Origin: Squalus acanthias
Lineage: Eukaryota
Assembly (NCBI GenBank): GCA_030390025.1
Contig: CM059432.1
Span: 52,888,001 to 52,952,000 of the forward strand
Reading direction: 5' to 3'
DNA length: 64,000 nt
This document shows positions 1 to 64,000 of the stretch, one piece after another; within the stretch, counting starts at the first letter, position 1, and the number at the start of each line of letters is the position of its first letter. Position numbers and translations under genes: made by a program. The notes under the pieces were generated by a model. That model ran no database searches, was not told the origin of the DNA, and was given only the letters and a program-made list of their open reading frames with translations.

Positions 1-528
1 ATCCTATGTAATGAAAAATAACTTGCAGTTATATAGCACCTTATGTGCCCAGGACATTCCAAAGCAATTTGCAGACAAATTGCTTTTCAAATGCAGTCAC
101 TGCTGTTATATAGTACAAAGTCATACAGTTCAGTGACTAAATAAGTTTAGTTTAATACATTAGAAATCAACCTTCCCAAACACATGCAAGGTATTTCTGG
201 GAAGACAATTCTCCATAAAATTACAATGGCAGCAACAAGAATTGCAAGCACTTAAACCAGACCCTCATGTCTATACAAAAACACAAGCAACACTACAGCT
301 TCATCCCAACATTGCGTAAATCACGTATAAAACCAGCAAAATGCATGGTAGGAAAAGAAGAAATTATTCCATGACAGAATAAACGTACAGGACTCTGAAT
401 GCAGTGGATTTGATGGGCTAAATTAACTTTCTCACTCCAAACTATTGCATTCTCTGCAAATGGAACCACTGCTAGATAGCACTGTTACATGTGTGTCTCT
501 CTCTGGTATAGTTTAAATGCTGTGGGGG

Positions 529-530
<2 letters not shown>

Positions 531-569
<39 letters not shown>

Positions 570-590
570 AGTGAGTGTGAGAGTGAGAGT
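531..590. repeat. (GA)n microsatellite with degenerate tail
   Basis: Direct reading: GAGAGA run followed by GGGAGA/GTGA variants. Confidence 0.9.
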
Positions 591-914
591 GCACAATGTG
601 TGGCCACCAGGTAACAACACAATAAGTTACAGCTGTGATGCATCATGTGTCAAATAGCCTACCAATGTTCATGGTCTAGGTTCTAATAGAATGGTCACTA
701 CTGCATGGTGAAAGAACAAAACCAGCTGCATATTACCCGAGCAAGGAGCTAACAGCTTCAGGAAGAGAAAGGGAGGAGAAATTGGCAGTAAACAAAATGA
801 AAAAAATAGCGACTCACAAATGAATACTATTCTTGAAACGCATTATTCTTTAATCAATGAAACAATTTTGTAAAGGGTGGCGGCGGGAGAAGAGAAAATT
901 GTGGAATTGTAATA

Positions 915-2650
915 CCGGGGGGATTTTTTCGGGGGGGGGGGGGGGGGGGGGTGACGTGTCGGGTGGGAACATTTTTATTTGACAGCGAATAGGGAACCCG
1001 CCCGCCACGCTAGTTTCCCAGATGACGGGTCTGTCATCGCTGAACAGACCCGACACCAAGCGGCAGGGGAGGCAATTTAGATGATTCCGAGCTTGTTAAC
1101 AGGCACTTAAAATTTAATGGTGAGCTTAAAATAGTTTTTAAGAGTTTGCCCACGGCTTCCCCGCTGCTCGGGGATCACGTCAAGGTAAGGAGGTCGGGAG
1201 TTGTGTCACCGTGGGATCATTTCTTAACTTGACAGCTGCAAATGTGCTATAAAAGCTCCCATTTCATAGCCGTACACTTTCCAAGGTCAGAAGCTGTTGC
1301 TCACTGCATTTGGAAGACAGATTGAGCTTTATGCAGCTTGCATTTGTTTGGGGCAAACTCTGCATTCAGTGTCACCTCATTGCAACAACCTCTCTCACCA
1401 TTGACAGATCGCTCCAGTCAGCTCAACTTGACCTGCCATCTATTCCATCAGCGTCGGTGCCCTTGAAACTATTTCACCTTGGTCCTCGGAATCCCACCAC
1501 GATCAGCCCCAACACCACCAGCAAACTTCTCCGCAATCAACTGATGCTGCACAGGACACAGGGCATCAGCACCCGACCACATTGCTGCCTGGGACGTCAG
1601 GGATGGCCTCACCATAGCCAGATTTACTTCACTTGACGCTATACACCCTGGCTGCCACATGATGCGCCAGGTTGGCACCGCCCCACACCAATACCATAAA
1701 GCATCCCTACAATGACCAAGCCATTCCTTACACACTCATCGCCATTACAGGGGGTACCGATATGTCTCACCATTCACTGCAACTCACTAAGCCACTTCCA
1801 AAGGTGCACACAAATCTGTCCAAGAACGCAAAGTGTTGAAAATAAAGGTTTCAATGTTTGACAGCACATTAACAGAAACTTTACATGAACATTGGCTAAA
1901 ACACCCAAGTGCCTACCCTTGTGTGTTGTTACTTGGTATGATTGGACTAGGATGAGGGTGAGTGTGACCAGTTGCTATTGAGATGGGGAAGTGATAATGT
2001 AGATAGAGAGGGATGGGTGGAGCTGCACGGTAAGTTGGCGTGAGTAAGGATGTGCAGAAATAGGGTAGGGAAGGCAGAGTGATGGGGATGTGATGAGTGG
2101 CACAGCAGGATGAGGTTGAGTGTGGCTTTGCAGTAATGTTTCGTGATCTACTGAGATCATTGAAAGGTTTGCACCACTGCAGCCTGGTCCTCCTGACGAC
2201 ATCCCTGCTTGTGTCCTCCTGTGCAATATGCAACCAGGCTGCGTTGATCTCCTGGGGAGGTCTCTTCCGCCCATAAGGAGGGAAGAGATGCTGTGCTGTG
2301 ACTCCCTCCATAAGCATATGGAGGGAGTCATGAGAGCGCCTGGGTGCAGCTGTGCACCTCTGCAGTGCTTGCAGCACCTCAATGCTGTAGAACACTGACA
2401 GGACAACTGTCAAAATAAATTTGCGCAGGGTCCCTTTAAGGAAACCGACTGATCACGCATCATCAAATGACGTCACCAGACCCGCTTCCTTCATTTGGCC
2501 GGCAAATGCGCTGGACGGGCTTAACAAGCCCAATCAGCATAAGAGCACTTTGGACAGCAGGCTGGATCCAGCAGCGGGGTCGCAACCTGCCACCGACCCC
2601 GGCCGTACCTATCAATCGTTGAAATAGATCAGTATCTCCAGCCCCCCCCA
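915..2650. mobile_element. Internally deleted PIF/Harbinger-like DNA transposon with a relic Myb/SANT-like ORF on the minus strand
   Basis: ORF 1913-2413(-) contains APRRSHDSLHMLMEG...LFPPYGRKRPPQEINAAWLHIAQE..SRDVVRRTRLQWCKPFNDL, the pattern of Harbinger/NAIF1-type Myb-like domains; GC/CpG-rich ends; termini not clearly resolved. Confidence 0.6.
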
Positions 2651-2876
2651 CTTCCCCGAGAATATTCTAATCTTGCAAAAATTATAATTATGGACAACCT
2701 TAAGATAATGCATAGTGAATCGAACATTAAAAGGAGCTTTACACAATAAAACCTTAAACTAAGCGGAAGAAAACAATCTGCAGCAATATATAAAATTGGG
2801 GAAAATTAATTTCTGTGACGCGACAGAAGGCAACAAACAACCTGGCCTTAAATCTATTTGATTTCCGGCTCTTCCC

Positions 2877-2913
2877 AGTTCTGATGAAAGGTCATCGACC
2901 TGAAACGTTAACT
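2877..2913 (+). ncRNA. Minimal type I hammerhead ribozyme motif
   Basis: AGTT-CTGATGA-A-AGGTC-ATC-GACCT-GAAA-CG-TT-AACT: helix I AGTT/AACT, intact core, 5-bp helix II, palindromic ACGT helix III. Confidence 0.8.
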
Positions 2914-2972
2914 CTCTTTCTCTCTCCACGGATGCTGCCTGGCCTGCTGAGTTTTTCCAGCGTTTTCTGTTG
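2877..2972 (+). mobile_element. Penelope-like element pseudo-LTR fragment
   Basis: Hammerhead core followed by GATGCTGCCTGGCCTGCTGAGTTTTTCCAGC, which I recognise as typical of fish Penelope pLTRs. Confidence 0.7.
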
Positions 2973-3977
2973 TTATTACAAATTGCTTGATCTTGGCTGC
3001 ATACATTAGAATTAAGGGGGACATTAAAAAATAACTTCAACTGAAAGTTAAATCAACCTCAGCTACTCTCATGGACTTAGTCACTGTATTGATACAAGAT
3101 TAATAACTATATTCACCCAGATAAGTCCTTATATAAGTTGTGGGGATATTATGGGAACAATAAATTCTGACAGGCACCCAAAGCCAAGGGGTATAACAGA
3201 ACCCAAAGACATGGTTACGTAAGAACTCAGTTAGAAGCTAGACGAATAATCTCCATGAAGCAACTGTTAGAAAGGCAGATGTGGATAATGATGCTGTTAT
3301 GTTAAAACTGCTCAAGTGTCAACAGCTTAGACTCTAAGGCAGAAAAGCTTTTGGAATGTTTTTGCAAAAACACTGGACAGATGAGCTGGTACATTTATCA
3401 ATTTTGGCCAATTAAATGCTCTTGATCTTCACCAGCCAAGAAAGCAAAATATGCAACAAAATCCAGTCTCACAACCACTGCAAGGTAAGCGGTGGGACAT
3501 AAAAGCTGAAATTCAAAATTATTCCAAATAAGATGGTCACTAAAACTTCTTTGATGCTGAAAAGCTGAATTTGATCCGCAAATTTGTAATTTCACCCCAC
3601 TGAAGGAAGCAAGCGACAACATATGGACACTTTACTTTGTTGCAATGTACATTTCTACTTGCTCTTCACCCTATCTTCCAGAGTGGTGGCACAAGCTGGT
3701 GACGACTGCATGCAGCCCATGGCAAATCTCCCCTTTGATTTGAGAGAAAAAAATTCTTGTTCCAAGTAATCTCGAAGCTGTATTCGTGATTATGATTTAT
3801 AAAAAGTGAGAAAATTTTGATTGTGATGGTGCTGTAGCAATTGCCCAGTGAAGATTTTAAGTTGAATTATACAGATCAGTTTTAAGCAAAACTTTTGGAC
3901 AACACACTATCCGAAGTACCATGCAGTTTTGAAGATAAAGTTAAAACAATTAACATGATTAAGATTGAGAAGTGGTA

Positions 3978-4060
3978 ATCATTGGTGTTACCAAGACCTT
4001 TAACACCATTAGCAATGGATGATTCTGGAAGCTGCTGAATAAGTTGAGCTGTCCCATACT
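3978..4060 (+). mobile_element. Ancient RTE-clade LINE RT fragment
   Basis: Hand translation IGVTKTFNTISNG*FWKLLNKLSCP resembles RTE IDLTKAFDTVSREGLWKIL.K.GCP. Confidence 0.45.
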
Positions 4061-4459
4061 CATGAAGCTGTTTGAGGTTTCTTTCCCCCTCCCAGTTATT
4101 CACTATGCCATAGCAGATTTAAACAAGGGCATCTCCACACAATTCCAGTCAAACTGTGGCATTTCAACTCAAGTGGACTAAGGGGCAAATCTAAGGTAAG
4201 ACAATGTTTGAACTTTTATTCATCTAATTCTGAAACTGAACTGGTATATTATCAGCAGGATCAGCCTTGCATTACAAGTTTGTCCAACAGCTTAAAAAAA
4301 GCCTAAGTTATGCAACAAACTGTACTAGAACCTTAGATCATGATAGAGGGCACAAAATGAATGCCTTGGAGAATTTTGGGTAGCACATATATTTGAGATG
4401 TGCAGTTGAACCAGGAAATCAAAAGCTGCAAATAGGACCATATGGTCACCTGTACTATT

Positions 4460-5192
4460 GGGCCTGGGTTTCCGAATCGGAGACTTTGTGCAGGCGGATG
4501 CCTCCGATTGGAAAAAAAAAAATCTACGAACTTACCTGCAGGCTCCATAGGTCCCGAGGCTTGCGATCCTGGGCCTCTGCTCTATGAAATGCAGAGGCCC
4601 AGGTATCCCAGGGGCGCATGCAGTTCGCAAGCGTCCCTGGGATCACGTGGGCCATGGGGAACCAAAGAAGCGAATCCCCCGTCACACTTTTGACAGGTCT
4701 GTACACAGAACTGTCAAAAGTATGAATGGGGATCACTTAAAAAACCACAGTAAAACATTAAATAAATAAAAAAAACATCACATTTAAAATTAATTAAAAT
4801 GACATTAAATTAAATATTTTAAACAAAAATTTAATTTTTTGAAAAAATAATTAAAGTTTTTTATGGGGCTAAAAATAAACTTACCTTCTTTAAAAAGTAT
4901 TTTAAAATGATAAATCAGTGAAAAATTTTATTATTTTAAAACTCTTACGCTTTTACCAGGCGTAAGATATTCAAAGGTTTTCTGCGGGCGGAAGTTGTGC
5001 AGAAAACGGAACTCTCTGCCCGCGGAGGCCCATCTCCCGGGCATGCGTGCGATCTGTCAAGAGGATTCTTCACAGATCGTAAATGCCGAGTTATAGCACA
5101 TGTGCTTCGCATGCCTAAACCTAGCACTTCCGTGGCCCCTACGAGTGCGTACACACCTCGTATGCACCCATGGGAGTCGGAAAATCCGGCCC
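4460..5192. mobile_element. PIF/Harbinger-type MITE
   Basis: Imperfect TIR GGGCCTGGGTTTCCGAATC / GAGTCGGAAAATCCGGCCC; 3-bp TSD ATT (4457-4459, 5193-5195). Confidence 0.8.
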
Positions 5193-6489
5193 ATTGTCTT
5201 TGGAAAGAACTCAGCAGTAAGTTAAAGGCAAAGCTGTCTGTATATAGTACAGATGTACTCATACAATTTTATACAGCTGCAAACAGGGACTATAGCATTG
5301 GCATATGAAGCAGCAAGGTTCCAAAGGCATTTTTTTTAATGATTCCTCATAAAAATAAATAGCAAGAATGCCAAACACCAAAATGCAGTAGACATCAACA
5401 TGACTAGCCAGAGATGCTGTCTGAATGTCAGACAAACTGATATCCAAAACTGCACTCTATAGCCAACTGAGGACAGTAAAAAGAACCAGGGAGAGGAAAG
5501 GAAGAACTATTTCATGGATACCTGAAGGGAAACTTTAAGGAATCCAGCAACTACTTAGAAACCTGGGAAAATTGAGTCAGAAGAGAGAGTCTGGAAAACT
5601 GCTGATAAGTGCGGCACTGCACACTTTGAATCCAACAGAAAATAAATCAGTAACAGTTGATAAATGAACAAATGTGCAAAGCATGTAGCCATCAACATGC
5701 CACTCCCACAGACACCACTATGACACTCTTCCTCTGTTTGTGTGGCATGGTCATCTCTGTTTCCAAGCGCAACAGCAAATTTCCTGCCGGCTGTTCAGGA
5801 AAGTGTGGGGGTAGGCAACAGTATATCCCCATAATCATTCTGGTTGCTTTCTTCTGTATCCTATCAATAGCTGCAATATCCTTCTAGTACTGTGGCAATA
5901 CAGGTGTCCTAAATATTGTTTGTTTAACCCCAGGGTGCCTGGTACCTCCCAGGAATTCCAGTCAATTCTATGCTGACCTTTCCCTTACCTTTTCAGCCCA
6001 AATGCAGTGGTGCTGAAACAAACACTGATTTTACAGGAAAATCTATTCAGATAGACATGCACACACATACGTGCACTTTGTGGGAGGTGATGGTCCTTTC
6101 CTCCACCACAGATGGATTCCCAGTTTCCAGGGAGGTGATGCTGGAAAAGTCTCTCAGTGGGGCTGGAGCGAAACTGGGTCAATGGGGCTCCCAATTTTAT
6201 TACATTTAATAGGCTCGGATTTGTCAGTGAAGATGTTCTGAAATTTCAAGTTTGAAGAGGCCTCGTTTTTTTTTTATAAAACCAAACTGGCAAGATTTCT
6301 TCATTTCTGAACAGGCTATTTCTCCAGGATAAGCTCGGCATTTATAAGAAAATAGGAATTGCTAGTTTGCCATCTATCAACCTGTCTGTCATATGATACA
6401 ACATTTATGGAGTTGTTAACTAATCAAAGCAATCAATCTCTATCACTTAGTCTACAACAAATCAAGAGGCGAGGATAACCCCAGTGACG

Positions 6490-8990
6490 AAAAGCTTTGG
6501 GAATCATCGGTCCAAAGTCACCTATTCCTCCCAAGCATGCTACACTTACCATATGTCATGGATCAAATTACTCATACTGTATCCCAAAATATTTTTTGAA
6601 AGAAATCTAATTTGCATTTAAATGAATCAATACTATCTGCTTCCACTATCTTCTGAGGGATCCTGCTCCATTGACCATTCACTCACTGAAATAATGTTTC
6701 AGCAAATTAGTTTTTAATTTAACCCCCTTCAAGCAAATACCATATCATCTGGTTGTACTGTTCTGAACAATGTGAAATATGGTCTATATTTTTTAGTCCC
6801 TTTAGGATCCAAAAAATGGCAATCGCCTCTCAACCTGCTCTTTTCCAGTGAGAACATGTCCAATTTACATAATTTCTCCTCATAATCCAATACCTACATC
6901 CCCATAATCATTCTGGTTGCTTTCTTCTGTATCCTATCAATAGCTGCAATATCCTTCTAGTACTGCGGCAACCAGAACTGTACAGTCAATCGCACAAATC
7001 ATTTTTAAAGTGGCAAGATTACCGCACTATTTCAGCTCAATATTGACCTTTATGATGTTTATCAGATGTTGGGATATTGACATCCCAACATCTGATTTGC
7101 TTTGTCACTGAGGATTGTTGTGATAGCTTCAATTATTGTCAAATTAAGACCCAGAGATCTCTCATTTTCCACATGTATTATTTTCTTTCCATTTAAGAAA
7201 GATCCCTACCTGGATTTTTTTGGCCCCATGCAAAACACTTTGCAGTTCTCTGCACTGAATTTCATCTGCCACCGGTCTACCCAATTCTGAAGTATCTTCA
7301 AATCCTCCTGTAGCTTGTCTTGTTGGAGTCTACCACCTTCATTTGCTTTGTATCATCTGCAAATTTGGCCATTGTGCTTGTGATTCCTAGCTGCAGATCA
7401 TTTATGAAGATCATAGAAGCGTAGGGCACGGAAAGCCATTCGGCCCAACGTGTCTGTGCCAGCCGAAAAAGAGCTACTCAGTCTAATCCCACTTTCCAGC
7501 TCTTGGTCCGTAGCCCTGTAGGTTACAGCACTTTAAGTGCATGTCCAAGTACTTTTTAAATGGAATGAGGATTTCTGCCTCTATCACCCTTTCAGGCAGT
7601 GAGTTCCAGACCCACACCGCCCTCTGGGTGAAAAATGTTCTCCTCAACTCCCCTCTAATCCTTCTACCAATTACTTTAAATCTATGCCCCCTGGTTATTG
7701 ACCTCTCTGCTAAGGAAATAGGTCCTTCCTATCCACTCTATCTAGGCCCCTCATAATTTTATGCAACTCAATCAAGTCTCCCCTCAGCCTCCTCTGTTCC
7801 AAAGAAAACAACCCCAGCCTATCCGATCTTTCCAAATAGCTAAAATTCTCCAGTCCTGGCAACATTCTCGTAAATCTCTTCTGTACCCTCTGTAGTGCAA
7901 TCACGTCTTTCCTGTAATGTGGAGACCAGAACTGTACGCAGTACTCTAGCTGTTGCCTAACTCGTGTTTTCTGCAGTTCTAGCATAACCTCACCGCTCTT
8001 ATATTCTATGCCTCAGCTAATAAAGGAAAGTATCCCGTATGCCTTCTTAACCACCTTATCTCCTGTCCTGCTACCAATAGGGATCTGTGGACATGCACTC
8101 CAAGGTCCCTCTGTTCCTCTACACTTCTCAGTATCCTACCATTTATTGTGCATTCCCTTGCCTTGTTAGCCCTCCCCAAATGCAATACCTCACACTTTTC
8201 CGGAGTGAATTCCATTTGCCACTTTTCTGCCCACCTGACCAGTCCATCGATATCTTCCTGCAGTCTACAGATTTCTTCCTCGCTATCAACCACATGGCCA
8301 ATTTTTCTATCATTTGCAAACTTCTTAATCATGCCGCCTACATTGAAGTCTAAATCATTGATAAATACCACAGAAAATCAAGGGATCTAGCAGTGAGTCC
8401 TGCGAAACCCCACTGGAAACAGCCCTATAGTCACAAAAACACCCGTTGACCATTACCCTTTGCTTCCTGCCATTGAGCCAATTTTGGAGCCAACTTGCCA
8501 CTTTCCCTTGGATCCCGTGGGCTTTTACTTTTCTGACCAGTCTGCCATGTGGGACCTTGTCAAAAGCCTTGCTAAAATCCAGGTAGACTACATCAAACAC
8601 ACTACCCTCATCAACCCTCCTTGTTACCTCCTCAAAAAATTCCATCAAGTTAGTCAGACACAACCTTCCCTTAACAAAGCCATGCTGACTGTCCTTGATT
8701 AATCCTAAGATATTAAACAAGAGATCCCAAAACAGACCCCTGTAGGACCCCACTGGTAACATTTTCCCAGGCTGATCCACCACTCTCTGGGTTCTATCAG
8801 TCGACCAATTACGTATTCATTGTAAAATATTTCCGCTGATTCCCGCTTTCTTTATTTTCCGTATCAGCCTTTCCAGAAGAACTGTATCAGAGGATGAAAG
8901 GACTTACTGATATCCAAATACACCACATCTACTGCTACTTTGTCACACTCTCAAAGAAAACCAGTAAGTTAGATTGTATGATGTTACAAA
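6490..8990 (-). mobile_element. Old CR1-like LINE fragment, host of a nested younger CR1
   Basis: Degenerate RT-region sequence (e.g. TCATCTGCAAATTT = KFADD reversed) that resumes after 8706. Confidence 0.65.
7412..8706 (-). mobile_element. 5'-truncated CR1 LINE (RT and 3' end), nested
   Basis: ORFs with QHGFVKGR, YLDFSKAFDKVPH, LEYCVQFWSPHYRKD; flanked by AAGAT at 7407-7411 and 8707-8711. Confidence 0.9.
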
Positions 8991-9050
8991 ACAAAGCTTC
9001 ACATTGAAAACACTGGAAACTCCCATCACAGCACCAACTACAGGGACAAT

Positions 9051-9708
9051 GGCCCAGATGTTGCAGTCAGCGGCACAGGATCAGTAGTCACCGGTCACTC
9101 CGCTGACTTTTAAGCGGGGACCTGCGGTCACCGGGCATCTGGCAAGAAACAACATGGCTTTTCAACCAATCAGACTGAAGAATCATCAGCGAGGCACGTA
9201 GAGTCTAAACTAGGAAGTATAAACCAGGAATTATAAATTAGATTAAAATCATGCAAGAAAGATGGGATTGAGAGAGAGAGATGAGAGAGAGAAAAAGTAA
9301 AAAATATATTTTTAAAAATCTCCAACACTAATTAAATTCTGAAGGAATGAGACCCCACATTTGTAAAATTACATTTTCAGGGCCAGAGAGGTTTTTTGGC
9401 AGTAATTATGACTGATCACACCATTAAAAATTCACTTACACCTGAATGCATCAGCCCTAACTTTTTCTGCCGTGTTTAGTGGGCAAGTACCGCAACTTCA
9501 CGCCCTAACATTAATTTCAATGCCGAGTCTATCGGCGAGGTACAGTTATAGCGCAGCCTGTGGAGAAGCAGGATAACTCGGATCACAACTTCTAGATCTC
9601 CACGTTTAACAGCGCATGTGCTTACTCCGGAAGTTGCCGTCAGATTTACTCCATAATAACGATGAGCGTTGCTAGCCTCACGATTATTCTGAACGCAAAA
9701 TCCAGGCC
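9051..9708. mobile_element. PIF/Harbinger-type MITE
   Basis: TIR GGCCCAGATGTTGC / GCAAAATCCAGGCC; 3-bp TSD AAT. Confidence 0.75.
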
Positions 9709-11326
9709 AATATTATTGCAGGTAAATGTGGGTAGAATGGGATTTTTCATAGGATCAGGTTGACATAAGTTTTCAAATCAAATGGAATGCATTTTATATA
9801 TTTCTATTTTAACATAGTGAATTGCTTAAGATAGAAGAGGAGGAAAAATCTCTCTACCCTCTGATTTTGAGTTAATTAAGGTGTGAAAGCCTGAAAATTG
9901 ACCAGAATAAAATAATCTCACCTGGATACAATCATGACTTGGTAAGGACTCTTGGAATCATGAAGACATACATTACCACCCAGAAACTATTATTTTTATT
10001 ACGCTGTTAGGACACACTTTGAACATCACATCTAATTGTAGTCTCCCTACACTCACAGTATTGATTATTTTTTTAAAGTTTAGCAAAGACCAACCAGCAG
10101 TATTTTCAGTCTTATATTCTTATGCTATAGTAGCAGTTATTCTCCAACAAGAAAAGCAAGATATTCCGAGGCTAGGGAATATTACAGTACAAATTTGAAT
10201 GAAAATGAATAAAAATTCAATTAGCTCTTAAATGCTTGCTTTGGAAATTATAGCGAGGAATCTACACCTTCACTTTGGAACCATACTGCCGTATAATTGA
10301 CACTTTCCATAGGTGGCTGTTTTCTGGCCTGTCCTTTAGGGAGTGATAAAATTGGCTTAAAGGGCAACCGTATAAAAATACTCACTAACATTAAGACAAT
10401 TCAGAATGCAGACCCTTGATATTACAAAAACTGCAACCAGACTTCTACAATAATCTCTTGAATTGGATTGTTTAACAAAGCAAAAAGTACTTGTCTGTAC
10501 AACACTGAAATACAAGGCCACTGGCCTGAAAAAGTTTGATAAGCTCTGAAGTGCAGCCTCATAATGCAAGTTGAGCACAGATAATATTGTTTTTATGATG
10601 ATTGATTGAAAAAGTACCATGTTCCAAACTTTCATAGTGTTATTGTACTTTTACCCTCCATAAAGAGCTATTAGCATCGATATCCAGTGTGCTTCAACCA
10701 ATCGAATATGGTAGCAGCAAACGATATACAAGTCAGGACAGCTTTCAAGCCAATAGTGTGCTATACTTTTATAGGAACATGGGAAAACTAAATTTAGCTA
10801 GAAAGCTGCTAAATTAACTAAACTCTACAGTAAAGGCAGAAACTAATATCTAGTCAGAAAAAAAAGTTCAACATACTTTCACAGTAAGAAACGGAGGTAA
10901 ACAAACATAAGGATAACTACACACAAGCTAGATTGAAAAACACTCTGTACTGCACTCACAACTGGAAAGGTGGCAGCCAGCAACACCAAACTAGAAATAT
11001 GGATTAAAAATGACTGACTTAAATGGGCCAAATAGCTCTGTCCTACTCCTAATCTATATTTTATGTAAAAACGTAAATATTTTGCACATGAAACTGCAAT
11101 TAGAGGAACATTATTCTGACAAATCACTTGGATATTACATATATAAATCAGTGTACTACAAGAATGAGAATTGATAACATAGTAAATAGAATTCTAGATT
11201 TAACATTTACAGACTTTCCAAAAAGATTCTAGCAAATATTGGCACATATCCGAAGGTCCAATGAACAAATAAGTCTATCATCCTAATTTCTATCAATACC
11301 TTTACAGATGAATAAATCATGCATAC

Positions 11327-11484
11327 CTGTTAAAAATCCACCAGCAACAAAAGATGTATTTTTGTCGTAGTCTACATACAAGCTGATGGGTTTGTTGGGG
11401 TCTGGCACTACATTCAATCTGATCACCGGACCATCCAGTGTACTTTTATTAATGACGGCTTTAGCTTGCAATGTGTATTCTCCC
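11327..11484 (-). CDS. SMCHD1: SMCHD1 internal coding exon (last found in window), 158 nt
   Basis: TTTCAG|G GGA ... ACA G|GTATGC; GEYTLQAKAVINKSTLDGPVIRLNVVPDPNKPISLYVDYDKNTSFVAGGFLT; I could not find the next expected exon in 1-11326. Confidence 0.95.
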
Positions 11485-12227
11485 CTGAAATACAAAACGT
11501 ATACCTATACAGTGCAGCCCTTTTAACATTTCTGATAAATATCACCTATTCTTCAGACCAACTAAAGACAATCTATTTGAAAGCAATTTTATTCCAAAAA
11601 TCAAGAACCATATAAAGACAATTGATCTTAAATCACAATTAGGCAATTTAACAAAGCTCTTTATGACCATGTGTAATTTGAGACCACTATGCCATCCTTT
11701 TTAATTGATGACAGCTAAAACACAGATTTAAAAAAATACTGAAGGTACCAGTAATACATTACACTTGCACATAACTCAATTTTAACAACAAGCATGAAAG
11801 ATCTATTGCACTTTTATAAATTCTAGCCATATCCTGTTAATTTGACTGTGATTCTCATTATAGCCAGGATAATCTGTTACTTGAATATTGATGCAGCCTT
11901 GCATGCAGAGTCTGGAGCACCAGTGTAACACTAGTTCAGCATCACCATTGGTTCCTTTTAACCAGACATTCAACATATTTGTTCCCTCCGTCTCCAAAGC
12001 CATGCGCTGTATCTGCACTGATGGGGCAAATAACCTGCTCCCAGGTCATTGCCAATGGAGTTCTGCAACTGTGGACCAGTGTGCATCATACATAGGACAT
12101 GCATCATAAATTTCCTTTCTTGCAAGAATGTGTTCGGCCATTATTCAGAATGTCCATACAAAGGGACTTGGCAGTTCGTCAAAGTAGCAAAAACTATACC
12201 TCCTTTACAAGTTTCAACTTCTAATTT

Positions 12228-12650
12228 AGAAAAAGACTTGCATTTATATAGTGCCTTTCACAACCTCAGGACGTCCCAAAGCGCTTTACAGGCAATTAAG
12301 TACTTTTAAAGTGTAATCACTGTTGTAATATAGGGAAACTGGGGCAGACAATTTGTGCAACAAATAGCAACAAGATACATGACCAAATAAATGTTTTTTT
12401 TTGTGCTGTTGGTTGATAGATAAATATTGCCCAGAAAAACTCCCCTGCTCTTCGAATAGTGCCATGGGACCTTTTACATCCACCTAAGGGGGCAGACAGG
12501 GCCTCGGTTTAACGTCTCATCCAAAAGACAGCACCTTCAATAGTGAAGCACTCCCTCAGTACTGCATTGAAGTGTCAGCCTGAATATGGCTTGAACCCAC
12601 GACCTTCTGACTCTGAGGCGGGAGCGCTACCACTCAATCATGGCCGACAC
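12228..12650 (-). mobile_element. tRNA-derived SINE (DeuSINE/SacSINE-like)
   Basis: tRNA-like head with B box (reverse complement of CTTGAACCCAC) at about 12590-12645; tail ACTTGCATTTATATAGTGCCTTTCA; related pieces at 15-120, 18143-18272, 40145-40230, 48223-48768, 51620-51990. Confidence 0.75.
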
Positions 12651-13032
12651 ATTTTAGGAAAATAACTTAAAACATTCTACAAAATTGAAACATATGGTAT
12701 AAAAAGAATGAGCGCAACTGCTGCATGAAGTTTACAACACACATCATTTAGGAACCTGTCATAAACAACTCTTGAAATTCTTGGGTATTTGGTCAGGTTC
12801 ACAAAGTATATGCAAAGTAAAGTACTAGCATCAATCTTCTATTACTATCATTGCTTTAGGCCACCGCACTGAACTGCAAATTAATTTTGCTATTGCAAAA
12901 GGTTGACAATTCCACCATTCAAAAAACTATTGGTTCTAAATGTAAGCTGCACCCATTGAAATAATTACATGCTTGATAGAACATATAGTTAACAAGGGCA
13001 TTTTGGGCAATTTTGAAGACAAGATATGCATA

Positions 13033-13041
<9 letters not shown>

Positions 13042-13066
<25 letters not shown>
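13042..13066. repeat. (TA)n microsatellite
   Basis: Direct reading. Confidence 0.85.
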
Positions 13067-13072
<6 letters not shown>

Positions 13073-13078
13073 AAACTT

Positions 13079-13769
13079 GGCCCATAATTTGCGGTCGGTG
13101 GCGAAGCAAAGGCGCTCGCCGCTGACTACGAAGATAGCTTCCCAGAGATCTCATGATCTTTATGGCGAAAACTTGAGGTTTCAGGACGTGCAATTGATTG
13201 CAGCCCTGTGAATAGGGGATTCCTAGAGCGATGCAGCAGTGACATTATTAAGCTGTCTAAGCAGCCAATCACAATGAAGAATTCTCAGACAGCAAAACAG
13301 GAAATAAAAAGGAGCTTTTATCCTCACTTTTTAAAAATGTTAGAGAGCGAAATAAAGATTGGGGCTTTTACATGGGGATAAGGTAGAAGCTGAAATATCA
13401 TGTATAACTTGTAATTTTTATAATAATGGAGAAACTTGACATTAATTTTTCAGGGCCAGAGTTGTTGTTTAGCAGTCAATCCGCTGTTAAAACCCCAGTT
13501 ACACCTAGTTCAACAAGGCTTAACATTCAATGGGGTATTTAACAGCGATATTAGCATAGAAAAGCTCAAGTTTTTGTCTGTTCCACTGATTGCCGGCTAT
13601 TTGGGGGGGTTCCACAGCGCAGCCAGTGTCGGAGCAGTGAATGACTGACTGACCGCAACTTCAGAATTTCAGATGCACATGCGTTAAATCATGAAGTTGC
13701 GGTCAGTTTCATGGGGTAATGACTGAACACTGACACTTCGCCGCCATTAACCACCGCAAATTACGGCCA
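13079..13769. mobile_element. PIF/Harbinger-type MITE related to 9051-9708
   Basis: TIR GGCCCATAATTTGCGGT / ACCGCAAATTACGGCCA; shares internal motifs with 9051-9708 (CCAATCA.A.TGAAGAAT, TTTTCAGGGCCAGAG). Confidence 0.7.
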
Positions 13770-14033
13770 ACTTATTTCAATATGCAAATCAAATGAGAAA
13801 GGTTAACAAATCTTCCTAATATTATTCAGATTTTTTGTTCAAATCTTTCACTAAAAGTTGACGAATACTTGGAAGCTTTATTTGTTAACTATTTATAGTA
13901 ACTATTTTTACAGGGCGACAAATAACAGGAGTAGGCCATTCGGCCCCCGAGCATTCAATTAGATCATTGCTGATCTGTATCTCAACTCCATTTAATCACC
14001 TTGGTTCTATATCCCTAATACCCTTACATAACA

Positions 14034-14695
14034 GCAAGCAATTAAGAAAGCAAATGGTATGTTGGCCTTTATTACAAGAGGATTTGAGTAGAAGAGTAAA
14101 GATGTCTTACTGCAATTATATTAGGGCCCTGGTGAGACCACACCTGGAGTAGTGTGTACAGTTTTGGTCTCCTTACTAAGGAAGGATATACTTGCCATAG
14201 AGGGAGTGCAACAAAGGTTCACCAGACTGATTCCTGGGATGGGGGATTGTCCTTTGAGGAGAGATCGAGTAGACTGGGCCTATACTCTCTGGAGTTTAGA
14301 AGAATGAGAGGTGATCTCATTGAAACATACAAAATTCTTACAGGGCTTGACAGGGTAGATGCAGGGAGGATGTTTCCCCTGGCTGGGGAGTCTAGAACCA
14401 GGGGTCACAGTCTCAGAATAAGGAGTCGGCAATTTAGGACTGAGATGAGGAGAAATTTCTTCACTCAGAGGGTGGTGAATCTTTGGAATTCTCTACCCCA
14501 GAGGGCTGTGGAGGCTCAGTCGTTGAGTATATTCAAGACAGAAATTGAGATTTTTGAATATTAAGGGAATCAAGGGATTTGGGGATCGTTCAGGAAAGTG
14601 GAGATGAGGTAGAAGATCAATCATGATCTCATTGAATGGCAGAGCAGGCTCGAAGGGCCAAATGGCCTACTCCTGCTCCTATTTCTTATGTTTTT
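14034..14695 (+). mobile_element. CR1 LINE 3' fragment, nested
   Basis: LGLYSLEFRRMRGDLIETYKIL...FFTQRVVNLWNSLP; TSD ATAACA (14028-14033, 14696-14701). Confidence 0.9.
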
Positions 14696-14960
14696 ATAAC
14701 ATAAATCTATCAATCACAATTTTGAGATTTTCAATTGATCTAGCCTCAACAACATTTTAGAGGAAGAGTTTTCCAGATTTCCACTATCCTTTATGTGAAG
14801 AAGTGCTTCTTGACATCACCCCTGAACGGCCGAGCTCTAACTTTAGGGTTATGCCCCCCCCAACCTTCCTGTTCTGGACTCCAACAGAGGAAATAATTTA
14901 TTTCCATCTCTAATATGATTAAATGATTTGATAAACACCGCAATTAGATCACCCCTTAAT

Positions 14961-17633
14961 TTTTATTCATTTATGGGATGTGGGCGTCGCTGGCAAGGCC
15001 AGCATTTATTGCCCATCCCTAATTGCCCTCGAGAAGGTGGTGGTGAGCTGCCTCCTTGAACCGCTGCAGTCCATGTGGTGAAGGTACTCCCACAGTGCTG
15101 TTAGGGAGTTCCAGGATTTTGACCCAGCAACGATGAAGGATCGGCGATATACTTCCAAGTCAGGATGGTGTGTGACTTGGGAGGGGAACTTGGAGGTGGT
15201 GGTGTTCCTATGCGCCTGCTTGTGGGTGGAAGAGGTTGCAGGTTTGGGAGGTGCTGCCTAAGAAGCCTTGGCGAGTTGCTGCAGTGCATCTTGTAGATGG
15301 TACACACTGCAGCCACCGTATGCGTGGAGATAGTGAATGTTTAAAGGTGGTGGATGGGGTGCTAATCAAGCGGGCTGCTGTCGAGCTTCTTCAGTGTTGT
15401 TGGAGCTGTACTCATCCAGGCAAGTGGAGAGTATTCCATCACACTCCTTACTTGTGCCTTGTGGATGGTGGAAAGGCTTTGGGGAGTCAGGAGGTGAGAC
15501 ACTCGCCGCAGAATACCTAGCCTCTGACCTGCTCTTGTTGCCACCATATTTATGTGGCTGGTCCAGTTAAGTTTCTGGTCAATGGTGACCCCCAGGATGT
15601 TGATGGTGGGGGATATGGCGATGGTAATGCCGTTGAATGTCATGGGGTGGTGGTTAGACTCTCGCTTATTGGAGATAGTCATTGCCTGGCACTTGTGTGA
15701 CGCGAATGTTACCTGCCACTTATCAGCCCAAGCCTGAACGTTGTCCAGGTCTTGTTGCATGCGGGCATGGACTGCTTCACTATCTGAGGAGTTGTGAATG
15801 GCACTGAACACTGTACAATCATCAGCGAACATCCCCATTTCTGACCTTATGTTGGAGGGAAGGTCATTGATGAAGCAGCTGAAGATGGTTGGGCCTAGGG
15901 CACTGCCCTGAGGAACTCCTGCAGCGATGTTCTGGGGCTGTGATGATTGACCTTCAACCACCACAACCATCTTCCTTTGTGCTAGGTATGACTTCAGCCA
16001 GTGGAGAGTTCCCCCCCCCCGATTCCCATTGACTTCAGTTTTACTAGGGCTCCTTGATGCCACACTCTGTCAAATGCTGCCTTGATGTCAAGGGCAGTCA
16101 CTCTCACCTCACCTTTGGAATTCAGCTCCTTTGTCCATGTTTGGACCAAGGCTATAACGAGGTCGGGAGCCAAATGATCTTGGCAGAACCCAAACTGGGC
16201 ATCAGTGAGCAGGTTATTGGTAAGTGCCGCTTGATAGCACTGTCGATAACACCTTCCATCACTTTGCTGATGATTGAGAGTAGACTGATCGGGCGGTATT
16301 TGGCCGGATTGGATTTGTCCTGCTTTTTGTGGACAGGACATACCTGGGCAGTTTTCCACATTGCTGGATAGATGCCAGTGTTGTAGCTGTACTGGAACAG
16401 CTTGGCTAGAGGCGCGGCTAGTTCTGGAGCACAAGTCTTCAGCACGATAGCCGGAATGTTGTCAGGGCCCATAGCCTTTGCTGTATCCAGGGTGCTCAGC
16501 CGTTTCTTGATATCACGTGGAGTGAATCGAATGGGCCGAAGAATGGCTTCTGTGATGGTGGGGACCTCAGGAGTAGGCCGATATGGATCATCCACTCTGC
16601 ACTTCTGGCTGAAGATGGTTGCAAACGCTTCAGCCTTGTCTTTTGCACTCACGTGCTGGGCTCCACCATCATTGAGGATGGGGATATTCATGGAGCCTTC
16701 TCCTCCAGTTAGTTGTTTAATGGTCCACCACCATTCACGACTGGATGTGGCAGGATGTGTTTTGATCTGATCCCTTGATTGTGGGATCACTTAGCTCCGT
16801 CTGTAGCATGCTGCTTCTGCTTTTTAGCATGCATGTAGTCCTGTGTTGCAGCTTCCCCAGGTTGGCACCTCATTTTTAGGTACGCCAGGTGCTGCTCCTG
16901 GCATGCTCTTCTACACTCCTTATTGAACCAGGGTTGGTCCCCTGGCTTGATGGTAATGGTAGAGTGAGGGATATGCCGGGCCATGAGGTTACAGATAGTG
17001 GTGGAATACAATTCTGCTGTTGCTGATGGCCCACAGTGCCTCATGGATGCTCAGTTTTGAGCTACCAGGTCTGTTCTGAATCTATCCCATTTAACACGGT
17101 GGTAGTGCCACACAACACGATGGAGGTTGTCCTCAGTGTGAAGACGGGACTTCGTCTCCACAATAACTGTGCGGTGGTCACTGCTACCAATATGGTCATG
17201 GACAGATGTATCTGCGACAGGTAGATTGGTGAGGACGAGATGAAGTATGTATTTCCCTCGTGTTGGTTCTCTCACCACCTGTCGCAGGTTATGGCAGCTA
17301 TGTCCTTCAGGACTCGGCCAGCTCGGTCAGTAGTGGTGCTACCGAGCCACTCTTGGTGATTGACATTGAAATCCCCTACCCAGAGTACATTCTGTGCCCT
17401 TGCTACTCTCCGTGCTTCGTCCAAGTGGTGTTCAACATGGAGGAGTACTGATTCATCTGCTGAGGGAGGGCAGTAGGTGGTAATCTGCAGGAGGTTTCCT
17501 TGCCCATGCTTGACCTGAAGCCATGAGACTTCATGGGGTCCGGAGTCAATGTTGAGGACTCCCAGGGCCACTCCTTCCCGACTGTATACCACTGTGCCGC
17601 CACCCCTGGTGGGTCTGTCCTCCCGGTGGGACG
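14961..17633 (-). mobile_element. APE-RT non-LTR retrotransposon (family X, copy 1, 5'-truncated, frameshifted)
   Basis: WVGDFN, SDH, ALDIKAAFDRVWH, GVPQGSALGP, MFADD motifs; tail GGGCAATAAATGCTGGCC; flanked by TAAT. Confidence 0.9.
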
Positions 17634-18142
17634 TAATCTTCTATACTCAAGGGAATAAAAGCCTAGTCTACGCAATCTGTCCTCATAATTTAACCCTTTT
17701 AGCTGCAGTATAATTCTGGTAAAACTGCACTTCACTCCCCTCCAAGGCTAATATATTCTTCCTGAAGTGCAGTGACCAGTAATGAACCCAGTATTCCAGA
17801 ATCGGGCTAACCAGAGCTTTATACAACTGTAGCATAGCTTCCATCCCTTTGTATGCCAGTCCCTTTGAGATAAAGGCCAACATTTCCATAGCTTTTTTTT
17901 GTACCCGTCCACTAGTTGTGTGTGATTTCTGTACATGGACCCATAAATATCTGCTCCGCCACAGTTCCTAGCTTCTTGCCATTTAGAAAATATTCTGATC
18001 GGCCTTTTTTGGGTCTAAAGTGGATAACATCACACTTCTCCACATTGAACTCCATTTGCCAGTTTTACCTACGCACTTTATCAATGTCCTTTTGCAACTT
18101 TCTGCTCCCATCTACATTACTTACTGTGCTCCCTAACCTGGT

Positions 18143-18272
18143 TAGTGCAGCACATGCTCAATACTGCACAGAAGTGTCAGCCGACATTATGTGCTCAAGT
18201 CTCTGGACTGGTGCTTGAACCCAGAACAATCTGAATCAGAGGCGAGAATGCTACCACTGAGCCTAGACTAAC
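18143..18272 (-). mobile_element. SINE tRNA-head fragment (same family as 12228-12650)
   Basis: GTGCTCAAGTCTCTGGACTGGTGCTTGAACCC...TGCTACCACTGAGCC matches 48680-48755. Confidence 0.7.
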
Positions 18273-18894
18273 GTCAATAAACAGTAGAATGAGTAAATTC
18301 TAGATAATAGCTGAACATTCAGGAGTTACCCCCCCCACCCCCCCAAACTTTCAAATCTTTTCTAACCTCACTATTGACGCTGTCCCTGAAGTTGCTTAGG
18401 GTTAAGGGCTTATCAGCATTTTCAGGATTAATCAATGGAAGTGCTGGTGAACAAAGTAAAGCTGAGCATACAAGAACAGCTTTTACAGGAACTAGACCAT
18501 AATTTTCACATTTCCTTTGGTGGGATTTAAACTCATGACCTCTGGGTTATTAGTTTAGCACCATAATCACTACACTACTGTATGTGTGTTACATTTTTCA
18601 CACCCTTTGGATTCTTGGGGGTCTCTTACCATGCACTTTCTACGCCCACATATATAGACCATCCACTCCCAGACCTCTGCGAACATAGCTATGAAAATGA
18701 AACCAGGAGGTACACATGGCAGGCGCAGCACAACTCTGCTCCATTTATATTTCCTATCTTCCTCGTGGAGAAGCGTCTGAACCTTTGCCTCATGCCTTAC
18801 TACAGCGCAACTCAGATGGGGAACTCAGTATATTGAGGGCTTAGGCATGAACCCACAACCCACCATTCAAAATATTCAAGATTACCACACAAGA

Positions 18895-19575
18895 GAAGTA
18901 TAGGAGTTTACACCATAGGAGGCTATTCAGCTTAGCGTGTCTGTGCTGGGTGTTTGCTAGAGCAATCCACATCTAATCGCACTCTCCTCCTCTTTCCCCA
19001 TCGCTGTGTTATCATCTGCTTTAAATCTTTTAAGTCTTTTTCCTATTCACCTGATCAAAACCCTTCATAATTTTAAAAACCTCAAATATTTCCATTTCTC
19101 TGCTCCTGTGGAAATACTTCCAGTCTCGTATTTCTCAAATACAGTTTCTCATTCCATTATCATGCTTGTAAATCTACCTTGTACACACATTATGGCTTTA
19201 ATGTCATTTTTATAATGGGGCACTCTATAATTGCACACAGTACTCTAACTGTGGCCTAACCATTACCTTGTACAAATGGATCATTACCTCTCTACTACTG
19301 TACTCTTATGCCCCAAAATGCTTTTGGCCTTTTTATGGCTTTAAATCTACCTCCACTTGCAGGGAATTCCTTCTTGTCCTTTAGCATTGTTCTGCTGTGT
19401 ATTCCCATTCTTTATTCTTCCACCCAAAATGTATTACCTCACACTTGTCAATAAATTGCATCTGCCACCTGTCAGCCCATTTCAGTAACCTGCCTATGTT
19501 CTCCTGTACAGTCTTCCTTGCTGAATGCAAACCCCTACTTTGGTGTCAGTAGCAAACTTCAAAATCCTCTATCTC
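18895..19575 (-). mobile_element. Old CR1 3' fragment
   Basis: Degenerate match to other CR1 copies (TTGCACACAGTACTCTAAC = reversed LEYCVQ). Confidence 0.6.
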
Positions 19576-19821
19576 ACTATCTATATATATTCTGCAATCA
19601 AAAAAATTGTCTGTGGAGTAAATCAAGATCGAAAGATTCTGGTTTACAAATATCCAATTTTTGTAAATAGGGAGAAAGTGATTTTACTGCAGAACATTTT
19701 GAAATGGAAGAGGTAAATATACACAACACAAATTTTGCAATGATCTAATTTCTCAGTTCAGGAGAGGTTTTTTTAAGCAATTACAATTCTCCAAATTCAA
19801 AAACAAAAAAAATCATATATA

Positions 19822-21207
19822 CAGTAAACTCTCGTTTAAACGGCATCCAATTATCCGGAATTCTCTAATAACCGGCAAAATTCAGAAGTAGGTTCAGGAA
19901 CCCAAAGGTAAGTTTTACTGTATATTTGTGGCTGTGTAACTGGGGTTCTCGTACCTTTTGCCGTGTAACCGGGTCCCCTGTACCTGTGGCCGTGTAACCG
20001 GGTCCCCTGTACCTGTGGCCGTGTAACCGGGTCCCCTGTACCTGTGGCCGTGTAACCGGGTCCCCTGTACCTGTGGCCGTGTAACCGGGTCCCCTGTACC
20101 TGTGGCCGTGTAACCGGGGCTCCAGCACCTGTGGCCGTGTAACCGGGGCTCCAGCACCTGTGGCCGTGTAACCGGGGCTCCAGCACCTGTGGCCGTGTAA
20201 CCGGGGCTCCAGCACCTGTGGCCGTGTAACCGGGGCTCCAGCACCTGTGGCCGTGTAACCGGGGCTCCAGCACCTGTGGCCGTGTAACCGGGGCTCCAGC
20301 ACCTGTGGCCGTGTAACCGGGGCTCCAGCACCTGTGGCCGTGTAACCGGGGCTCCAGCACCTGTGGCCGTGTAACCGGGGCTCCAGCACCTGTGGCCGTG
20401 TAACCGGGGCTCCAGCACCTGTGGCCGTGTAACCGGGGCTCCAGCACCTGTGGCCGTGTAACCGGGGCTCCAGCACCTGTGGCCGTGTAACCGGGGCTCC
20501 AGCACCTGTGGCCGTGTAACCGGGGCTCCAGCACCTGTGGCCGTGTAACCGGGGCTCCAGCACCTGTGGCCGTGTAACCGGGGCTCCAGCACCTGTGGCC
20601 GTGTAACCGGGGCTCCAGCACCTGTGGCCGTGTAACCGGGGCTCCAGCACCTGTGGCCGTGTAACCGGGGCTCCAGCACCTGTGGCCGTGTAACCGGGGC
20701 TCCAGCACCTGTGGCCGTGTAACCGGGGCTCCAGCACTTGTGGCCGTGTAACCGGGGCTCCAGCACTTGTGGCCGTGTAACCGGGGCTCCAGCACCTGTG
20801 GCCGTGTAACCGGGGCTCCAGCACTTGTGGCCGTGTAACCGGGGCTCCAGCACTTGTGGCCGTGTAACCGGGGCTCCAGCACCTGTGGCTGTGTAACCGG
20901 GGCTCCAGCACCTGTGGCCGTGTAACCGCGGCTCCTGCACCTGTGGCCGTGTATCAGGGGCTCCTGGATCTGTGGCCGTGTAACAGGGGCTCCTGTACCT
21001 GTGGCCGTGTAACAGGGACTCCTGGATCTGTGGCTGTGTAACCAGGGCTCCTGTGCCTGTACAACCGGGGCTCCAGTACCTGTGGCCGTGTAACCGGGAT
21101 CCTGCACCTGTGGCTGTGTAACGGGGCTCTCGTACCTTGGTAGGTATACCTCTCCGTTATCCGGAATTTTTAATCAACCGGCACCCCGGATATGTAAGAG
21201 TTTAATA
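19822..21207. mobile_element. Putative pogo/Tigger-like MITE shell enclosing a minisatellite
   Basis: TA|CAGTAAACTCTCG left end; degenerate right end AAGAGTTTAATA|TA; subterminal repeat TTATCCGGAATT...AACCGGCA at 19851 and 21157. Confidence 0.5.
19928..21138. repeat. 29-bp GC-rich minisatellite, about 41 units
   Basis: Unit CCTGTGGCCGTGTAACCGGGGCTCCAGCA (20/29 GC); variant blocks at both ends. Confidence 0.97.
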
Positions 21208-22111
21208 TATATATATAATATATGTAAATAAAAACATACCCATGGATCTGGTGTGTCAGGAGAATATGTTGTTTTATCCCATGTAGCGTACAATGCAGTT
21301 TCCTGAACTCAATTTCAATTGATTCAGACTAATAATTAGAATTTTGTAACACTAAATTCCCACTTAGCTGTGTTATTTACATTGTTTAATTCAAATTATT
21401 GGGTTATTTAAATCTTTCAGCACATAAAACAACTGAAGTAGACGGCATAATATCAGAGGCACTGATTCACAGGGACTGAATAAGTTAAATCATATGCTAA
21501 TAGCAGTTTTGTGGTAGCATTAGTGGCATTTTCAGGTCGAATCCATAATTACATGCATACTTGTGCGGAAAATGTAAATCAGTGGTTTTATATAAAAAAA
21601 ATTAAATGATATGAACAAAATAAAGTGCAGAGTAAAAATGTAGACTAAAAAATATTGTAAGGATGCACCTCCATAGGAGGTAGGTTGCAGGCACTACATG
21701 TGGCTAAGCGGGGTGGTGGAGTGGGGTGGAAAGAGTGTCATATGGTTAGGTAGTGTCAGGAGGTTGGTCTTGAGCATAGATGCACTGGGAAGGAAATGGC
21801 ATGGTGTTATGAGAATTGGGGATGGAGTTTCCAGGCATCAAGGTACTAGGAAAGGATTATGGGGCTAATTCCAGAGGGGGAAAGGCTGCTGTTGAGGAAA
21901 GCATGGCAAGAGGCTTTTCTGGGAGTGATCAGGAGTAGGGAGTGTGGGAAAGGCATTGAAGTGGAGTGGGGAGGCTTTAGAAAGCAGCAAGGAGGTGAAA
22001 AGGCAAACCTTCCTCCTCGCTCCCCGAAAGGCTTAAAAAAGTAAATAACTTGCCCAGTAGTAATCTACAGAAGGCTATTATTTAAATGAAAATGGCACTC
22101 GTTTAAATAAT

Positions 22112-25100
22112 GGGAATGGCAGCATCGTGGTTATGTTACTGGACTAGTAATCCAGAGGAATAAAAAGCTAGTATCAGTAATGGTGACCATGAAACTACCG
22201 GATTGGCATTAAAAACCCATCTGGATCACTAATGTCCTTTAGGGAAGGAAATCTGCTGTCCTTACTGGGTCTGGCCTATGTGACTCCAGACCCACAGCAA
22301 TGTGGTTGACTCCTAACTGCCCTCTGAAATGGTCCAGCAAGCCACTCAGTTGTACCAAACCGCTACAAAAAATAAGATTAAAACCGGACGGACCACCGGC
22401 ATCAACTTAGTCACCGGCTTCAGACACAATACTACACCCAGCCCAGTTGACCCTGCAAAGTCCTCCTCACTAACATCTGGGGACATGTGCCAAAATTGGG
22501 AGAGCTGTCCCACAGACTAGTCAAGCAACAGCCTGACAGTCATACTCATAGAATCATACCTTTCAGCCAATGTCCCAGACTCCCCCATCACCATCCCTGG
22601 GTATGTCCTGTCCCACCAGCAGGACGGACCCACCAGAGGTGATGGCACAGTGGTATACAGTCGGGAGGGAGTGGCCCTGGGAGTCATAAGAACATAAGAA
22701 ATAGGAGCAGGAGGAGGCCATTTGGCCCATCGAGCCTGCTCTGCCATTCGATAAGATCTTGGCTGATCTGGTCTTGGCCTCAACTCCACTTTTCTGTCCG
22801 CTCCCCATAACCCTCGACTCTCTCATTGTTCAAAAATCTGTCCATCTCCACCTTAAACATATTCAATGACCCAGCCGCTACAGCTCTCTTGGGTAGAGAA
22901 TTCCAAAGATTCACAACCCTCGGAGAAGAAATTCCTCCTCATCTCAGTTATAAATGGGCGACCCCTTATTCTGAAACTATGCCCTCTAGTTCTAGATTCC
23001 CCCACGAGGGGAAACAACCTCTCTGCATCTACTCTGTCAAGCCCCCTCAGAATCTTATACGTTTCAATAAGATCACCTCTCATTCTTCTAAACTCCAATG
23101 AGTATAGGCCCAACCTGCTCAACCTTTCCTCATAATACAACCCCTTCATCTCAGGAATTAACCTAGAGAACCTTCATTGAACTGCCTCCAATGCAATGAT
23201 ACCCCTCCTTAAACATTGACTACGGACCCCATGAAGTCTCATGGCTTCAGGTCAAGCATGGGCAAGAAAACCTTCTGCTGATTACCACCTACTGCCCTCC
23301 CTCAGCTGAGGAGTCAGTACTCCTCCATGTTGAACACCACTTGGAAGAAGCACGGAGGATAGCAAGGGCACAGAATGTACTCTGGGTGGGGGACTTCAAT
23401 CTCCATCACCAAGAATGGCTTGGTAGCACCACTACTGATCGAGCTGGCCGAGTCCTGAAGGACATAGCTGCCAGACTGGGCCTGCGGCAGGTGGTGAGAG
23501 AACCAAAACGAGGGAAAAACCTACTTGAACTCATTCTCACCAATCTACCTGTCGCAGATGCATCTGTCCATGACAGTGTTGTTAGCAGTGACCACCGCAC
23601 ATGAGACGAAGTCCCGTCTTCACACTGAGGACGCCCTTCATTGGGTTGTGCGGCACTACCACCGTGATAAATGGGATAGATTCAGAACAGGTCTAGCAGC
23701 TCAAAACTGGGCATCCTTGATGTGCTGTGGGCCATCAGCAGCAGCAGAATTGTATTCCACCACAATCTGTAACCTCATGGTCCGGCATATCCCTCACTCT
23801 ACCATTACCATCAAGCCAGGGGACCGACCAAACAACCCTGGTTCAATGAGGAGTGCATAAAAGCATGCCAGGAGCAGCACCAGGCATACCTTAAAAATGA
23901 AGTGCCAACCTGGAGAAGCTGCAACACAGCGTGCTAAACAGCATGCTAGAGACAGAGCTAAGTGATCCCACAACCAACAGATCAGATCAAAGCTCTGCAG
24001 TTTTGCCACATCCAGTCGTGAATGGTGGTGGACAACTAAACAGAGGAGGAGGCTCCAAGAATATCCCCATCCTCAATGATGGTGGAGCCCAGCACGTAAG
24101 TGCAAAATATAAGGCTGAAGCATTTGCAATCATCTTCAGCCAGAAGTGCTGAGTGGATGATCCATCTCGGCCTCCTCCATCTGATCAAGAAGTGGCTGAG
24201 CGCACTGGATACAGCAAAGGCTATGGGCGCCGACAACATCCCGACTGGTGTGCTGAAGACTTGTGCTCCAGAACTAGTCACGCCTCCAGTCAAGCTGTTT
24301 TAGTACAGCTACAACACTGGCATCTACCCGACCATGTGGAAAACTGCCCAGGTATGTCTTGTCCACAAAAAAGGACAAATTCCATCCGGCCAATTACTGC
24401 CCTATCAGTCTACTCGCAATCATCAGCAAAGTGATTGAAGGCATCGTTGACAGTGCTAACAAGTGGCACTTACTCACCAACAACCTGCTCACCGATGCTC
24501 AAGTGTGTGTTCTGCCAGGACCACTCGGCTCCAGACCTCATTACAGCCTTGGTTCAAACATGGACAAAAGAGCTGAATTCCAGAGGTGAGGGGAGAGTGA
24601 CTGCCCTTGACATTAAGGCAGCATTTGACCGAGTGTGGCATCAAGGAGCCCGAGTAAAATTGAAGTCAATGGGAATCAGGGGGAAAACTCTCCACTGGCT
24701 GGAGTCATACCTAGCACAAACGAAGATGGTTGTGGTTGTTGGAGGCCAATCATCTCAGCCCCAGGACATCGCTGCAGGAGCTCCTCAGGACAGTGTCCTA
24801 GGCCCAACCATCTTCAGCTGCTTCATCAATGATCTTCCCTCCAACTTAAGGTCAGAAGTGGGGATGTTCGCTGATGATTGCACAGTGTTCAGTTCCATTC
24901 GCAACTCCTCAGATAATGAAGCAGTCCATGCCCTCATGCAGCAAGACCTGGATAACATTCAGGCTTGGGCTGGTAAGTGGCCCATCCAGGACAAATCAGC
25001 CCATTTGATTGGCACCCTATCCACCACCTTAAACATTCACTCCCTCCACCACCGGCGCACTGTGGTTGCAGTGTGTACCGTCTACAAGATGCACTTCAGC

Positions 25101-25445
25101 AACTGGCCAAGGCTTCTTTGTCAGCACCTCCCAAACCCGCAACCTCTACCACCTAGAAGGACAGGGGCAGCAGGCACATGGAAACACCATCACCTCCAAG
25201 TTCCTCCCCCCCACCACCCCCAAGTTACACACCATCCTGACTTGGAAATATAATCGCCGTTCCTTAATCGTCGCTGGGTCAAAATCCTGGAACACCCTCC
25301 AGCACTGTAGGAGTACCTTCACCAGAAGGACTGCAGTGGTTCAAGAAGGTGGCTCACCACCGCCTTCTCGATGGCAATTAGAGATGGGCAATAAATGCTG
25401 GCCTTGCCAGTGACACCCACATCCCAGGAACGAATTTAAAAAAAA
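22112..25445 (+). mobile_element. Family X LINE copy 2, with SINE-like head (B-box region deleted) and an internal deletion near 24980
   Basis: Starts GGGAATGGCAGCATCGTGGTTATG; APE and RT motifs; same 3' tail as the other copies. Confidence 0.9.
22686..23211 (-). mobile_element. CR1 3' fragment nested in family X copy 2
   Basis: ORF 22853-23149(-) LGLYSLEFRRMRGDLIETYKIL; interrupts host GGGAGTC|...AACATTGAC. Confidence 0.9.
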
Positions 25446-26334
25446 GCACAGGGTCCTCCATCTAGTATGAGGAAAAAGCTTCAGGATTTCCTGCCTTCGA
25501 ATAACAAAACCTAGTGGTGACCGGGAACCAACATTCTAGTAGTAGTTTTCAAAACCATTAAAAAAACCTAAAGCTGATTCCTGGTCACGGTTGAGAACTT
25601 GGCATTTCCTTAAGCAGAGTTGGGATTCTCTAAAAGAATACATCGTTATTTCTTTGGACCGGGGAGAGTCCAGCAAGGACTAGGTGTTCAGCCAGTCTGG
25701 TAATAAAAATGTAGCCAGGGGAGGCAAGAGGGGTAAATAGACATCAGGCAGGGAGCATAGTGAAGCAGAACAAGGAGATGGAAGCTGGGAAGACTCAAAG
25801 CTAAGTATATGATGGTATGGCTAAGTATAGTTTAGGCTTAGGTATAATAGGAAAGTGTTATAGGAAGGAAATTTGAATAACAACGTGCATGTACATGAAA
25901 AGGACTATATATATTTTTATGCAGATGCGGCTTCCATTCAAAACACCAGTGATCAATACAACTCATCAGTTCAAACCACTCCCCATATAATGCACTAGCC
26001 TATATGAAGAGCAGCTACACAGAAATAAGACATTGTGCCAATTTACATGAGGAAGTGAATTACAGTTCAAATCTAACTGGCATATAATCAACAAACAAGG
26101 CTATCCAACTGCAACTTTTTCTCTCAACTGACCAGGGGCCCTAGCCTTCCTAGTTGAAGCACTTGATGAACACTCTTGTAATAAGGGTCCTAGAAGTGAC
26201 AAACTGACATCACACCTCGGTTTGGGGGAAGGAGAAGGGATGAAAGAGTCAAGATTTTCACTCCTGATTGCTTTCCAATGATTCTTTCTGGAAAGTGTGC
26301 TTGTGAACATTGTGTGGACCAGATCAGGTTACTG

Positions 26335-27346
26335 GAGGAAGGTATACAGTGGTGTTCCCCAGGGGTCGGTACTAGGACCACCGCTTTTCTTGATATATAT
26401 TAATGACTTGGACTTGGGTGTACAGGGCACAATTCAAAACTTGCAGATGACACAAAACTTGGAAATATAGTGAACAGTGAGGAGGATAGTGATAGACTTC
26501 AAGAAGACAGGCTGGTGGAATGGGCAGGCACGTGGCAGATGAAATTTAACGCTGAAAAGTGCGAAGCAATACATTTTGGTAGGAAGAACGAGGAGAAGCA
26601 ATATAAACTAAAGGGTAGAATTCTAAAGTGGGTGCATGAATAGAGACACCTGGGGGTATATATGAACAAATCGTTGAATGTTGCAGGGCAGGTTGAGAAA
26701 GTGGTTAAAAAAGCATACGGGATCCTGGGCTTCATAAATAGAGGCATAGAGTACAAAAGCAAGGAAGTTATGATGAACCTTTATAAAACACTGGTTCAGC
26801 CTCAACTGGAGTATTGTGTCCAATTCTGGGCATGGCACGTTAGGAAGGATGTGAAGGCCTTTGAGAGGATGCAGAAAAGATTTACAAGAATGGTTCCAGG
26901 GATGAGGGACTTCAGTTACGTAGATAGACTGGAGAAGCTGGGGTTGTTCTCCTTAGAGCAGAGAAGGTTGAGGAGAGATTTGATAGAGGTGTTCAAAATC
27001 ATGAGGGGTCTTACAGAGTAGATAGAAACTGTTCCCATTGGCAGAAGGATTGAGAACCAGAGGACACAGATTTAAGGTGATTGGCAGAAGAACCAAAGAT
27101 GACATGAGGAAAAACTTTTTTACGCAGCGAGTGGTTAAGATCTGGAATTCACTGCCTGAAAGGGTGGTGGAGGCAGATTCAATTGTGACTTTCAAAAGGG
27201 AATTGGATAAGTACCTGAAGGAAAAAAATTTGCAGGGCTACGGGGAAAGGGCAGGGAAGTGGGACTAGCTGAAGTGCTCTTGCAGAGAGCTGGCACGGGC
27301 TCGACGGGCTGAATGACCTCCTTCTGTGCTGTAACCATTCTATGAT
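26335..27346 (+). mobile_element. 5'-truncated CR1 LINE
   Basis: [17 protein letters not shown] start; ORFs 26662-27021 and 27038-27268; tail AACCATTCTATGAT. Confidence 0.9.
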
Positions 27347-28004
27347 GTGGTCATTTTATACAAATATCAGTAAGAAGGTTAATAGAAAAATGTTGTGGCT
27401 CTGCAAACTTTAGGTATGGATAGTGGGTGAGTGTTTCCCCCCTCAAATATTCAGTACTCCAAGGGTATTCTTTACTTAAGAGCAGCAACTTAAAAAAAAT
27501 CGTTAGAGAATCAGAAAATAAACATTTGTACTCCATCCAATTTCAAAATGGTCTCTTTTTGATATTTTGTATCGCTTGTTTATGTGTGCATTATACACTG
27601 AAGTCTTATTAGCTCACAACAGACAGAATCCCATATTCGAATTCGTGTAAACTGGACAGGAATCCTTAGTGTGTAGATGATATTCTAACACTTGATTCTT
27701 AAGAGGTCACCTTCAAATACTATTCTGCAGTAATACTAACACATTTGTCATCACTGCGGTTTTACAGGATGCTAGTCTGAAAAGGACAGTGCAACAATGC
27801 AAGTAAGGCACAGTGTAACTACGAGCTCAGTAACCAAGAACACAGTCTGCTTTAAAAGGTGCTCTTAGTTTACACCAACTACAGCCTACCTTTCCAACTT
27901 TAAAAAAAAATTCCAGCAGTACATTGCATTTGTGTTCAATTACTAAAAATTGAAAACAACTCTCCCAATGTTTTTAGTAGGTAAATGCTTCATTTGAGGC
28001 AATA

Positions 28005-28275
28005 TTAATTCATACAAACCAGAAAGTTCTAAATTTAATCCAGGTCTGTGCTAACGTAGCAGATTCCAGCCAGGGCAATAGATGAGATGTTATAATTGGC
28101 CTCACCATCCCTAAACGAGGGATGGGGTTGGAGAAAATGAACCATGACTTTCATTACTGATTATCTCGTGACCCCTGATGGAAAGTCTGTATTTGAACTT
28201 TGAATGAGAGCAGAATTGGGCTCAGCTGCAATGCCTTCCAAAGTCAAACAGCCTGCCTACATTCACCATCTAGGT
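28005..28275 (+). mobile_element. Degenerate SINE-like repeat
   Basis: CCAGGTCTGTGCT...AATTGGCCTCA...GTGACCCCTG.TGGAAAGT...AGCCTGCC resembles a shark SINE body I recall; not verifiable in the window. Confidence 0.4.
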
Positions 28276-28478
28276 GCATTCATACAAAATAGCCACCAGG
28301 AGGCGGCCCATTGGTGCCCACAAAAACACATTTCTACAAGCCTTTTTGAGAAGGGGAGAAAATGTGAAAAACTGGGGGGTGGGAAAGAAACAATTATGCA
28401 TCAGTCTACGCAAAATTATATTTATTGCATCAAGAAGACACATACAAGCTGTTGAAAAATGATTTGATTTAACCATAC

Positions 28479-28558
28479 CTTGTTGCAAAGATTTGAACCA
28501 AGCCAAAACTTGCCCTTCCATTTTCATCAGTTTTCTGCTGTTGTGGTGCTGGTGACAG
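28479..28558 (-). CDS. SMCHD1: SMCHD1 internal coding exon, 80 nt
   Basis: CCCTTCAG|CTG ... ACA AG|GTATGG; LSPAPQQQKTDENGRASFGLVQIFAT(R), versus recalled human [27 protein letters not shown]. Confidence 0.93.
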
Positions 28559-29164
28559 CTGAAGGGAAAGAAACTGTTTGTTACAGCAGTAAGATACAAT
28601 CATTTTTCCCCTCAAATACACAGGTCTGAAGAAATCCAAATAAAACAGCTAGTACACACACGTACCACCACGATGTGTGGGCAGTGTATGTTGCTGTTAT
28701 ATAAGGCTACCATTTGAAATATATAAATCTGTAAAATTGTTTTCTACAAAAAGTCTCCACAGAATTGGCACCAACAACAGATATAGTCTTCAGTTTTTTT
28801 GTAAGAAATTCAATCTTTGCTATACTGCTGTTACCTGGGGGGGCGGGGGAGAGAAAGAGGATGAGAGGAGAGTAAGAAACAGTACTGTCCTTTTAGGAAA
28901 CTTTCATGCTATGCAATCAGGTATTTTTCTCCTCTCCCTTCACTCCATGGTAGAAGACCTCGTCTAGACCATACGCATACTTTGCTGGGAAGAGATCGCA
29001 CGGAGATCCCAAATTAGCAGTATGCCAGCTCCAAGTCATAAGGGTCTGGAAAAGAAGTCAGGGTAAGCTGGAAGACAGCTTTACCAAACTTTCTTGAAGA
29101 ATGAGGAAAACGATGCATATGTTAGAAGACTCAAATTCCAAATGCAAACAGTAATATACCAAAA

Positions 29165-30190
29165 TACAATCACAGAATCTTACAGCACAGGAGGCGGCCA
29201 TTCAGCCCAACACACTTATGCCCAACACACTCTCTTTAGTCCCATTCCCCTGGCAAGACCCCTACCCTTTTCTTATTCAAATGTTTATCCACTTCCCTTC
29301 TAAAAGCTATTATGGATTCTGCTTCTACCACTGTTTATAGTACAGCATTCAATGTTATGACAGGTTTCTAAAAAAAAAGTTCCTGACCTCTCCTTTTGTT
29401 CTCAGCGATTTGGAACCGCCTCACATCCATCAGATCTTCTCTTAACCCCACTATTCTGGCAAGAGGAGCCCCCGTTTTTCTAGTGACCCCTCATAACTAA
29501 AGCATCCCATCTCTGGCATCATCCTAGCAAACCTCTACGATACCCTCTCGACATCCTTTCTAAAGTGGGAGTCCAAAACTGGACATAGTATACTAATCAC
29601 AGTCTTACCAATGACCTGTAAAGGTTAGTGTTACTTTTTTGCTTTGTACACTATGCCCCTATTTATAAAACTTAAGATCCCATATGCTGCTTTTTGTTTA
29701 AAAAAAGAAAAAGCTAAATCGACTCGTCCTCCCACTTTAAAAGATTTCTGTTCCTGAATGTCTAAGCCCCCTGTACCCGACTTCCAATCATTTTTACATT
29801 TTAAGTAGAGCAATGGCGGCAATACTGACTCCTGGTGGACACATATGGTTACATACCCCAGTCCAAAAAACATTAACGACTTTCAATTCTGTCCTTTAGC
29901 CAACTTCATATGCATGTTGCTACATTTCCTCTAATACTTTGGACTTACATTTTATTAACAAGCCTCTTGTGTGGCACCTTATCAAACACTTTTTGAAAAT
30001 CACACACACAATAGTCACCATCTTTTCTTTATTAACATACTAATTTCCTCAGAATTCTCAAATTTGTCAGACCCAAATCTATTCCTGGCTATCCTTAATT
30101 ACACCATGTTTTTTGAAGTGAGTTATACTATATTATGGCCTCTAGAAGCAGACCCACTACCAATGTTAGGTTCACTGGTCTATTTTACCC
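29165..30190 (-). mobile_element. Old degenerate CR1 LINE
   Basis: AYGILSFINRGIVYK in ORF 29631-29873; CR1 tail at the left end. Confidence 0.7.
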
Positions 30191-30197
30191 AGTTTAA

Positions 30198-33100
30198 GGG
30201 AATGGTAGCACAGTGGTTATGTTACTGGACTAGTAATCCAGAGGCCTGGACTGATCCAGAGACACGAGAGTTCAAATCCCAACACGGCAACTGGGGAATT
30301 TAAATTCAGTTAATTAAATAAAACTGGAATAAAAAGCTAGTATCAGTAATGCTGACCATGAAACTATCGGATCGTCATAAAAACCCATCTGGTTCACTAA
30401 TGTCCTTTTTAGGGAAGGAAATCTGCCATCTTTACCTGGTCTGGCCTATATGTGACTCCAGACCCACAGCAACGTGGTTGACTCTTGACTGCCCTCTGAA
30501 ATGGCCCAGAAAGCCACTCAGTTACACAACCGCTACAAAAAACAATAATAAAACCGGACGGACCACCCGGCATCGACTTAGGACACAACGGCACAACCAG
30601 CCCAGTCCACCCTGCAAAGTTCTCCTCACTAACATCTGGGGACTTGTGCCAAAATTGGGAGAGCTGTCCTACAGACTAGTCAAGCAACAGCCTGACAGTC
30701 ATACTCACAGAATTATACCTTTCAGCCAATGTCCCAGACTCCCCCATCACCATCCCTTCACCACCACCGGCAGGACAGACCCAACCAGAGGTGGCGGCAC
30801 AGTGGTATACAGTCGGGAGGGAGTGGGCCTAGGAGCCCTCAACATTGACTATGGACCCCATAAAGTCTCGTGGCTTCAGGTAAAGCATGGGCAAGGAAAC
30901 CTCCTGCTGATTACCACCTACCATCCTCCCTCAGTTGATGAATCAGTACTCCTCCATGTTGAACACCACTTGGAAGAAGCACGGAGGATAGCAAGGGCAC
31001 AGAATGTACTCTGGGTGGGGGACTTTAATCTCCATTTCCAAGAGTGGCTCGGTAGCACCACTACTGACTGAGCTGGCCGAGTCCTGAAGGACATAGCTGC
31101 CAGACTGGGCCTGTGACAGGTAGTGAGAGAACAAAAACGAGGGAAAAACCTACTTGACCTCGTCCTCACCAATCTACCTGTCGCAGATGCATCTGTCCAT
31201 GACCGCATTGGTAGCAGTGACCACCACACAGACTTGTTCACACTGAGGACACCCTCCATCGTGTTGTGTGGCACGACCACTGTGCTAAATGGGATAGATT
31301 CAGAACAGATCTAGCTGCTCAAAACTGGGCATCCATGAGGCGCTGTGGGCCATCAGCAGCAGCAGAATTGTATTCCACCACAATCTGTAATCTCATGGCT
31401 CGGCATATCCCTCACTATCATTACCATCAACCCTGGTTCTATGTGGAGTGCGTAAGAGCAGGCCAGGAGCAGCAGCAGGAGTACCTAAAAATGACTTACC
31501 AACCTGAGGAAGCTGCAAAACAGGACTAAATGCATGCTAAATAGCGAAAGCAGCATGCTATGGACAGAGCTAAGCGATCCCACAATCAACGGATCAGATC
31601 AAAGCTCTGCAGTCCTGCCACATCCAGTCGTGAATGCTGGTGGACAATTAAACAACTAACGGGAGGAGGCTGCTCCATGAATATCCCCATCCTCAATGAT
31701 GGCGAAGCCCAGCACGCGAGAGCAAAAGACAACGCTGAAGCGTTTGCAACCATCTTCAGCCAGAAGTGCTGAGTGGATGATCCATCTCGGCCTCCTCCTG
31801 AGGTCCCCACCATCACAGAAGCCAGTCTTCAGCCAATTTGATTCACTTCACGTGATAACAAGAAACGGCTGAGCGCAGTGGGTACAGCAAAGGCTATGGG
31901 GCTCTGACAACATCCCGGCTGTCGTGCTGAATACTTGTGCTCCAGAACTAGTCGGGCCTCTATACAAGCTGTTGCAGTACAGCGACAACTCTGGCATCTA
32001 CCAGACAATGTGGAAAACTGCCCAGGTGCGTCCTGTCCACAAAAAGCAGGACAAATCCAATCCGGCCAATTATTGCCCCATGAGTCTACTCTCAATCATT
32101 AGCAAAGTGATGGAAGGTGCCGTCGACAGTATCATCAAGCGGCACTTACTCACCGATGCTCAAGTTTGGGTTCCGCCAGGACCACTCGGCTCCCGACCTC
32201 ATTACAGCCTTGGTTCAAACATGGACAAAAGAGCTGAATTCCAGAGGCAAGGTGAGAGTGACTGCCCTTGACATCAAGGCAGCATTCGACCGAGTGTGGC
32301 ATCAAGGATCCCTAGTAAAACTGAAGTCAATGGGAATCAGGGGGAGAACTCTCCACTGACTGGAGTCATACCTAGCACAAACGAAGATGGTTGTGGTTGT
32401 TGGAGGCCAATCATCTCAGCCCCAGGAGATCGCTGCAGGAGTTCCTCAGGGCAGTGTCCTAGGCCCAACCATCTTCAGCTGCTTCATCATAAGGTCAGAA
32501 GTGGGGATGTTCACTGATGATTGCAATGTTCAGTTCCATTTGCAACACCTCAGTTAATGAATCAGTCCATGCCCGCATGCAGCAAGACCTTGACAACATT
32601 CAGGCTTGGGCTGAAAAGTGCCAAGTAAGATTCGCGCCACACAAGTGCCAGGCAATGATTATCTCCAACAAGCGAGACTAACCACCACCCCTTGACATTC
32701 AACAGCATTACCATCGCCGAATCCCCCACCAGCATCCTGGGGTCACCACTGACCAGAAACTTAACTGGACCAGCTACAAATATTGTGGCAACAAGAACAG
32801 GTCAGAGGCTGGGTATTCTGCGAGTGTCTCACCATCTACAAGGCACAAGTCAGAGGTGTGATGGACTACTCTCCACTTGACAAGATGAGTGCAGCTCCAA
32901 TAACTTTCAAGGAGCTCGACACCACCCAGGACAAAACAGCCCGATTGACTGGCGATCCATCCACCACCTTAAACATTCACTCCCTCCACCACCGGCGCAC
33001 CGTGGCTGCAGTGTGTACCATCTACAAGTTGCACTGCAGCAACTCACCAAGGCTTCTTCGACAGCACTTCCCAAACCCACGACCTCTACCACCTAGGAGA

Positions 33101-33374
33101 CGACGTGCAGCAGGCGCATGGGAACACCATCACCTGCAAGCTCCCCTCCAAGTTACACACCATCCCGAGTTGGAAATATATCACGGTTCTTTCATTGTCG
33201 CTGGGTCAAAATCCCGGAACTCCCTCCCTAACAGCACTATGGGAGTATCTTCAGCACATAGACTGCAGCGGTTCAAGAAGGCTGCTCACTACCACCTTCT
33301 CAAGGGCAATTAGGGAAGGGCAATAAATGCTGGCCTTGCCAGCGACACCCACATCCCAGGATCGAATAAAAAAA
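30198..33374 (+). mobile_element. Family X LINE copy 3, apparently full length, with a tRNA-derived head
   Basis: A box, B box and SINE-like body, then APE (LLTNIWGL, WVGDFN, SDH) and RT; A-rich tail; several stops and frameshifts. Confidence 0.92.
30206..30279 (+). promoter_or_regulatory. Type 2 RNA polymerase III internal promoter (A and B boxes)
   Basis: A box TAGCACAGTGG 30206-30216; B box GTTCAAATCC 30270-30279. Confidence 0.7.
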
Positions 33375-33599
33375 GTTCATCGCCTTCTGCTTTATTGTAA
33401 AGAGATGTTCTCTTGGCAGGCATCTGGGGCAACTTCCAAACCCAAGGTTATTTGAAAAATTATGATTAGCGAAAGAAAAATTAGAGTGCCCATATTTTAC
33501 TGCATCAGAGCAAAATGCACCAACTGGACAAATTGGCTTCATTTTTCTACTGGGACTACAGCAAGGTTGAATATTTTCCTGGTGTTTAGAAATGGAATG

Positions 33600-33915
33600 A
33601 CTGTTGGCGGAAGGGTCGAGAACCAGAGGACACAGATTTAAAGTGATTGGCAACAGAACCAAAGGCGACATGAGAAAAAACTTTTTTTACGCAGCGAGTC
33701 GTTAGGATCTGGAATGCACTGCCTGAAAGGGTGGTGGAAGCAGACTCAATAGCGGCTTTCAAAAGGGAATTGGATAAGTACCCGAAGGGAAAAAAATTGC
33801 AGGGCTACAGGGAAAGGGTGGGGGCGTGGGACTAGCTGAAGTGCTCTTGCAGAGAGCTGGCACGGGCTCGACGGGCCGAATGGCCTCTTTCTGTGATGTA
33901 ACCATTCTATGATTC
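33600..33915 (+). mobile_element. CR1 3' fragment
   Basis: Highly similar to 27030-27346. Confidence 0.85.
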
Positions 33916-34975
33916 TCTCAAATAAGGCTGTCTATGCAGCTAAAATGGGGGGGAGGGGGGGGGGGATGACCATGGCCACTTAGCTATTGCATACTGTTGA
34001 ACACATGACCTACTGCTTCTTCGGTTTGAGTAGTGATTTATTAATTTAAAATTGGAAGTTGAAACGATAATGAAGAATGGAAATGTTACACGAGAGAACA
34101 AAAACTGTAGATTGACTCTTATAATATTCTTCATCAGAAACCATAAACAAGTGGAAAAAATCATATTTACATTTGACTACAACTATATGTATCTTTTATT
34201 TCCAACATATTTCTGAATTGCAGCTATCAAATGCACTTTTCATAGGATATACAGCACAGAAACAGGCCATTCGGCCCAACCAGTCCAGGCCGGCGTTTAT
34301 GCTCCACTCGAGCCATTGAGCCCAGTTAATTGAATAGATAATACAGTAACTTCTCTCAAAAACACTTGTTGGAAAAAGTAACTAGGGAGTCCAATTGGAT
34401 AAAAACAAGAAGTTACCAAGTCCATCCACCCCACTTCAATATTAAATTGAACCGAATAGACAATTTAAAATCCTGTAGGAATTTCATTATACTCAAGTCA
34501 TTTCATACACATTACTTCCTTCATACTACTTCACTTGTGGTGGGAAGCAAGCCGATAAATAAAGACTATGGAGGGGCACATTTATATCCAAGTCCCACCA
34601 ATTTACATCGATCTCAGGCTGTTAATTCCAATAGGCCTTGGTGTCCTGATTTAGGATTTATCCACCAACGAGGCACTTTCCAAAATATAGGCTCAGAAAA
34701 CACAAAACAGAAGAAACAGAAGGAATATAAGCACAAATAGGACTACATTTCTTGGATTTTGGAGGCTGAATCACCAGGGCTCAGGCTAGACACTTCTGTT
34801 ATATACTATCTGTATTGTAAAACATGCAACATTTTAGAAAAACATCCTTAACGTGTGCATGTTGAAAAAGCTGTAGCATATAATTTTTTCCTATATTTGT
34901 GCATCATCATAACCATGTTAACGGTACTATAAATTCTAAATTTTGCAGCCAATATAGCATCAGTAAATTCCTTAC

Positions 34976-35101
34976 CTTTAAGCCACTTTCCTTTATCAGG
35001 ACAACTTTAATCACAGGTTCAGGAGAAGGATTCCCCCAAGCATCACAAAGCTGCACAACCAAAGGCTTATCGAGAGCCTTACCATTGACAACTGAGAGGG
35101 G
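34976..35101 (-). CDS. SMCHD1: SMCHD1 internal coding exon, 126 nt
   Basis: TTTTTAG|CCC ... AAG|GTAAGG; PLSVVNGKALDKPLVVQLCDAWGNPSPEPVIKVVLIKESGLK. Confidence 0.94.
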
Positions 35102-35619
35102 CTAAAAATAAAAGAAGTACAGCTAAGGCACATACACCACAAAAGACTTTAATTTTTCCTTAATACCAACTTTCAAATAAGTGCCACACAAAAATCAACT
35201 GATTGTCACACTAACTATCTTCAATGTAGTTTATTAAGTTATCATAGTTCAACCTCCAAAAACAAATCAATAATCCATCATCCAAATGTGTATAAGGACT
35301 TCAAAGTGCACCAATGAATGCAGGATTTGCTGCTCAGCCCTGTACAAAACATTGTCCTTTAACTGTAGCGCTGAAGGGGGTGGCATTGGAGGATCAAGCC
35401 AGAGGAAGAGAGTGTTACGAGAATGGGAGCTTTGTATGAGAATTATGAACTATATTCAATTCTATAATTTACCTCTGTACCTAATAAAGTTCATTGTTTG
35501 TACTTATTTTTAAATGATAAAATGTTTTTTGAAAGTTTTGTTTTGGGTTAGCTAGGTGTTTGATCACCAAATAGTAAGGAATTCACACAAGTTACATCTT
35601 TCCCATATGGAAGGTTCAC

Positions 35620-38600
35620 TCTCAATGACGATGACAAATAGAGATAAAATGGGTTTGATCTAATAGCCATTACAGAGACGTGGTTGCAAAGTGACCAAGG
35701 TTAGGAACTAAATGTTCCAGGGTACTTGACTTTTCGAAAAGACAGGCAGAATGGAAAAGGAGGGGGAGTAGCCCTGATAATAAAGGATGACATAAGGACA
35801 GTAGAGAGAAAGGATCTCGGCTCGGAAGATCAGGAAGTAGAATCAGTATGGGTGGAGATAAGGAATAACAAGGGGCAGAAAACACTGGTGGGAGTAGTAT
35901 ATAGGCCCCCTAACAGTAGCTATACCGTTGGACAAAGTATTAATGAAGAAATAGTAGGAGCTTGCAAAGGTAACACAATAATCGTGGGGGACTTTAATCT
36001 TCATATAGACTGGACAAATCAAATTGGCAAAGGTAGTCTGGAGGACGAGTTCATGGAATGCATTCGGGACAGATTCCTAGAACAATACGTCATGGAACTA
36101 ACCAGGGAACAGGCTATTTTAGATCTTGTATTGTGTAATGAGGCAGGGTTACTTAGCAATCTCAGTAAAGGATCCTCTGGGGCAGAGTGATCATAACATG
36201 ATAGAATTTCACATTAAGTTTGAGAGTGACTTGCCTAAGTCCAAAACTAGAGTCTTAAACTTAAATAAAGCCAATTACATAGGTATGAGGGGCGAGTTGG
36301 CTAAGGTAGATTGGAAAAATAGATTAAAAGTTATGGTGGTAGATAAGCAGTGGCTAGCATTTAAAGAAATATTCATAATTCTCAACAAAAATACATTCCA
36401 TTGAGAAACAAAAACTCCACGGGAAAAGTGATCCAACTGTGGCTAACTAAAGAAGTTAAGGATAGCATTAGATTGAAAGAAGCAGCTTATAATGTTGTGA
36501 AGAATAGTAGTAAGCCTGAGGATTGGGAGAGTTTCAGAAACCAGCAAAGGATGACCAAAACATTGATAAAAAGGGAAAAAATAGAATGAAAGAAAACTAG
36601 CAGGAAATATAAAAGCAGGTTGTAAGAGCTTTTACAAGTATGTAAAAAGGAAGAGAGTAGCAAAAATAAACATAGGTCCCTTCGAGGCTGAGACAGGAGA
36701 AATTATTATGGGGAATAAGGAAATGGCAGAAACTTTAACCAACTATTTTGTATCTGTCTTCACAGTAGAAGACACAAAAAGCATACCAAAAATGGTGGGG
36801 AACCAAGGGTCTAATGAGGGTGAGGAACTTAACGTAATTAATATAAGTAGAGAAAAAGTACTAGAGAAACTAATGGGACTAAAAGCTGACAAATCCCCTG
36901 GACCCGACGGCCTACATCCTAGGGTTCTAAAAGAGGTGGCTGAAGAGATAGTGGATGCATTGATTTTGATCTTCCAAAATTTCCTAGATTCTATAACGGT
37001 CCCAGCGGATTGGAAGTTCGCAAATGGAACACCGCTATTCAAGAAAGGAGAGAGAAAACAGGGAACTACAGGCCAGTTAGCCTGACATCAGTCGTCAGGA
37101 AAATGCTGGAATCCATTGTTAAGGAAGTTGTATCAGGGCACTTAGAAAATCATAATATGATTAGGCAGAGTCAACATGGTTTTATGAAAGGGAAATCATG
37201 TTTGACAAATTTATTAGAGTTTTTTGAGGATGTAACTAGCAGGGTAGATAAAGGGGAACCAGTGGATGTAGTATATTTGGATTTCCAAAAGGCATTTGAT
37301 AAGATGCCACATAAAAGGTTATTACACAAAATTAGGGTTAATGAGATTGGGGGTAATATAGTAGCATGGATAGAGGATTGATTAACGGACAGAAAACAGA
37401 GAGTAGGGATAAACGGATCTTTTTCAGGTTGGCAGGCTGTAATTAGTGGGGTGCCGCAAGGATCAGTGTCGGGGCTGCAGCTATTTACAATCTAGATTAA
37501 TGACCTCGATGAAGTTTGCTGACGGTACAAAGCTAGGTGGAACAGTAAGCTGTAAGGAGAACACAAAGGGCTGGATTTTGATACTGGGGCGGGTTGGGGT
37601 CGTGTCATCCACTTTTCATGTTATCCACCCGACTGCAATTGGATGTGGGAGATTGATGCAATTTTCACCTAATTGGGCAATTGAGTTCCAGCATGTGGGA
37701 ACCCATGAACCAATTAGTGTTTTCAGTCTGAAAGTCACCTCTGATGATGTCATCATTGCTGCTGCATTGAAGGTCTGCAAAGACTGCCTGGCCTTTGCTG
37801 AGAGGGGACCTGGATGCAAAATGAGCAGCAGCAGCCCTAAGTCTACTCCCAGATATTTTTACACAAGAGAGAGAGAGATCCAGCCAGCCAAATGTGCTCC
37901 CGCCAGGTTTCACAATCGTGGTTCAGAACAGGTGTGCTTCACGTAGAACAAGGGTTAAAATCACAAAGGCCTTTCAAAATGGCATTAGAGAGCCAATTTA
38001 GTGCTTGTTAAGGGCCTTAACAGCCTATCCCGTCTCTTAAAGGCGGGACGCAGTCGGGACCAGCAGACACGATTTCATGAAAATTGCGTGGAGGCGGACT
38101 TGTGCCCGCCCGCCAGTTTTCGCAATTTTAACCCCCCACACGCCTCCAAACCCGCCTCCACGGGTCAATGAAAATCCAGCCCAAAGAGTCTGCAAAGGGA
38201 TATAGATAGACTAAGTGAGTGGGCAGTAAGGTGGCAGATGGAGTATAATGTAGGAAAATGTGAGGTTATTCGCTTTGGTAAGAAGAATTGAAAAACAGAA
38301 TATTTTTTAAATGGCGAGAAACTTTCAAATGTTGGTGTTCAGAGAGGTTTGGGTGTCCTCGTGCAAGAAACACAGAAAGCTAGCATGCAGGTACAGCAAG
38401 CAATAAGGAAGGCAAATGGCATGTTGGCCTTTATTGCAAGGGGGTTGGAGTATAAGAGTAAAGAAGTCTTGCTACAATTGTACAAGGCCTTGGTGAGACC
38501 ACACCTGGAGTACTGTGCACAGTTTTGGTCTCCTTATCCAAGTAAGGAAATACTTGCCTTGAAGGCAGTGCAACCAAGGTTCACTAGACTGACTCCTGGG

Positions 38601-39063
38601 ATGAGAGGGCTGTCCTATGATGAGAGATTGTGTAGAATGGGCCTATACTCTCTGGAGTTTACAAGAATGAGAGGTGATCTCATTGAAACATACAAGATTC
38701 TGAAGGGGATTGACAGGGTAGATGCTGAGAGGTTGTTTCTCCTGGCTGAAGTGTCTAGAACTAGGGGGCATAGTCTCAGGATAAGGGGTAGGCCATTTAA
38801 GACTGAGATGAGGAGGAATTTCTTCACTCAGAGGGTTGTGAATCTTTGGAATTCTCTGCCCCAGAGGGCTGTGAATGCTGAGTCTTTGTGTATATTCAAG
38901 GCTGAGAGAGATAGATTTTTGGACTCTAGGGGAATCAAGGGATATGGAGATCGGGCGGGAAAGTAGAGTTGAGGTAGAAGATCAGCCATGATCTTATTGA
39001 ATGGCAGAGCAGGCTCGAGGGGCCGTATGGCCTACTCCTGCTCCTATTTCTTATGTTCTTATG
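35620..39063 (+). mobile_element. CR1 LINE with nearly complete but broken ORF2 (APE and RT)
   Basis: YRPPNS, VGDFN, SDH, KSPGPDG, YLDFQKAFDK, LEYCAQFWSP; tail TTCTTATGTTCTTATG; interrupted by a MITE. Confidence 0.92.
37568..38182. mobile_element. PIF/Harbinger-type MITE nested in CR1 RT
   Basis: Perfect 12-bp TIR GGGCTGGATTTT/AAAATCCAGCCC, TSD AAA; removing it restores ENTKSLQRDID. Confidence 0.9.
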
Positions 39064-39165
39064 ACATATCACACTTATGATGCGGAGATGCCGGTGTTGG
39101 ACTGGGGTGGACAAAATTGAGAGGTCGCACAACACCAGGTTATAGTCCAACAGTTTTATTTGAAA

Positions 39166-39208
39166 TCACAAGCTTTCGGAGCTATCGATTTGCTCCTTCC
39201 TCAGGTGA
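39166..39208 (-). ncRNA. Minimal hammerhead ribozyme motif (left arm, sense to SMCHD1 pre-mRNA)
   Basis: Exact reverse complement of 39475-39517. Confidence 0.75.
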
Positions 39209-39275
39209 AGTAAATTAGATACAGAATCTCCAAAGCATATATAGATAGAAAACAAAGCATGTGTACTTTACAATT

Positions 39276-39376
39276 GCAGACCAATAAATTAAATCATCCT
39301 GACTATGCAGACCAATAAATTAAATCATCCTGACTATGCAGACCAATAAATTAAATCATCCTGACCAATAAATTAA
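39276..39376. repeat. 31-bp tandem repeat (about 3 units) at the palindrome centre
   Basis: Unit GCAGACCAATAAATTAAATCATCCTGACTAT at 39276, 39307 and 39338 (partial), plus a CAATAAATTAA remnant. Confidence 0.95.
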
Positions 39377-39474
39377 ATAGTCAGGATGATTTAATTTATT
39401 GGTCTGCAATTGTAAAGTACACATGCTTTGTTTTCTATCTATATATGCTTTGGAGATTCTGTATCTAATTTACT

Positions 39475-39517
39475 TCACCTGAGGAAGGAGCAAATCGATA
39501 GCTCCGAAAGCTTGTGA
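39475..39517 (+). ncRNA. Minimal hammerhead ribozyme motif (right arm)
   Basis: TCAC-CTGAGGA-A-GGAGC-AAATCGATA-GCTCC-GAAA-GC-TT-GTGA. Confidence 0.75.
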
Positions 39518-39971
39518 TTTCAAATAAAACTGTTGGACTATAACCTGGTGTTGTGCGACCTCTCAATTATATCACACTTACCCAGAGAACTTGGTATAGG
39601 CTGGGAACAACCAAGGACCACTAAGCATGCAGAGATACTGCTGCATTTTAACCAGCTAAAAGCTTGCAGCTTTCCCAGCACAAGGCACTAAGCTTGTCCA
39701 GCTAAAACCACCATGTCAGGGCATTCATGATGGGTTATGTGTAGCCAATTGATGGGACAAAATTCCAACTAGTTAATTGTCAATAGTACTCCAAACCTGC
39801 CAAACTCAGGTTACTGGATTACCAATGCCATCTATAATGCAACTGCTGGCAAGAAAATTACTCTCAAATTCACAGTACTTGTGAGCAACTTCAAAAGTGA
39901 CACTTACCTAAATAAAAAGATTTAAAAGAATACTCCAATACTTTACGTAATCTAACTACTCAGGTTCTTAC

Positions 39972-40139
39972 CTCTTCTGTATTTCCCCATTCAAGGAAGG
40001 TAATTTGGGTTGGAGGCCCTGCCGTCAGATGAATTCTTACATAATCCACAAAATCACGCCAAGCAAAACAAAGTTCTTTGTGACCAGTGGATCCAGGTAT
40101 AAACTTTATTCCCCGAACAACCATATACCGCCCATTTTC
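39972..40139 (-). CDS. SMCHD1: SMCHD1 internal coding exon, 168 nt
   Basis: TTCATAG|GAA ... GAG|GTAAGA; ENGRYMVVRGIKFIPGSTGHKELCFAWRDFVDYVRIHLTAGPPTQITFLEWGNTEE. Confidence 0.95.
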
Positions 40140-40289
40140 CTATGAAGAAAAGAAAAAGAGCTTCCATTTATATACCACCTTTCATGTCCTCAAAGTCCCA
40201 AAACACTTCACACAATGAATTACTTTTGCAGCATAGCTAGTTGCTTTAAGATGGTTTGATATAAATACATTTATATACGTCTGTAAACA

Positions 40290-40514
40290 TCACAATTAGA
40301 TCGGAAAAGCTTAAGTTTTCGTCAGTTCAACTGGTTTCACTGATTGCTGGCTACGGGGAGTTCCAGTGTCGGAGCAGTGAATAATTGACCACAACTTCAG
40401 GATTTCAGTGTTTATATGTGTATGTGCTAAATCCTGAAGTTACGGTCAGTTACAGAGGGGTAATGATGGCCAACGCTGACAGTTCGCCATCATTACCACT
40501 GCAAAATCTGGGCC
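40290..40514. mobile_element. Truncated Harbinger-type MITE (right end), same family as 13079-13769
   Basis: CCAGTGTCGGAGCAGTGAAT and GAAGTT.CGGTCAGTT shared with 13620-13710; ends GCAAAATCTGGGCC. Confidence 0.7.
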
Positions 40515-40664
40515 TTTAAAAATTATACTCAAGTTTTTAATTTCATAGGATTGAATATTTCTCATGCCAGTATCACCTGTACATTAGAGTAAACAAATTA
40601 AATTTTCTGGCGTTCAGTCATATAAACTTTAAATCAATAATAAAACTAGCATGGTTTCTTCTGA

Positions 40665-41690
40665 TCAAATTTGGTGTTTGATAAAGTACTACATAACTGA
40701 CTTGTTAGCAAAATTGAAGCCCATAGGATTAAAGAGGCAGTGGCAGCGTGGATACAAAATTGGCTAAAACACAAAAAGCAGAGAGTAGTGCAGACAGTAG
40801 TTTTTCCAGACTGGAGGGAAGTATAGGGGTCACTATTAGGACCACTGCTCTTTTTGATATATATTATTGACCTGGACTTGGGTGTAAAGGGAACAATTTC
40901 AAAGTTTGCAGATGACACAAAACTCGGAAATGTAGTAAACGGTGAGGAGGATAGTAGCAGACTTCAGGAGGACTTAAGGCAGACTGGTGAAATGGGCGGG
41001 CACATGGCAGATGAAATTGAATGCAAAGAAGTGTGAAGTGATGCATTTTGGAAGGAAGAACAAGGAGGCAAAATTAACTAAATGGTACAATTTTAAAGGG
41101 TGTGCAGGAACAGAGAGACCAAGGAGTTCACATACATACATTTTTGAAGGCTGCAGAATAAGTTGACAGAGCTGTTAAAGCATATGGGATCCTGGGCTTT
41201 ATAAAAGTACAAAAGCAAGGAAGTTATGCTACACCTTCATAAATCATTGATTCAGCCTCAGCTGGAGTAATGTGTCCAAATCTGGGCACCACACTACAGG
41301 AAGGATGTCAAAGCCTTGGAGAGGGTGCAGAGAAGATTTACTAGAATGATACCAGGGATGAGGGACTTCAGTTATGTGGACAGACAAGAGAAGTTGGGAT
41401 TGTTCACCTTAGAGCAGAGAAGGTTAAGGGAAGATTTAATAGAACTGTTCAAAATTATGAAGGGTTCTGATAGAGTAAATAAGGAAAAATAGTTTTTACT
41501 TGCAGGTGTGTCAGTAACCAGAGGACACAGACTGAAGAGAATTGGCAAAAGAACCAGGGGAAAGATGAGATTTTTTTTAATTTTTTTTATAAACACAGCG
41601 AGTTATGATGATTTGTAATGCACTGCCTGAAAGGGTGGTGGAAGCAGACTCAATAGTAACTTACAAAAGGGAATTAGATAGCAGGTCAAT
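40665..41690 (+). mobile_element. 5'-truncated CR1 LINE
   Basis: ISKFADDTKLG in ORF 40854-41036 plus downstream CR1 sequence. Confidence 0.85.
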
Positions 41691-43479
41691 TGGGGGCCAC
41701 TAGTTGAGGTTTAGTTGCAACTGCTTTCATGAAGAGCCTGTTGCCTGGAATCACAAGAAAAGCTGCTGCCACTAACCCAAAAACCTGCAAATAACAAGCC
41801 ACCAAAATTCCATCACCTCCTCAGAGGGTGAGGCATTCTAGGCACATTCCAGAAACAGTTGAGTGGTTGTCAGACTTTGCACAAAGATGTCTACAACCAA
41901 GAATCTGCTAGGATTTTTCCAAATGAATGAGATGCTCCAACTTTTCCAATGTACTCAAAACTTGGACAGAAATGTCTGCAGTTTTGAGAGAAAGCTTGGA
42001 CTAGCCTATTGTCTAAACAAAAGCAGTTATCAATCTATGACAACTAAAGTAAGGCTGTTATACTTCCTGAATATCCTGTGTGGTGATGACAGATCATTTT
42101 AGTAATTTACTCCTCCTCCAATCTAATACCTTGGATGAGAAAGTCTTATGGTTATGCGAAATCTCTCAGATGTGCCACCTGACAATCTGCTGTATTTCTA
42201 CTTACAAATGAATTTGTTGAAGACCTTCAGGGCTTTTATTAACAAGATCAGAGCCTTAGCTTTCTCAAAGCTCAAGTGGAACTTGTAGCAGGATTTGAAG
42301 AGACAGATGTCAAGATGAGAGGCAACTTGGACAACAAAATAGAGATCTCCTGAGAAGAAAAGTGAGGGACCAGGTGGCTCTAATCATTCTGTAATGCAGA
42401 GGGCTGAAAAATAATCAGCTAAAGCAGAGTTAAAAAAGAATGTCAGCCTGTGTTAAGGCTGCAATTGATATGGATGCTAGTCCAGCATTTGCCAGCATCA
42501 GCTAAGGGATTTAACAAGCAATGCTGACAAAACAATGTGGGATACAAGGCCATTAACAACTGCTGACAGATTTGAATCCTTCACAAAAGGAAGCTTTTAA
42601 GTGAATGAGATTATACATCCAATGTCTTGACTGCAATCTAGATGTGGCGAAAGGACTTGCGCACCTCCATGACCTGAAGAAATGTAATAGCAGTAGCCTT
42701 GCTACAAGTAGGGCCATTTAAGTTGGGATGGTCAAAGAGTAGATTAAAAAGCAGATACAGGCTATCCAAGTACAATCTCACCATCCTACATAGGGAACTC
42801 TAATTTAAGAGTTACGGGGATAACAAATCTATAAATCCCAGCTACAGTGGTGTGTAATACTGTACCACAAGATTAAGAGTGCATCAAAATCCTCCATCGA
42901 TGCTCGAAGACTACATTCCAAAATTTGCCAGCCAGCTTCCAGAAGTGTGAAACTAGCTCAGCACAAATTACTTTCACTTGGATCCATTCCTGTACAGGTA
43001 TATTTCTTGTTGCTGGAGGAAACAGAAGACCTGCAACAATGGTCAAGTGGAAAAGTGATAGGCATGGTGATGCTGGAAGCCACAGCTAAGTAAATGAAAG
43101 ATGTTTTTTCTGGAACAATGAAAAAGTTAATTTATCATTTCCTATTAGACACACATGGCCACTTATTAGGAACCAAGCTATTGGTATCACCTAAGTAGAA
43201 CAAGTTGCAAATCTCACCCAGGTGACAGAAATAGGTAATATCGATCTCCAGGCTAAACAGTTCTAAAGTAACAGTGCGATACAAGCAAGTTTAAAAATCT
43301 GGGGTATTCTTGATTTTGTATCATTTTACTTTTTTTTTAAAAAGCAAGTTAGCTTTTAGGTCTGAGCTGTATGGTCTGCAATGTGTAGTATTCAACTAGT
43401 TCAGGGAGCTTTGGAGCAGCTCATATTATTTCAAGTGCATACCACAGAAAGGTGGAAAGGTTTACTGTGACAATGCCAT

Positions 43480-44110
43480 TCTAGATATTTTGCACACAAG
43501 GTCAAGCTTTGGTTCATAGGAAGCATGGGCTTGCCTAAGCTGCTTTTTTCATTCAGCATAGGTATTGGGAAGCAGCCAAAATTGTAACAGACATCATCTG
43601 AGGTGTTGCCATTCACCCGAATGGTTTCAGGAAAGCCAATAGTAATTATCTCCTTCTTATGGCAAAAGGCATCAAGCATGAGCTGGCCAACACCAATCTA
43701 TTTTCAAACAAACAAGCCCAAAAACATCTCTAGTGCATCCATGATCCAAGAACTGGCATGTGAGCGATCACCTCACTGTCCAGCAGCAAGATTCACCAGA
43801 GCTACGCAGGAAGCAGAATGTGAGACAAACCACCAGATATGTTATGTTCTAAGCTGCTGCTGACAATCCAATTACTTTGTTACAGAACTACCTTGAAGCC
43901 TACATGGATGGGAATCCTGGAGATGTTACCATGATCACATTTGGCAGCTTAATAAATTCCCCCAGCTTCAACATTCTAGATACATCATGTGCATCAGGTG
44001 GGCAGATAAAATTACAAACAATAAGGTCTTTAAGCACTCCAAGACCATCAGCATTGAGACAACCCTGCCAAAAGCACAGCTGCACTGGTCAGGACATGTC
44101 ACCGGTACAG
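43480..44110 (+). mobile_element. Highly decayed RTE-clade LINE (may extend upstream to about 41.8 kb)
   Basis: 43900-44061 translates LHGWESWRCYHDHIWQLNKFPQLQHSRYIMCIRWADKITNNKVFKHSKTISIET, like RTE LYGCETW..YRRHI..L..FHQR.LR.I..I.WQDRITN.EVL. Confidence 0.6.
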
Positions 44111-45581
44111 AGGGCTCTAAAGTCCCAAAAAGGATTCTGTGGAGTGTTGGAACATGAAAAGTAAAAGGAAGAGAGAAACAACAGCACAATATCATGAAAG
44201 GCACTATATCAATGCAAGTTTTTTCTCTCTCAAAAATATCGCCAGCTGGGAAAATCTCATGGCTGAACACACGAGTTGGGAAGTAAAAATACATGGCAGT
44301 GTAAACTAGTACAAGCACCAGCACATTGATATCTTGAAGTAGAATTGGCACCAGTAGGAAAGCGAACAGGAGCAGCCAGTCAACCGTTGCCTACTGTTTG
44401 GATATTTGAAACATATGGGAATTCTTGTCTCTCTTTCTCTCACATGGGCCTCAATAGTCAGCACAGTAAACAAGACAATTTCTTTCTAGCAAGAGTTGTC
44501 ATTTCAATATGAAGGGCTATCACCAGGTGGCATCAGTCTGAAGGGACCATATGCATATTTATTGAAGAGAGGAGGAGCAAGGGGCAGAAGCAATATTCCA
44601 ATGTTCAATCAAGAAAGATTTCAACCAGAGTAAAGATGTCGATCAAAGATTTTTGACCAAAGCTAAGAGGATCAGCATGTGCTCTGGGGAGCTCTGCTTT
44701 GCAAAATAGTGTTTTAGTAAACAGTATTGACAATTAGCTGCCTGCATACGCACGCTGTTGGACTTAGATGAACAAGACGCAAACTGTTTCACAACAAGAT
44801 GAGAGGAGGATTACACAATACTATTATCAGTAGTTGACTGCTAACATTTCCAAAAGAGCATAGGTTCTGGAGTCCTTAAAGATATAAGAGGGAACACACA
44901 CGCATACTTGGGAACACCTGCAAGATAGCCAATGGTTCAATTCTAGCACAGCCACTGAATGAAACAAAACCAACATCAAGCTTTACTAGAAAGTAGTGTC
45001 TGGCATAGATCCAACCCAAGAATTTGATATGAAAAGTAAACTGTTCTCCAATGAAATTCCATTTCAACTTTTAAAAGACAGCCAAAAATACTGGATACGT
45101 GAAACATGTGGGAGCACTTTCATAGAAAATATAGCTAAAGTCAAATTGCTGGAGCTTACTATCCAAGGTTCCCAAATAGTCAAATGAGAATAAACATTTC
45201 TTGTGTGAAGACAGTAGTGAGAAAACTACTGCTGCCAAAAGGAACAGAACTAAAAATGAAAGGCCTGGACAAGATCATTCATACAATGTGAGCAGAAAAA
45301 ACACACATCTTGCAATGATGGCAAGCTCAGAGCTCTTAAAAGACTCTCCCCCAACCCCAACCCCATCCCTTGTTTTGAATAATGGATAGGATTATTTTGC
45401 CTCCTTCCCCTTGTTCTGGATGGTGGATACCTATAGTTTGTGGAAAGAATGAGGAAGAACCAACAATGTCATGAAACAAACTGTGCAATGGTTTACATAC
45501 CAAACTTCCTCAGTTTAAGAGAAATATTCCCCAGCAAAAGACAGAATGGTAAGTTTCTTGAAACTTGAATATTTGTTGTAC

Positions 45582-45700
45582 CTGCCAAGTGACTTTCAGT
45601 TTACTCTTGTCAAGTCCTTCTCCAGCTATTCCCAATAAATTTACACAAGAGGATGTCAGGGTTTGAATCTGATTGCCATGACGATCAGTAAGTGTTGAAT
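45582..45700 (-). CDS. SMCHD1: SMCHD1 internal coding exon, 119 nt
   Basis: TTTTAG|AT TCA ... TGG CAG|GTACAA; (H)STLTDRHGNQIQTLTSSCVNLLGIAGEGLDKSKLKVTWQ, versus recalled human TDQYGNQIQ...IAGVGLDSSNLKTTFQ. Confidence 0.92.
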
Positions 45701-48222
45701 CTAAAATGAAAAAGGGAAATAATGATATTTTATATTCAGGAGGAACCTTAAGAATTTATCCTCGACCTGTCATAAAAAAATGACCTCTTGTAGTTATGGT
45801 GAAAATATCAACGAGCACAGCATTATGTTACAATCAAAACTTGCTGCTGTGCCACCATACGTCATCTTTTCTGACCCTTGAGCTTTGAAAGTTTGTCCAC
45901 CTATGTACATCTTGGAACAAAGCAACACAAATCAATAGAATTTAATAGTTTTTATTCTGTTGTGCTGACCAAAGTAATGGGCAAACATTAAAATAGTTAA
46001 CTAGCTGAAGTATAGACTGCCTCATTGTTTGAATGAGATGCAACTTATATACGTACACTAGGAATTTCAGTCAACCACAAGGAAACCGAGGCAGACCCGT
46101 CTTTAAGTCATGCAATGTCACCTTCCCCCAATTTGCTATAAAAATATACCCGATTTGGACCGTGCTTTTACCTCTGACTGAAGGGAGCAGCACTGAGTCC
46201 CCAAGTAACATCAAGAGCACTGAAACTTACAATAAAGAAAAAAAATTGCTTCAAGCAACAGGGGTAGTTTAAAAAACCCACTAGAGTTAGGGCAAGAGAG
46301 AATTTCAATATAAACAAACACGTGAACAAGTATTAGGTATGAAGTGTCTGGTATTCGCTGGAGGATAAAATGAGTTGACCAGAAACAAGCTACCAGGTAG
46401 AACTCAGGAACCCCATACCAAGTGGTGAAAAATAAATGATGCATTGGTCAGAGAGAGATGTTGCTAACCACCAAAACAAAAAACTGCATCAAAAACACAT
46501 GTTCTTCCGATAAACATTTATAGGAAATACAAGAACTGCACAATTATGAATGTCATATGTACAGCCAACACTGCTACTGCAACTAGCAAGCCACTCAGTT
46601 GTACCAAACCGCTATGAAAAACTATAACAATAAAATCGGACGGACCACCCAGCTTCAACCTAGGCACCAGATTAAGACACGACAAATGCACACCCAGCCC
46701 AGTCAACCCTGCAAAGTCCTCCTCACTAACAACTGGGGACTTCTGCCAAAATTGGGAGAGCTGTCCCACAGGCTAGTCAAGCAACAGCCTTAAGTAGTCA
46801 TACTCTCAGAACCATACCTTTCAGCCAAAATCCCAAACTCTTCCACCACCATCCTTGGGTATGTCCTGCCCCACCAGCAGAACAGACCCACCAGAGGTAG
46901 CGGCACAGTGGTATAAAGTTGGGAGGGAGTGGCCCTGGGAAAGCTCAACATTGACTCCGGACCCCATGAAGTGTCATGGCATTAGGTCAAACACAGACAA
47001 GGAAACCTCCTGCTGATTACCACCTACCATCCTCTTTCAGCTGATGAATCAGTACTCCTCCATGCTGAACACCACTTGGAAGAAGCACGGAGGGCAGCAA
47101 GGGCACAGAATGCACTCTGGTTGGGGGCTTCAATGTCCATCACCAAGTGTGGCTCAGTAGCACCACTACTGACTGAGCTGGCCGAGTCCTGAAGGGCATA
47201 GCTGCCAGACTGGGCCTGCAGCAGGTGGTGAGAGAACCAACATGAAGGAAAAACCCACCTGACCTCATCCCCACCAATCTACCTGTCGCAGATGCAGTTG
47301 TCCATGACAGTATTGGTAGCAGTGACCACTGCAATGTCCCTGTGGAGACAAAGTCCCATCTTCACACTGAGGACACCCATCATGTTGTGTGGGATAGATT
47401 CAGAACAGATCTAGCAGCTCAAAACTGGGCATCCATGAGGCGCTGTGGGCCATTAGCAGCAGAACTGTATTCCACCACAATCTAACCTCATGGCTGGGCA
47501 TATCCCTCACTCTAACATTACCATCAAGCTACGGTACTAACCCTGGTTCAATGAGGAGTGTAGAAGAGCATGTCAGGAGCCGCACCAGGCATACCTAAAA
47601 ATGAGATGCCAACCTGGATAAGTTACAACACAGGACTACATGCATGCTAAACAGCGGAAGCAGCATGCCAACAGAAACAGCGAAGCGATCCCACAACCAA
47701 CGAATCAGATCAAAGCTCTGCAGTCCTGCCACATCCAGTCGTGAATGGGGGTGGACAATTAAACAACTAACAAAAGGAGAAAGCTCCATGAACATCCCCA
47801 TCCTCAATGATGGCGGAGCCCAGCACGTGAGTGGAAAAGACAAGGCTGAAGTGTTTGCAACCATCTTCAGCCAGAAGCGCCGAATGGATGATCCATCTTG
47901 GCCTCCTCCTGAGGTCTACACTATCCCTAAGCCAGTCTTCAGCCAATTCAATTCACTCCACGTATATCAAGAAACTACTGAGTGCACTGGATACAGCAAA
48001 GGCTATGGGCCCTGACAACATCGCGGCTGTCGTGCTGAAGACTTGTGCTTCAAAACTTGCTGGGCATCTAGCCAAGCTGTTCCAGTACAGCTACATCACT
48101 GGCATGTACCCGACAAAGTGGAAAATTGCCCAGGTATGTCCTATCCACAAAAAGCAGGACAAATCAAATCCGGCCAATTACTGCCCTATCAGTCTACTCT
48201 CAATCAGCAGCAAAGTGATGGA

Positions 48223-48768
48223 AAAAGAAAGAAAAAAACTTGGATTTATATAGCGCCTTTCATGACCACTGGACGTACCAAAGCCCTTCACAGCCAATGA
48301 AGTACTTTTTGAAATGTAGTCACGATTGCAACGTAGGAAATGTGGTAGCCAATTTGCGCACAGCAAGCTCCCACAAACAGCAATGTGCTAATTACGAGAT
48401 AATCTGTTTTAGTGATGTTGATTGAGGGATCAATATTGGCTAGGACTCCTGGTATAACTTATCTTTGAATAGTGCCATAGGATCTTTTACTTCCACCTGA
48501 GAGAGCAGACAGGGCCTCGGTTTAACATCAGCCATAATCTTATTGAATGGTGGAGCAGGCTCGAGGGGCCATATAGCCTACTTCTGCTCTTATTTCTTAT
48601 GTTCTTAACATCTCATCCGAAAGACAGCAGCTCCGACAGTGCAGCACTCTCTCAGTACTGGAGTGTCAGCCTAGATTTCTGTGCTCAAGTCCCTGGAGTG
48701 GGACTTGAACCCACAACCTTCTGACTCAGAGGCGATGGTGCTACCAACTGAGCCATGGCTAACGCACC
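48223..48768 (-). mobile_element. DeuSINE-like tRNA SINE nested in family X copy 4
   Basis: Colinear with 12228-12650; interrupts host GTGATGGAA|GG.GTCGT with GAA duplicated. Confidence 0.85.
48530..48604 (+). mobile_element. 75-bp CR1 3' end nested in the SINE
   Basis: Matches 38985-39060; TSD TTAACATC at 48522-48529 and 48605-48612. Confidence 0.85.
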
Positions 48769-49533
48769 AGAAGGGGTCGTTGACAGTGCTATCAAGCAGC
48801 ACTTACCAATAACCTGCTCACTGATGCTCAGTTTGTGTTGCATCAGGACCACTTGGCTCCAGACCACATTACAGCCTTGGTCCAAACATGGACAAAATAC
48901 CTGAATTCCAGAGGTGAGAACAGAGTGACTGCCCTTGACATCAAGGCAGCATTTGACCAGAGTCTGGCATGAAGCAGCCCTCGTAAAATTGAAGTCAATG
49001 GGAATCAGGGGGAAAATGCTCCACTGGCTGGAGTCATACCTAGCACAAAGGAAGATGGTTGTGGTTTTTGGAGGCCAATCAGCTCAGCCCCAGGACATCG
49101 CTGCAGGAGTTCCTCAGGGCAGTGTCCTAGACCCAACCATCTTCAGCTGCTTCATCAATGACCTTCCCTCCTTAAGGTCAGAAGTGGGGATGTTTGCTGA
49201 TGATTGCAGTGTTCAGTTCCATTCACAACTCCTCAGATAATGAAGCAGTCTGTGCCCGGATGCAGCAAGACCTGGACAACATTCAGGCTTGAGCTGATAA
49301 GTGGCAAGTAACATTTGCATCACACAAGTGCCAGGCAATGACTATCTCCAACAAGAGAGAGTCTAACCACCCCCCCTTGACATTCAATGGCATTACCATC
49401 CTCTAATCCCCCACTAACATCCTGGGGGTCACCACTGACCACACACTTAACTGGACCAGCCACATAAATACTGTGGCTACAAGAGCAGGTCAGAGGCTAG
49501 GTATTCTGCAGCAAGTGACTCACCTCCCGACTC

Positions 49534-49672
49534 ACAGAAACATAGAAAAATAGGAGCAGGAGTAGGCCATTCGGCCCTTCGAGCCTGCTCTGCCATTCAG
49601 TATGATCATGGCTGATCCTCTATCTCAATACCATATTCCCGCTCTCTCACCATACCCCTTGATGCCTTTGGT
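49534..49672 (-). mobile_element. CR1 3' end nested in family X copy 4
   Basis: ATAGGAGCAGGAGTAGGCCATTCGGCCC tail; TSD GACTC. Confidence 0.85.
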
Positions 49673-50849
49673 GACTCCCCAAAGCCTTTCCACCATCTAC
49701 AAAGTACAAGTCAGGAGTGTGATGGAATACTCTCCACTTGCCTGGATGAGTGCAGCTCCAACACTCAAGAAGCTTAACACCATCCAGGACAAAGCAGCCG
49801 GCTTGACTGGCACCCCATCCACCTTAAACATTCACTCCTTCCACCACCGGCGCACTGTGGCTATGTGTGTACCATCTACAAGATGCACTGCAGCAACTTG
49901 CCAAGGCTTCTTTGACAGCACTTCCCAAACCTGTGACCTCCACCACCTAGAAGGACAAGGGCTGCAAGTGCATGGGAACACCACCACCTAAAGTTACACA
50001 CCATCCTGACTTGGAAATATATCGCTGTTCCTTCAGCGTCGCTGGGTCAAAATCCTCGAACTCCCTCCCTAACAGCACTGTGGGAGTACCTTCACCACAC
50101 GGACTGCAGCTCTTCAAGAAGGCGGCTCACCACCACCTTCTCAATGGTAATTAGGGATGGACAATAAACGACAGCCTTGACAGCGATGCCAACATTCCGT
50201 GAATTAATTAAAAAAAAACTATGAGGCATGATTCTGAACAAATCTTTATACACAATAGATGGGGGTGAAATCACCGTACCAAAATGGTAGTGAATTTTTG
50301 AAAGGAATAATGCCTCGATTAATTCTCTCTCTCCCCCCCCCACCCCCGGACCCAGGTGAATGAGTAAATCCTAATTTTGGATGCAAAATATCAAATTAAA
50401 ACCAAACATTTGCTACCATTTTCTTCAACATAACTGAACCCCATTCCTTTGATATGAACAACTTATATCAAACAGATGGCGAGATTGACAGATGTCAAGA
50501 CCTGCTTCAGAAAATCATATGCATGTACTTAGGCTTGCATTTTATTTGCAATCATAAACATTGAACACAAGCTCCATTGTTTTAACAGAATAGATATGTC
50601 CACATTAATAGTCACACAGATGGTTCTATGGTACAGCCAGAAAAAGTGGAAGGCTGCATTTGCATGGCTATTTTTTCATGCAGTTACCATTAGAGAAAGC
50701 CTGTTTGGAAGGCATGCTGTTTTTAACCTGGTGTACAAGTAGAACCCCCGTATGCTTTCAGAAGTGGATATTTTAATAACAAAACAGCACTAAAAATACT
50801 ACCAGAATCATAATTCTTAAAAATAAATTTCAAAACAAACTCAACTTAC

Positions 50850-50938
50850 GTATTTCTCCTTGTAGCTCTTCGCCCATCTGAACGGTACTTAATCCTTTCA
50901 AGGAACATTTCAAAAGCTTTGGTTCATCTGGCTGTGGT
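50850..50938 (-). CDS. SMCHD1: SMCHD1 internal coding exon, 89 nt
   Basis: TTTTAG|A CCA ... [39 protein letters not shown]; phase 2 in, phase 1 out. Confidence 0.93.
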
Positions 50939-51619
50939 CTAAAAGTTGGTAAAATGCACTGTATTAAATGGAAAATTCCCCAAAACTCAAGTTTCTAGCC
51001 TCTTACGGCCAATATGGTTTCACCACAACAGCAGATTAAGAACACTATTCCACAGTTCGAACCTCTGTAGTTCTTTCAGCATAAGTTTTGCAAGTCTGGT
51101 AAAGATGGCCTAACTAAATAAGTTGATACCATATCAAGGTAAATGGTGAGCCTCAGGTCTGACCACAAAGTATTTCTGAATGCTTGTGTCTATATTCCCA
51201 CCTCTTAATTATATTTTCACTTATTTTTCTCTCTCTCTCCCCCTCATTTCTAGCTTTTAGCATTTGACCTACTCTCACATTTCTCTTGTATACTTTCCTT
51301 TTAAATTTCCATGTTATACAAATTCTCAAAATGAATAGTGGAACCTTCTCAAATTAACATCTAATGGAGTGCAGTATCTGTACAAAAAGCAGGGGTTGAA
51401 GCAGCTTAGTAAGAAGCACACACCACATGTTTTCATGTATAAGCCAACTTTTCATGGCAACAAACACTACAGCATGATGGAATGAACAAAATTCACTCAC
51501 CTAGAGTCTTAAGCTGTGCTACCATATTATTTCTACAAATCTCTGGGTAACCCAAGTGCGACTGAACATCCTAGATCAAGATCCGTTTGTATGAGATCTC
51601 TTGGGTTTTGTTCAAGGAA

Positions 51620-51990
51620 ATCAGTCTTGAGTTTGACTCAATTGGTACCAATATTGTCTCAGTCAGAAGTTTGCAGGTTCAAGCTGACTCCAGCACATAA
51701 ATTAGGCTGACACCAGTGCAGTAGTGCACTGTCATGAGTTGCCATCCTTCAGACAAGGTGTCTAACCAAGGCAAGCCTCGCCCTTCGCCTATTATAGTGG
51801 TGCAGATGGAAGACGACTTCATGGTACAGTACTATTCAAGAGTCCAGTGCCCCAGTTGAGGTTCCTCCTTCCACAATCACCAAAAACATATTAACTAGTC
51901 ATTCATCTCATTGCTGTTTATGGGACCTTGCTGTGAGCAAAATGGCTACTTGAGAGACATGATAAGATGCCACATAAATACAGGTCTTAC
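51620..51990 (+). mobile_element. Old DeuSINE-like SINE
   Basis: AGTCAGAAG...GGTTCAAG...CCAGCACATAAATTAGGCTGACAC...; reverse-complement similarity to 48223-48768. Confidence 0.55.
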
Positions 51991-52653
51991 TTTTTATAAT
52001 ATGATCTATTTAAGATATGCACTGAGGTGGGAAAGATTCCTAATACATTTTAAAAGTTACGGCACCAAAGATATACAGGATGAAAGCACTCGTTTGTAAA
52101 AAAAAGCTATTGTAAAGTTAAGACATGGTGTTCCAATTTATCAATGTGCCACCTTCAGTAATGTCCATGGATCCTAAGCCTGTCAATCTTGATGTTTGCA
52201 TCATTTTGCTAAAGGTCTACTGTGAATAAGTTGGAAATATGAACGATGAATCCATAAGCAGATGAAGTTCAACACAGAATTTCCTTCGCAAGTTGACATG
52301 ACATGGCCACCTTTTACAAAGATGCAATAATTGCTGTACAAGAGTGGTTTGAGATAGGAGCTTCTGTAGCAACCACTCTTCCTAAATTTCATAGAAATTA
52401 TTTGAATGACAAAGGTCTAATTTAGATCATTGAATTTTACAGGGCAGGAAACGACAGTAGCCTTTTCATGAGTTAAAACATAATTTTTGTGTTAATCTTG
52501 CAAAAATTATTTTGAAGCATCTAAACTATACATTGTACTGTATACCAAGACCCTTATTCATTCATGCAACTGCTTACAATTGAACTGCACATTTATCGTA
52601 CCTGACATTAAAGAACTGAAGATAGATAAGAAATTCAACACTTTTCTGCTTAC

Positions 52654-52802
52654 TTGACTGTAAATGCACTTTCCAGTGAAATGTGATCATCTTGGTATGA
52701 GACCTGACAGTAGCGCACATCCTTAATGGAGCATGGTACTTTTACATCAGGCAACAATCCTTGAATTAAATGTTCTCTATTTATCCGTGGTGTCCAGTTG
52801 AC
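52654..52802 (-). CDS. SMCHD1: SMCHD1 internal coding exon, 149 nt
   Basis: TTTTAG|GTC ... GTC AA|GTAAGC; hand translation [49 protein letters not shown](K); not in the ORF track. Confidence 0.95.
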
Positions 52803-53399
52803 CTAAAATTAAGAATTTTAAACTTATTTTTTTAGAGCATTTGGGGGGGAAAAAAAACCACACAAACTACTCTGGTTTTCCTTATTACAATGGAACTTCA
52901 ATTTAGCAAATTTGATGGATAACAAAAGCATTAATTTGAAATCCCCACTATGATTTTTTTTTAAAGTTTATTTAAGTACAAATTACCATTATAATAAATA
53001 AAAATCCAATGAACCCAGCAAAAGATAAAATATGAAATCTTGCTAAAGTAGGAATAGGATAGGTTTTTGAACAGGAAGAATATAAAAGGGTACAGGAAAA
53101 AGGCACAGAAAACCATTTAGAGTAGATATGCAAAGTGCATTTCTAGCTTTGTTTTTGCAAAGGTGGTAACAAGTTTGGCACCACAACAAAATGGGCCCAA
53201 ACCTGCAAGACTAAACAAATGAGTGTTAACTAGTTCTAATTAACTAAGTTTAAAGTAGTATAAAAGATAGCACTTTAATGGCAGGAGGAGGAGCTGGGCT
53301 AGTTATGAATGATTTAGAATATCTTTGATCTACAAAGTTTCCAGAAGGAGTTCATATACGTCAAGTGTCAAAGCTACAATCCTCAAGAATGCTGAACGT

Positions 53400-55560
53400 G
53401 AGGGCTAGCAGGTTACATGCTGCAACATGAGGAGGAAAGGTTTCTGAAAGATATATCCCAAAAGGTGGTCACCAACAGATAGAAAAAATGAAGCAGGCAG
53501 GGAAGAGATGACAATATGAGACCAGGGAATCAGTATAAGGAAACCTATGGGTCTGGATTTGTCCAACAGGTACATAGTTCTCAACATATACAACGATGAA
53601 AAGGACAGAGGCACAGAAGAGCATAATCACTGTGAAGCAAGGGGTTACTCAAGTGTGTGTTTGGGGGGAAGGGGAAGATGTGCTGGGCAGAGAGATGGAC
53701 GACGAGGCACACTAGCCATGAGAACAGGAGATAGTTGTGGAGATTCTACAATTAAGGTGATAAACAGCCTAGAAACTAACTACGGATGGCTTCCATATAT
53801 TACTGTCAGCAGGAGTGATTGGACCAAGAACTCCGCAGTCAAACACGGGAGGTGTATACAAGAGCAGATAGTCATGTGACTTCAATTTTCCAAGGATAGA
53901 TTTGGAAATCTATAAAGGTAACGATGAGTGAAAGCACGATCCTGGATCGTTACGTGGAGCATTAGTCAAAGTATTGACTAATTAGTCAAGAAATTGGTCA
54001 GAAGACTGGGGGATATCAACAGAAATGTCAGGCATGTCTACAAATATATTTGCAATAAGCAGATTAAAAAAGTAGAGTGGGTCCAAGAGAAGAAGATTCC
54101 AAAAGGTGACGAAGAAATAACTAAAGGAAAAATAATTATTTGGGTAAGATATTCAATGGCTAAGGAAGATAAGGCACCTGGTCCGGAAGATCATACAAGG
54201 GCACTTAAAGTGGCCAATGAAATTGGTCAAGCCCACATTACTCATCGTTAGGAAATTAGAAATGCTGGCCATTGCTGTTTACATAATATGTAAATTATTT
54301 GGCACTGGGAACAGGGAGAATAGACTGATGTTGCAAACAAATGGAAGCAATGAGGGGACCAAGAAAAAAAAAGATTGTTCCTAAAGTAAAGCTATGGGTT
54401 GGCACAGTGGGCTGAGGAAATAGAAAAACAAGGTAAAAGAGATTACGAAACTGATCACAAGAGCAAGAGATATTAATAGCATTTCTATAAATATATTCAC
54501 AATAAACAGGTAAAAAAAGTAGTCATTGGAAACAATAGGGAAAAGGCAAACAAAATACAAAGGGATGTGGATAGGTTGGGAAAATGGGCAAGTGGCATTT
54601 ACTGTGGATAAATGCAAAGTTATGAGATAAGGGAAGAGAAAATAACAGTGGGAATATAAATTAAATACTTAACTACATGAAAAACACAGAAGAGGGATCA
54701 GGGATATTGGTGGATAGCTCACTGAAATCAAAAGCAGTGTGCAGCAGTTTGGAAAGCTAACCAGATCTAATGATACAAGCAGAGAGATAAGTACAAACCC
54801 AGGAAGTGATAATGAGTCTGTACAAGGCAGTGCACAGCCACACCTGGAGTACTATAGAATTCTGGTCACCATACTACAACAAAGATATCCAGGAACAGGG
54901 TCAGTGCAGAAAAGGCCAACCAAATGGACACCTATATTAAGCAGCGTTCCCGCTAAGCTAGGCAGTGGTCTGGAGGTCCCGCGCAGGCTGCTCACCAGAT
55001 TTTATATGCGAGAAACCGCGCAGCATGAAAATTTGAATGGGTTGCGCAGCCACTTAAAGGGACCGAGCAACAAAAAAAAAGGGAACATTGATCTTAAGGC
55101 AGCTGAGCTACATGAAAGGTTGAAGAGTTTAGGATGGTTTACTCTGGAGAAGAGAAGGCTCAGGGGGAGATATTATTTAAGATTCTTAAAGGAATAGATA
55201 AATTCATACCCAGTAATAGGTTTGAGATTGCTATAATCACTAGAATCAGGGGAATACAGGTTGCAGCTTAGAAGAGGGAAGGTGCACAGACGATTTACAT
55301 TTAACTACTTCATGGTGAGTTTGATGAACGTTTGGAATGGAGTGCTCAGGAAGGCAATAAAGGCAGATAGTTTGGGAAAAAATAGAGAACTGGATAGATA
55401 TTTAAGGGACTGAGCAATTGAGAGATAAAAAGTTTCTGGGATTAGTCAGATGAACTTCCAAGTCTTCCAATATCACTGTGTTCAATTTTAAGAGCTGCCA
55501 GTATCAAAGACATAATGGGCCAAATGGTCTCCCATGCTGTAATTTCTACAATTCTGTGAT
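53400..55560 (+). mobile_element. Very old, deleted CR1 LINE
   Basis: Relic motifs KAPGPED, PHLEYY, LGWFTLEKRRLRG and a CR1-like tail. Confidence 0.65.
54942..55090. mobile_element. 149-bp hAT-type MITE
   Basis: TIR CAGCGTTCCC / GGGAACATTG; 8-bp TSD ATATTAAG / ATCTTAAG (7/8). Confidence 0.75.
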
Positions 55561-55672
55561 AGTTATACTTTAAAATGCTTAAACTTAAGAATACTATAGA
55601 TTCTTTCATTATATATTAAATATCTTTCTAATAGGGATTGTTAGCAAAAGTTAGTAAGAAACCAGCGTCTAC

Positions 55673-55900
55673 CTTAATTTTCTCAGCTAGAGATGAATTA
55701 ACAACAATCTGTCGATCACCCTCATCATACATCCGAAAGATAAGATGGTGAATTATGTCCCCAGCAATCCAATCAATTTCATCCTGATGTTTGATGGGAA
55801 TGGCCTTTTGTCCATCCATGCTGAAGATCTGGAGCTTGGCGACTTGAGTGCTAGGGAGCAATTTGATTACCTTCTCCACTGCTGTCACGTCTTTACAGCT
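55673..55900 (-). CDS. SMCHD1: SMCHD1 internal coding exon, 228 nt
   Basis: GTGCAG|AGC ... [85 protein letters not shown]. Confidence 0.95.
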
Positions 55901-56604
55901 CTGCACATTAAGAACCACACAATATTTAAAAAATCAAATTAGTCAAAGAGAGCAAACACAATCTGAAAAGCAAGAAGCCATGGAAAAACAAGAAGCAATG
56001 AAACATGCTGGTATGATTAAGATAATTTTAAAAATATCTCAATACTACTTTCAATTGTTAGCATTGTATAAACTCAGTAGGCACAATATGAAATCAAAAC
56101 TCTTTGTACACAGTGGAATCTCCATTATCATAATAGCACCTCTACCAACTCCCCAGTGGATAATGCAAATATGCAGAGTACAGAAACTCCACTGTGCAGA
56201 TTGCAATTGTTGCCAATTAGGACAAAGTAAACATTTCAAATTTCAAACAAGTATGCCAACAACTGAACTGACATTAGTCTAGCTTCCCAGTTTACCCTTC
56301 ACTCCTTTCTTGAACAGAGGTGTTACACTGGTTGTCCTTCAGTCTAGAGCACAATCTGGATATCCAAGGGGAATTGAAAAATTGTGGTCAGAGCCTCAGT
56401 TATCTTCTCTGACTTCCTTCAATTGGTAGGGTGCACACTATTAGTGCTCAGTAACCATCCACCTTGAATTCTGCTATTTCCCCCCCACACAGAATCAATG
56501 CCTTTGCTACAGTTCTCTTCAATATTTACTACACTTCCTCCTCCAGTAAAAGTACATTCTCATTTCCAGCTTCATTTGTACGCAGACACAAAATATTTAA
56601 TATC

Positions 56605-57045
56605 TCAAATTGTTAAACCCCTGTTCAAAAAAAGAAGGGAGATAAACCCGGCAACTACAGGCCAGTCAGCCAACATCGATGGCGGGGAAACTTTTAGAAA
56701 TAATAATCCAAGAGAAAATTAATTGTCACTTCCAAAAAATATGGGTTAATAAATGACAGCCAGCACAGATTTGTTAAAGGCAAATCGAGTTTGACTAACT
56801 TGATTAAATTCTTTGATGCAGTAACGAGAGGGATGGTGAAGGTAGTCCGGTTGATGGGTCTGCTGACTTTCAAAAAGCGTTTGATAAAGTACCACATAAT
56901 AGACTTGTTAGCAAAATTGAAGCCCATGGGATTAAAGGGGCAGTGGCAGCATAGATTTGAAATTGGCCAAGTTGAGAGCAATGATGAATGGTTGTTTTTG
57001 ACTGGAAGTATATAGTGGTGTCCCCCAGGGATCAGTATTAGGCCC
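56605..57045 (+). mobile_element. CR1 RT internal fragment (adjacent to an older minus-strand piece at about 56270-56600)
   Basis: AACTACAGGCCAGTCAGC (NYRPVS), QHRFVKGKSSLTNL, GGTGTCCCCCAGGGATCAGT (GVPQGS). Confidence 0.75.
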
Positions 57046-57227
57046 ACAGCCAATATCATTCCCAGTTCTTACATTTCTCGGAAATATCTACAAATCATTA
57101 CAATTTGGTAGCTTGCACACTGAGAACTGTACGATTTCCTATTCTTTCATACTATCCATATGGATTCTGTCTTAATGCAACCTCCAGACACAACTGCCAA
57201 TAAAGTATCAAAAAAAGATTTTCTTAC

Positions 57228-57362
57228 CGGTATCTCAATTCTTGCTTTCAGTGTTTGGTCCTTCTTAATATTCAGGACATGTATCACAGGGCCAGTTATG
57301 ATTCCTGTACCAGTGTTACTACAATCCACTGTATACACAGGCAGATTTGGGGCACCAAGAAA
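57228..57362 (-). CDS. SMCHD1: SMCHD1 internal coding exon, 135 nt
   Basis: TTTCAG|TTT ... [54 protein letters not shown]; phase 0/0, continues the previous exon. Confidence 0.95.
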
Positions 57363-57469
57363 CTGAAAAGAAACAGCACGCAAACAATTACATGTTAATA
57401 AAGACAAAGTAAGAACTGGGCAAGCTAATGCAAGAGTTAGAGTAGAGTATAGAGTACAAGCCCAAATCA

Positions 57470-57735
57470 CTGTGTGGTGCAGTAATTATACAATTAGCTT
57501 TCACTTTTGGCTTCTCAGCTCAAACCCGGCCCAGGATGATGGAACCCTCTGTCTGCTGTACGCAAAAGTAAAATGACTCAATGCAGTTCCTAAAAAGGCA
57601 TGAACCTACAGTAGAAACCTGCCACAGCACTAACGGGAAACTTTAAGCTCTGCATTTAACCATGCTATATCTGATGCAGCCACTTGGTATCCAAAATAAA
57701 AAAGATTCAATTTCTAAGCACTAACTTTCCTCACT
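57470..57735 (+). mobile_element. Degenerate tRNA-SINE, possibly LF-SINE-like
   Basis: Relic head (GCTTTCAC...CAAACCCGGCCCAGG) and AAATGA..CA.TGCAGTTCCTA motif reminiscent of LF-SINE; from recall only. Confidence 0.35.
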
Positions 57736-57929
57736 TTGAATAGATAAATCTGTAAGATATGCCACAAGAAATAAAATTCAACCAGATCATTAAATAACAT
57801 GAATTCCAGGTCCTTAAGTAGCTTCCCTTTCTTTCACTGAAGTTTTTAGCTTATACATTGAAACAACTCAAATATTGTTGTTTGGATGTCTGAAGTTTAT
57901 CTTGTCAGGTTACTTTTATTATCTAAATA

Positions 57930-58275
57930 ATCTGATCCTAAGGGGAACAGATAGGGTAGATAGAGAGAAACTATCTCCGTTGGTTGGGGAGTCTAAGATT
58001 AGGGGGCATAGTCTAAAAATCAGAGCCAGACCTTTCAGGAGTGAAATTAGGAAACACTTCTACACACAAAGGGTGGTAGAGGTTTGGAACTCTTCCGCAA
58101 CAGCAATTGCTGCCAGATCAATTGTTAATTTTAAGTCGGAGATTGATAGATTTTTGTTAACCAAAGGTATTAAGGGATATGGGCCAAAGGCGGGTATAGA
58201 GTTAGGTCGCAAAACAGCCATTGAATGGCGGAACAGGCTCGAGGGGCTTAATGGCCTACTCCTGTTCCTATGTTC
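57930..58275 (+). mobile_element. CR1 3' fragment
   Basis: ILRGTDRVDREKL...RKHFYTQRVVEVWNS; tail GGCCTACTCCTGTTCCTATGTTC. Confidence 0.85.
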
Positions 58276-58799
58276 CCACCACCCTCTGGCTGAAAAAAGT
58301 TCTCAGCTCCCCTCTAATCCTTCTACCAGTTACTTTAAATCTATGCCCCCGGTTATTGACCTCTCTGCTCAGGGAAATAGGCCCTTCCTATCCACGAAAT
58401 CTAGGCCCTCATAATTTTATACACCTCAATCAAGTCCCCCCTCAGCCTCCTCTGTTCCAAAGAAAACAACCCCACCCTATCCAATCTTTCCTCATAGCTA
58501 AAATTCTCCAGTCCTGGCAACATCCTCAAATCTCCTCTGTACCCTCTCTAGTGCAATCCCATCTTTCCTGTAATGTGGTGACCAGAACTGTACGCTGTAC
58601 TCTAGCTATGACCTAACTAGTGTTTTATACAGTTCAAGTAGAACCTCCCTGCTCTTATATTCTATGCCTCAGCTAATAAAGGAAAGTATGACGTATGCCT
58701 TCTTAACCATCTTATCTACCTGTCCTGCTACCTTCAGGGATCTGTGGACATGCACGCCAAGGTCTCTCTGCACTTCTCAGCATCCTACCATTTATTGTG

Positions 58800-58993
58800 T
58801 GTGGTAACACAATACAGCTTCCTGTGACTCGAACTTTATTGCATCACTTCCTGTGATTAGTCCAGGATAAATACTGGACTGATCAGTTGGATCCTGGAGA
58901 GGCATAGAGTAAGACCTCTTTTGTATGTAGCACCTTTTTAGTTGATTAAAGCTTACTTTAAGTTCACCACGCGTAAGGCTCATTCTTACGACA
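58800..58993 (+). mobile_element. 194-bp solo LTR
   Basis: TGTGGTAA...TTACGACA termini; 5-bp TSD TTGTG; TATA-like ATAAATA and ATTAAA in promoter then polyA order. Confidence 0.75.
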
Positions 58994-60388
58994 TTGTGTA
59001 TTTCCTTGACTTGTTAGCCCTCCCCAAATGCATTACTTCACACTTCTCTGGATTGAATTCCATTTGCCACTTCTCTGCCCGCCTACCCAGTCCAGATATC
59101 TTCTTGCAGTCTTCGGCTTTCTTCCCAGCAACCACACGGCCAATTTTTGGATCATATGCAAACTTCTTAATAATGCCCCCTACATTGAAGTCTAAATCAT
59201 TATTTCCCACAAAAAGCAAGAGACCCCACTGGAAACAGCCTTCAAAAACACCCGTCAACCATTACCCTTTGCTTCCTGCCACTGAGCCAATTCTGGATCC
59301 AATTTGCCACTTTTCCTTGGATCCCATGGGCTTTTACTTTTCTGCCATGTGGGACTTTGTCAAAAGCCTTGCTAAAATCCATGTAGGCATCATCAAACGC
59401 ACTACCTTCATGGACCCTCCTTGTTACCTCCTCAAAAAATTCAATCAAGTTAGTCAGACACGAGCTTCCCTTAACAAATCCATGCTGACTGTCCTTGATT
59501 AATCAGTGCCTTTCTAAATGATGATTAATATGCCCCCCAGAATTTTTTCCAATAATTTGCCCACCACTGAGGTTAGGCTGACTGGCCCCTGTAATTACTC
59601 GGTCTATCCCTTTCTCCCTTTTTAAAACAACGGTACAACTTTAGCAGTCCTCTAATCCTCCGGCACCACGCCTATAGCCAGAGAGGATTGGGAAATGATG
59701 GTCAGAGCCTCTCCTATTTCCTCCCTTGCTTCTCAACAGCCTGGGTTACATTTCATCCAGGCCTGGCGATTTATCTACTTTCAAAGATGCTAAACCCCTT
59801 AATACTTCTTCTCTCACTAGGCTTATCTCATCTAATATTTCACACTCCTCCCCCTTAACTACAATGTCTGCATAGTCCCCCTCTTTTGTGAAGACAGATG
59901 CAAAGTATTCATTAAGAACCATACCCACGTCTTCCGCCTCCACACACGGGTTACCTTTTTGGTCTCTAATAGGCCCTACTCTTTCTTCAGTTATCCGCTT
60001 GCTCTTTATATATTTATAAAACATCTTTGGGTTTTCCTTGCCAGTATTTTTTCACGCCCTCTCTTTGCTTTCCTAATTTCTTTTTAATTTCACCCCTGCA
60101 CTTTCTATACTCTAGGCTTTCTGCAGTATTTAGCTCTCAGTATCTGACATAAGCTTCCCTTTCTTGCCTTGTCCTACCCTGTATGCCCCTTGACATCCAG
60201 GGGGCTCCAGATTAGGGAGTTCCACCCTTTTTTTGTGGGAACATATTTGCTCTGAACCCTCACTTTCTCCTCCTTTCATGCCCCGCACTGCTGTGACACA
60301 GATTTACCTTCAAGGAGCTGCTTCCAGTCCACTTTTGCTAAATCACATCTCAGCTTAGTAAAATTGGCCTTTCCCCAATTGAGAACTT

Positions 60389-61000
60389 AGAATCACAGAA
60401 TCATATAATGGTTACAGCACAGGAGGCTGCTATTCGGCCCGTCAAGCCTGTGTTGGCTCTCTGCAAGCGCACTTCAGCAAGTCCCACTCTCCCATCCTTT
60501 CCCCGTAGCCCTGCAAATTTTCTCTCTTCAGACACTTATCCAATTCCCTTTTGAAAGCCAAGATTGAGTCTGCCTCCACCACCCTTTCAGGCAGTACATT
60601 CCAGATCCTAACCACTCACTGCGTAAAAAAGTTTTTCCTCATGTCATCTTTGGTTCTTCTGCCAATCACCTTAAATCTGTGTTCTCTGGTTCGCAACCCT
60701 TCCGTCAATGGGAACACTTTCTCTCTATCTACTCTGTCTAGACCCATAATTTTGAACACCTCTATCAAATCTCCTCTCAACCTTCTCTGCTCTAAGGAGA
60801 ACAACCCCAGCTTCTCTAGTCTACCCACATAACTGAAGTCCCTCAGCCCTGGAACCATTCTTGTAAATCTTTTCTGCACCCTCTCCAAGGCCTTGACATC
60901 TTTCCTAAAGTGCGGTGCCCAGAATTGGACACAATACTCCAGTTGGGGCCAAACTGATGTTTTATAAAAGTTCATTATAACTTCCTTGCTTTTGTACTCC
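60389..61000 (-). mobile_element. CR1 3' fragment, nested
   Basis: ORF 60616-60975 LEYCVQFWAPHFRKD...; tail at the left end. Confidence 0.88.
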
Positions 61001-61584
61001 TTTTAGTCCTGGTCTATCTTTGTCCTTTTCCATAACTATGCTAAATCTAACTGAATTATGATCACAACCACCAAAATGCTCTCCCACTGATACCCCTTTC
61101 TGAAAACCCTGTATCCAGGAATGTTGAGCTGCCATTCCAGCCCTTCTTTCAGCCATGTTTCAGTAATAGCTATATCATACTTCCACGTGTCTATCTGTAC
61201 CCTAAGCTCATCTGCCTTATTTACTAGACTCATTGCATTGAAGTATATACCATTAAGCACTGCCAAACCCCTTTATTGTTCATTTTCGAGCCTTTGTTTC
61301 CTCTGCCTTCAAAACTCACTTACTAATTTACTGCCTTCCATTTCCAGCTTTGCTTCTCTCCCCAACAATACTAGCAAACCTCCCCGCGAGGGTATTGGTC
61401 CCGGCCCTGTTGCGGTGCAACCTGTCCGGCTCGTACAGGTTGCACCTCCCCAGAACCAGTCCCAATGCTTCAGGAATCTAAAGTCCTCCCTCCTGCACCA
61501 TCTCTCCGGCCACACATCAATTTGCTCTATCCTCCAATTTCTGTACTCACTAGCACGTGGCACCAGGAGTAATCCGGAGATTAC

Positions 61585-62574
61585 GTATACAGTGCTGTTC
61601 CCCAGGGGTCGGTTCTAGGACCACTGCATTTCTGGATATATATTAATGACTTGGACATGGGTGTACAGGGCACAATTTCAAAATTTGCAGATGACAAAAC
61701 TTGGAAGTATAGTGAACAGTGAGGAAGATAGTGATAGACTTCAAGAGGACATAGACAGGCTGGCAGAATGGGCGGACACGTGGCAGATTAAATTTAACAC
61801 CAAAAAGTGCAAAGTGATACATTTTGGTAGAAAGAATAAGGAGGAAATATAAACTAAAGGGTATAATCCTAAATGGGTTGCATGAACAGAGAGACCTCGG
61901 GGTTTATGTGCACAAATTGTTGAAGGTGGCAGGGCAGGTTGAGAAAGCAGTTAAAAAGGCTTATGGGATCCTGGGCTTCATGAATAGAGGTATAGAGTAC
62001 AAAAGCGTGGAATTATGATGAACCTGTATAAAACACTGGTTCGGCCTCAAATGGAGTATTGTGTCCAATTCTGGGCACCGTACTTCAGGAAGGATGTGAA
62101 GGCCTTGGAGAGGGTGCAGAAAAGATTTACGAGAATGATTCCAGGGATGAGGGACTTCAGTTATGTGGATAGACTGGAGAAGCTGGGGTTGTTCTCCTTA
62201 GAGCAGAGAAGATCAAGAGGAGGTTTGATAGAGGTGTTCAAAATCATGAGGAGTCTTAATAGAGTAGATAGAGAGAAACTGTTCCCATTGGCAGAGGGGT
62301 CAAGAACCAGAGGACACAGATTGAAGGTGATTGGCAAAAGAACCAAAGGCGACATAAGAAAAAATGCAGTGAGTTGTTAGGATCTAGAATGCACTGCCCG
62401 AAAGGGTGGTGGAGGCAGACTCAATCACGGCTTTCAAAAGGGAGTTGGATAAGTACCTGAATGAAAAAAAATTGCAGGGCTGCGGGGGAGTGGGACTAGC
62501 TGAGGTGCCCTTGCAGAGAGTTGGCACGGACTCGACAGACCGAATGGCCTTCTTCCGTGCTGTAACCATTGTAT
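61585..62574 (+). mobile_element. 5'-truncated CR1, nested in the host ORF1
   Basis: ORF 62015-62380; TSD GATTAC at 61579-61584 and 62575-62580. Confidence 0.9.
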
Positions 62575-63579
62575 GATTACTATCTTTGAGGTTCTGTTTA
62601 TCCAACTGTTTCCTAGCTCCCTAAAATCTGCCTGCAAGACCTCATCCCTCTTTCTACCTATGTCATCGGTACTGATATGGACCACGACCTCTGGCTGTTC
62701 ACCATTTCCCCCACCCACCAAACAAGCAACAGGCCATCATTATTCTAGCAACTTTTCTCCTCCATTTTGACTCTTTGAATCCAATAGTGTCTTTCTGCAA
62801 ATTGTACTGCAGAGAAGAATCAGAATCAGCATCCTAGAATAGAAGTACTATTCTTTTTAAATCACTTGATGGGGCACAGCAATTCCAAGTACAAACTACG
62901 CAATTTCAATTATTTGTAAATTAGTCCTTCAGAATTTGGTTCAACTTTTCTTGAATGAGCAGAGATAGTTAAGACAGAATAAATATACCAACTTCAACAA
63001 ATTCCACCTTACCCACGCTAATCGCAAGCTGTGTTTATATTCCATGGTGTTAATTTTGGGCATATGCTAATGACAACTCAGTTTACTACATGTGCAAGAT
63101 ATCAAATTCCACTTCTACAAACTGAATTTTTTTTCATAACTACTGTACATTTCAAAACCTAATGTAACCACTACATTTTGCAGCATGTTCAAATACTTTT
63201 TTTTATATTTTACTCCATTCAGCCATCTATGTCAAAATACTGCACAAAATTTTGCAATTTGTTACAACAGAAACACCTTGGATGTAGCAACAGGAATATA
63301 AATTTGAAAACTACTGTGCTGTCCTAAATATCATACAAGGAAAACAAAATTCAAGTTATCATCATGAAGTTAGTGATGTAAAAAAAATCCAGAAATCTAA
63401 AAACGCATTAATGCTTACTATAAAGAGAACCGTACAACGAATATGCAATTCCATGATAGACAGTTGCATTATGAAAATAATGGAGTAGAAGATGGCGAAA
63501 GAGGATGAAGAACAGAGATAATGGCAACTGAAAAAAAAAATCAAGAACAGTTGTCCAACTGTTAAAGATATATATTTAC

Positions 63580-63719
63580 CTTACAATGTACCACCAACTT
63601 GGGCTGTGCTGTAATATTCCCCGCTTCATCCAGCACCTCAGCTTGGAAAGGGAAAGTGGTTCCATTTTCAATAACTACTTTATTAGAATCTGGCTTTATC
63701 TTCAGCTCACGTGGTGGCC
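63580..63719 (-). CDS. SMCHD1: SMCHD1 internal coding exon (first in window), 140 nt
   Basis: TTTATTACAG|GG CCA CCA ... CAT TGT AAG|GTAAAT; encodes (G)[46 protein letters not shown], close to recalled human [47 protein letters not shown]. Confidence 0.95.
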
Positions 63720-64000
63720 CTGTAATAAACACAGTATAGAGCTTCTGCATCAGCAAGGCTTTCCTCTTTGGCCCCATCCACCTTAAAAACATTCTCCTTT
63801 CCTTTCCTGTAGGTGCTGAGTTATGAGCCACAGGCACCAATAACTCTCTGGGACCTTATCAAAATGATCATTCTTTACATGTGAATCTAGATAGTGAGTG
63901 TTGACAGGCTATTTAACTTTGCAAGACATCACCACTGAGGTCAGATTTTATACTAGGCATGTACATACATGGACTTTTCAGCTCGGGTCACTAGATAGCA

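Follow-up and report, generated by a model that had tools for sequence, protein, structure and literature searches.

Four copies of a Zenon LINE in the window

The window analyzed here, a stretch of 64,000 nucleotides of Squalus acanthias DNA (contig CM059432.1, positions 52,888,001 to 52,952,000 of the forward strand), contains four copies of one LINE family. Copy 3, on the plus strand at 30198..33374, is a full-length, decayed Zenon LINE, 7.7% off the majority sequence of the family and with many frameshifts, and represents an inactive member of a 3.3-kb shark element that was already described. Copy 1 (14960..17630, minus strand) lacks its 5' end, copy 2 (22112..25444, plus strand) has a partly deleted head and a CR1-type insert at about 22684-23211, and copy 4 (46585..50218, plus strand) starts at the end of the SINE-type body and is interrupted by inserts at about 48224-48769 and 49534-49671.

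Judged by its sequence, the family is Zenon, an elasmobranch LINE already in the literature and a member of the CR1 group. The first 400 nt of the SquAca_Zenon-1 consensus match our majority sequence almost base for base when compared by eye, and the lengths agree (3,314 nt for SquAca_Zenon-1 versus ca. 3,300 here; PMC13343379). The reverse transcriptase tree contained no named Zenon reference, and the clade placement therefore rests on this by-eye match over 400 nt. In its available text, the account of elasmobranch Zenon (Stuart et al., 2026; PMC13343379) gives the same absence of ORF1, the same endonuclease and reverse transcriptase domains and the same poly(A) end, and no difference at the family level is apparent.

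The family unit and its coding frame

With the head-frame junction as the query, the genome yielded 11,509 first-look candidates, of which 40 were scored, and 39 of these 40 matches are other copies of the family, with 85-89% identity. The majority sequence was built from 20 near-full-length uninterrupted copies (19 fetched copies plus copy 3), two of which are duplicates of each other. The family unit that emerges is ca. 3.3 kb long and runs from a tRNA-like head through a SINE-type body, a basic leader and an APE endonuclease plus reverse transcriptase frame to a stem-loop tail and poly(A). Among loci selected by their head, 24 of 29 continue into the frame, a proportion biased by the use of a LINE copy as the query, and 37 of 69 head alignments begin at base 1. 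Head, body and frame thus form one unit genome-wide.

The endonuclease and reverse transcriptase frame lies at 30613..33313 on the plus strand, where it is broken in copy 3. In the majority sequence it is a single long frame of 937 codons, counted from the first endonuclease motif, and natural copies match Pfam RVT_1 and Exo_endo_phos(_2). An ORF1 was sought in the 424 nt from base 1 to the endonuclease motif, where only upstream frames of at most 34 codons were found. Because pN/pS is 0.21 for variants shared between copies (with a single shared stop) versus 0.72 for rare variants (P=4e-9), the source lineages have kept a working frame under purifying selection. Target-site duplications of at least 6 nt were seen in none of 27 complete copies. 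Over the first 1.3 kb, the variants common to several copies form a mosaic rather than a tree, a pattern suggestive of recombination or of template switching between source copies.

A tRNA-like head and a Deu-like body

The head of copy 3 (30198..30290, plus strand) is tRNA-like in that it contains, by sequence and a pattern test, an A box TAGCACAGTGG at 30206..30216 and a B box GAGTTCAAATCC at 30268..30279, both on the plus strand and both named from the standard box consensuses. The A box stands at +9 and the B box ca. 65 nt further on, which is the correct spacing for a Pol III type-2 unit. The resemblance to tRNA is otherwise slight: the Rfam tRNA match at 30199-30258 falls below threshold (19 bits, E 0.52), and ARAGORN calls no tRNA gene in the copy 3 head. 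The same program reports no tRNA in 55 loci of related LINEs, a result to be read with its failure to detect the Zenon head, and no A/B box pair was found upstream of the comparator LINE frames described below, many of whose contigs have no 5' end.

The head is followed by a body (30375..30520, plus strand, boundaries approximate) which is common to the SINE forms L113, L115, L119, L123 and L129 and which presumably corresponds to what is called a Deu domain. Compared by description only, it also fits the SacSINE1 element in the available text of PMC5499810. Folding of the 5' 420 nt shows nothing special beyond that of shuffled sequences (z=0.28).

The arrangement of an A/B-box head at the 5' end of the family fits transcription by Pol III and, on balance, we consider it probable that Zenon is transcribed end to end by this polymerase from the boxes of the head, with cap-free translation of the product. 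A Deu-SINE head would have joined the Zenon frame before the split of sharks and rays, replacing the promoter. Pol III would then initiate at the very beginning of the head and, needing a terminator-free stretch of 3.3 kb, would continue through the A-tail and stop, as in Alu, where the flanking DNA first offers a T4. Ribosomes would enter this uncapped RNA internally, in the leader that separates body and endonuclease, and mostly at non-AUG codons, and the protein would copy its own RNA in cis from the 3' stem-loop and A-tail and would also move the head-plus-tail SINE forms in trans.

In L1 elements, an extra G ahead of the first base of the element is a sign of a capped template. Such a G precedes the Zenon head in only 5 of 59 cases, a scarcity which gives a weak hint against a cap.

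The 3' end and a capped alternative

Alu-like Pol III units do not require a terminator of their own and stop at the next genomic T4, and the 3' end of Zenon can be read against this background. The tail of copy 3 (33314..33374, plus strand) contains AATAAA at 33322-33327, the stem-loop GCTGGC-CTT-GCCAGC at 33329-33343 and an A7 run at 33368-33374, and is without T4; the first genomic T4 downstream lies at 33495. A T-run terminator belonging to the element is absent from most 3' ends, with a single T ahead of the A-tail in 50 of 76 and four or more in 9 of 76, and the next genomic T4 lies ca. 110 nt beyond the element (median of 30 ends). A built-in T-terminator combined with polyadenylation, at which a few GAATTTTTAAAA ends hint, was discarded in view of the 50 ends with a single T.

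These same features count against the Pol III reading inasmuch as a poly(A) end, AATAAA and the lack of an own terminator in most copies suit Pol II equally well. In the corresponding alternative, Zenon is transcribed by Pol II and its SINE head is vestigial or has been put to another use, the RNA being capped and arising from an internal Pol II promoter in head or leader, or from host read-through, and its T-poor strand reflects either a composition that Zenon inherited or selection, in an intronless RNA, against splice, poly(A) and decay signals rich in U. The poly(A) end with AATAAA close to the 3' terminus is what this alternative predicts, LINEs are generally held to be Pol II transcripts (PMC5786205, in its available text), and the lepidopteran Zenon described in the available text of PMC6740152 operates without a Pol III promoter. 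It is harder to reconcile with the distribution of AATAAA, which occurs three times in the first 360 nt, in the head region, and once in the tail, since signals so near the start would presumably be awkward for Pol II. Also significant is the retention of the head: in the first 400 nt of the published consensuses, inspected by eye, the same head with A-like and B-like boxes opens the Zenon elements of five elasmobranchs, the boxes being kept at the extreme 5' end although the spacers have diverged, whereas two Zenon elements from hagfish and one from coelacanth lack a head at their start and contain T4+ runs (PMC13343379). None of the listed sequencing sets that contain the element is on record as RNA; four presumed-RNA contig sets from four organisms cover 30 of 30 bins of a full-length copy, but contigs of this kind are blind to start, strand and cap and were left out of the evidence. 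With the AATAAA signals, the retained head and the T-run data given below taken together, the capped Pol II alternative appears rather unlikely.

Avoidance of T-runs on the sense strand

Vertebrate Pol III terminates at runs of four or more Ts, a rule presumed to extend to sharks. In yeast, according to the available text of bioRxiv 2021.08.27.457903, T4 is a weak terminator, a point against the Pol III reading. A sequence-only reading of the window had reported by eye that the sense strand of the family is nearly devoid of such runs, and the count bears this out: with nested inserts removed, there are exactly four across the four copies (T4 at 24001 and 24298 in copy 2, T5 at 30406 in copy 3 and T5 at 49065 in copy 4), and copy 1 is, as stated, free of them. 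This amounts to four runs in 11,604 nt versus 16.4 expected from T content, and the antisense strand of the same copies has 66. At the four sites the majority sequence has GTCCTG, GTTCCAG, CCTTTAG and GGTGGTTG, close to what had been read from the other copies in the window. The neighboring CR1-type elements are rich in TTTT, as had also been noted (41 runs in 8,724 nt over nine pieces in the window), with the exception of the piece at 61585-62577, which has one T4 run in 993 nt.

The further claim that each run is private to one copy holds among the four copies in the window and does not extend genome-wide, the exception being the run at 30406..30410 (plus strand). This T5, the only T4+ run of copy 3, stands where the family reads CCTTTAG, and T4 or T5 is present at the same site in 13 of 70 genome copies. 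Because subfamily markers fail to group the copies that carry it (11 of 60 copies, P=0.745), the run is a recurrent mutation hot spot and not an inherited terminator. An active subfamily with T5 at this site was considered and ruled out, as the carriers are scattered.

The majority sequence itself contains no T4 over its 3.3 kb and seven TTT. A complete absence of T4 is improbable under mononucleotide shuffling (P=0.017) and uniform codon choice (P=0.005), but not under a first-order Markov model (P=0.23) or in synonymous-codon shuffles (P=0.11). The sequence-only reading had named a consensus with T4+ runs, or shuffled controls that often lack them, as grounds for giving up the idea; the consensus is T4-free, yet so are 11% of the synonymous shuffles, and taken alone the absence of T4 comes close to the second of these outcomes and is weak to modest evidence. 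The lack of significance against synonymous shuffles is also a point in favor of the Pol II alternative.

A stronger signal is the graded avoidance of T-runs. Within the frame there are 5 TTT versus 11.2 expected (P=0.006, ratio 0.44), and the TT dinucleotide is also depleted (ratio 0.70). Hexanucleotide windows with four Ts number 8 versus 28.1 expected (ratio 0.28), a value as low as this occurring in none of 2,000 shuffles, and A-rich windows show no significant depletion (P 0.05-0.45). At third codon positions the fraction T/(T+C) falls as the resulting T-run grows, from 138/339 through 41/146 and 5/40 to 0/2 (odds ratio 0.2, P=2e-4, or P=0.002 after removal of CpG sites), and with CpG sites removed the odds ratios for avoidance are 0.14 for T-runs, 0.36 for C-runs and 0.51 for G-runs, the last two being avoided as well, though less strongly, which counts against the Pol III reading. 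Single family copies tested alone give weaker P values (0.003-0.085). Loss of Phe at the protein level was tried as a cause and set aside as marginal (2.3% Phe versus 2.4-4.5% in 34 relatives).

This avoidance is not a post-insertion mutation bias of the host. Rare C>T changes produce T-runs at a near-normal rate (0.027, 0.026, 0.023 and 0.017), and for this reason the host mutation process fails to explain the lack of T-runs. Among shared variants to T, none of 231 chances to create T3+ was taken, versus 20 of 2,194 otherwise, a difference that is not significant and suggestive only. A bias could also arise within the life cycle of the element, if its reverse transcriptase or an RNA editor stripped TT and TTT from the sense strand without any selection acting on transcription. 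The depletion of TT, which T4 termination does not directly require, would be accounted for in this way, but changes after insertion show no such bias, the hot spot at the TTT of the body adds Ts rather than removing them, and among the other LINEs in this genome depletion is absent or mild. Such an artefact is highly improbable.

Comparison with other LINEs and SINEs

In comparison with related LINEs, a check that the sequence-only reading had called for, the family is an outlier. From 160 related-LINE loci on public contigs, 121 with a frame of at least 400 codons were kept; these are single contigs, many of them from a few host-contaminated assemblies and hence not independent, and they are mostly distant and AT-richer. 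None of the 121 frames is T4-free, and the lowest TTT ratio among them is 0.75 and the lowest ratio for T-rich windows 0.83 (median 0.99), versus 0.44 and 0.28 in the shark family. Within the same genome, 100 family segments have 0.20 T4 per kb, versus 3.0-6.2 in the four largest other LINE groups. The proposal of selection against T-runs is thus upheld as far as a graded, T-specific avoidance goes that sets the family apart from 121 LINE frames, and the step from there to Pol III read-through is one that we infer.

The nearest relative for which DNA was found, L210, shares 37% identity (with a weak tree support of 0.61); it comes from genome contigs, resembles Zenon, is almost complete and has poly(A), and viral contigs gave no DNA of the closest relatives (42-45% identity). 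Eukaryotic LINEs, L210 included, turn up in bacterial genome bins through contamination by host DNA. L210 has a family-like composition and an AUG start. Its T content of 0.20 and the single T4 in its frame of 953 codons favor the Pol II alternative in its form of an inherited composition, and its avoidance of TTT is mild (odds ratio 0.44, P=0.01). Its 3' UTR carries T5 and T6, and its contig has no visible 5' end. Because L210 is matched in composition, poor in T4 and mildly TTT-avoiding, part of the T-run trait may predate the acquisition of the head. The depletion in the shark family goes far beyond this level, however, with 5 TTT+ runs and a ratio of 0.44 versus 15 and 0.83 in the L210 frame, and the AT-richer head is likewise T4-free, both of which speak against composition as the explanation.

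An old tRNA-headed SINE of the same genome has 10 T4 versus 24.8 expected, with ratios of 0.96 for TT and 0.79 for TTT. Since this SINE is T4-poor and not TT-poor, a strong loss of TT and TTT is not a generic Pol III mark.

Translation of the frame

There are eight AUGs upstream of the endonuclease, the last of which is at the end of the body (30501..30503, plus strand). This ATG shares the reading frame of the endonuclease in 48 of 60 copies and in most is followed by in-frame stops: it reads ATG-GCC-TA(G) in 36 copies, a second in-frame TAA is present in at least 44 (n=60), and the next in-frame AUG lies beyond most of the endonuclease. On inspection by eye, the ATG-GCC-TAG motif is also present in each of the five elasmobranch consensuses given in PMC13343379. 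A reading in which no AUG occurs until codon 292 is rejected in view of the 48 in-frame, though mostly stopped, body-end ATGs. Because most copies lack a usable AUG ahead of the endonuclease, initiation is likely to be non-canonical under either polymerase. The presence of eight upstream AUGs and the lack of a usable one help the cap-free view, yet they would burden a capped RNA equally.

The leader that would hold the start (family positions ca. 345-410, ca. 30530-30610 in the window) encodes a basic stretch of Arg, His and Lys with AAT and hexamer repeats and varies in length in multiples of three. Since the variation is by tri- and hexamer repeats, this keeping of frame is weak evidence of translation. 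Similar basic leaders occur in the invertebrate relatives P0009 and P0152. An out-of-frame ATG is present in the leader of about half of the copies and also in the consensuses of other species, as far as the available sequences go.

The difficulty of translation could be avoided by a division of labor, in which Pol III RNA is only the template for reverse transcription, the protein comes from capped Pol II read-through of some copies, and cap-independent translation is unneeded. Trans-mobilization does seem to occur, in that 5 of the 29 head-selected loci are head-plus-tail SINE forms which jump from the head to the last 80-145 nt of the element, and internal deletions are common. The lack of a usable AUG in most copies is in keeping with the same scheme, as is the number of first-look candidates (11,509), abundant enough to lie in host transcripts. 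On the other hand, the purifying selection seen on shared variants (pN/pS 0.21, one shared stop) suggests that each source RNA depended on the frame it carried itself, as expected under cis preference, and this renders a division of labor improbable. The head-plus-tail forms (L113, L115, L119, L123, L129, L079 and L086) differ in their junctions, with head ends at 270-343 and tail starts at 3157-3229, which suggests repeated origin or several subfamilies.

Relation to known elements and implications

The Zenon family is known, and its SINE-type promoter head, its avoidance of T-runs and its missing AUG go unremarked in the main text of PMC13343379, where 'tRNA', 'polymerase III' and 'Deu' do not occur. 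The top results of a literature search, Repbase reports and subscription papers aside, described neither an autonomous LINE transcribed by Pol III nor the head of shark Zenon.

Close parallels in architecture are SacSINE1 and LmeSINE1, which, in the available texts of PMC5499810 and PMC3747384, have a tRNA-related head, a Deu-type body and a LINE-type tail. These are non-coding elements of ca. 400 nt, with tails tied to L2-2_CM or CR1-4_DR-like LINEs (PMC5499810; PMC3747384), whereas Zenon, set apart from them by description, has a 2.8-kb coding frame between body and tail. With 3.3 kb and a frame under purifying selection, full-length Zenon falls outside the class of short non-coding SINEs, into which only the head-plus-tail form fits. 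Uncapped translation has been described for R2 and L1Tc, likewise single-frame non-LTR elements, the RNA of which is thought to be translated through an IRES-like 5' end (review PMC6765202, in its available text). There the cap is lost through cleavage of Pol I or polycistronic RNA by an HDV-like ribozyme (PMC6765202), unlike the Pol III source proposed here; an Rfam search of copy 3 gave no ribozyme match. Other associations of tRNA and LINE sequences are more limited: in the available text of PMC5786205 the tRNA-like sequence joined to the LINE RTE-1_DAn is mentioned only as the source of database hits, and the mammalian tRNA/LINE-1 chimeras of PMC13174262 comprise, as presented there, 21 loci, mostly with antisense half tRNAs, without a propagating family and without whole A/B boxes. 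Lepidopteran Zenon and its derivative Persaeus share the ca. 3.3-kb length, poly(A) and short 5'+3' forms, Persaeus having neither tRNA homology nor a Pol III promoter in the available account (PMC6740152).

In its fullest form, the preferred Pol III reading would be that a SINE captured a LINE frame and became an autonomous, wholly Pol III-transcribed retrotransposon, kept terminator-free over 3.3 kb since before the shark/ray split, with uncapped RNA, a non-AUG start and the Deu domain acting as a ribosome entry element. We put this forward tentatively, as a possibility somewhat short of an even chance. The Pol III transcriptome is described as one of short non-coding RNA (PMC10498592, in its available text), and a natural 3.3-kb Pol III mRNA would, if real, break both this rule and the Pol II rule for LINEs. 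It would also blur the divide between SINEs and LINEs, and would give a conserved SINE body a testable function, that of translation entry. Zenon lends itself to direct tests of promoter, cap and reporter activity, since its copies are numerous and its head is short.

Other repeats in and around the copies

Several further repeats were observed in the window and in Zenon copies elsewhere. A GC-rich 29-bp minisatellite occupies 19960-21129 (ca. 40 copies, 94% matches) and is the reason for the long stop-free frames at 19851-21173, and a perfect 31-bp tandem of 2.9 copies lies at 39275-39365. The insert of copy 4 at 48224-48769 (minus strand) is a tRNA-headed SINE that includes a short fragment of a CR1-type tail; the sense strand of this SINE is T4-free up to the 3' end, and related pieces are found at 12228-12516 and 18144-18273. 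A Zenon copy at another locus contains an LTR-type element with long open frames (L038:1868-5809, minus strand), and a further one contains an intact 988-codon CR1 ORF2 (L068:2665-5628, minus strand), for which each of the 40 scored matches in the genome shows 100% identity across 829 nt, indicating a very young CR1 family.

Follow-up and report, generated by a model that had tools for sequence, protein, structure and literature searches.

Zenon LINEs of sharks and rays open with a tRNA-type head and may be coding retrotransposons transcribed by Pol III

A stretch of 64,000 nucleotides of Squalus acanthias DNA (the window) contains four copies of one LINE family, with pairwise identities of 87-90 %. 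The element is the elasmobranch Zenon LINE of the CR1 group, as represented in the text and supplement of Stuart et al. (2026; PMC13343379). It opens with a tRNA-type head carrying predicted Pol III A and B boxes, and its sense strand is nearly free of the T4 and TVTTT signals. The Zenon family and its lack of ORF1 were already known; the tRNA nature of the head has apparently gone unremarked. The explanation that we favor with moderate confidence is that of an ORF1-less, poly(A)-tailed Zenon with a captured SINE head, the full-length RNA of which would be made by Pol III and translated in a non-canonical manner.

Copy 3 is a 3.2-kb APE-RT LINE with a poly(A) end, and it shows the following layout:

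30198..33374, + strand: copy 3, a full-length, decayed elasmobranch Zenon LINE with a tRNA-type head; about 93 % identical by eye to the published SquAca_Zenon-1 over the first ~325 nt
30198..30290, + strand: tRNA-like head, in which a partial duplicate of the anticodon arm comes after the arm itself; the formal anticodon is AGU
30206..30216, + strand: predicted Pol III A box, TAGCACAGTGG, at +9 from the start of copy 3 (sequence scan)
30268..30279, + strand: predicted Pol III B box, with GTTCAAATCC at 30270 (sequence scan)
30291..30523, + strand: SINE-like body, near-identical in five shark and ray species among the published consensuses; its 3' end is the departure point of the SINE-form joints
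30501..30509, + strand: ATG near the body end, a candidate initiation region; copies 2 and 3 have CAG as the third codon, where copy 4 and the published consensuses have TAG
30524..30621, + strand: A-rich linker and basic N-terminal segment, running in frame into the endonuclease and open in copy 4; aligned by tblastn to the relative P0010 from residue 2
30622..33313, + strand: single APE endonuclease and reverse transcriptase frame, broken by stops and frameshifts
33314..33374, + strand: short 3' UTR with AATAAA at 33322, a stem-loop, and poly(A)

The first bases of copy 3, at 30198, are GGGAATGG. Head and body together form a SINE-like unit of 320 nt, in which three body motifs lie at 30379, 30413, and 30452, and the LLTNIWGL codons of the endonuclease follow at 30622, 424 nt from the start. 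The A box at +9, the B box, the body, and the endonuclease motif, which an initial annotation of this DNA had placed about 420 nt from the start, could thus all be located. The window contains 12 B-box-like words when both strands are counted, and only that of copy 3 is paired with an A box. The match to the tRNA model of Rfam is weak (30199-30258; 19 bits, below the gathering score of 29; E 0.31), and ARAGORN reported no tRNA gene in the 64-kb window, the head of copy 3 being missed too. Copy 3 therefore has the head of a SINE2 element, tRNA-like and with A and B boxes, albeit with an Rfam score below gathering; at 3.2 kb and with an APE-RT frame, it falls outside the limits of that class (<1 kb, non-coding). 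Pfam searches yielded Exo_endo_phos in copy 3, below the cut-off, and RVT_1 in copies 1 and 2, and tblastn aligned copy 3 piecewise to residues 2-977 of the 983-amino-acid P0010. Folding of the 3' UTR compared with shuffled sequences gave z values of -0.99, -2.96, and 0.12 for copies 3, 1, and 2, respectively. Head, body, and junction folded no better than shuffles (z -0.55, 0.28, and 0.52), and no IRES-like structure is claimed for this reason.

In the available text of PMC13343379, Zenon is described as an ORF1-less, poly(A)-tailed clade of the CR1 group that is present in elasmobranchs, coelacanth, and hagfish. Copy 3 likewise combines APE endonuclease and RT in one ORF, lacks ORF1, and has only 424 nt ahead of the endonuclease, and all four copies in the window finish in a short UTR and an A-run. 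The suggestion in the initial annotation that the head stands in the place of an ORF1 finds no support, as Zenon elements of all phyla are without ORF1 (PMC13343379). The body motif of the window matched seven rows of the supplement, namely all seven elasmobranch Zenon consensuses, from five species: Zenon-1 of CarCar, HypSab, RhiTyp, and ScyCan and Zenon-1, Zenon-2, and Zenon-3 of SquAca. The same head, body, and junction open all seven when the first 400 nt of each row are compared; these consensuses had been built with an additional round of 5' extension (PMC13343379). Comparison of six B-box words with the first 400 nt of all consensus rows gave five matches, every one in an elasmobranch Zenon. 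The A and B boxes are recognizable across the five species, and the arm between them varies. By eye, the head was not seen in the three hagfish and coelacanth Zenon rows, the starts of which are unrelated and rich in T-runs. The elasmobranch Zenon-1 rows (3,244-3,314 nt) resemble copy 3 in head, body, junction, length, APE-RT frame, absence of ORF1, and poly(A), and the sequence of copy 3 differs from them by species and decay only. The text and supplement of PMC13343379, as far as available, contain no mention of "tRNA" and the text none of "promoter"; Zenon is described there without remark on a loss of terminators, a Pol III promoter, or the derivation of the head from a tRNA. As to prior description, which the initial annotation wished to have checked, the family is thus known as Zenon and the head lies inside the published consensus, the nature of the head being unremarked in that source.

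In an RT tree of 40 rows, constructed without a named Zenon RT, the element joined a whale-shark protein (99/98) in a clade of 15 rows together with a lancelet protein and marine relatives, and the canonical CR1 of the window fell outside this clade. The initial annotation had likened the body and 3' tail to those of SlmI- and MetaSINE-type SINEs. By eye, the body bears no likeness to the available alignments of BivaMeta-SINE1 and BivaMD-SINE1, and the 66-bp Meta domain was not seen in it; membership among the MetaSINEs was rejected on this comparison. SlmI is listed in Ohshima's table with a tRNA-Leu head, but with RSg-1 as its partner.

The three other copies in the window are the following:

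14960..17629, - strand: copy 1, 5'-truncated within the endonuclease; 2,670 nt long and without any T4 run
22112..25444, + strand: copy 2, sharing its 5' start with copy 3; B box lost through an 83-nt deletion, foreign 528-nt insert at 22684-23211, and a deletion of ~300 nt near the 3' end
about 46583..50219, + strand: copy 4, 5'-truncated ~20 nt before the body end and hence headless; foreign inserts at 48224-48769 and 49525-49690

The inserts nested in copies 2 and 4 (22684-23211, 48224-48769, and 49525-49690) consist of younger CR1 3' fragments and SINE-like pieces. None of the four copies has an intact ORF, and no convincing target-site duplication was seen at any of them. Two frameshifts, a 2-nt gap at 30693 and an extra base at 32162, are common to copies 2 and 3, as are rare substitutions at 30988, 31030, and 31952. 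The extra base and the three rare substitutions are missing from 87-99 % of the family depth in four mapped sequencing runs, the 2-nt gap not being among the rows shown. The flanks of copies 2 and 3 differ. They are separate insertions from one source that was already frameshifted, which is a sign that defective full-length copies move in trans. Because of these shared changes, the two copies count as one lineage of evidence and not as two. The initial annotation was right that copy 2 starts with the same GGGAATGG (at 22112), but its B box is gone and it is not independent of copy 3; copy 4 does retain the junction of body and ORF, but it starts ~20 nt before the body end and has no head. At 18505-18581 (- strand), a decayed solitary tRNA-like head akin to that of Zenon was observed, lacking the repeated arm and with no body after it; it resembles the shorter head of the published ray consensus.

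Part of the element was present in 20 of the 24 listed sequencing runs (9 studies). Mapping was done with contigs of four runs, three of the DNA type (X1, X3, and X7) and one presumed to be RNA, the higher head depth of which was left uncounted. Depth jumps at the head boundary by 785-fold in X1, 141-fold in X3, and 116-fold in X7, a jump that shows the unique flank and is not a copy number. The head is almost certainly the true 5' end of the family. At the other end, loose ends were seen at 33374 in the mapped runs. Four of 15 among the joints listed run from 30520-30524 to 33284-33318, and such joints occur in all four runs. This shows that a short form composed of head, body, and tail exists, i.e., a SINE that shares both ends with the LINE and that would fall within the size and coding limits of SINE2 elements. 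The fixed 5' breakpoint of these joints suggests that the body end is a module border. In wider searches, no match to a 21-nt body motif turned up among contigs from viruses, genomes, and metagenomes, scanning of the viral and genome contigs with protein patterns revealed no relative, and a weak search for homologues of the N-terminal frame found none among 507 candidates.

The shortest working Pol III terminators are TTTT and TVTTT (PMC8466645). As Pol III stops at these sequences, a Pol III unit of 3.3 kb should be without them. Copies 1 to 4 contain 0, 2, 1, and 1 T4 runs, or 0.35 per kb. Canonical CR1-type LINE copies of at least two subfamilies in the window (35600-38990, + strand; fragments at 7600-8850, 14136-14700, 26300-27360, 33585-33916, 40700-41700, and 58900-62600) served as a T-run control: the neighboring canonical CR1 has 18 T4 runs in 3.4 kb, and seven CR1 pieces in the window have 5.3 per kb. 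When T4 and TVTTT sites are taken together, the copies have 0, 3, 3, and 5 in sense versus 16-26 in antisense. All 11 sense sites are private to one copy, save one CpG site in copies 2 and 4, from which it follows that the source element had no terminator sites and that those of the copies are post-insertion mutations. For comparison with other LINEs, 80 loci were fetched and the 64 with an ORF of at least 400 amino acids were kept; the lowest of these has 4.1 T4/TVTTT sites per kb.

For TTT, the four-copy majority has an observed/expected ratio of 0.24 (6 versus 25) and the single copies have ratios of 0.33-0.50; the minimum and median of the controls (n=64) are 0.72 and 1.17. Under a first-order null, the ratio is 0.43-0.67 (control minimum, 0.84), under a synonymous null 0.27-0.33 (control minimum, 0.62), and the TTT share of Phe codons is 0.09-0.17 (control minimum, 0.35); the set of eight pieces in the TTT tests overlaps between copies. 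No other run is as strongly depleted as TTT in any of the copies, and on the four measures TTT falls outside the range of the 64 controls. Copy 1 on its own has 3 TTT versus 10.8 expected (P 0.002), with P 0.16 under the synonymous null. The T4 deficit alone is non-significant under dinucleotide shuffles, which retain the TT deficit (P 0.18-0.55 per copy). Only two of the 19 loci in the tree, L001 and L002, lie near the clade of the element, and the closest relatives are not among the controls. L001 has a TTT ratio of 1.13 and 20 T4 runs, and L002 a TTT ratio of 0.85. No head and no A or B boxes were present upstream of L001, the nearest relative with upstream DNA; upstream A/B boxes were also lacking in the 64 control loci, many of which are without their 5' ends. 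ARAGORN gave 0 genes in 43 of 43 loci, a weak blank as this program missed the Zenon head too. Among the full-length relatives counted, the lancelet protein P0007, a close Zenon-like relative, has 1.5 % Phe, below all 39. The depletion of terminators provides independent support for the Pol III idea.

The same figures bear on another reading, in which the captured SINE head is an ordinary Pol II 5' UTR or promoter and the T-run deficit reflects codon bias or a tendency to avoid decay signals rich in U. LINEs are regarded as Pol II units (PMC10886601), the coding strand of the element is T-poor (20 %) with C-ending codons dominating, and ATTTA is absent from the four-copy majority. Under the synonymous null, the coding pieces are low in AAA as well (0.52-0.64; lowest control, 0.68), and codon bias or an avoidance of runs in general may therefore account for part of the signal; over whole copies, the AAA ratio of the majority is normal (0.99). 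Codon bias does not account well for a depletion that is strongest for TTT in every copy and exceeds that of all 64 controls on four measures, nor does a Pol II 5' UTR for A and B boxes that stay recognizable in five species while the intervening arm changes. This reading is considered unlikely.

In the sequence of the four-copy majority, 247 codons separate the endonuclease start from the next Met, which lies past the endonuclease domain, and a product begun there would thus be without endonuclease. No stable in-frame AUG was found ahead of the endonuclease. In copy 4, no stop interrupts the stretch between the body-end TAG and the endonuclease. Copy 2 carries ATG-x-CAG at this site, in frame up to a 1-nt deletion, and the frame of copy 3 is shifted. 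In the published rows, judged by eye, three of the five species have the body-end ATG-x-TAG in the frame of the endonuclease, RhiTyp and SquAca being the exceptions. A conserved-looking ATG after the body in these rows was rejected as a start: its frame is not that of the endonuclease, and ATA stands in its place in all three copies of the window that cover the site. The candidate modes of starting would be read-through, re-initiation, or use of a near-cognate codon; cap-independent translation has been proposed for L1Tc (PMC3383444).

The lack of a standard start is also what would be expected if labor were split, that is, if Pol III makes the full-length RNA that is copied while the protein comes, in trans, from Pol II read-through transcripts of other copies, the element being a very long SINE that still carries an ORF. 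The terminator deficit is explained equally well in this manner, copies 2 and 3 stem from a frameshifted source, and deleted Zenon subfamilies of 2,886 and 3,096 nt in PMC13343379 retain the head. Intact ORF2 copies are rare: the six rows available give 3/612, 1/1419, 1/294, 0/2313, 0/59, and 0/396, with intact copies in three of the six (PMC13343379). Yet an ORF used only in trans should decay, and the Zenon consensuses of the five species are >84 % identical with the EN and RT domains kept (PMC13343379); moreover, a Pol II transcript would share the missing AUG. The maintenance of a near-complete frame in these consensuses suggests selection in cis, tying the copied RNA to the translated RNA, and a strict division of labor is judged improbable. 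With respect to the autonomy claimed in the initial annotation, the rare, predicted intact ORF2 copies lend weak support for the family, but not for the copies in the window, all four of which are broken.

Chance adjacency or a one-off chimaera, in which truncated LINE copies would have gained a SINE at their 5' end by insertion or fusion, can point to the single independent head-bearing lineage in the window and to the existence of a SINE form of the head, but it is very improbable, as the head-body-junction arrangement recurs in seven of seven consensuses from sharks and a ray (which refutes it unless these are assembly artefacts), copy 4 retains the junction, and the terminator deficit spans the whole ORF. 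The unit of ~3.2-3.3 kb is thus a mobilized one, as the initial annotation proposed.

Under the preferred explanation, a Pol III-transcribed coding LINE, a tRNA-derived SINE would have contributed its head and body in place of the ancestral Zenon 5' UTR, a template switch in the course of reverse transcription being the simplest route. TFIIIC/TFIIIB would read the internal A and B boxes, and Pol III would transcribe all 3.3 kb and halt at the first T-run of the flanking DNA. The RNA would be translated without a cap or a standard AUG, either by read-through or re-initiation at the body-end ATG-x-TAG or from a near-cognate start. The protein would then insert this RNA through target-primed reverse transcription, starting at the 3' stem-loop/poly(A), and every full-length copy would in this way come with its own promoter. 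The SINE form would be moved in trans, as would defective full-length copies such as the one that gave rise to copies 2 and 3. Full-length transcription by Pol III, which this explanation shares with that of split labor, is likely on the sequence evidence. That the Pol III RNA doubles as the mRNA of a self-mobilizing element would be about an even call, or slightly better; it counts against a coding Pol III unit that Pol III products are normally short and non-coding (PMC10886601). The chances seem evenly balanced for the complete picture of a self-mobilizing coding retrotransposon that has a 3.3-kb Pol III mRNA, a captured SINE promoter, a terminator-purged ORF, and neither cap nor standard AUG, persists in sharks and rays, and is the source of, or shares modules with, its own SINE.

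Several known systems resemble the element in part. Other Zenons, i.e., those of hagfish, coelacanth, and Lepidoptera, Persaeus (PMC6740152), and bivalve CR1-Zenon (PMC11481361), share with it the clade, the single ORF, poly(A), short derivatives, and the partnership with tRNA-SINEs. The 5' ends of the hagfish and coelacanth elements, however, are ordinary UTRs (PMC13343379), Persaeus, a deleted form of a lepidopteran Zenon, is described as being without tRNA homology or a Pol III promoter (PMC6740152), and the bivalve SINE and CR1-Zenon share the tail alone (PMC11481361), unlike the two ends shared by the elasmobranch short form. In Bov-tA/Bov-A/Bov-B and SINE2-1_ACar/Vingi-2_ACar, a tRNA head with a Pol III promoter is likewise fused to LINE sequence with a LINE tail, but these fusions are short and non-coding, whereas the Zenon head sits on a whole coding element (PMC5786205, PMC4494074). 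As far as these two sources are available, they state that SINEs cannot encode protein and name RTE and Vingi only as origins of SINE middles. R2 and L1Tc with HDV-like ribozymes offer a precedent for proposing cap-independent translation of a LINE, but their 5' ends arise by ribozyme cleavage, in contrast to the internal Pol III promoter proposed here (PMC3383444). The TRIMp3 elements Cassandra, Helenus, and Ajax also have a small-RNA-derived Pol III promoter outside the SINE class; they differ in being of the LTR type, non-autonomous, and at most 1,263 bp in length (PMC10886601). A tRNA-headed coding LINE was not encountered in any report in the literature searched, outside the scope of which were the sequences in Repbase, Dfam, and SINEBase and some supplements. 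Some Bov-B and Ingi families are said to carry 5' SINE pieces; the literature searched yielded no report of these.

Three further features were observed in the window. A tandem array at 19927-21129 has a 29-nt unit, 41.8 copies, and 94 % matches and yields long spurious ORFs. An 80-nt stretch at 28479-28558 (- strand) with AG/GT borders is a possible host exon; it had no match among solved structures. At 39110-39573, a 197-nt inverted repeat (99 %) with a central 31-nt tandem repeat may be a recent fold-back or an assembly feature.

In conclusion, the element belongs to Zenon and appears to work as a LINE that uses the promoter of a SINE; being long and coding, it is itself not a SINE, and judged by eye it is not a MetaSINE. 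In the textbook split, LINEs are Pol II units that code for protein and SINEs are short, non-coding Pol III units (PMC10886601, PMC5786205). If the preferred explanation is true, this division would be broken by a vertebrate LINE that is abundant, has a Pol III promoter, and has an ORF free of terminators, and modules would move from SINE to LINE. The family would also allow a test in nature of whether RNA made by Pol III can function as mRNA and, with its consensus sequences being public, would provide a compact 3.3-kb single-ORF element for retrotransposition assays.

Follow-up and report, generated by a model that had tools for sequence, protein, structure and literature searches.

A perfect 192-bp palindrome in an SMCHD1 intron, probably the trace of a recent Penelope-like insertion

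What kind of event leaves a perfect palindrome inside an intron, and is the gene likely to be affected by it? The question is raised by a locus in a 64-kb stretch of DNA (hereafter the window), where exact extension outward from positions 39306 and 39377 paired 192 of 192 bases between a left arm (39115-39306) and a right arm (39377-39568). Complementarity ends at 39115/39568, and the next inward pair is mismatched, which leaves a spacer of 70 nt (39307-39376); the mismatch-free 192-bp arms and 70-bp spacer reported in the first-pass annotation of this DNA were thereby reproduced. No other perfect inverted repeat in the window is as long, the runner-up measuring 64 nt. On its left side only, the palindrome is prolonged by 37 nt (39078-39114), and the whole insert (39078-39568; 491 nt without the TSD copies) is enclosed by a 12-mer present at 39066-39077 and again, in direct orientation on the + strand, at 39569-39580. 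These are its two occurrences in the window, and the chance of such a match at one fixed place, calculated from base composition, is 1.4e-7. The 37-bp left extension and 12-bp direct repeat, also noted previously, are thus confirmed, and the 12-mer is taken as the TSD. The arms read as two 5'-truncated pLTR copies cut at the identical element base, the left one with its sense on the - strand, which is also the strand of SMCHD1, the right one with its sense on the + strand. The one-sided extension (- strand) corresponds to a PLE “tail” and is C/A-rich on the sense strand of the element (25 of 37 nt), while the tail-less right arm terminates in ATT. A BLASTN search of the window with arm and tail revealed no further copy beyond the palindrome locus.

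The surrounding gene was identified by protein comparison. The frame at 39972-40139 (- strand) is 86% identical to SMCHD1 of the whale shark, all three candidates being SMCHD1 proteins of cartilaginous fishes (86%, 77%), and the protein P0002 maps ten consecutive exons to the - strand of the window. Exons 40139-39972 and 35101-34973 correspond to consecutive residues of P0002 (1155-1210 and 1211-1253), and they flank the 4,870-nt host intron (35102-39971, - strand). A Pfam search with four exon frames returned 0 families, the identity of SMCHD1 resting on the protein search. The exon at 39972-40139 is followed by a GT donor at 39971, which lies 402 nt from the right arm and 390 nt from the right TSD copy, in agreement with the distance of about 400 bp to an SMCHD1 splice donor given earlier; from the palindrome to the next acceptor there are 3,975 nt. 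Among the pieces listed, a 5,996-nt contig of the public run X6 matches only 39972-40141, with 0 differences, as would a spliced transcript, and X6 is guessed to be RNA. To the left of the insert lies an older LINE 3' fragment with a short-repeat tail (38181-39063, + strand), antisense to SMCHD1. RT/APE-RT proteins match its frame at 38292-38963 with 71% identity, those of cartilaginous fishes being among the top rows, and the frame gave 0 matches in a PDB search; a second copy of this LINE, 87% alike, is located at 14248-14703. Of the “CR1 tail” of the first-pass annotation, the LINE 3' end is borne out by the RT frame, and the name CR1 is a presumed label.

Each arm contains a minimal type I hammerhead motif, located at 39475-39517 (+) in the right arm and mirrored at 39166-39208 (-) in the left one. 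Both combine a stem I of 4 bp with the conserved core, which has an extra A after A9, a stem II of 5 bp with a closing G-C pair, and a loop III of 2 nt that is palindromic. A descriptor of this motif, which was composed after the motif had been seen, gave three matches in the 64-kb window (the two arms and one at +2881) and matched none of 200 shuffles. Rfam models searched against the palindrome region up to an E value of 10 gave no hammerhead match; the 15 matches obtained, mostly to miRNA hairpin models on the palindrome centre, were all far below the gathering score and were rejected as structure-only. Folding of 39078-39215 alone yielded a z of -0.3, so that thermodynamics by itself does not single out the hammerhead region. 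The 37-nt tail, in turn, is the 3' side of a stem-loop formed with the arm (-16.2 kcal/mol with the tail versus -5.4 without it), and the two ends of the element lie 83 and 120 nt past the start of stem II. According to PMC4209133, PLE hammerheads are recognised by the extra base, a G10.1-C11.1 pair and a palindromic loop III. The arm motifs agree with those of metazoan PLEs in the 4-bp helix I, the extra base between A9 and 10.1, G10.1-C11.1 and loop III, whereas their helix II has 5 bp as compared with 7-8 bp in schistosome families (PMC4209133). The same text notes pairs of PLE hammerheads on opposite strands, 100-700 bp apart, and a single motif without cleavage. Self-cleavage is not expected in the present case either, since the lone sense hammerhead would be a monomer locked in the stem, and the two arm motifs, being on opposite strands, would be unable to dimerise within one transcript. 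The third match of the descriptor, at 2877-2913 (+), is a second minimal hammerhead that belongs to a different repeat family and has the same extra base and palindromic loop III; inspection by eye of the 36 frames at 1500-3300 revealed no PLE-like ORF around it.

Contigs of four of the 24 public runs listed (X1, X2 and X6 from organism A, X10 from organism B) were aligned to positions 39337-40700, a stretch which holds one arm and lacks the tail. The arm is plainly a very abundant repeat in these contigs: the summed depth in X2 was 1.2e6-4.5e6 over the arm against 16 over the unique intron, a depth ratio that is not a copy number. In X10 only the hammerhead and the 3' part of the arm were covered, and zero depth at 39383-39474 indicates that the 5' part of the subfamily is missing there at 88% likeness. 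The holes in cover at 40533-40670 (X1 and X2) and 39705-40118 (X1) carry no weight.

The contigs also show where the family ends. Past 39565, at least 72 contigs of X1 and at least 85 of X2 depart from the arm into long, unlike sequence (agreement 0.43 and 0.40), and among the loose-end rows listed many contigs stop near 39565-39572; hence, the tail-less end of the arm is a recurrent end of the family. At least 21 X1 contigs run past 39568 into tail-like letters instead. On the opposite side, at least three X6 contigs continue upstream of the arm (before 39377), as does at least one of X2 (before 39374), and the palindrome arms are therefore truncated pieces of a longer sequence. No recurrent 5' end at 39377 was found among the loose ends listed (best 24 of 898 rows), so that a start site common to the family does not account for the 5' stop shared by the arms. 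Against the family contigs, the arm differed in a single substitution row and in two rows of stem-loop deletions only. In the family, the loop that caps hammerhead stem II (39491-39500) is variable, with 1- and 5-nt deletions relative to the palindrome copy in many contigs; unlike the loop, the letters of stem II recur in the loose-end consensus among the rows listed.

Two further contigs bear on the insertion site itself. Record 17 of X2 (769 nt, depth 16) and record 9 of X10 (813 nt) both align from exactly 39569, leaving over 26 and 24 letters, respectively, on the TSD side. Along 743 nt, only 6 substitutions and a single gap of 9 bp separate record 17 from the window, which places organism A in the source species or a close one. 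The left-over letters, which are themselves unseen, would not be arm, because arm letters would have aligned; they could in principle be tail letters in record 17, since the aligned stretch lacked the tail, and their simplest reading is the LINE tail. Most likely, therefore, contigs from two organisms show the empty insertion site, and the difference between filled and empty sites would reflect either polymorphism or a recent split. The only source of the filled allele is the assembly, for neither the centre of the palindrome nor its filled right junction is crossed by any contig among the pieces listed (best 32 of 21,614). This, together with the perfection of the arms and the trouble that inverted PLE structures are reported to give assemblers (PMC8557442), is what could be said for a fold-back artefact of assembly or library preparation. 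A fold-back read, however, would re-enter the left flank; instead the unique right flank resumes, collinear with the contigs of two organisms. Neither would an artefact yield a 12-bp TSD (p about 1e-7), an offset of 37 nt or an arm that ends at the recurrent end of the family, and we regard this explanation as very improbable.

The organisation described above is already known from PLEs, of which it is the standard insertion form. In the description given by PMC8557442, a PLE insertion usually carries at its 5' end a neighbouring copy that is inverted and 5'-truncated, and one of its ends bears a tail of 30-40 bp; in Pen2a of the rotifer Adineta vaga, for instance, a pLTR in inverted orientation is accompanied by a tail of 31 bp and a TSD of 9 bp (PMC3846280). 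The present unit shares with these EN+ PLE insertions the adjacent head-to-head copy, truncated at its 5' side as judged from the contigs that extend upstream of 39377, the tail at one end only (37 nt; contigs either stop at the tail-less end or enter the tail), the minimal type I hammerhead in the pLTR, and a short TSD round the whole unit, a single copy of which is deduced for the empty site from X2 record 17 and X10 record 9. It differs from them in that no ORF lies between the repeats, both copies are stumps, so that a bare palindrome results, and the spacer is composed of tandem re-copies; its TSD has 12 bp, as compared with 8-10 bp in the rotifer examples (PMC3846280, PMC8557442). The insert contains no RT + GIY-YIG ORF, and no ATG-started ORF begins in the hammerhead. 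A protein search with the open frame of the arm scored 0 of 3 candidates, nothing real emerged from a second protein search, and its match to P0124, a 4,818-aa repeat protein with a best single stretch of 4.7 bits, was discarded as spurious. A pattern scan with two motifs from the window found 0 loci in genome_contigs, viral_contigs and metagenome_contigs, none of which is a eukaryote genome. The first-pass annotation had proposed a Penelope-like pLTR insertion with inverted arms and a tail, and this assignment is supported by the structure, the hammerhead, the abundance of the repeat and the recurrent end, no PLE ORF being tied to the arm; by whichever route it was made, the unit is very probably a real PLE-type insertion.

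The lack of an ORF would suit a non-autonomous hammerhead element of retrozyme- or SINE-like kind represented by the arm, or a fold-back element of MITE type, mobile as one entire unit. Animal retrozymes are described as derived from pLTRs and as present in the one cartilaginous fish sampled (bioRxiv 10.64898/2026.07.22.740005). Retrozymes are, however, head-to-tail tandem units, while the palindrome is head to head with its hammerheads on opposite strands, and the only tandem units found here are 31 nt long and devoid of a hammerhead. The family extends upstream of 39377 (the at least three X6 contigs and one X2 contig mentioned above), which makes the arm a truncated piece; as regards a MITE, the inverted repeat misses the left TSD copy by the 37-nt offset, and the centre is a patchwork. 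Taken together, such an origin appears improbable.

The patchwork of the centre deserves a closer description, as it was, like the arm hammerheads, absent from the first-pass annotation. According to the repeat search and reading of the sequence, the 70-nt spacer is not unique sequence and consists of tandem re-copies of the inner 31 nt of the arm: one full 31-nt unit, one 28-nt unit and one piece of 11-13 nt, with microhomology of 1, 3 and 2 nt at the joins. After the final base of the left arm there is a 31-nt jump back (1-nt overlap), the unit is repeated, and a 22-nt jump back (3-nt overlap) follows; spacer and right arm meet at a 2-nt self-complementary overlap. In an alternative register, 160 bp and a further 29 bp are paired on either side of a 62-nt bulge, the loop being 14 nt long, and the palindrome is then weaker than the 192-bp form by 12 kcal/mol (RNA) or 7 kcal/mol (DNA). 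How many 31-nt units there are is the detail of the palindrome that deserves least confidence.

As for the mechanism, a close comparison is offered by Poseidon of Anolis carolinensis (PAc), although by features and not by sequence. In PMC11167929, the purified anole PLE protein, a predicted dimer with the cut motif ATT, cuts and extends both strands of AT-rich DNA with no need of target homology, and its reverse transcription has two adjacent internal start sites, the gap between them being the tail. Downstream of its hammerhead, the palindrome likewise shows two ends with 37 nt between them; counted from where stem II begins, they lie at 83 and 120 nt, as against 111-118 nt for the main PAc start. 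It also shares with PAc a C/A-rich stem-loop and an AT-rich target; unlike PAc, it is a copy without an ATG-started ORF that begins in the hammerhead. By analogy with this in vitro work, the element endonuclease would nick both strands of an AT-rich site, with the cuts 12 nt apart, and reverse transcription of element RNA would start from each freed 3' end: from that of the top strand at the far site (tail included), from that of the bottom strand at the near site, 37 nt upstream. The + strand from 39078 would then represent the cDNA of top-strand priming, and the cDNA of bottom-strand priming would be the - strand from 39568. Both cDNAs would have halted at one template base, for which a short or broken RNA that ended there is the simplest explanation. 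Since the two 3' ends would have the same sequence and be unable to pair, one of them may have re-copied its last 31 nt and slipped before the ends were joined at the 2-nt self-complementary overlap, with gap filling yielding the TSD. A recent, single insertion of a pLTR end module, in which both strands were primed, the top one at the far site and the bottom one at the near site, is the reading to which we would give somewhat better than an even chance.

A different route leads to the same product: one cDNA may have stalled, slipped, paired with itself and copied itself back, after which an endonuclease or repair would have trimmed it at the near site. Such copying back would account at once for the shared stop of the arms, for every shared variant and for the slips at the centre. 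Self-priming has been proposed for inverted PLE junctions (PMC3846280), the tail has been ascribed to endonuclease resolution of an intermediate (PMC8557442), and the ATT at which the tail-less arm terminates is also the motif cut by the anole enzyme (PMC11167929). Copying back is unneeded, however, given that in vitro both strands were extended and both tail boundaries were start sites of the RT (PMC11167929), and the near site is where many copies, among the rows listed, come to an end, as would be expected of a start site. One must bear in mind that copying back and the priming of both strands cannot be separated from the sequence; we consider the former tentative, and rather doubtful as the actual course of events.

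A third possibility concerns the template. A single RNA might have been primed twice by a dimeric PLE RT with its subunits 37 nt apart, which would have re-copied the last 31 nt at the template's 5' end in a telomerase-like manner. This seems unlikely, and worth stating all the same for what it would imply. The PLE RT is the sister enzyme of telomerase, and SMCHD1 is a chromatin silencer. Were the single-RNA reading true, the genome would gain a perfect dsRNA hairpin at each event, and the one at the present locus would be an allele, possibly segregating, of a chromatin-silencer gene. Among papers outside subscription, none was found on the palindrome locus or on a model with one RNA and a double start.

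To return to the favoured reading, in which both strands were primed in one recent event, its age needs comment. The first-pass annotation inferred a very recent insertion. Youth is indicated by the identical arms and by the likely empty site in two organisms; arm identity alone, however, is no clock, as both arms can be made in one event or homogenised. An older insertion might have had its arms equalised by gene conversion, or its centre remodelled later to relieve a perfect palindrome: the arm ends overlap in 2 self-complementary nt, so that a direct join would have been a perfect palindrome, and shorter spacers are less stable (PMC7999016). Yet the likely empty site in a near-identical contig (X2 record 17), the intact TSD and the few differences between arm and family point to a recent event, and an old one seems highly improbable; later remodelling of the centre alone is possible.

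With regard to the consequences for the transcript, the - strand of the palindrome folds at -366.6 kcal/mol (z -38), and none of 100 shuffles folded as well. In the SMCHD1 pre-mRNA, the antisense arm comes first and the sense arm second. The arms should form a 192-bp stem, later spliced out, in which the one sense hammerhead would be buried. A long perfect intronic stem would be a plausible ADAR substrate, while a role of Dicer is unlikely for a nuclear intron; from the earlier suggestion of a dsRNA stem serving ADAR or Dicer, the predicted stem is thus retained and Dicer is not. The cruciform proposed at the same time is weak. In eukaryotic cells, Alus spaced by 12 bp stalled replication forks and those spaced by 52 bp did not, a longer spacer meaning lower risk (PMC7999016), and the 70-nt spacer disfavours a full cruciform, which is unlikely, though the inner 29-bp stem with its 14-nt loop exists and could form a small DNA hairpin.

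The antisense arm also supplies an acceptor-like site (pyrimidine tract and AG; 39479-39495, - strand), detected by a consensus scan of 38900-39975. No donor-like site with at least 5/7 consensus matches follows it down to 38900, and it is predicted to be buried in the stem. Donor-like sites occur in the intron at 39907 and 39581 (-); that at 39907, 64 nt downstream of 39971, has 6/7 consensus matches as against 5/7 for the true donor, and right beside it the X2 contig departs from the window by a substitution at 39906 and by a gap of 9 bp at 39915.

Two Alus in inverted orientation within one intron are described as forming editable dsRNA, and in one tested case such a pair shifted the splicing of the next exon (PMC2533698). 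The palindrome resembles such pairs in having two inverted copies in one intron and potential dsRNA, and differs from them in that its pair is perfect, arose in one event and flanks no exon. An effect on splicing is conceivable from this case (PMC2533698), but any effect of the palindrome on SMCHD1 appears very improbable, and the insertion is probably neutral. The window holds 103 inverted pairs of at least 30 nt, among them a 236-nt pair (90%) in another SMCHD1 intron, so dsRNA is not new to the SMCHD1 transcript; the 192-bp stem is still the only long perfect one. The 236-nt pair consists of opposed LINE pieces 1 kb apart (60745-60980 and 62013-62248) and is a dsRNA candidate in its own right.

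The locus is, in short, real, young and ordinary, and PLE stumps of its kind are very numerous. Its own contribution lies in the one shared 5' stop, the re-copied template ends and a likely empty allele, and it is of use as a clean record of a PLE insertion cycle that is still unsettled. The ends 37 nt apart, the shared 5' stop and the patchwork at the centre agree with the pair of start sites observed in vitro, and such features lend themselves to a genome-wide count. Should the allele segregate, carriers and non-carriers would provide a natural test of whether the 192-bp stem is edited or SMCHD1 splicing changed.

Two further repeats of the window may be mentioned. An older high-copy repeat with short hairpins occupies 40290-40530 and has deep, divergent cover in all four runs. 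Inside the 17-kb SMCHD1 intron, approximately positions 19840-21170 are taken up by a minisatellite with 29-bp units, for which 36 registers are listed and whose - strand contains long open frames.
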